Positions 1 to 24,506 of a stretch of DNA of 24,506 bases are shown one piece after another (within the stretch, counting starts at the first letter, position 1; each line of letters opens with the position of its first letter). The stretch spans positions 124,001 through 148,506 of the forward strand of contig MU271187.1 of assembly GCA_021432655.1 (NCBI GenBank), given 5' to 3'. The translations under genes were made by a program, and so were the position numbers. The stretch is from Atractiella rhizophila. Taxonomy: Eukaryota. Under the pieces are notes generated by a model, which saw nothing but the letters and a program-made list of their open reading frames with translations, made no database searches and was not told the origin of the DNA.

Positions 1-1786
1 TGTCCGTCAGAACAGAGAGTAGTTGATAGCTGAAAGGAAGACGGAGATATTCGACGTGTTGAAAGTATAGGAACCCTTCAACGAATGGAAAGACGTCGCT
101 CAGGACAATTACTGGCGAAATTTGGTCCACAGACTGGGTATGCTCTGGTAGAAGAGAGCTGGCACTGAAAGCGCTAAACTCCGGCGACACCACCAGAGCT
201 TTGAGAGATGTGAATTGATGCACAAATTTAAGCGTTGCTGCAACATCATTTTCAATCATTAGCCAGCTGGGAATTGACAGATATGTTAAAGTATTCACAG
301 AGCTTTCGGTAAGTAGTATCATAGGAAAGAGGCTCTGCCAACGAGATTCAGATTGGGGAGGTGTAAGGAGCCGGGACAAGTCGAGTGTTTCTAACTTGAA
401 CGGCCGGGAAGTATTCGCTGTGGCCTCGAGCACCTGCACGTTACCACACAGCACGAGGTTGGAAAGGTTGGTGCTTTCAAATAAGAATGGAAACGCTTCA
501 TCGAGGGAGACAGAGTGGCCATTCGACAGAAAGATTAACTCCAGATATTGAGCTTTGGGCAGTGGCGGGAGAGACCACGATTTCGTCGTGCTCATCAAGT
601 CGGGAGCATCCATTGCGGAGCAAATTGTGATGCCAAAACTGACGAGAGTGTCGGCAAACAAGCGAATGAAAGGGCCGAAATCCGCAGTGTCAAGAATTTC
701 GTGGGAGAAAGTCACAAAAAGGTTCTTCAGAGATTCGACACTGCCGCAGAAGGATTCAATCCAATGAGCGAATGAATCCCCAACGTATAACGGCCTAACT
801 TCGAGCTCTCGGAGGGCAGGGAGTGCAATTGGGGGGAGCACGACGTAAGGTATCTTCAGCAGCAGGCGTCCCAAGACAGTGCAGCCACCCAAAGAGTGCA
901 ACAGCAACTGTGATGTCTCCTTTGCTTCTTTCAGCTCCTCCTTGTCTTGATAGGGCGAATGCAGATGCCTTGAATCGTCAAGCTTCAGAAATATCAGGGA
1001 ACGAGGGAAGGCAAAATCTGGAGGGGGAGCTGCAGGGTAGACATCAGCACCCCACACCAACGTTAGGTGAAGCAAGCTGTCCAGCTTCTGCAGGATCGCA
1101 TATATATGTGGAAATAGTTCGAATGGAATGTACTCAAACTGACAAGTACGAACGAACTTGCCCTGGGAGGGGAATTCAGTTAAAGTCCTGTTGAATGGAA
1201 TATATCTCCACGCTATCTCTTCCCGAATGACAACAATGCTAAATCTCCTGATAGCCACCTCGTTCCAGCGTCGACAAACAAGGTGTACTGGCGTACAATG
1301 GAACAGAGAACTTGCTGCGACATACAAGAAAATCAAACTGAGCAGCTCATCAGGCAATGGTATGTCATTGGAGAGTCGATTGAGGCCTAACTCATCTCCT
1401 TCGTTCGGCAGAGGTTCTGTTGTCTCCTTGTTAATCGGAAAACCAACGTTGCGTAGGTTCTCGTGATGCGGACTGAGCATTCTTTGAATCATTTCAGGAG
1501 TCAAGATCTCCTCCAACGGCTGGTTCCCAATCGAAATTCCGCGAAGAAGATAATAGATCCAAGCAGGAAGGCCATTAATGATGGCAAGAGTAAGCATGTG
1601 ATCGGAAATGTCGACTTTGAAGGACACAAGGTGATCTCGAAGTTGAGACGCACGCTCAAAATACTGATCCAAAGTCTCCATTTTTCTCAGGCGCAAATGA
1701 AAAAAGCCAGTCATAGCCAATGCTAAATCAGCGAGATTCGGTTGCTGTATGGAGTGGACGCCGACGCCAGGATCAAGAGGATCCAT
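1..1786 (-). CDS. F-box protein with LRR-like C-terminal region and N-terminal Copia-gag (Retrotran_gag_2/UBN2)-like segment; 3' end outside window
   Basis: Manual translation gives a stop-free frame from ATG 1786 to the window edge (595 codons). It is missing from the ORF track because no stop lies in the window. F-box-like PLPDELLSLIFLYV...LVCRRWNEVA at ~1360-1250. Downstream LxxLxL-type repeats (LDSLLHLTL, LPALRELEV, FKLETLDL, FTSLKALVV). An upstream intron/exon (gtgagt at ~1833) is possible. Confidence 0.8.
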   Translation of the reverse strand, partial: MDPLDPGVGVHSIQQPNLADLALAMTGFFHLRLRKMETLDQYFERASQLRDHLVSFKVDISDHMLTLAIINGLPAWIYYLLRGISIGNQPLEEILTPEMIQRMLSPHHENLRNVGFPINKETTEPLPNEGDELGLNRLSNDIPLPDELLSLIFLYVAASSLFHCTPVHLVCRRWNEVAIRRFSIVVIREEIAWRYIPFNRTLTEFPSQGKFVRTCQFEYIPFELFPHIYAILQKLDSLLHLTLVWGADVYPAAPPPDFAFPRSLIFLKLDDSRHLHSPYQDKEELKEAKETSQLLLHSLGGCTVLGRLLLKIPYVVLPPIALPALRELEVRPLYVGDSFAHWIESFCGSVESLKNLFVTFSHEILDTADFGPFIRLFADTLVSFGITICSAMDAPDLMSTTKSWSLPPLPKAQYLELIFLSNGHSVSLDEAFPFLFESTNLSNLVLCGNVQVLEATANTSRPFKLETLDLSRLLTPPQSESRWQSLFPMILLTESSVNTLTYLSIPSWLMIENDVAATLKFVHQFTSLKALVVSPEFSAFSASSLLPEHTQSVDQISPVIVLSDVFPFVEGFLYFQHVEYLRLPFSYQLLSVLTD

Positions 1787-2715
1787 CAAAAAACTGGACT
1801 CGAATCAGTCACTTGACATTAATACAAACTCACGACTTAAGCTTATACCTACGTTTAAATAATCACTTAATTTAGGTGATATATTACGAGAAATGAAATC
1901 AGAGGAGGCGGTTTTATCCTCGTTCGTTGTTTTCCCGGAAACATGAGCACGGTGCAAGCTTCGGAAAATTAATGTGCGGAACCTAAAGGCTAAGGAGCGC
2001 CACACTGAACCGGATCGGACCAGATGGATAACGACAAAAGAAGTTTTTCCACCCTTTTGATCTTTCTTTTGCAAAGTGCAGCTGACTTTGGCAGGAGTTA
2101 TTGCGTAGCGGTATGAAAATCGCTTTGCGATAACCAGGCCAAAATTTGACTTATTCAGTTTACATTTACGCTAACTGGGAAGATCTGTATCATGCAACAT
2201 GTCTCTTTCAGTAGCTATTGAATGGAAAAAGGAAGAAAGCGGAAGATTGTATATCTATCCCTGCATATCGAGTCTGTCTATCTGACTTTATTCACCTCTC
2301 TTATCGCTCGCGATGAGGGGAACGCCCACCTTTGCCTATCTACACTTTTTATAGCATTGTCATGTGTAAGAAAATACTCATTACGCATACAGAATATCAC
2401 TGCTGTCAATCTTTCTCCGTAAATTATTTATTATAACGCAACAAAGTCGTAGGCTTTCTTTGTTGTGCAACAAAGTTATAAGCCTGCTTTGTTCGCTTGG
2501 CAACAAAGGTACAGACTTGATTTGTGCAAGTCGGAATTGCTTGAACCCTTGTCACCCACTCCTTGTCCTCTAACTCGCTCTCTTGTCCTCTTCCATCTTT
2601 GTTCAACTGTTGTCAGGTAATGGTAAACACGACAATGAATATCTCGTAAAATATATATCTGATGCCCTCCTCCCTTCGTTCATAAGTTTCAAAGACCAAA
2701 CGGATTTATCACAAC

Positions 2716-4324
2716 ATGGAAGTCCTCCCTCGTTATCACGGCATGACCTGGGGCTGGCGCTCAAGTTTCTACCTTCGTCTCGGCGGCGCCACTCCAAACG
2801 GATACCCAGGCTTTGAAGACGATGATGATGGTGACACAGATGATTCTTCGAACGATGGAAGCGATGGTGACGGTGACGGCGGCGGAAATGACGGCGGTAA
2901 CGGTGGTGGTGGCGGAGATGGTGGGTATGACGATGACGGGAGTGCTGGCAGTTATCGCACAGCTCCTCAATCATGGACGGGAGACGACATTAGTGAAGGA
3001 AGGAGCAGCGCTTCCGAGACGCCTTCATGGCAAACTCCCCCTCAAACTCCTCCTCAAACTCCCCCTCGAACTTCTCCTCAAACTCCCCCTCGAACTCCTC
3101 CTCAAACTCCCCTCGAACTCCTCCTCAAACTCCCCCTCGAACTCCTCCTCAAACTCCCCCTCAAACTCCCCTCAAACTCCTCCTCAAACTCCTCCTCAAA
3201 GCCCCCCTCCAGCTCAGAATCCAGGTCGTAACCCAGCTCCTTCTCCCACCTCAAATCAAAATCAAGCAGCACCGTCGCCTCGAGATCCTGCCCCTGCAGG
3301 TCGTATCAGAACTCCTCGTCCAGCTGCAAATCACAGTCAAGCAAGGCCAAGTCGAGCAGACCCACCACTCCAGGATGCAACATCTTCAAACCATGGCACA
3401 ACACATCCTCGAGGCTCGAATCAGATTCCGGCAACTTCAACTTCTGGTAGAGCCCCTATTCTTCGTCCAGCTACAAGTCAGAATCGAGCAGAACCAGAGC
3501 CACGGGATCCGGCCCCAGCAGCTCAGAATATAGCTCCTCGTCCGGCTGCGAATCAAAATCAGAGAAGACCAACCCCACAGGATCCAATACCGCCGGTGGT
3601 ACCTCGTCCAGCTTCGAATCAGAATCAGTCAGGAACACAGCCGCGAAATCGCGCACAAGCCCGCCGCCCAACATCGAATCAAGCTGCGAATCAAACAGAA
3701 CCACATCATGCCCAAAGCAGCGCACCCCGCGCAGCAAGCCTGCGTCCCACTGTGCACTTCGCACCTCTCCCTCTCACGGATCTTGTTCTTCACACTGACG
3801 ATGCTCGAGATCCACATCGTGCCAACCGCATGCTACTCCGTTCGCTTCTGAATGAAGCACTCCTGCGGAACCCAATGAATATCCAACTGAGTTTCGTGAG
3901 AGGCAACGAGAATCAAGGACGTGTACGTCGTACAATGACGATTACGTGGGCGGTACAAATTCGATGGATCATGCAAGGTCTCTACTTGGAAGCTTTCGCG
4001 AACATCCCTGTTATGCGACCTGGCCATAACCGAGAAGATATACTCCAGTCCATCATCGATGCGGACAATCTAGAGGAGGCGGACAGAATTTGGCACGCGC
4101 ACCATCCGGCATATGGATTATATAACACACCTGCAGCGTTGCAGAGCTGGGACGACAGGATGCGGGCCTTACTTACTCTAAGGTTGGATGACGATGTGCA
4201 GTTGCAGGCTGCCCTTCTTGCGACAGGAGACAGAAACATCGTCGTCCTCCCGCATTCATGGGAGAACAGCAATACGGGGGCAATTCTGATGGATCTTAGA
4301 AGGCACTTAAGCATGAGAAGCTAA
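2716..4324 (+). CDS. Low-complexity protein with C-terminal NADAR (YbiA)-like domain; two apparent 1-bp frameshifts in the minisatellite
   Basis: ATG 2716 (MEVLPRY... then D/G-rich). The QTPP repeat passes through all three frames because of two 11-nt units. Restoring 2 bases gives one 536-aa ORF ending at 4324. The C-terminus WDDRMRALL...LQAALLATGDRNIV...W...NTGAILMDLRRHL resembles the NADAR pattern LLATGDRxLVE...WG...NxLGxxLMxLR. Confidence 0.65.
3031..3208 (+). repeat. Coding minisatellite, 15 units of 12 bp (C[A/G]AACTCC[C/T]CCT = Q/R-T-P-P)
   Basis: Units parsed directly. Units 3103-3113 and 3162-3172 are 11 nt (C4 instead of C5). Confidence 0.95.
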
Positions 4325-4963
4325 CTGAACCCTTGTGAGTCCATCCAGCGTTGTCCTGCCTCTGGAATAACCATGTTCATTCAGCCGAGATCTCGTCTTT
4401 CCGACAATACCACAATGAATTTTCAAACGACATGGATGTCTTGATGCTTGACGACTATCTTGCAAAACGAGCAAATCGACTGGATCGATATGGTACCTTA
4501 TTTCTGTATTATCTGTATTTTTATGTTTGAAATTAAATGTGTTGTTGTTCTTATCATAACGATTCCATGGATATTTTCCTCTCATTCCTCGGAAGGAAGC
4601 AAACCCGACCCTATGATGAAGCGTGCACGGCAAAGTCACCTTGACCTCAGAACCATCTCCTTGCATCTTCCCAATGTGAACAGGAGTATGAGCTAAAACC
4701 CTGATCGTAACCCTAAACTTGAAGGCGTGACACTAACTGAGCAGTCAATTGTCATTCCCTATAGCAGAACCTCAGCAGAACCAAAGATCCACATTCACTC
4801 GCCAAACTCCTCGATAACGGTGGCCATCTGGAGATTCCGTTGATCTTTGTGGCCGTCAAAACTACAGGACCATAAGATTCCAGTGGCCAACTCACTCCTC
4901 CACCTCATCTAGACGATTTTCGACTTCTCTTCAGGCTCTCATTGAACAACGCCGGTGGAAAGA

Positions 4964-6125
4964 ATGGAAGCGACAAACGAGGAAACGCACGTCCACTCGG
5001 TCTACTCGCACATCGCTTCACATTTCTCTCAAACACGATACAAAGTTCACCTTCCCTATCCCTTTCTCGTTCCTTTCTGGCTTGCTAGCCTGTACTGACC
5101 CTTACCTTGTGATTGAAAGCCATGGCCAAATGTCGACAAGTTCCTCACGTCCCTCCCATCAAACTCCATCGTCCTGGACGCTGGATGCGGGAATGGCAAA
5201 TACCTTGGAACGCGATCAGTACTCTCCAGAACTCTCACCCCATCATCCTCGAAAGGCAAGATCGATGGAGACGTTTCTAGCTTAGGTTTCATATTCAGCA
5301 TCGGCGTGGATCGCTCCGAGGAACTGCTGGGCATCGCGAGGGGAAGGGGACATGAAGTCTTCAGAACTGATGTTGGCGGAGGGATGGAGAACTGTGTTAG
5401 AGAGGGAGTTTTCGTACGTTGCTTTCTCCGCTCCGTTGCCTTTAGGCAGGAGGGATGGATGGACTGACTCAAGGAGAAGGCAGGACGCGGCTATCAGTAT
5501 AGCAACAATTCACCACTTCACGTCCCACCATCGTAGGTGTGAGGCTGTTAAGGTTCGCTCACCATCTTCCTCTCACCCAGTGAACATGACCCAGCTCAGA
5601 AATATGTGCTATGGACAGGCGCTTATGCTAGCTATAAAGCCTTCGAGCGGCTCAAGGAAGGGAGGGAGAGCTCTCATACACGTCTGGGCGCTGGAGCAGG
5701 ATGAAGCGTTCTTTAAGAAACGCGGGATGGAGCCGGCTTCTCTCTCCATCTCCTCTTCCCATTCCGCAACAGATTCTGATACGGGACCATCATGTAGCCA
5801 TCACGGCACCTCCCTTTCAATAGGTCTCCACGAAGGCGAAGAAGGGATTAAGGATCGGACGCAAGACTGGCTCGTCCCCTGGACCACGAAAGAGGGAGGA
5901 GAGGAGCGCATGTACAAGCGATTTTATCACCTCTTTAAGCAAGGAGAGCTCGAGGGAATGGTCGAAAACGCTGCCAAGGAGCTTGGGTGGGCTTTTACTG
6001 GAAAGGATTCAGAGGATGATGATGGAGGTGCCGGAGGGGAAGGATTCCGGGTGAGGATTGTGGATGGTGGGTGGGAGAAGGATAATTGGTTCGTTGAGCT
6101 CTTGATCTTCAGATATTCTTCTTAG
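4964..6125 (+). CDS. TRM9: tRNA wobble-uridine (mcm5U34) methyltransferase Trm9, copy 1, 316 aa
   Basis: Exons 4964-5044, 5120-5413, 5484-5552, 5619-6125 with GT-AG introns. Motifs: HVHSVYSHIASHFSQTRYKPWP, SAM motif LDAGCGNGKYL, DAAISIATIHH, VWALEQ, QDWLVPW, YKRFYHLF, DNW. Confidence 0.92.
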
Positions 6126-6264
6126 TCTTCTTGCTACTGGTGAGGAGTGGACGAATGTGGATTACAATATAACTAGTGTACAATACTTTTCCCAACCACG
6201 CTCTCTCCTTAGCATCATGTAATGACAAAGAGACCGAGGCGGCCACAAGAGAAGCTGAAGATGC

Positions 6265-6426
6265 TCAGACGGCTCGTTCCCCCTCCTGCTCCAACTGTGC
6301 CCTCCGTCTCTCTCTCAGCTTCAACCTCTCCTGTTTCGCCTCCTCTAACGCCACCTTCAGCTCCTCCGTATTTTGGGGGAGCGGTTTCATCTGTCCATGT
6401 CCAGAGCATGCATGTCAGCACACAAA
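6265..6426 (-). pseudogene. Orphan last exon (plus part of intron) of PET100 left by the duplication
   Basis: Matches 8576-8737. The upstream exons are absent because the duplication junction lies in intron 2. Confidence 0.8.
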
Positions 6427-6649
6427 CCATCCGGCATATGGATTATATATCACACCTGCAGCGTTGCAGAGCTGGGACGACAGGATGCGAGCCTTACTTA
6501 CTCTAAGGTTGAATGACGATGTGCAGTTGCAGGCTGCCCTTCTTGCGACAGGAGACAGAAACATCGTCGTCCTCCCGCATTCATGGGAGAACAGCAATAC
6601 GGGGGCAATTCTGATGGATCTTAGAAGGCACTTAAGCATGAGAAGCTAA
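6426..6649 (+). pseudogene. 5'-truncated copy of the NADAR-like C-terminus
   Basis: Matches 4101-4324 with N>I, D>N and one synonymous change. Confidence 0.75.
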
Positions 6650-7274
6650 CTGAACCCTTGTGAGTCCATCCAGCGTTGTCCTGCCTCTGGAATAACCATG
6701 TTCATTCAGCCGAGATCTCGTCTTTCCGACAATACCACAATGAATTTTCAAACGACATGGGATGTCTTGATGCTTGACGACTATCTTGCAAAACGAGCAA
6801 ATCGACTAGATCGATATGATACCTTATTTCTGTATTATTTGTATTTTTATGTTTGAAATTAAATGTGTTGTTGTTCTTATCATAACGATTCCCTGGATAT
6901 TTTCCTCTCATTCCTCGGAAGGAAGCAACCCGACCCTATGATGAAGCGTGCACGGCAAAGTCACCTTGACCTCAGAACCATCCGCTTGCATCTTCCCAAT
7001 GTGAACAGGAGAGTGAGCTAAAACCCTGATATCTCGTAACCCTAAACTTGAAGGCGTGGCACTAACTGAGCAGTCAATTGTTATCCCCTATAGCAGAACC
7101 AAAGACCCACATTCATTCGCCAAACTCCTCGATAACGGTGGCCATCTGGAGATTCCGTTGATCTTTGTGGCCGTCAAAACTACAGGCCCATAAGATTCTA
7201 GTGGCCAACTCACCTCATCTAGACGATTTTTCGACTTCTCTTCAGGCTCTCATTGAACAACGCCGGCGGAAAGA

Positions 7275-8436
7275 ATGGAAGCGACAAACGAGGAAACGCA
7301 CGTCCACTCGGTCTACTCGCACATCGCTTCACATTTCTCTCAAACACGATACAAAGTTCGCCTTCCCTATCTCTTTGTCGTTCCTTTCTGGCTTGCTAGC
7401 CTGTACTGACCCTTACCTTGTGATTGAAAGCCGTGGCCAAATGTCGACAAATTCCTCACGTCCCTCCCATCAAACTCCATCGTCCTGGACGCTGGATGTG
7501 GGAATGGCAAATACCTTGGAACGCGATCAGTACTCTCCAGAACTCTCACCCCGTCATCCTCGAAAGGCAAGATCGATGGAGACGTTTCTAGCTTAGGTTT
7601 CATATTCAGCATCGGCGTGGATCGCTCCGAGGAACTGCTGGGCATCGCGAGGGGAAGGGGACATGAAGTCTTCAGAACTGATGTTGGCGGAGGGATGGAG
7701 AACTGTGTTAGAGAGGGAGTTTTCGTACGTTGCTTTCTCCGCTCCGTTGCCTTTAGGCAGGAGGGATGGATGGACTGACTCAAGGAGAAGGCAGGACGCG
7801 GCTATCAGTATAGCAACAATTCACCACTTCACGTCCCACCATCGTAGGTGTGAGGCTGTTAAGGTTCGCTCACCATCTTCCTCTCACCCAGTGAACATGA
7901 CCCAGCTCAGAAATATGTGCTATGGACAGGCGCTTATGCTAGCTATAAAGCCTTCGAGCGGCTCAAGGAAGGGAGGGAGAGCTCTCATACACGTCTGGGC
8001 GCTGGAGCAGGATGAAGCGTTCTTTAAGAAACGCGGGATGGAGCCGGCTTCTCTCTCCATCTCCTCTTCCCATTCCGCAACAGATTCTGATACGGGACCA
8101 TCATGTAGCCATCACGGCACCTCCCTTTCAATAGGTCTCCACGAAGGCGAAGAAGGGATTAAGGATCGGACGCAAGACTGGCTCGTCCCCTGGACCACGA
8201 AAGAGGGAGGAGAGGAGCGCATGTACAAGCGATTTTATCACCTCTTTAAGCAAGGAGAGCTCGAGGGAATGGTCGAAAACGCTGCCAAGGAGCTTGGGTG
8301 GGCTTTTACTGGAAAGGATTCAGAGGATGATGATGGAGGTGCCGGAGGGGAAGGATTCCGGGTGAGGATTGTGGATGGTGGGTGGGAGAAGGATAATTGG
8401 TTCGTTGAGCTCTTGATCTTCAGATATTCTTCTTAG
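7275..8436 (+). CDS. TRM9: Trm9 tRNA methyltransferase, copy 2
   Basis: Same exon structure shifted by +2311. The four coding differences seen (CCA/CCG, AAG/AAA, TGC/TGT, CCA/CCG) are all synonymous. Confidence 0.92.
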
Positions 8437-8575
8437 TCTTCTTGCTACTGGTGAGGAGTGGACGAATGTGGATTACAATATAACTAGTGTACAATACTTT
8501 TCCCAACCACGCTCTCTCCTTAGCATCATGTAATGACAAAGAGACCGAGGCGGCCACAAGAGAAGCTGAAGATGC

Positions 8576-8983
8576 TCAGACGGCTCGTTCCCCCTCCTGC
8601 TCCAACTGTGCCCTCCGTCTCTCTCTCAGCTTCAACCTCTCCTGTTTCGCCTCCTCTAACGCCACCTTCAGCTCCTCCGTATTTTGGGGGAGCGGTTTCA
8701 TCTGTCCATGTCCAGAGCATGCATGTCAGCACACAAAATCCTGACTGCACCGCAAAACACTTGCCCTCTCCTTTAGGTCCGGCCTCGTGAACCGTGACAC
8801 CAGATGCTTCACATGGTTGTCGTACCAATCGGGATCACCGTAATGGGCGAAGATGAAGATGGGGAAGAAAAGATAAAGGGAGAACTTGAAGACTTCAAGC
8901 CTGGGACCTGTGATGTCAAATTTTTAAACACAAAGGAAGTCATTAGGGAGAGCAGAAGTACCGTTGCGACTGAGACGCGTCAT
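8576..8983 (-). CDS. PET100: Mitochondrial cytochrome c oxidase assembly factor Pet100-like, 96 aa
   Basis: Exons 8983-8962, 8907-8765, 8701-8576 give MTRLSRNGPRLEVFKFSLYLFFPIFIFAHYGDPDWYDNHVKHL...LPQNTEELKVALEEAKQERLKLRERRR. This has the GPxLEVFKF motif, a TM helix and a charged helix. Intron 2 is GC-AG. Confidence 0.82.
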
Positions 8984-9594
8984 CTCACTGTAAGAGTGCG
9001 TCACTGCAGTATTGGCAGTAAGCTAGTAAAGTGGGGCAATGTTAGGATTGTGTGGTTGGAACGCGCGAATCGAATCGAAGGTCGAAACCTTCTTTAAACG
9101 AATGGACTGACCACATTGAATGGACCTTCATCGACCTTCAGTCCTTCAATTTACAAAAGTATTTTTAGTGGACGTTGACATTCTGAGGCAGGTCATTCGT
9201 GAGCCTATGCTTTTGCTGTCGCTTTTATCATGTCGCTGAGCCAATGACTTTCCATTGCGAAACCTGCAACTTGGATCACGCGGCTGAGACATTTTCAAAT
9301 GAAAAAGACCTGCGGAACGCGTCTTTTGACGACACATCAAAACTAATACACTTTGACATTATTTCATAGCGTGGTTTCATTTAGCTTTCGGGGATAGTCC
9401 ATTTTGTTTTGCAAAGAGGTTAACGATGCAAGCAGCAGCAAAGTTGCATCATATATTTGGAACCATAGCAGGAAAGTCCGTGAGAGACATTATGTTGAAA
9501 AGTTCGGCATTTGGAAAACCTTGACGATGGTCTCTCGCCAAGGAATCCAACTAACACATCTCTCGATCTCTTACAGTTGTAGGGACCCTTCAAA

Positions 9595-11800
9595 ATGCCG
9601 GGTGGCTTCGAACGCATAAACGAGCGCGAGGTGAGTGCCTCCGTATTACTTCTTTCATGAAACTTACGAACTGTCCACCTGAGAGGCAAACCCAAACAAG
9701 CACTTTGCATTCATCAGCGAACAAAAAGGATGGCCGAACGCAGAGGAGGTTTGTCTCCCCTTCCTTGCTGTCCCAAATCTCATTCCACTCCGCTGTGCAG
9801 GCAAGAAAGATCCTTCGAGCTCTCGTGGCTCTCGTTCGCTTAACCCTGCCGAATGAGCTTATTTGACTGATCTCGATGCACGACAGTTCAATCCAGTTAT
9901 GAAAGAGCACGGGCTGTGGGTAACCTCGCTAGACGAACACGAATGGGTGCGCCGCCGGATGTTCCTTGGAGCTTCCCTTCCCTTTCATTCCATTATCGAA
10001 TACTGAAGTTACCATTTGAACGATTGCAGAATCCCCAATGGGCGGGAAAAAACTGGAACGCTGGTGAGAAGATCGAACTGGTGATTCGCCGTCCTAACGG
10101 AGTCTTGTCTGGCTTCCTCCCGTCTGGTCTACCTTCTACTGATCGATGTGGCGAATGTGAACAGTTTGCCGCCTCAAATGCTTGTCTTTGTGATGTGTCA
10201 CGAGCTGGCTCATTGTGCGTTCCCCATCCCCTCAGCAGAAACGAGCATTGCTGATGGGTTAACCAGGCAAGCAAATGAATCATGGCCCCGATTTTCAGGC
10301 TCTCAACGCACAGATAAGGCAGCAGGTTCGAGACTTGCAAGCACGAGGTTACACGGGCGATGGGTTGTGGTCTCAAGGCCACGTATTGGGTACGGGCACG
10401 GTAGATGGACAGGGGATATTGTTGGGAGAGATGCCGGCCAACATCTGGTTTGTCTCCCATTGGCCTACTGTCCCTCCGTGTTGGAGTGGTTATGACCTCG
10501 TGGATGGACAGCGGGAGCAAGGCTAGGGTGCGAAAGGCTAAGGGGAAGGGAAAGGAATTGAGATCGACGAAGAAGCGGAGGAGGAAGGATCCCAGAGCTT
10601 TCAAAAGCGAGGTATGTTTTATGCCTTCCTAACCTGCTACACTCCTTCCACAATCTATGATACTCAAGGTTCTACAGGGAAGTAAGATGGGGGATAAGGA
10701 TGATGAGCATGCCGGTTTTCGGTTCGTCTCTCAACCACTGCTTCCCACCCATCTGACAAATTTGATTGTCAAAGAAAGAAAGCTGCCTCAAAAACGGGTA
10801 CGCGTGGCCTATTATTCGCTTCACAGAAGTGGCATGATATGGACTGTCGATTAGGGAGAGAAAAAGCTGCTTTGGCAGCCCAACGCCGTCTCGCTCTCCT
10901 TACTGGGTCCAAGGTGCCATCGACATCCAACGAAAAGCTTGACTGTTCTCCGCCTCTTTCTTCCGAAGACGAGGAGGAAGATTATGAATATGAGGATCTA
11001 GAAGGCGAGGGGGGTGAAGGCGAGTACCAGGAAATAATAGAAGTGTTGAGGAGCTGTGGGAACTTGGTCGAGCAAACTCCGAGTGCTAAGAGCAAAGGAG
11101 AGAATCGGAAACGAGGTCCTGGTCAAGGAATGGAGAGGGAGCATTCACCGCCGGATATGAGAAGCACTGCGGCTTGTCCGTAGCCCTTTAGTCACGGTGC
11201 AAAAGACTGATGGCGAAACAGCCATAATCCCGAAGGCGAATAAGAGGATGCGCGTCGCATCGTCGGACGAGAATGGTGAGGGGCAGGAGGTGCTTAGGAA
11301 GAAGGTCCGAGGTCCGTTACTCGTCTTCCCTTCCCCGCCGCATTGCTAACATCCTTCGCCGCTGCTGTAACTAGCGACAAAGAATAGGGATAAGGAGCAT
11401 CGAGGACTAGACAATGGTGAAGAGGGAGCGAAGGACGAATCGTTCAAACTGCTTCCTTCTCCCGGTCCTTCTGCTTCGGGTCACTTCAAGTCGCAACGGG
11501 TTCAGGGAGAGAAAGGTACGTATCATCCAACCTAATTGGATTGAGTTGTCGTAATGACACCTATTGGATGTAGGAACTCATGAGCCATCATCCGCTCTCT
11601 CTCAACCCCTTACTGACACATCCACTTCTCCTTCAGCCTACCATGCGCAAGACAGCGTAGACGCCGACACCCTCCATAGCTTATACGGTAAGTATGGAGG
11701 AGAGATGGAGTGGACGTGCCCGTTGTGTACTTTGAGAAATCACGTGGATTTGGGCAGGTGTGAGGCTTGTGGTGAGTCCAGGCAAGTCGGGATCAGATGA
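9595..11800 (+). CDS. WSS1: WLM-domain zinc metalloprotease (Wss1-like) with C-terminal RanBP2-type zinc finger; multi-exon
   Basis: Exons 9595-9630, 9686-9748, 9801-9833, 9887-9946, 10030-10106, 10165-10214, 10267-... splice in frame to NPVMKEHGLWVTSLDE...GKNWNAGEKIELVIRR...VMCHELAHCKQMNHGPDF...GYTGDG. The C-terminus is WTCPLCTLRN...CEACG. Middle exons were not fully resolved, and orthology versus paralogy to yeast WSS1 is not established. Confidence 0.82.
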
Positions 11801-12090
11801 CCTTCCAGCGACGATGACGTGTTGTTGGGATGCTTATTTTACGAACTCGGTTTTCCTCTGGCTAGAGCGCCGTGCAAACTAAAATCGAGTTGTTGACTGT
11901 TGCTTGTCGAAGATGCTGCATTCATACAAGAAAAACTCAGAAAGTCTAGCTACACGAGAACAAATGTAAATACTCGTATTCACAAACGCTATTAGTTTAT
12001 TTTAATATTATGTTCCCTTTACCGCTTCATCACAAATGTCCACAAGCCTGAAATTAGCCTATCTTGCCCACGTCTAAAACTGCATCGTCC

Positions 12091-12658
12091 TCAGCCCTGA
12101 ACATTGGTTGACGCCGGCTCCTTCTGCCTTTGGTCCTCCTGATGCTTCTTAAGCTCTTCATCGGCGACCCTGGGGCTCTCCTCGTTCGTCTTTCCCGCAA
12201 CCGTACTGCTAGGAGCTTGACTGGCAGACTCCGGATCAGAGTCGCCTGTAGCCCCTGTCGCAGGAGGCTGAGTTGGAGGAACGGTCATATCCTCCTTCTT
12301 CTCATATGTCGCCGCTCCGCTCGCTGCTGCCCCTTCGCGAGTGCCAGGGGTGGGTTGGACGACTTCATCCTCGTCGCGCTCTTCCACTTCTCCTTCCCCA
12401 AATCCTGTTCACTCGAAATCAATAAGAAAGCATCCAACCTGAAGCGAAAAATGGTGAAGACACACCGCAGGTACAGCAGTTGCGACAGCAGCGAGGTTGG
12501 CAATTACCTCCACAACTTGTAGTTGTACCCCAGGACCAGATAATGGACTCTCCAATTACGGCACAGCAGCCTCCACAGATGGATCCAAAGACCTCCTACG
12601 ATCATTATAGCATTAGTATGTATGAGACGAACGATAAAGAGAAGAAACGAACAGACAT
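12091..12658 (-). CDS. Small protein (149 aa) with Cys-rich N-terminus and acidic disordered tail, unknown function
   Basis: Exons 12658-12653, 12595-12466, 12404-12091 with GT-AG introns give MSEVFGSICGGCCAVIGESIIWSWGTTTSCGGNCQPRCCRNCCTCGFGEGEVEERDED... Confidence 0.7.
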
Positions 12659-12702
12659 GTTTCCGGATACGTTGATGTTCCAGACTTCGGACGGGCTTGG
12701 GC

Positions 12703-12729
12703 TTTATATTTAGACATATATCACGTGAT
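12703..12729 (-). promoter_or_regulatory. Putative TATA box (TATAAA, 12708-12703) and palindromic bHLH E-box ATCACGTGAT (12720-12729)
   Basis: The motifs lie 45-70 nt upstream of the ATG at 12658, in a divergent intergenic region. Confidence 0.4.
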
Positions 12730-13031
12730 GGTGTTATGTGTTCGACGCTCTTGACAAGCTGGACAAGCTCAACGATTGATGTATCAGGATGTATTCACCA
12801 GCCATCAATTGACAGCTTCATAGCTACTACAACTGTGCACCTTGCATAACATGCAGTTACGTCACCCAAGTTCCCACCTTCCCGCTTTCTCACCATCCCG
12901 TCTCGCCAAATCAGAATAGCGGCAGCCAGTCTCACTCACTTAATTCAGAGTATATACCACCCTTCTCCCTAAACCAACCTCCGCTTTGAAGAGATATCGT
13001 TGGCCGTTGAAGTAGATTCTGATAGAGAAAG

Positions 13032-14092
13032 ATGTTGATGTTGAGAATGTTGACAACCGTTGTACAAAGCTTCTTCGCCCATCTGGCCATTGATGGAGTT
13101 GGAATGCCGATTTTTTTCGAGATAGGAGGAGATGAGAAAGAGTCAGTGCATGGCGGGAAGGGGATGGAAGGGGACATCAGGACGGAAAGTGTCGAAGCCA
13201 ACGGAGAACCGGAGGTGAGCATTATCACTTCACTCTGCCTCTCCTCTAGACTGAAACTGTTTGGATGTTGGGTAAAGGTTGTATCAGTTGCATTGAACTT
13301 GAAGAAACATAACGCTCTGAAAGTCGATGTCGCTGTCAGTGGAGCCACCGAGTCGAAGCCAGTGGTAACGGTGGTTTGTCTTTCCCTTTCCATTTGTCCA
13401 ACATAATCGAGGGAGCTGACGAGCGTCTCTTGTCCGCATAGAAGCCGAAGCCAGCAAGCACGATGGTGTTCGTCCCAATCAAATCCGGCCCCAGCTCTGA
13501 ATCCTCCAAACGCCCTACAATCACTGCATGTCCCCACCAGCCCCTCCCGCACGCAAAGCGCGATCGGACTATCCCTCAATTCCCAACTCGCGTTTCTACA
13601 CACCGTTCTCTCCTCTCACTCCCCAACCGTCCTCCCTACCCTCCGTTTCTAAAGCTGCAAACCGCCGCTTCTCGCGCCGCAATGGAAAGAGCTCGCTCTC
13701 CCTTGATTTGGCCGCGTGTAGATGAGGTCGAAATGCCAACGGCCATGGCGGTAAGGTTGAAGAGGCTAGCGTTGAAGGTAAAGGATGTCGGTTTGGAGTG
13801 TAGCCAAGAAAAAGCTTGTCATCAAGCACTGAGCGAGAAGATAAATGAGATAAAAGGAGAGATAACGACGGATATGATGCTGGTTAGACATGCGATAGCC
13901 AGCCGAACCATTGTCGAGCAGCTCCGCTCAGTTTTTGTGAAGGATGGCACGTTCGATGCTTTAAAGCAGAAAGCTGTTGATCTCTCGCGGGAAATGGAGG
14001 AGGTGGAATTAAAGATCATGTGCTTGAATCTCGCATGGGAAAAGTTGGTAGATGATGACGGAAAAGAGGAGAAGGATAGTGAAGAAGGTTAA
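13032..14092 (+). CDS. Hypothetical protein (~330 aa) with coiled-coil-like C-terminus
   Basis: ORFs 13032.. and 13463.. join in frame through intron 13374-13441 (GTTTGT...GCTGAC...TAG). The start codon is uncertain and no family was recognised. Confidence 0.55.
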
Positions 14093-15244
14093 TCTCGTGA
14101 TGGGTGGAGTGGAGGTGAAGAGCTCAAATTTGAGATATGAGGCGAAACTGGAGGATGACTGATATAGGTTTACGAGGTGTTGTCTTCCTAGACCGATAAA
14201 TGGATGTTTCGTTTTTCATTGTGATTTGACCATGCTCCTATTATTTCCAGCGCATCGGGCTGAGGAGACGTCCCGTTGTATTGAATACTTCAGTCATGAG
14301 ATAATAATAAAAGCAGATCGTGAGAGTTGCTGAACATTCCAAGTTAATTCGATCACTGAAATGTTATACGGCAATCCTCCCTCAAAGCAGTCAAATCTGA
14401 ACCAACACCAATCTGAGGCGGTTAGGATCAGAGTACATCCCACTAGTGGCGAGACGTTGCAGCCATGGCAAATATTTCCACCTTTTTTCAGACAGATCGA
14501 GTCCTGAGAGGGATTCTAACAACTCGTCCACTTGTAAAAGAAGAATCAGGCGCAGACATGAGGAATAAACGGTGACGGAGTTTGGCAATGGAAAGAGGAA
14601 TCTTATGTGGCTCTTGAAATTGGGTGCTCGTAGATAGGGGAAGATATTCTTGCTGCAGGATCACGGTGCTTGTCATGGAATGACGACGCAAAATACAGCG
14701 ACGTGGCATTCCTTCGGGCGTGCAAGATATTAGCATAAGAAAGCGATCTCAACAGTCTCGTCGTCTAAGAAGAGGCAATCATCCTCAGCGATCGACTAGA
14801 TCATTGCATTTGTGTACAGACACATCATTCCTTGCGGTCAGCGCAGAATCAAATAACGGCAATGTACCACAGTTTCTACGCTCTCTATATAGTGTGTACC
14901 ATAGTTCACGAGAAATCTATGAGTTTTGACTTCTGTAATGTCATACAATGAAGAGGAGAAATGGTCGTCTCACACCGTGATGCCTTTGCAATAACAGAAC
15001 TCACTGTGTTAAGGAGTCTCTATTTCTAAATGCTGGTTCTCACCACCGTCAGCGTATGGATAAAGAATATGCAAAATGTGCAAGTGCGGAGAGAAAAACC
15101 GTCCGGATGTTGGTCGCGAAGTAGATCGGAACCAAAAGCTGAACGCGAACTGGAATCTCAACGAGTTCTCTCTTCCTTTCTTTTTTCTCAAAGTAGCACC
15201 TTCCAGCAAAAGCATTTACCAGCTGCAATCAGCGCCCACCCAAC

Positions 15245-15465
15245 ATGCTGACCATCCGCCCTCCCCTCCTCCGCTCTCGGCTGACCACCTGTCTACTCCT
15301 CCTGCTTGCGCTCGCGCTGGTCGTGCTACACATTACATTCCCTTTCTCTCCCTCTTACCAAGCCACGTTGGAAGCTCACGGAGTTGTTGGAGCGGTAGGG
15401 AGGGCGAGCGATAAAGGCAGGAAGCTGTTGGGAGACGGGTGGAGGAAGGCGATGGAATATGGTGG
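15245..15465 (+). CDS. 5' fragment of a signal-anchor (type II membrane-like) protein, truncated by the gap
   Basis: ATG in CAACATG context, basic N-terminus, then hydrophobic CLLLLLALALVVLHITF. Open up to the Ns. Confidence 0.55.
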
Positions 15466-15490
15466 NNNNNNNNNNNNNNNNNNNNNNNNN
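15466..15490. other. Assembly gap (25 N)
   Basis: 25 consecutive N. Confidence 1.
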
Positions 15491-15854
15491 AGCACAAATT
15501 ATACTTTAATGTGATCAACATGCACGCCGCTAACCCTGCGCTGCAGAACCCAGACGATGTGGTAAAAAGGCGAGGATACCTCAGCAGAGGATGACGGATG
15601 GCCCAATCCATTCGAGGTTCCCAGCAGGAAACCAGAGTCCGACTGCCAGTCGAGTATCCTTCCGACCGCTAGCTTGAGCTGCCGCTCAACTCAGCATGAG
15701 TACTAGACGGGTCGAAATGGATACCGCATTCAGGAGTAACAACTACCACGACCACGTAACCATTGTTTCTCCAACCTGGGAATGCGTCTGAGTTTTTTCT
15801 CCAGAGCTAGCTTAGGGAGAAAAAAGGACGACGAGCGTTTGCAGGTTGCAGCAG

Positions 15855-15949
15855 CACCCTAAGACTGTCGTGGTAAGAGTGATTATCCATCCGTCGACGA
15901 GCGTTTGCAGGTTGCAGCAGCAACCCTATGACTGTCGTTAAAAAGCGAC
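15855..15949. repeat. Mirror copy of retrotransposon terminal repeat A (A2); may extend left to 15491
   Basis: Exact 95-nt reverse (not complement) of 24412-24506. The match is limited only by the window end. It contains an internal ~42-bp near-tandem repeat (GCTGTCAGwATCCCA...GACGACGTTGGACGTTTGCGAGCAGC). Confidence 0.9.
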
Positions 15950-16265
15950 GGGTCGGGAGGAGAGGGAAACCCAAAAGAAGAGCCGATCTAATGCTGGTTA
16001 TTACAGAAAGCCAAAGAGAACGGACGCCAAGTATATTGTCAACACTAAGACAAAGGACAGAGAAGCTCGACGAAAGCCAAGGTAAAAATCGAGTGAAAGA
16101 ATGTCGTCAAGGAGAAGTAGTCAAAAGACAAACCTCGCACTCTTCCAAGACAGACCACACAATTGTCGCGAAGATAAAGTAGCACGAGAGGCCTAATAAA
16201 CTTACGAGACCACTTTTAAAGTAGTGAGAGCAGAGCCAAGAGCCGGAGAACATAAAGAGAACCAC

Positions 16266-16387
16266 ATCGAGAGTCAAGCAGGTGAGGCATTAGTGTTAGC
16301 AGGAGCAGGTTGAGAGTCAAGCAGGTGAGGCATTAGTGTTAGCAGGAGCAGGTTGCGATAAGCAAGCGAGTTTTCGAGCGTGCAGGT
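16266..16387. repeat. Mirror copy of retrotransposon repeat B (B2) with a 43-bp internal tandem duplication
   Basis: Reverse of 20008-20086 plus a duplicated unit (16269-16311 / 16312-16354). It abuts host-homologous sequence at 16388. Confidence 0.9.
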
Positions 16388-19300
16388 TCTTCCAAAGCCG
16401 AAAGCTCGAAGCGTGCAAGGTTGGTGTGTTAGGATTGTAATGGGGAGAAATGAGCGTATGACGGTTGTGACGTCACTGCGTGAGAATGTCACTCTACTGC
16501 GCAGAGTCAGCGTTGCCATGAAGACGAGAGGGATTACTGAAGGAAGCACAAATTTTTAAACTGTAGTGTCCAGGGTCCGAACTTCAGAAGTTCAAGAGGG
16601 AAATAGAAAAGAAGGGGTAGAAATAGAAGCGGGTAATGCCACTAGGGCTAACCATGCTGTTGGTACACTTCGTAGACCACAGTGCCAAGTGCTCCGGCCT
16701 GGATTTCCTCTCCCGTTCACAAAACGCCACGTCAGTCCTAACACACACGACTGTACGTACGAGACCTGTACCTGTCTACTTTGGCGAGGGGGTTTTATGC
16801 CTCCTCGACTTCCACCGCAATCTCCTCCGCTTTGTCCTCTCCAACTTCGACTCTCTCTCTGCCTCCCGTGTCAACCTCGTCCTCCCCCTTGCTCGGCAGA
16901 CTCGTAGAAGTCGAAGAGAACACCGGCGGAGCCAGAGAAACAGTAATGTACTACGATTCCTCTCTCGCACCAACCCTTTTCATAACATGTGATCAATATA
17001 ACATTAGGTGTAAGCAGGTGAGGAGTGGTCATCGTTCTTCTGATTCTTCTTATAGACTTCTAGTTCTCGAGTTGCTTGGTTAATAGGAAGAGGGTGGGTG
17101 GTAGGTGTTAGGAGTGGGCCTTAGGAAGGGGAGGCCGTGGAGGTAGTAGTAGGAGACTTAGGAAAGGTCATTTTCGGGTGGGTTCGAGGAACCGTCGCAA
17201 AAGCTGGTAAGGGAGCTCGAGAGGAACGAATTTCTCCACTATTTTAGCGAACATGTACGCGAGGAGAGGAGGGAGAAAGCACCAGGTCCCCTGCTCGGTC
17301 AGAACGCAGGCTAGGAATTAGGGAAGAAGCGGAAGCACCTGTGGATAACTTTCCCTCCACGGCACTACCGATGTACTACCAGGGCATAGTCTTAGACAAC
17401 GCCTTACCCTTCTCCTCTACCTCTCTCTTCGGCCGAGGTAGGGCGCAAAGAATTTCTTGCGAAGTAGGACGAGGTCGCGGGTCTGCACATACTCTCGAGA
17501 GGGAGGGAAGGAACTCGGCGAGCTTCCGAAATATCGATCGTATTCGCGGACAGGTATCGTGTATAAAGACTCGACCCAGTACAAGTGACCCACTCTCCTT
17601 CTACCACTCGCTTGGAATTGTCGGAGTGTGGATGCTACCACCCTGCACTTCACCACTTAACAACGATATGACTATCGGCGCAGGACGGAAGAGGAACTCA
17701 GTCAGGTAGGTAGGGAGGACGGATTTCCGTTGCCTCGCCTCTTTCGTTGCATGCTTTTGAGGGAGAGATTGTGTCAAGAGGTAGGGAGGCGGTTGTAGTC
17801 AAGACTTCTGAAGTACAGGGGAAGGGGAGCGCTACGGGTCGTCAAGGAGCCTCGCTAGGTGCGGCTACGACTTATACTTTGGATTCGATCTTTGCAGAGG
17901 TAGCTAGAACGGAAAGCTCCTACTACCCCACTTTCAAGACCTCTCATGACTAGCGCAAGGTTCCATAAACGGTAAGGGCGTAGGTCGCAGGTCCTGCTAC
18001 CTCAAACTACCCTCCCTGCACTCCTTGAACAGCTGTAAACCGGTACCGAAAGTTAGTGTTCCATTCCCAGTCATGTCCGATCGTTCGGTCTTTCCTTGCT
18101 CTTTCCCTATCCCTTCGGCTTGAAACATAGCACAAACTCTCTTTACACTTCGCTACACGCTCATCTGGCTCACCTGCACGCAAAGGAGCAAACAGCGAAG
18201 GTAAGAAAGGTGGCCGCAACAAGTTACTCTCGGACTTCTCTTCAGCTTTTAGCAGATCTACTCCACCTCCTCACTCAACCGGTGACCTTAGAATACCAGG
18301 ACATCAAAACTGCCGGTGTTTCTAGTTGCCTTAGAGGTCTACCGGTGGCAATAGCTCCTCAAACCGCTCACTTACACCTAGAAACCAAGACGGCTCCAAG
18401 ACGATGATATCCCTTACTGTTAACTGACGAGTCAATCACAGTGCGGAAGTTCAAATCCCAATGCTAGTCCCAAAATCGAGTATGAGGACAAGTGTAACCC
18501 TTCTACGTTCCTCTACCAAGACTCCAGTTCCACTGAAACGGCACGTGCGAAGTAGTATCCCAGCCCAAACGAAGGAAGGCTCCTTACTCTCCTTTTATAG
18601 GTACCTTAGCAATACTATTCTTGTTGTTGTGTAAATTAAAGTTTGTATTTTTATGTCTATTATGTCTTTATTCCATGGTATAGCTAGGTCAGCTAAACGA
18701 GCAAAACGTTCTATCAGCAGTTCGTAGTTCTGTAGGTACAGCAAACTTTTAAGTAACACCATAACAGCCTTTCTGCTCTAGAGCCGACTTACTTGTACCA
18801 ATAAGGTCTCCGTCCTGTTGCGACCTACCTGAGTGTTCCCAAGTCAATCGAAGAGTAGGAATTCACGGAAGATTCTAGGTAGTCTTAACGGGGGCATAAC
18901 GACAAGAGGGTACTTACGCCCTCCTGCTGCTACAAAGACAGAGGACAGCGTTCTTCCCGTCGGACGTTGACGTGTAGCAGTAAGTTGGAATCTCATTCAT
19001 TCCGGGCGTAGGACAGCAGGGTCGAGACGTTGCGACGTCCACACTATATATTAGGTATACGGCCTACCACGCGCACGGTTTAAGACAGGCGGAGGAGATC
19101 TAACAGACGTAGCTACTACCTGACCTCATATTAGAAGAGCCAATACCGGTCCTGCGTATTGTCCCTACAAGCGCTTTCGAAGGTTCATCTCTGGAACGTA
19201 CTAGGTAGCTTAAACATGGCGGGTGCATTAGCAGTAACATGCTGCATGTGCAGGAACTAAGAGCAACGGAGAGTGCTTTGAGTCGACCTATAAGTACCCA

Positions 19301-20007
19301 AGGCGTCCTCACGAAGTAAGTCTTCGCTTGCCTCATCGTACGCCAACCGTGCTACACCTAGAGCTCGTAGCAGTCACACTTCTTGTTCTAGGCACTCTCC
19401 CCTCTCCACGCTTCACGTGTCACCCTGCGTCCGAACGACGCGCCCCACGCGACGAAACCCGTGCTACACCAAGACAAACTAAGCGTCGAACTAAGCTACA
19501 ACCCGCCGCCCGAACACGCGCTAAAGCGCCGACACAAGGACTGACTAAGACTAAGCTTCGACCTGCTCCATGGTGGCCGCCATAACCTAGGACACCCCAA
19601 CCAGAAGAGACTAAAACTAAGCGTCGGCCTGCTCCTCGATATAAGACTCGACGACCCCGGCTAGGGCACCGAGACCAAGACGAGCTAAGACTGAACATCG
19701 ACCTGCTTCTTATCCCCGAGATGGTCTTCAACTTCAACGGCCTTAGACTAAGCTCGGAGCTCCTACACAACACGGTACCAAACTTCCACAACGTAGGACC
19801 TCACCACCCAGACGAGCTGAACCGGAACGAACTGACACTAAACGTCGACCTGCTCCTCAAGACTATGCTGGACGTCCCCGTCCTAGAGCTCCCTGCCACG
19901 ACGAACTAAAACTAAACTCCACCCTCTTCCTCGACCCAATGCTGGACCTAAGACTCGACCTCCCCCCGAACTCCCCCTGAAAAACTCCTCCTCAAACTCC
20001 TCCTCAA

Positions 20008-20086
20008 TGGACGTGCGAGCTTTTGAGCGAACGAATAGCGTTGGACGAGGACGATTGTGATTACGGAGTGGACGAACTGAGAGCTA
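20008..20086 (-). repeat. Split direct repeat B1 (79 bp)
   Basis: Lies 60 nt downstream of the YR stop. The second copy is in the mirror block. Confidence 0.8.
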
Positions 20087-20146
20087 GGAAGGTAGTGAAA
20101 GCAGTTGAGGGGTGGGTTGGAGGTGCATAAGAAAGATGGTCCACTT

Positions 20147-21151
20147 CTAGAGGCGCTTGTCGAAAATAGAGCGTGAGCCGTGGATGGAGACATGGATAAG
20201 GATGGGATGATTCCGAATATAAATTTGGAAAGCTTCTGAACTCCATCTTCCGATCTTTTGTATGGTAGAGTCCGGAATGCCATTTGCAGCAAGGTGCGTG
20301 GCACCTCCCGAACGTAAGGAGTGCCCCGCGACATCACTTGAGAAGTGCATTCGCAGTCGGCGAATAAACCAGGAGCGCGTCGGGACGGAACCGTCCTCTC
20401 GAAGGAAAAGGTCGGGATGATAAGGGTGTGCCAAATCTCGTACTTCGAGGTAATGCTTCAAGATAGTAACCGGGTCAATCTTGTCGCACTCTCTCTTCTG
20501 AAGTAGGCATAGGTTCCCCCTGAACATTCTGTCGCCCTTGTGAGCTGGCAGCATATAAGTTACCATTCTCTCCGTCTCTTTGACCGATGTCCTCTTGATT
20601 CTCTTTCTAAAATCCTTCTTGATCTTCTCATCCGGATCCACTAATTCTCCAGCCCGATGTAGGTTATGCCAACCAATCGACACAATGCATTTAAATAGGA
20701 TGTCGTCGTAGGTGTTGGAGGAAAGAGAGTCAAAGAGGGACAGCAGGTCGGATTCCATCAAGGGACGTTTCCTGTTAGCTGGTGATTGGAAACGTTTGAA
20801 AGTGCCTGCAAGTGTCATTTTCACAAGCCGGGATCGCCTGACGGTGTGCCAATCTGGGAAGTAGGGTTCGATGAAGGAGGCAATACCGGAGAGATAGGAC
20901 TTGATGGTTTGTGGTTTGACGTAATGGGACATGAAAACGATGTAAAACGAGAGGGTGTCGCTGGAAGGGGTGAGTGGGAAGTGATGGAGTTGGCAGAACT
21001 GAATGTATGAGCGCGCAGCGGAGGTGTAAGATTCCTTTGTTGCTGGATCATAAGAGAGAGCCAGGGTTGAGGATCGTTCTTGCAGCAACCGTTCCCTGCT
21101 CCAAGCCTTTCGGTTGGGTTGTTTCCCACCCGAAAGGTTCAACAGGTCCAT
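20147..21151 (-). CDS. Tyrosine recombinase of the retrotransposon, 334 aa
   Basis: Catalytic set present: R (HRAGEL), K (HKGD), HxxR (GHSLRSGGAT), W (GRWSS), Y (IYIR). N-terminal core-binding region T..SY.SA..SYIQFC...TIKSYLSGI. Confidence 0.95.
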   Translation of the reverse strand: MDLLNLSGGKQPNRKAWSRERLLQERSSTLALSYDPATKESYTSAARSYIQFCQLHHFPLTPSSDTLSFYIVFMSHYVKPQTIKSYLSGIASFIEPYFPDWHTVRRSRLVKMTLAGTFKRFQSPANRKRPLMESDLLSLFDSLSSNTYDDILFKCIVSIGWHNLHRAGELVDPDEKIKKDFRKRIKRTSVKETERMVTYMLPAHKGDRMFRGNLCLLQKRECDKIDPVTILKHYLEVRDLAHPYHPDLFLREDGSVPTRSWFIRRLRMHFSSDVAGHSLRSGGATHLAANGIPDSTIQKIGRWSSEAFQIYIRNHPILIHVSIHGSRSIFDKRL

Positions 21152-21153
21152 TG

Positions 21154-24100
21154 TTACTCCTCCTCCCCCCTCAGCTCCTCGGCGGGGGGTTCGAAATAGT
21201 TGATTGTGATAGTAGGGTGGTACGTTCGAACAACTTCTTCGCGATTTCGTGAAAGAGCGTCTGCAATGTAATTTTGTTCACCCGGAACGTGTAGAACCCT
21301 GAGGTCGACCTCTCGGTGTTCCGCTAAGAGGAGAACCACTGTGCGAAACAACTTTGCGAGAGAGAACGGTGGTGAATGAGAAGAGAATAGGTCTACCGAA
21401 TTCATTGAGTCCGTATAAAGAACAATTCGACGGTAACCCGCTGCTATGCCATAGCGTAAGGCATGCAGGACAGAGGCCGACTCTGCCACGAAGATGTCGA
21501 CAGGTTCGGGCAATTGAAATTGACCAATGAAGCCCAGGTTGAGCGAGGGGAACCAGAATCCAATTCCCTTTGGACAAGCGTCGCAGTAGGCAACCAGATC
21601 TGCATCCTTTAGTGGCCAATCCTTGTCCTCAATCCATACGATGCCTTCCGATGCTTCAACGTAGTCTGCAGCCCACTCCAGATCTCTCTTCACCGATTTA
21701 TTGAGGTAAACTGAGGCGGCCCGATGGGTTTTGCCAGCAGTTTTTTGATATGACGATTGCAACGCAAAACGAGCGAGCGGGAAGACGTTAAGGATCCAGT
21801 TGAACCATCCCTGCATCCTCCACCACTCCAGAAGTGGCCTTTTTCTTCCAGGAACTCGCACAAACTCTCGTAGGGCTGCCACGAACTCCTCCTTCTTCTG
21901 AACCGTCAGGGTGAGGAGAAGGTTAGGGGTGTCGACATCAAAACCAATGATTTCGAGTTGTCTCCCATGTAACTGCTTCTTCCAATCGTAAGGGATCCCG
22001 AGACGTTCCCAGAGGGCCAGAAGTTGGGCTTGACGAAGGGGAAGGCGGTAGCCTCGGAAGGTAGTCATCGATTGAACGTGTTGGACCGACCATACATCGT
22101 CCATCAAATGTTGAACCGTTGGGATTTTTAGCACTCGGTTGGCAATCCAGCATACCATGGAGAAAAAGGAACACCATAAGTAGGGGCTACCCGAGCTTCC
22201 GAAAACTGCAAACCAGTCCACATAGTAGAGGTCATCGATGCGGAGGATTTGGAGAAGTTGCCACAGCGGGTGCATGGGCAGGAGACGAAAGGCGGAGGAG
22301 ACGTCAGACTTCCATAACATTAAGTTATCACCTCCCCAGATTCCAGCATAATATCTGATCCAAGGGATGAAATCTTGCATGGAGTCATAGCGCACCTTCA
22401 CCTTTGCCTTGTCGATAAGAGAGTTGAGTGAGTTGTCCCCAAAAGACTGATCTGTAATTATGCGAAAACGATCCGAGTCCTTCTTTGGGATCAATCCGAG
22501 GGGACTGGTCACCATGCCAGGGAGTAGGTTTTCGAAAGGAGGGGACCACCGTTCAGCTTTCACCTCCTCATCTCTCATTTCCCTTAAGGCTTCTCTTCTC
22601 ATTTCGCAACTTCCATGATTTGGCTGCTCATTCCACTGTGAGGGCTTTGTAGTTGCATGGGGCCAGAATCCTTCGCGAAGCCCAGTCAAGACCGACTCGA
22701 CAAAGGGTTGGTTGGGGTGAGAGCGAAGTTGCGAGGCGAAATAATCTACGTTTATAGGCGTCCAGACTTTAAAGAGAGAGGGATACGAGTTAATAGTAGA
22801 CCAAGCTGTCTTGTCATCGAGGAAAATCGGTGGAGGGCGTGGAAGCGGAACGGCTGACTCTGAAGATTCTGAGGAGGGATTCGCCAGACACTCGTCACCA
22901 TTCCAAAGGAAATTCCTAAGATAACGGGGACGAGGAGGGAGTCCTTCCCTACTTCTCCTTGATGACTTTGATCTTGGGACAGCTTGAATCTCCCGATTTA
23001 TGTCCCTTAGCCCCACAGACGGAACATTCATGTTTCCTTCTACACTTCCCATCTTCCAGTCCACATTTTCCTTCATTCCAATTCCTACAGACCTCGTCGA
23101 GCCGCTTGTGAGGTCGATTGGAATTGCTTGAACTACGCTTGCCTGTAGTAGGAGGAGAAGAAGAAGAAGAGGCAGTCGTCGATGTATTCTTGACTCCAGC
23201 AACGATATAGCGAGTATATACACCGTGGAAATGAGGGTGATTGAAATCGCTGATGGTGAGTGCAGGGGTCTGTGCAAGTTTGATTCTGAAGCCAACATCG
23301 TAGGCGAGAACCTGATAATGGTACTCCTTCGGGAGATCGGTGAAGAGGCCAATGATGAACTTGAAATATTCCTGAAGTCCGTCGGCAAGCATTGGAAAGA
23401 CCGTGACAACGCTCTTCGCATATAACGTCCAAGTTGTAATGCAGGCACCGGAGTCCTCCACCTTTTCCTCTGCCATCTTCCCCTCGATGCTAAGCTCGTG
23501 GGACCCGAGCGTGGCCAGCCTTCGCCCCTCGGGAGAGAATCCATGCAAGTAGGCATGCAGCTGAGGGAAGGGAATGTATTCGCCAAGGAGGAGAGAATCG
23601 AGGTGTACTGGCTTGAGGGGAGGGCACACGGCGGAAGATTGAAGGTCGAGTCTAGCAGACTTAACGTCCTTCCTATGGTTCGCCGTGAGCTTGCTGACCT
23701 CCAAAGCCAGGGCAGTAGGATTCGGTCCAAAGGGATTAGAACCTCCCCCATCCTTTCTCCAAGAGAAGAGGGCTCTGTTTGGTTTCCTTCGAGTCCCCTC
23801 CTCATCATCACTGCTCTCAATCTCCTCTCGCCCTCGTTTCGTAGCCTGTGCAAGAGTGTGGAGGAGATCCTGGACGGTCGATGAGGGAGGAACAGTATCA
23901 GGAGCTCCTGCAACACCGCTCGGTCCAGCCCTGGACGTAGATGTAGCGGCGCCCAAGAGGGTACTAAGTATCTGCTGTGAAGCATCTCCAGTACCCTCTC
24001 CTGTTCCATCTCCAACGTTTCCAGCCTCCCGTCTGGCGTCGAACTGATCCAATCCATCCAAGTAAGCCCTTCTAGCTCCCTCATCAGGGATGAGCCCCTG

Positions 24101-24246
24101 CAGCCTTTCCTCGATAGCGGTACGGTCGCTGCCGTCGCCTCTGCCGTAGTTGGACACCAAACCCAAAGCGTCGTAAACAGCACTAAGCTGAGCAGAACGA
24201 GCTTCCACCTGGCCCGAATTCGAGACAGGTGTGGCAGAGGTCTCAT
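21154..24246 (-). CDS. pol: Reverse transcriptase-RNase H (pol); frame open for 1030 aa, conserved part from ~22940
   Basis: RT motifs SPLGLIPKK..RFRIITDQS, KSDVSSAFR, FGSSGSP, LMDD, IIGF. RNase H motifs YCDAC, AES, YTDS, HVPGEQNYIADALSR. The true start is uncertain. Confidence 0.93.
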   Translation of the reverse strand: MRPLPHLSRIRARWKLVLLSLVLFTTLWVWCPTTAEATAATVPLSRKGCRGSSLMRELEGLTWMDWISSTPDGRLETLEMEQERVLEMLHSRYLVPSWAPLHLRPGLDRAVLQELLILFLPHRPSRISSTLLHRLRNEGERRLRAVMMRRGLEGNQTEPSSLGERMGEVLIPLDRILLPWLWRSASSRRTIGRTLSLLDSTFNLPPCALPSSQYTSILSSLANTFPSLSCMPTCMDSLPRGEGWPRSGPTSLASRGRWQRKRWRTPVPALQLGRYMRRALSRSFQCLPTDFRNISSSSLASSPISRRSTIIRFSPTMLASESNLHRPLHSPSAISITLISTVYILAISLLESRIHRRLPLLLLLLLLQASVVQAIPIDLTSGSTRSVGIGMKENVDWKMGSVEGNMNVPSVGLRDINREIQAVPRSKSSRRSREGLPPRPRYLRNFLWNGDECLANPSSESSESAVPLPRPPPIFLDDKTAWSTINSYPSLFKVWTPINVDYFASQLRSHPNQPFVESVLTGLREGFWPHATTKPSQWNEQPNHGSCEMRREALREMRDEEVKAERWSPPFENLLPGMVTSPLGLIPKKDSDRFRIITDQSFGDNSLNSLIDKAKVKVRYDSMQDFIPWIRYYAGIWGGDNLMLWKSDVSSAFRLLPMHPLWQLLQILRIDDLYYVDWFAVFGSSGSPYLWCSFFSMVCWIANRVLKIPTVQHLMDDVWSVQHVQSMTTFRGYRLPLRQAQLLALWERLGIPYDWKKQLHGRQLEIIGFDVDTPNLLLTLTVQKKEEFVAALREFVRVPGRKRPLLEWWRMQGWFNWILNVFPLARFALQSSYQKTAGKTHRAASVYLNKSVKRDLEWAADYVEASEGIVWIEDKDWPLKDADLVAYCDACPKGIGFWFPSLNLGFIGQFQLPEPVDIFVAESASVLHALRYGIAAGYRRIVLYTDSMNSVDLFSSHSPPFSLAKLFRTVVLLLAEHREVDLRVLHVPGEQNYIADALSRNREEVVRTYHPTITINYFEPPAEELRGEEE

Positions 24247-24256
24247 CTTCCAACAT
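22949..24256 (-). CDS. gag: Gag-like ORF1, 435 aa, with C-terminal Cys/His zinc finger
   Basis: First ORF of the element. CRNWNEGKC...C...HECSVC...H cluster and W..Y...V...FP.....L..Y...I...F......VLAYD..FR core, as seen in DIRS-type ORF1. Confidence 0.85.
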   Translation of the reverse strand: MLEDETSATPVSNSGQVEARSAQLSAVYDALGLVSNYGRGDGSDRTAIEERLQGLIPDEGARRAYLDGLDQFDARREAGNVGDGTGEGTGDASQQILSTLLGAATSTSRAGPSGVAGAPDTVPPSSTVQDLLHTLAQATKRGREEIESSDDEEGTRRKPNRALFSWRKDGGGSNPFGPNPTALALEVSKLTANHRKDVKSARLDLQSSAVCPPLKPVHLDSLLLGEYIPFPQLHAYLHGFSPEGRRLATLGSHELSIEGKMAEEKVEDSGACITTWTLYAKSVVTVFPMLADGLQEYFKFIIGLFTDLPKEYHYQVLAYDVGFRIKLAQTPALTISDFNHPHFHGVYTRYIVAGVKNTSTTASSSSSPPTTGKRSSSNSNRPHKRLDEVCRNWNEGKCGLEDGKCRRKHECSVCGAKGHKSGDSSCPKIKVIKEK

Positions 24257-24411
24257 GCACGGTCAACGGTGGAGCGGGAAGATTATAGGCGAAATGCGGA
24301 GGGTTAGGAAGAGGGCTAGGTTGTCGAGTGGTGAGAGATTAACGTTGTTGAGGGAGAGGAGTCGGCAATCAGGCAATGAAACAATGATTCGATAGATGGA
24401 CGTAGTTCTAT

Positions 24412-24506
24412 CAGCGAAAAATTGCTGTCAGTATCCCAACGACGACGTTGGACGTTTGCGAGCAGCTGCCTACCTATTAGTGAGAATGGTGCTGTCAGAA
24501 TCCCAC
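24412..24506 (-). repeat. Terminal repeat A1 (partial, runs off window)
   Basis: Upstream of gag, with an exact mirror copy at 15855-15949. Confidence 0.8.

What the first reader, a model, noticed from the sequence alone, without database searches (positions are those of the whole stretch)
1250..1786. Copia-gag-like domain fused in frame to an F-box in an intronless host ORF
Seen: the N-terminus reads LALAMTGFFHLRLRKMETLDQYFERASQLRDHLVSFKVDISDHMLTLAIINGLPAW...LTPEMIQRML, followed by a linker, an F-box and LRR-like repeats, with no stops in 595 codons. Known: the Ty1/Copia gag C-terminal capsid region (Retrotran_gag_2/UBN2) has the pattern L..l.m...Esv.eY......l...L...g..isD......il.gLP..y......lt.e.v...l. 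Inference: a captured gag fragment on an SCF adaptor could act as an oligomerisation module or as a capsid decoy that sends retrotransposon particles to ubiquitination. No zinc knuckle, protease or integrase follows, so this is not a Copia element.
Basis: partly seen in the sequence, partly recalled or inferred. Interest (0 to 1): 0.72.

Follow-up and report, generated by a model that had tools for sequence, protein, structure and literature searches.

The report
Retrotransposon capsid domain fused to F-box
A fungal gene for a ubiquitin-ligase adaptor (F-box plus leucine-rich repeats) carries at its front end the C-terminal capsid domain of a Copia-type retrotransposon Gag protein, a rare case of a mobile-element part built into a host protein-degradation factor.

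Summary
On the minus strand an ORF starts at ATG 1786 and runs 595 codons off the window's left end. The full protein, P0002, has 672 aa.

- **Gag-like domain (aa 16-112):** it is related to Ty1/Copia Gag by sequence. An exhaustive phmmer search hit four true Copia Gags at E 7e-6 to 7e-4, and hhalign gave 97.4%. The Pfam PF14223 match is only sub-threshold. By fold it is the capsid C-terminal domain (CA-CTD): Copia capsid Z 10.4, and the yeast restriction factor Drt2 Z 9.7.
- **Rest of the protein:** a disordered linker, an F-box (PF12937, above cut-off) and an FBXL-like LRR solenoid. There is no capsid N-terminal domain, zinc knuckle or pol.
- **Real gene:** two paralogues (32% identical) keep the same architecture, and the gag core is their best-conserved part (46%). 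A spliced contig with a GT-AG 5'UTR intron runs unbroken through the gag and F-box segments.
- **Function (inferred):** an SCF adaptor in which the CA-CTD acts as a self-association module. The predicted homodimer scored 0.64 against a best control of 0.02. The rival reading is a Gag-binding restriction factor.
- **Novelty:** no gag-F-box fusion turned up in the papers I searched, and I found this architecture only in the three paralogues. I rate it a new variant of gag domestication.

The parts
2..1786 (-). Coding sequence of the gag-CTD/F-box/LRR protein (aa 1-595 of 672; the last 77 codons lie beyond the window's left end)
   Evidence: open frame. (P0002, 672 aa, 100% identical). (tblastn of P0002 aa 1-595 maps to 1786-2).
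1451..1741 (-). Ty1/Copia Gag capsid C-terminal-domain-like module (aa 16-112), a five-helix bundle
   Evidence: PF14223 E 0.02 at profile positions 83-167/172. phmmer hits to four Copia Gags. hhalign 97.4%. Atlas TM 0.62-0.67 to seven PF14223 clusters. VIA Z 10.4 to Copia capsid residues 92-182 and Z 9.7 to Drt2. Helices at 18-29, 39-55, 62-72, 76-82 and 91-104.
1367..1450 (-). Low-confidence, poorly conserved linker (aa 113-140)
   Evidence: pLDDT below 50 at aa 109-121 and block means of 46 from aa 111 to 129. 21% identity to paralogue P0005 against 33% overall.
1250..1357 (-). F-box (aa 144-179; LPDELL...VCRRW)
   Evidence: PF12937 at 27 bits, above the 24.3 cut-off. The paralogue matches F-box families at the same place, below cut-off.
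2..1231 (-). Leucine-rich-repeat solenoid of FBXL type (aa ~186 onward), the presumed substrate-binding part
   Evidence: The Atlas structure search of aa 135-672 gave TM 0.63/0.72 to F-box/LRR clusters, with the aligned part named PF25372 LRR_FBXL15. No Pfam LRR family was found by sequence.
1794..1852 (-). 59-nt intron in the 5'UTR (GTAGGT ... CTGAT ... CAG on the minus strand), ending 8 nt upstream of the ATG
   Evidence: Joint in contig 17 of run X5 (1793 joined to 1855 with one letter between). Splice signals read. The exact borders assume that X5 has one A fewer in the run 1854-1856.
1853..1922 (-). 5'UTR exon 1 as far as the contig reaches; it holds no ATG and there is an in-frame stop before the start codon
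   Evidence: record 17 piece 1855-1922. Sequence.

Best explanation
This is a real, transcribed host gene, most likely of an atractiellomycete fungus judging by how a source names its paralogues. It encodes a substrate adaptor of an SCF ubiquitin ligase. The F-box (aa 144-179) would dock on Skp1 and the C-terminal LRR solenoid would hold the substrate. In front of the F-box, joined by a roughly 30-aa flexible linker, sits a domesticated capsid C-terminal domain (CA-CTD) of a Ty1/Copia Gag protein. The capsid N-terminal domain, nucleocapsid and pol are all absent.

What is shown in silico: the homology, the fold, the conserved architecture and the transcript. I put the anatomy at about 0.9.

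What is inferred: the CA-CTD keeps the one activity such domains are known for, pairing through helices 1 and 3. On that reading it makes the adaptor a dimer, as the D-domain in front of the F-box does in Cdc4/Fbw7/beta-TrCP and as the CA-CTD-derived SCAN domain does in vertebrate zinc-finger proteins. I put this function at about 0.45.
For: **Homology.** phmmer of aa 1-129 against 1.84 billion representatives gave 8 proteins at E<=1e-3. They were the protein itself, one paralogue, four proteins with strong PF14223 matches (E 7.3e-6, 2.7e-5, 3.1e-4, 6.8e-4; Pfam) and two repeat proteins. hhalign of the paralogue N-termini against four Copia Gags gave 97.4% and E 1.5e-11 over 74 columns. tblastn of a conifer Gag (P0008) hit window 1699-1529 at E 2e-9.

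**Fold.**
- The Atlas's own model matched seven clusters, all carrying PF14223, at TM 0.62-0.67.
- The AF2 model had pLDDT 70, and 81-90 over aa 20-80.
- Foldseek's top hit was Copia capsid 8vvw_A, probability 1.00.
- VIA gave Z 10.4 to Copia capsid residues 92-182 and Z 9.7 to the whole Drt2 CA-CTD chain. The first 29 of 50 rows are all retroelement or retroviral capsids.

**Host part.** F-box above the Pfam cut-off. FBXL-like LRR by structure.

**Real gene.**
- P0005 and P0010 have the same architecture and are 32% identical to P0002 over 617 aa.
- The gag core (aa 17-83) is the best-conserved segment: 46%, against F-box 31%, LRR 34% and linker 21%.
- Contig 17 of run X5 runs colinear over 681-1793 and carries a GT-AG joint in the 5'UTR.
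- None of the 29 listed X5 differences makes a stop.

**Dimer.** Two copies of aa 1-129 scored 0.64 against a best control of 0.02. The runs agree in at least 76% of contacts and the partner pLDDT is at least 72. In the calibration, the mark was reached by 21 of 30 proteins solved as pairs and by 0 of 23 solved as single chains. The tightest contacts join helix 18-29 with helix 62-72 of the other copy. That is the alpha1/alpha3 'Dimer-1' geometry described for Ty1 p18m (PMC8458377, passages read).
Against: - The Pfam match is below the gathering score in both paralogues (15 and 16.7 bits against 27).
- No Foldseek match reached E<=0.001; the best was 0.041.
- The single-sequence AF2 model was poor (pLDDT 46.6). 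The better model used an alignment in which 4 of 6 rows are Copia Gags, so it leans towards their fold.
- Two hits that scored better than the Gags were repeat proteins (TPR, 12 stretches; an unnamed repeat, 17 stretches), which shows that short helical motifs can inflate scores.
- The dimer pass may come from the model's memory of solved CA-CTD dimers (caveat).
- Run X5 is of unknown kind ('?'). That it is RNA is inferred from the splice-like joint.
- Polymorphism (13 synonymous and 16 non-synonymous among 29 listed differences, 12 more unlisted) shows at most moderate constraint.
- The architecture was found only in three paralogues that appear to share one contig, so there is no orthologue-based evidence of long-term retention.
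Confidence: 0.5

Rival explanations
1. Capsid-targeting restriction factor. The CA-CTD binds the CA-CTD of Gag from resident Copia elements, as Ty1 p22/p18 and Drt2 do. It thereby poisons particle assembly and also brings Gag to the SCF ligase for ubiquitination, a fungal functional analogue of TRIM5alpha.
For: The second-best structural match is Drt2, an endogenised CA-CTD restriction factor (Z 9.7, whole chain). p22 CA-CTD entries also match. CA-CTD-only proteins restrict their elements through CA-CTD contacts (PMC8458377 passages; PMC10951436 abstract). The gene belongs to a small lineage-restricted set of paralogues in a transposon-rich neighbourhood (DIRS-like element in the window). Six of the 10 differences between the near-identical paralogues P0005 and P0010 fall in aa 1-102 and none in aa 103-634. 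The predicted pairing surface is the one used in capsid lattices.
Against: The domain is far from every Gag found. The best hits are 36-41% identical over 48-74 aa and, where a source names them, come from an alga, a conifer and a pseudoscorpion. No fungal Gag appeared. A large, conserved LRR domain already provides a substrate-binding part. The gag core is the most conserved segment between the old paralogues, not the fastest-evolving. Clustering of the P0005/P0010 differences at both termini is equally explained by gene conversion of the middle. No resident Copia Gag could be examined.
Confidence: 0.25
2. Passenger relic. An old insertion of a Copia fragment became the 5' end of an F-box gene and supplies the start codon and a folded cap, but the gag part has no function of its own.
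For: The architecture is seen only in three paralogues. Polymorphism in the gag part is 2 synonymous and 2 non-synonymous. F-box families are known to pick up transposon domains (PMC12062965, passages read).
Against: The gag core is better conserved (46%) than the F-box and LRR between paralogues that are only 33% identical overall. The five-helix fold and its hydrophobic helix-1/helix-3 surface are still predicted with confidence.
Confidence: 0.15
3. Chance resemblance. The N-terminus is an ordinary helical bundle unrelated to Gag.
For: Sub-threshold Pfam score. Foldseek E>0.001. Repeat proteins outrank the Gags. Helical folds match easily (note).
Against: Four independent Copia Gags at library-wide E<1e-3. 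All matches fall on the same Gag segment, PF14223 positions 83-167 and 88-144 in the two paralogues. hhalign 97.4%. 29 of the first 29 VIA rows are capsids. Seven of seven Atlas structural rows carry PF14223.
Confidence: 0.05
4. Part of a mobile element, for example a retroelement that encodes its own Gag-F-box protein.
For: Transposon-rich window.
Against: No pol domains in the 672-aa protein. No long direct or inverted repeats around the gene within the window. Copies are few and 32% identical, not a recent burst. The gene has a 5'UTR intron.
Confidence: 0.03

Closest known systems
Drt2 and Ty1 p22/p18 of Saccharomyces (CA-CTD-only restriction factors; PDB 9rxy, 7nlh)
   Same: A fungal protein whose gag-derived part is just the Ty1/Copia-type CA-CTD five-helix bundle (Z 9.7 over the whole Drt2 chain). 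The predicted pairing through helices 1 and 3 resembles Dimer-1.
   Different: Those are free-standing fragments closely related to the element they restrict. This one is fused to an F-box/LRR ligase adaptor and is far diverged from any known Gag. A restriction activity is untested.
SCAN domain of vertebrate zinc-finger transcription factors
   Same: A CA-CTD domesticated as an N-terminal module of a multi-copy host protein family (described in PMC8321522, passages read). That SCAN acts as a dimerisation module is recalled, not read here.
   Different: SCAN derives from a Gmr1-like Ty3/Gypsy Gag and sits on DNA-binding proteins in tetrapods. Here the source is Copia-type, the partner is an F-box/LRR protein and the host is a fungus.
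Other gag-host gene fusions (Crtg10-KELP in plants, Crtg14-PEX14 in Tremellales/Trichosporonales)
   Same: A co-opted gag sequence fused in frame to a host gene (PMC8321522). The plant DEK_C/PC4+PF14223 cluster also appeared among the Atlas structural neighbours (row 4).
   Different: Different partners. Crtg14 comes from a Bel-Pao Gag. Those genes are conserved above family level, whereas this one is known from a single species' paralogues.
F-box genes that captured transposon domains (F-box + Tc1/mariner HTH in Caenorhabditis)
   Same: An F-box family gaining a transposon-derived protein domain (PMC12062965, passages read).
   Different: A DNA-transposon HTH in nematodes, against a retrotransposon capsid domain in a fungus. 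The word 'gag' occurs 0 times in that paper's main text, and its supplement could not be read.
D-domain of dimeric F-box proteins (Cdc4, Fbw7, beta-TrCP); TRIM5alpha as a capsid-binding E3 (both recalled, not from a call)
   Same: A self-association module placed directly N-terminal to the F-box, or a ubiquitin ligase coupled to a capsid-recognising part.
   Different: No sequence or fold relation. These are functional analogies only.

Membership tests
Ty1/Copia Gag, Pfam Retrotran_gag_2 (PF14223) | Score at or above Pfam's gathering cut-off (27 bits) | tested here: not met
   14.7-15 bits for P0002/P0001 and 16.7 bits for paralogue P0005.
Ty1/Copia Gag, Pfam Retrotran_gag_2 (PF14223) | Significant sequence relation to undoubted members | tested here: met
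   Four PF14223-bearing proteins at library-wide E 7.3e-6 to 6.8e-4. hhalign 97.4%.
Retroelement capsid C-terminal domain (CA-CTD) fold | Five-helix bundle superposable on solved CA-CTDs | tested here: met
   Copia capsid residues 92-182 at Z 10.4, rmsd 3.1, 88 aligned. Drt2 at Z 9.7, rmsd 3.1, 87 of 90 aligned. This is a predicted model, and its alignment included Gags.
Complete Gag protein or Copia element | Capsid N-terminal domain, CCHC nucleocapsid, then protease-integrase-RT-RNase H, flanked by LTRs | tested here: not met
   The match starts at PF14223 position 83, with only 22 residues before it. P0002 has no zf-CCHC, rve, RVT or protease family. The upstream frame shows no Gag similarity. 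No flanking long repeats within the window, though the gene runs off the window.
F-box protein (SCF substrate adaptor) | F-box motif | tested here: met
   PF12937 at 27.0-27.2 bits against a cut-off of 24.3, aa 144-179.
F-box protein (SCF substrate adaptor) | C-terminal protein-interaction domain (LRR, FBXL class) | tested here: met
   Atlas structural matches at TM 0.63/0.72 with the aligned part named PF25372 LRR_FBXL15. Predicted models only; no Pfam LRR hit by sequence.
F-box protein (SCF substrate adaptor) | Binds Skp1 and assembles with cullin | not testable with these tools
   No genome was held for this window, so its Skp1 could not be fetched. This needs a binding assay.
Gag-derived restriction factors (p22/p18, Drt2 type) | Close relation to, and binding of, the Gag of a resident element, with inhibition of its mobility | not testable with these tools
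   No whole genome. No fungal Copia Gag among the hits.
CA-CTD dimerisation modules (SCAN-like use) | Self-association through the CA-CTD | tested here: inconclusive
   Predicted homodimer 0.64 against a best control of 0.02. This is a model's confidence and may reflect memory of solved CA-CTD dimers.

The most novel reading that the evidence does not exclude
The gene family is a fungal capsid-directed E3 ligase. The domesticated CA-CTD co-assembles with Gag of Copia elements and the attached F-box hands the trapped Gag to SCF for ubiquitination. It would be a TRIM5alpha-like restriction system built from the transposon's own capsid domain, and an extension of the p22/Drt2 principle from passive poisoning to active degradation.
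Probability: 0.22. Interest if true: 0.85.

Novelty: new variant of a known kind. Interest (0 to 1): 0.62.

Why it matters
Domesticated gag genes are few. The survey I read lists 14 deep events, 3 of them in fungi (PMC8321522), and fused forms are fewer still. A capsid C-terminal domain placed directly in front of an F-box links two themes that have so far been separate: capsid-derived self-association or restriction modules, and ubiquitin-ligase adaptors.

If the domain only dimerises the adaptor, it is an independent fungal parallel to the SCAN domain. It would show that CA-CTDs are reusable dimerisation parts.

If it binds Gag, it would be the first retrotransposon restriction factor that couples a capsid mimic to degradation. 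That would give a directly testable model for transposon control in a fungus.

Tried and rejected
- **Relic of the Gag N-terminal half upstream of the ATG.** A tblastn alignment of a full Gag ran on in frame to nt 2053, and the frame is stop-free for 121 codons (2170-1808). Pfam found nothing there at E<=10. A profile of four Gags scored it -1.7 bits, and 231 of 500 shuffles did as well. Rejected.
- **Word-indexed protein searches.** Searches with P0001, alignment A1 and P0005 returned only the query itself. They even missed the 32% paralogue, so they say little about how far the family extends.
- **Metagenome contig scans.** Scans with A1 and with P0002 gave 156 and 55 pattern matches, none confirmed.
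- **PDB sequence search.** The profile of A1 had no hit at E<=10.
- **Single-sequence AF2.** pLDDT 46.6, unusable.
- **Own-genome search.** No genome is held, so paralogue counts, resident Copia elements, Skp1 and dN/dS on paralogue DNA could not be done.
- **Runs X1, X2 and X4.** These gave short contigs only within 1-1248 and none over the gag segment. Absence of cover is not evidence.
- **Earlier findings of this scan.** None by place, sequence or words.
- **Literature.** 'F-box' with 'CA-CTD' gave 0 papers, and 'Atractiella' with 'F-box' gave 0. Broader searches turned up no gag-F-box fusion among the 35 papers listed; of these I opened only two. The supplement of PMC12062965, which may list F-box/TE-domain pairs, could not be read.
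Full report
**What is in the sequence**

On the minus strand an open frame starts at ATG 1786-1784 and runs 595 codons to window position 2, where the window ends. The same protein is in the public collection at its full length of 672 aa (P0002).

Pfam reports three families:
- F-box-like PF12937 at aa 144-179: 27 bits, cut-off 24.3.
- F-box PF00646: sub-threshold.
- Retrotran_gag_2 PF14223 at aa 23-111, aligned to profile positions 83-167 of 172: 15 bits (E 0.02), below the cut-off of 27.

P0002 has no zinc-knuckle, protease, integrase or RT family at E up to 1.

**Is the gag resemblance real?**

I searched aa 1-129 with phmmer against all 1.84 billion representatives. Eight proteins had E<=1e-3:
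- the protein itself;
- P0005 (1.6e-7), a 673-aa protein with the same layout;
- four proteins that Pfam shows to be true Copia-type Gags or polyproteins: P0006 at 7.3e-6, P0007 at 2.7e-5, P0008 at 3.1e-4 and P0009 at 6.8e-4, with PF14223 E-values from 1e-21 to 1e-112;
- two repeat proteins, P0003 (TPR, 12 stretches) and P0004 (17 stretches). Their scores are sums over a repeated short motif, and I set them aside as spurious.

Other sequence tests agree. A profile of the three paralogue N-termini aligned to four Gags with hhalign at 97.4% and E 1.5e-11 over 74 columns. In both paralogues the match lies on the same Gag segment.

The points against are these. Pfam's threshold is not met. The first AF2 model, made without an alignment, was poor (pLDDT 46.6).

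**Which part of Gag it is**

The ESM Atlas's own model of this protein matched seven clusters over aa 1-125, all carrying PF14223, at TM 0.62-0.67.

An AF2 model built on a six-row alignment reached pLDDT 70.3 overall and 81-90 over aa 20-80. It has helices at 18-29, 39-55, 62-72, 76-82 and 91-104. The alignment held the window protein, P0005 and four Gag segments.

Foldseek against the PDB gave no match at E<=0.001. Its best was the Drosophila Copia capsid 8vvw_A (E 0.041, probability 1.00, TM 0.58). The next matches were PEG10, MOAP1, the Ty1' CA-CTD, Drt2, Arc and p22.

VIA-align against 48,161 chains gave:
- Z 10.4 to 8vvw_A, with model residues 16-109 on chain residues 92-182;
- Z 9.7 to Drt2, over its whole chain 261-350;
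- retroelement or retroviral capsids in the first 29 of the 50 rows listed.

The segment is therefore the capsid C-terminal domain (CA-CTD). Two caveats apply. Four of the six alignment rows were Gags, and helical bundles reach middling Z values easily. Two results did not use my alignment: the Atlas model and the ESMFold2 folds (pLDDT 73).

The Gag N-terminal half is absent. Only about 15-22 residues precede the domain. The in-frame, stop-free 121 codons upstream show no Gag similarity: Pfam found none, and the profile score of -1.7 was matched by 231 of 500 shuffles.

**The rest of the protein**

Residues 113-140 are a low-confidence, poorly conserved linker. Residues 135-672 match F-box/LRR proteins of FBXL type by structure, at TM 0.63/0.72, with the aligned part named LRR_FBXL15.

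**Is it a real gene?**

*Paralogues.* P0005 and its near-twin P0010 (10 differences in 673 aa) carry neighbouring accession numbers. Their source names them as hypothetical proteins of Atractiella rhizophila, a basidiomycete of the Pucciniomycotina.

P0002 and P0005 align over 617 aa at 32% identity, running from the gag segment through the F-box and LRR and ending about 60 aa before the C-terminus. Segment by segment, identity is as follows:

| Segment | Identity to P0005 |
|---|---|
| Gag core, aa 17-83 | 46% |
| LRR | 34% |
| F-box | 31% |
| Linker | 21% |
| Overall | 32.6% |

*Transcript.* One coded public run, X5 (kind not on record), holds contigs at 95-99% identity that tile window 1-1793 with no joint. 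Its contig 17 runs from 681 to 1793 and then joins to 1855-1922. On the gene's strand the skipped stretch reads GTAGGT...CTGAT...CAG, which is a canonical 59-nt fungal intron (1852-1794) if X5 has one A fewer in the run 1854-1856.

I take this as spliced mRNA. In it the gag segment and the F-box lie in one uninterrupted exon, and ATG 1786 is the first ATG after an in-frame stop. That X5 is RNA is an inference from the joint.

*Polymorphism.* Of the 29 listed differences between X5 and the window in the coding part, 13 are synonymous, 16 are not, and none is a stop. Twelve further differences were not listed. This suggests at most moderate constraint.

**How far the family reaches**

Apart from the three paralogues I found no protein with this architecture. 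The exhaustive search covered only the N-terminal domain. The word-indexed searches returned only the queries, and two metagenome scans confirmed nothing.

The nearest Gags that a source names come from a green alga, a conifer and a pseudoscorpion. No donor element can be named, and the capture looks old or fast-diverged. No whole genome was available.

**How it most likely works**

Established knowledge of F-box proteins makes this an SCF substrate adaptor, with the F-box on Skp1 and the LRR on the substrate. This is inferred from the family and was not tested here.

For the CA-CTD I favour self-association. Two copies of aa 1-129 were predicted to pair with a score of 0.64 against a best control of 0.02. 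Contacts agreed in at least 76% between runs and pLDDT was at least 72. In the tool's calibration the mark was reached by 21 of 30 proteins solved as pairs and by 0 of 23 solved as single chains.

The tightest contacts join helix 18-29 to helix 62-72 of the partner. The same alpha1/alpha3 surface forms the tight 'Dimer-1' of Ty1 p18m (PMC8458377, passages read). The pass may reflect the model's memory of solved CA-CTD dimers.

A dimerising module directly before an F-box would mirror the D-domain of Cdc4/Fbw7/beta-TrCP (recalled, not from a call). It would also mirror the SCAN domain, a CA-CTD reused on vertebrate zinc-finger proteins (PMC8321522, passages read).

The main rival is that the same surface binds Gag of resident Copia elements, as p22/p18 and Drt2 do (PMC10951436 abstract). 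That would deliver Gag to the ligase.
- For it: the Drt2-like fold, the small lineage-restricted family, the transposon-rich setting, and the six of ten P0005/P0010 differences that fall in aa 1-102 with none in aa 103-634.
- Against it: the great distance from any known Gag, the presence of a conserved LRR substrate domain, and the high conservation of the gag core.

The two readings are not exclusive.

**Comparison with what is known, and novelty**

Gag co-option is known. The survey I read in passages lists 14 deep events, three in fungi, and two fusions (KELP and PEX14), and does not contain the word 'F-box' (PMC8321522). Capture of transposon domains by F-box genes is also known, for a Tc1/mariner HTH in nematodes. 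In that paper 'gag' occurs 0 times in the main text, and its supplement could not be read (PMC12062965).

Searches for 'F-box' with 'CA-CTD', and for 'Atractiella' with 'F-box', found 0 papers. I therefore rate this as a new variant of a known kind: a Copia-type CA-CTD domesticated as the N-terminal module of an F-box/LRR ligase adaptor.

**Limits**

All structural and binding statements rest on predictions. Expression rests on one run of unknown kind. Selection could not be measured on paralogue DNA. The organism's own Copia elements and Skp1 could not be examined.

Noticed in passing
window 20147-24282 (minus strand): A DIRS-like retroelement. A 1042-codon stop-free frame (21154-24282) carries an RNase H-like RVT_3 match (E 5e-6). 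It is followed by a 376-codon frame (20147-21277) with a tyrosine-recombinase match (Phage_integrase, 28.6 bits against a cut-off of 27.1). An overlapping 437-codon frame (22949-24262) ends in a Cys/His-rich cluster.
   Followed up: partly
window 4093-8700: Tandem duplication of about 2.3 kb. Blocks at 4093-5216 recur at 6418-7527 with 96-98% identity. Two identical 279-codon frames lie at 5286-6125 and 7597-8436 and have no Pfam family.
   Followed up: partly
window 3014-3250: A 12-nt periodic repeat (15 overlapping copies; CCCCTCAAACTCCTCCTCAAACT-like) inside a 503-aa Pro/Ser/Thr/Gln-rich frame (2813-4324, plus strand) with no Pfam family.
   Followed up: no
paralogues P0005 and P0010 (not in the window): The 10 amino-acid differences between these near-identical paralogues all lie at aa 7-102 (six) or aa 635-663 (four), with none in the 532 residues between. 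This could be gene conversion of the middle or selection at the ends; DNA is needed to tell.
   Followed up: partly
window 1808-2170 (minus strand): The 121 codons directly upstream of the gene are stop-free and in the same frame as the CDS, separated from it by one TGA that lies inside the 5'UTR intron. No similarity to Gag or to any Pfam family was found.
   Followed up: yes
window 1854-1856 and 1871-1873: Run X5 appears to have one A fewer in each of two A-runs of the 5'UTR exon. Frame-breaking length variation there is consistent with that exon being non-coding.
   Followed up: no
window 244-397: Run X5 holds two contig versions of this stretch, one identical to the window and one with 8 differences (records 13 and 14). 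This suggests two haplotypes or strains in that run.
   Followed up: no

What the first reader, a model, noticed from the sequence alone, without database searches (positions are those of the whole stretch)
15491..20007. 4.5-kb mirror-image block: reversed but not complemented
Seen: for example 19919 CCACCCTCTTCCTCGACCCAATGCTGGACC is the letter-for-letter reverse of CCAGGTCGTAACCCAGCTCCTTCTCCCACC at 3221. The match continues collinearly for ~3.6 kb, plus two transposon repeats. No known polymerase or recombinase makes kilobase mirror copies. The block starts exactly at a 25-N gap, ends exactly at a repeat boundary, and has scattered 1-bp indels in coding sequence (at least five in the NADAR part), as expected for a low-coverage long-read consensus. 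Inference: a gap-filling or scaffolding orientation bug (I recall 25-N gaps being typical of PBJelly output; verify). Any gene models here are false. If raw reads supported it, it would be extraordinary.
Basis: partly seen in the sequence, partly recalled or inferred. Interest (0 to 1): 0.85.

Follow-up and report, generated by a model that had tools for sequence, protein, structure and literature searches.

The report
Backwards-written assembly block beside a gap
A 4.5-kb stretch next to an assembly gap is real fungal DNA whose letters were pasted in reverse order without being complemented, so it is a data fault and not biology, and any genes predicted on it are false.

Summary
Read backwards without complementing, 16387-20007 equals 3164-6426 plus 8738-9094 (99.2% and 95.8% identity). 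It skips one copy of a 2.3-kb tandem unit. It then runs into a short relative of the retroelement that starts at 20008.

The longest exact mirror match is 598 nt, against 13-19 nt for control segments.

Contigs built from three public runs support the reversed reading:
- 6 of 13 listed contig overhangs match only the reversed block, at the collinear places.
- 12 of 19 listed contig substitutions on the forward copy carry the block's own letters.
- A Pet100 reading frame appears in the block only when it is reversed.
- A k-mer direction test puts all 5 block chunks on the "reversed" side, and all 20 normal chunks on the other.

The block abuts the only N run (25 N) and ends at the retroelement terminus.

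Verdict: an orientation bug in gap filling or patching. The program is not identified. The leftmost 300 bases (15491-15790) could not be shown to be reversed. Pfam did not confirm "NADAR".

Earlier notes of this scan (e1-7574415, e1-7574419) report the same fault in other pieces of this genome. I could not test that.

The parts
15466..15490 (.). 25-N assembly gap, the only N run in the window. The block begins at its right edge.
   Evidence: Real contigs that end at 15465 go on with letters found in no reading of the window. So the gap is genuine and the block is not what follows 15465.
15491..15790 (.). Leftmost part of the pasted block. Its orientation is undetermined. By continuity it is probably the same reversed piece, namely the tail of the short retroelement relative T'.
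   Evidence: There is no mirror or ordinary match in the window. The k-mer direction score is +3.5 to +6.0 nats, within the range of normal sequence, with 10-16 of 49 controls lower.
15791..16386 (.). Mirror-written T', a short relative of the retroelement at 20008. It shares both of that element's end regions but not its 4.3-kb coding interior.
   Evidence: Mirror matches to 24412-24506 (95/95) and to 20008-20086 (76/76 and 98%), with a 43-nt unit doubled. Contig overhangs match the reversed reading at 16265->16236 (30/30), 16265->16244 (22/22), 15828->15818 (11/11), 15979->15950 and 15822->15793 (3 mismatches each). The k-mer score is negative: 0-1 of 49 controls are lower.
16387..16742 (.). 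Mirror-written copy of 8738-9094. It includes the Pet100 reading frame.
   Evidence: 343/358 = 95.81%. The Pet100 frame is 64/65 identical, and only in the reversed/complement reading. The best as-written score is 31 against 352. A contig overhang behind 9069 equals the reversed reading 16408->16387, 22/22.
16743..19077 (.). Mirror-written single copy of the 2.3-kb unit that stands twice in tandem at 4093-6426 and 6418-8737. It is closest to the first copy.
   Evidence: The block equals copy 1 at 61 differing columns, copy 2 at 22 (mostly flank), and is private at 11. Contigs carry the block-private letters at 6637, 8137 and 8736.
19078..20007 (.). Mirror-written copy of 3164-4092. This is part of the 525-codon frame 2747-4324, including the end of its 12-nt tandem repeat.
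   Evidence: Five 1-bp indels break the frame: the reversed block's longest frames are 228 and 176 codons, against 386 for the forward stretch.
3164..9094 (+). Correctly written forward counterpart of the block, with the 2.3-kb unit duplicated in tandem.
   Evidence: From 6427 on it is covered by contigs of all three runs. Run X3 shows GT..AG splice joints on it. Pet100 sits at 8726-8923(-), E 1.8e-14. All 6 of its chunks favour the as-written direction.
20008..24506 (-). Correctly written retroelement T with a tyrosine recombinase. Its terminus at 20008 is the right border of the block.
   Evidence: RVT_3 (RNase H) E 5.1e-6 and Phage_integrase E 1e-6, both above the Pfam cut-offs. RVT_1 E 0.039, below its cut-off. 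Contigs of 4388 nt cover 20054-24441 with 0 differences in X1 and X2.

Best explanation
The block is not biological sequence as written. It is a real piece of this fungus's DNA. It is an alternative version (other haplotype or second copy) of 3164-9094 that has one 2.3-kb unit instead of two. At the point matching 9094/9095 it runs into T', a short, non-coding relative of the neighbouring tyrosine-recombinase retroelement.

A finishing step pasted this piece between a gap and a contig that began at the retroelement terminus (20008). It put the letters in reverse order but did not complement them. The piece was probably drawn to this place because T' shares its first 76 bases with the start of that contig. 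If so, it is misplaced as well as mis-written.

Shown here:
- the mirror identity;
- that the reversed reading exists in read-derived contigs;
- that coding and k-mer signals appear only on reversal;
- the seam positions.

Inferred, not shown:
- that a long-read gap filler of the PBJelly type did it;
- that the shared repeat end recruited the piece;
- that the five 1-bp indels are consensus errors.
For: Mirror identity. 99.17% over 3269 columns, 95.81% over 358, plus 76/76 and 95/95 on the retroelement ends. The longest exact mirror run is 598 nt, against 13-19 nt in three control segments.

Read-derived contigs of runs X1, X2 (one sample) and X3 (another sample). Of the 13 overhang strings listed, 6 match the window only in the reversed reading, inside the block and at the collinear positions. 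Four of the six are exact (30/30, 22/22, 22/22, 11/11). None matches the block as written, reverse-complemented or complemented.

Variants. On the forward copy, 12 of 19 listed contig substitutions and 3 of 8 listed indel rows equal the reversed block's letters. These include three sites where the block differs from both window copies.

Coding signal. Pet100 is 64/65 identical in the reversed reading only. Of the block's 30 as-written frames of 60 codons or more, none reaches a Pfam cut-off, and the best E-value is 0.092.

k-mer direction test. 14 of 14 normal chunks and 6 of 6 forward-copy chunks favour 'as written'. All 5 of 5 block chunks favour 'reversed'.

Seams. The block starts at the only N run and ends at the retroelement terminus.

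Literature. The PBJelly paper describes splicing flank-extension consensus beside a reduced gap, and defines a gap as 25 or more N (PMC3504050, passages read).
Against: Only contigs (Logan), not raw reads, could be laid, and no long reads were seen.

Seven of the 13 listed overhangs do not match the block in any reading. Seven of 19 substitution rows and 5 of 8 indel rows disagree with the block. All but one of these disagreeing rows lie in 8903-8972, where the contig differs from both the window and the block, so a third version exists.

The overhangs before 20008 and behind 15465 match neither orientation of the block ends. The intended placement therefore cannot be reconstructed.

For 15491-15790 the composition test does not indicate reversal.

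The 1-bp indels cluster in 3277-4039. The 2.3-kb unit has none, which is not what uniform consensus noise would give.

No paper was found that documents such a bug in any gap filler. The program used for this assembly is unknown to me.
Confidence: 0.96

Rival explanations
1. The mirror copy is real DNA: some unknown process made a kilobase copy with reversed base order on the same strand.
For: Only the bare fact that the string stands in a public record.
Against: No polymerase or recombinase is known to produce same-strand reversal (established knowledge). Contig overhangs from three runs continue into the reversed reading, not the written one. The written reading has no coding signal and has the wrong k-mer direction. 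The block sits exactly between an N gap and a contig or repeat border.
Confidence: 0.003
2. The block is right, and the forward region 3164-9094 is the mis-written one.
For: Mirror identity is symmetric, so the alignment alone cannot say which side is wrong.
Against: Contigs of all three runs lie on 6427-9094 as written, with GT..AG splice joints in X3. Pet100 is read from the forward region. All 6 of 6 forward chunks have the normal k-mer direction.
Confidence: 0.001
3. The fault is the same (reverse without complement), but it arose in a hand edit or a custom patching or submission script, not in an automatic long-read gap filler such as PBJelly.
For: No published report of such a bug in PBJelly or another gap filler was found. 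The pasted piece includes the part (T') that should have overlapped the flank, which a working extension routine would have trimmed.
Against: A 25-N gap is the smallest gap PBJelly recognises, and flank extension beside a remaining gap is its described behaviour. Earlier notes report several such blocks beside gaps in this genome (e1-7574415, e1-7574419; not tested here). That points to an automatic step.
Confidence: 0.3
4. The block is a noisy long-read copy of the very same molecule as 3164-9094. On this view its differences are all sequencing error and it is not another haplotype or copy.
For: Five 1-bp indels break a 525-codon frame within 760 nt.
Against: Contigs from short-read-type runs carry 12 of the 19 listed substitutions and the 8-nt insertion and two 1-nt deletions of the block. 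The block has one unit where the window has two, and a T' junction where the window continues differently. An independent contig overhang supports that junction, 22/22. The window's own 9094/9095 junction contig has about half the depth of its neighbours: 159 vs 314-326 in X1, and 96 vs 223-241 in X2. The tool warns that depth is no copy number.
Confidence: 0.05

Closest known systems
Reverse-without-complement string-handling error (a familiar programming slip; named from my own knowledge, no paper found)
   Same: The written string equals a real sequence only after plain reversal. It has no coding signal and the wrong k-mer direction as written. It sits at a software seam: an N gap on one side and a contig start on the other.
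   Different: I know of no documented case in a public assembly from the searches run. Here the pasted piece is also another haplotype or copy, and is probably misplaced.
PBJelly flank extension / 'overfilled' gaps (English et al. 2012, PMC3504050; passages read)
   Same: Read consensus is spliced into a contig end next to a gap that stays open. 25 N is the smallest run the program treats as a gap. Extensions that do not meet are described as 'overfilled'.
   Different: The paper describes no orientation fault. Use of the program on this assembly is not established. Part of the block's differences are true variants, not long-read noise.
Natural mirror repeats (H-DNA / triplex-forming tracts; from my own knowledge; one search gave only a listing of papers that mention them)
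   Same: Same-strand mirror symmetry of the letters. The window has a small natural example, the C/T-rich 12-nt tandem array at 3031-3215, which matches itself on reversal.
   Different: Natural mirror repeats are short, of low complexity (homopurine/homopyrimidine), and have adjacent arms. Here the sequence is 3.6 kb or more, complex and gene-bearing, and the arms lie 10 kb apart.
Haplotype duplication in assemblies of heterozygous genomes (from my own knowledge)
   Same: The block is a second version of a region already present in the scaffold. The forward region itself holds two 97.65%-identical units in tandem where the block and contig depth suggest one.
   Different: Ordinary haplotype duplicates are written in a readable orientation.

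Membership tests
Reverse-without-complement data artefact | Plain reversal of the string gives a long, collinear, near-identical match to real sequence, far beyond chance | tested here: met
   99.17% over 3269 columns. Longest exact run 598 nt, against 13-19 nt in controls.
Reverse-without-complement data artefact | The reversed reading, not the written one, is found in sequencing data of the organism | tested here: met
   6 of 13 listed contig overhangs match only the reversed block at collinear places, and 0 match the written, reverse-complement or complement readings. 12 of 19 listed contig substitutions equal the block's letters. Contigs only; raw reads were not available.
Reverse-without-complement data artefact | Coding and compositional signals are absent as written and return on reversal | tested here: met
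   Pet100 frame 64/65 only after reversal. 0 of 30 as-written frames reach a Pfam cut-off. 5 of 5 block chunks have a reversed k-mer direction, against 0 of 20 normal chunks. Exception: 15491-15790 is inconclusive.
Reverse-without-complement data artefact | Borders coincide with assembly seams | tested here: met
   The left border is the end of the only N run. The right border is the retroelement terminus, where real contigs start.
PBJelly flank-extension product | Inserted consensus abuts a remaining gap of at least 25 N | tested here: met
   The gap is exactly 25 N. The program's gap definition and extension behaviour are in PMC3504050.
PBJelly flank-extension product | Long-read error profile (scattered small indels) in the inserted piece | tested here: inconclusive
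   There are five 1-bp indels in 3277-4039 but none in the 2.3-kb unit. Many other differences are true variants.
PBJelly flank-extension product | The assembly was in fact processed with that program | not testable with these tools
   No assembly record or whole genome is held. I did not try to trace the record.
Natural mirror repeat (H-DNA type) | Short, low-complexity purine/pyrimidine tract with adjacent mirror arms | tested here: not met
   The arms are 3.6 kb of complex, gene-bearing sequence lying about 10 kb apart. Only the 12-nt array at 3031-3215 is of that kind.
Tyrosine-recombinase (DIRS-type) retroelement, for the neighbour at 20008-24506 | Reverse transcriptase and RNase H followed by a tyrosine recombinase on one strand | tested here: met
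   RVT_3 at 26.9 bits (cut-off 21.6) and Phage_integrase at 29.1 bits (cut-off 27.1). RVT_1 reaches only 14.1 bits, below its cut-off of 29.6.
Tyrosine-recombinase (DIRS-type) retroelement, for the neighbour at 20008-24506 | Characteristic terminal repeat architecture (inverted or split direct repeats) | tested here: inconclusive
   The element runs off the window. Only the shared end regions 'a' (20008-20083) and 'b' (24412-24506) are seen, through T'.

The most novel reading that the evidence does not exclude
The block as written exists in the organism's DNA: a true kilobase-scale same-strand mirror copy made by an unknown process. Strictly, only contigs and not raw reads were laid, and contigs show presence rather than absence.
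Probability: 0.003. Interest if true: 0.95.

Novelty: not a real feature. Interest (0 to 1): 0.1.

Why it matters
It has no biological importance, but it matters for data quality.
- Any gene model on 15491-20007 is false.
- A real Pet100 copy and a broken copy of the 2747-4324 frame are hidden in unreadable form.
- The scaffold suggests a neighbourhood (block next to the retroelement) for which no read support was seen.

Once reversed, the block carries useful information. It records an alternative version of 3164-9094 with a single 2.3-kb unit and an insertion of a short retroelement relative at 9094/9095. It also hints that the tandem duplication in the main path may itself be two haplotypes stacked.

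Earlier notes of this scan report like blocks elsewhere in the same genome. A systematic step is therefore likely, and other assemblies made the same way may carry the same fault. A check of k-mer direction, or of 31-mer read support, beside every N run would find such blocks.

Tried and rejected
(1) Read cover of the block as written. Contigs of runs X1, X2 and X3 were laid on 6427-24506. All seven depth bins from 15472 to 19692 are 0 in all three runs. Every bin to the left has cover in X1 and X2, and every bin from 19693 on has cover in all three. I list it here and do not count it as evidence. The case rests on the positive matches.

(2) Whole-genome scan for other gap-adjacent mirror blocks. 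This was not possible, because no genome is held for this window.

(3) The NADAR label. I scanned 20 and 28 frames of 2603-9097 against Pfam at E up to 1 and the 525-codon frame against NCBIfam at E up to 10. None hit NADAR. The Atlas gave NADAR clusters at 0.76-0.77, under its 0.9 line, which is a lead only.

(4) Reconstructing the intended placement. The overhangs before 20008 (two contigs, agreement 0.62) and behind 15465 match no reading of the block ends. I cannot say whether the piece was meant to stand forward or reverse-complemented, or whether it belongs here at all.

(5) Orientation of 15491-15790. There is no homologue in the window. The 300-nt k-mer test gives +3.5 to +6.0 nats, inside the normal range. 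This remains undetermined.

(6) Literature on such artefacts. I searched the phrases 'reversed but not complemented' and four variants (24 papers, none about assemblies judging by title and abstract start), 'mirror repeats' + 'misassembly', and 'PBJelly' + 'reverse complement' + 'bug' (two papers, listing only). I found no report.

(7) Look-up of the T' part among earlier scan notes by sequence: nothing.

(8) Sequence search of the retroelement's 1030-residue protein against solved structures: no hit at E up to 0.01.
Full report
WHAT IS THERE

I blasted the reversed, uncomplemented window against the window. The results were:
- rev(16743-20007) = 3164-6424, 99.17% over 3269 columns (15 mismatches, 9 gap openings);
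- rev(16387-19077) = 6418-9094, 97.26% over 2700 columns;
- rev(16312-16387) = 20008-20083, 76/76;
- rev(16266-16315) = 20037-20086, 98%;
- rev(15855-15949) = 24412-24506, 95/95, running to the window's end;
- rev(15829-15871) = 24423-24466, 95.5%.

The only other mirror hits are a C/T-rich 12-nt tandem array (3031-3215) matching itself. That array is ordinary low complexity.

The two long hits overlap because the forward region holds a direct tandem duplication, 4093-6426 ~ 6418-8737, at 97.65%. The block holds only one unit, and it resembles copy 1. Read backwards, the block is therefore 3164-6426 joined to 8738-9094. The second part matches at 343/358 = 95.81%.

At exactly the point where the window goes on differently (9094/9095), the reversed block instead enters TGGACGTGCGAGC.... 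This is the same sequence that begins at 20008, with a 43-nt unit doubled.

MORE THAN CHANCE

The longest exact mirror match of three normal segments to the window is 13, 19 and 19 nt. For the block it is 598 nt. Of the reversed block's 31-mers, 3059 of 4487 occur elsewhere in the window. As written, 0 of 4487 do.

SURROUNDINGS

The window is eukaryotic. There is an F-box frame at 2-1789(-). Contigs of run X3 show GT..AG splice joints on several genes. Earlier scan notes call the organism a root-associated basidiomycete. I did not pursue its identity.

On the minus strand, 20008-24506 carries two frames:
- A 1030-codon frame with RNase H (RVT_3, above cut-off) and a weak reverse-transcriptase match (RVT_1, E 0.039, below cut-off).
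- A 334-codon tyrosine recombinase (Phage_integrase, above cut-off).

This is a DIRS-type retroelement, T, whose terminus is at 20008.

The reversed block's last roughly 900 nt (T') share T's first 76 nt and the region 24412-24506. They lack T's 4.3-kb coding interior. T' looks like a short non-coding relative.

The forward region carries:
- a Pet100 frame at 8726-8923(-), E 1.8e-14;
- a spliced gene in the 2.3-kb unit;
- a 525-codon proline-rich frame at 2747-4324.

DOES THE ORGANISM HOLD THE WRITTEN OR THE REVERSED READING?

A search with the normal stretch 9100-15465 found three public runs. X1 and X2 come from one sample and hold 0.80 and 0.78 of the sampled words. X3 comes from another sample and holds 0.35. 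Their contigs were laid on 6427-24506.

Positive evidence, overhangs. I tested the 13 listed overhang strings against the window in four readings: as written, reverse-complement, reversed and complement. Six match only the reversed reading, inside the block, at the places the collinear map predicts:
- behind 20086 -> 16265..16244 (22/22), and 16265..16236 (30/30, from X3);
- behind 24466 -> 15828..15818 (11/11);
- behind 9069 -> 16408..16387 (22/22);
- before 24412 -> 15979..15950 (3 mismatches);
- behind 24456 -> 15822..15793 (3 mismatches).

None matches the block in the other three readings. One further string matches ordinary sequence at 10512. The remaining six match nothing in the window.

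Positive evidence, variants. On the forward copy, 12 of the 19 listed contig substitutions in 6427-9094 are the reversed block's letters. They include 6637, 8137 and 8736, where the block differs from both window copies. Three of 8 listed indel rows also agree: a 1-nt deletion at 6759, an 8-nt insertion behind 7210, and a 1-nt deletion at 7227.

Rows against. Seven substitution rows and five indel rows disagree. All but one lie in 8903-8972, where the contig differs from both the window and the block. A third version therefore exists.

Read cover. No contig of any run lies on 15472-19692.

INDEPENDENT SIGNALS IN THE SEQUENCE

Coding. The Pet100 frame is found in the block at 64/65 identity in the reversed/complement reading only. 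The best as-written local score is 31, against 352. Of 30 as-written frames of 60 codons or more, none reaches a Pfam cut-off, and the best E-value is 0.092.

k-mer direction. I trained a strand-symmetric third-order Markov model on normal parts of the window:
- all 14 of 14 cross-validated normal 900-nt chunks favour 'as written' (+3.1 to +45.5 nats/kb);
- all 6 of 6 forward-copy chunks favour 'as written';
- all 5 of 5 block chunks favour 'reversed' (-7.6 to -37.7 nats/kb).

At 300-nt resolution, 15791-16090 and 16091-16386 are on the reversed side, with 0-1 of 49 controls lower. The chunk 15491-15790 is not: it scores +3.5 to +6.0 nats, with 10-16 of 49 controls lower. Its orientation is undetermined. 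By continuity it is probably the tail of the same piece.

WHAT THE PIECE IS

It is not just a noisy copy of 3164-9094.
- It has one unit where the window has two.
- It has a T' junction that an independent contig overhang supports.
- Many of its variants are seen in contigs.

The contig that carries the window's own 9094/9095 junction without any difference has about half the depth of its neighbours: 159 vs 314-326 in X1, and 96 vs 223-241 in X2. This fits a heterozygous insertion, that is, another haplotype. The tool warns that contig depth is no copy number.

The five 1-bp indels at 3277-4039 break the 525-codon frame. They may be long-read consensus errors at the far, thinly covered end of the piece. 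They cluster there, and the 2.3-kb unit has none, so uniform noise does not explain them. I could not lay reads on that part.

HOW IT MOST LIKELY AROSE (INFERENCE)

A contig began at the retroelement terminus, 20008. This is a typical break point for short-read assemblies. A finishing step extended it into the gap with read consensus that had been recruited by the 76-nt end shared by T and T'. That step wrote the sequence reversed but not complemented and left a minimal 25-N gap.

The PBJelly paper supports parts of this picture (PMC3504050, passages read):
- it defines a gap as 25 or more N;
- it describes splicing flank extensions into gaps that are only reduced;
- it describes 'overfilled' gaps.

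PMC6240028 gives 25 as the default minimum gap (passages read).

This fits but does not identify the program. No paper found reports such a bug (listings only for the papers not named above).

The overhangs before 20008 and behind 15465 match neither orientation of the block's ends. The piece is therefore probably misplaced as well as mis-written.

RIVALS

- A real mirror copy. This is contradicted by the overhangs, the coding signal, the k-mer direction and the seam positions. No enzyme is known to make same-strand reversal.
- The forward region is the wrong one. Contigs, splice joints, Pet100 and k-mer direction on it refute this.
- A hand edit or custom script instead of an automatic gap filler remains open.

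COMPARISON AND VERDICT

This is the signature of a reverse-without-complement string error at an assembly seam. It is not a natural mirror repeat, which is short, of low complexity and has adjacent arms.

Earlier notes of this scan (e1-7574415, e1-7574419) report like blocks beside gaps in other pieces of the same genome. I could not test that, because no genome is held.

Novelty: not a real feature. Interest is low for biology. The value lies in flagging false gene models, a likely systematic fault, and the hidden alternative haplotype.

Noticed in passing
window 4093-6426 and 6418-8737: A direct tandem duplication of a 2.3-kb gene-bearing unit, 97.65% identical. The last ~1180 nt of the two copies are identical, and all differences lie in the first ~1150 nt. 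The reversed block has only one unit. Contig depth over the unit (283-326 in X1) is like that of single-copy neighbours (about 314), not double (the tool warns that depth is no copy number). The duplication may be two haplotypes stacked in tandem by the assembly.
   Followed up: partly
window 20008-24506 (runs off the end), minus strand: A retroelement with an RNase H / weak reverse-transcriptase frame (21154-24246) followed by a tyrosine recombinase (20147-21151), i.e. DIRS-type. Its 4388-nt interior contig has 0 differences and about 0.4 of the neighbouring depth in X1 and X2. Its first ~80 nt have several-fold depth and at least three different continuations in contigs, so the family has several members.
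   Followed up: partly
window 15791-16386 read backwards; insertion point 9094/9095: A short relative (T') of that retroelement. It shares both end regions but has 316 nt in place of the coding interior. In the alternative version of the locus it is inserted after ...CTTCT at 9094. The window's uninterrupted junction contig has about half depth, which suggests heterozygosity.
   Followed up: partly
window 8726-8923, minus strand: A 65-codon frame with a clear Pet100 match (cytochrome c oxidase assembly factor family), E 1.8e-14, 54.2 bits.
   Followed up: no
window 2747-4324, plus strand: A 525-codon open frame with a 12-nt (CAAACTCCCCCT-type) tandem array at 3031-3209 and a long Pro/Gln/Asn-rich middle. 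It has no Pfam or NCBIfam family. Its only hint is a weak Atlas lead to NADAR clusters (0.77, under the 0.9 line). Whether it is a real gene is open.
   Followed up: partly
window 9672-11776 and elsewhere in 9100-15465: Contigs of X1 and X2 differ from the window at about 0.8% of positions in normal sequence (16 letters and 1 gap in 2104 nt), each with a single contig at full depth. This points to heterozygosity, or to a strain difference between the runs and the assembly.
   Followed up: no
window 7093-8658, 9627-10029, 10609-11572 (plus strand); 12403-12465 (minus strand): Contigs of run X3 skip 46-83-nt stretches bounded by GT..AG (CT..AC at 12403-12465). These are spliced transcripts that give intron positions for at least four genes.
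   Followed up: no
window 15465/15466: Contigs of X1 and X3 run past 15465 for 67-85 letters that occur in no reading of the window. So the true sequence of the gap is recoverable from public data.
   Followed up: no
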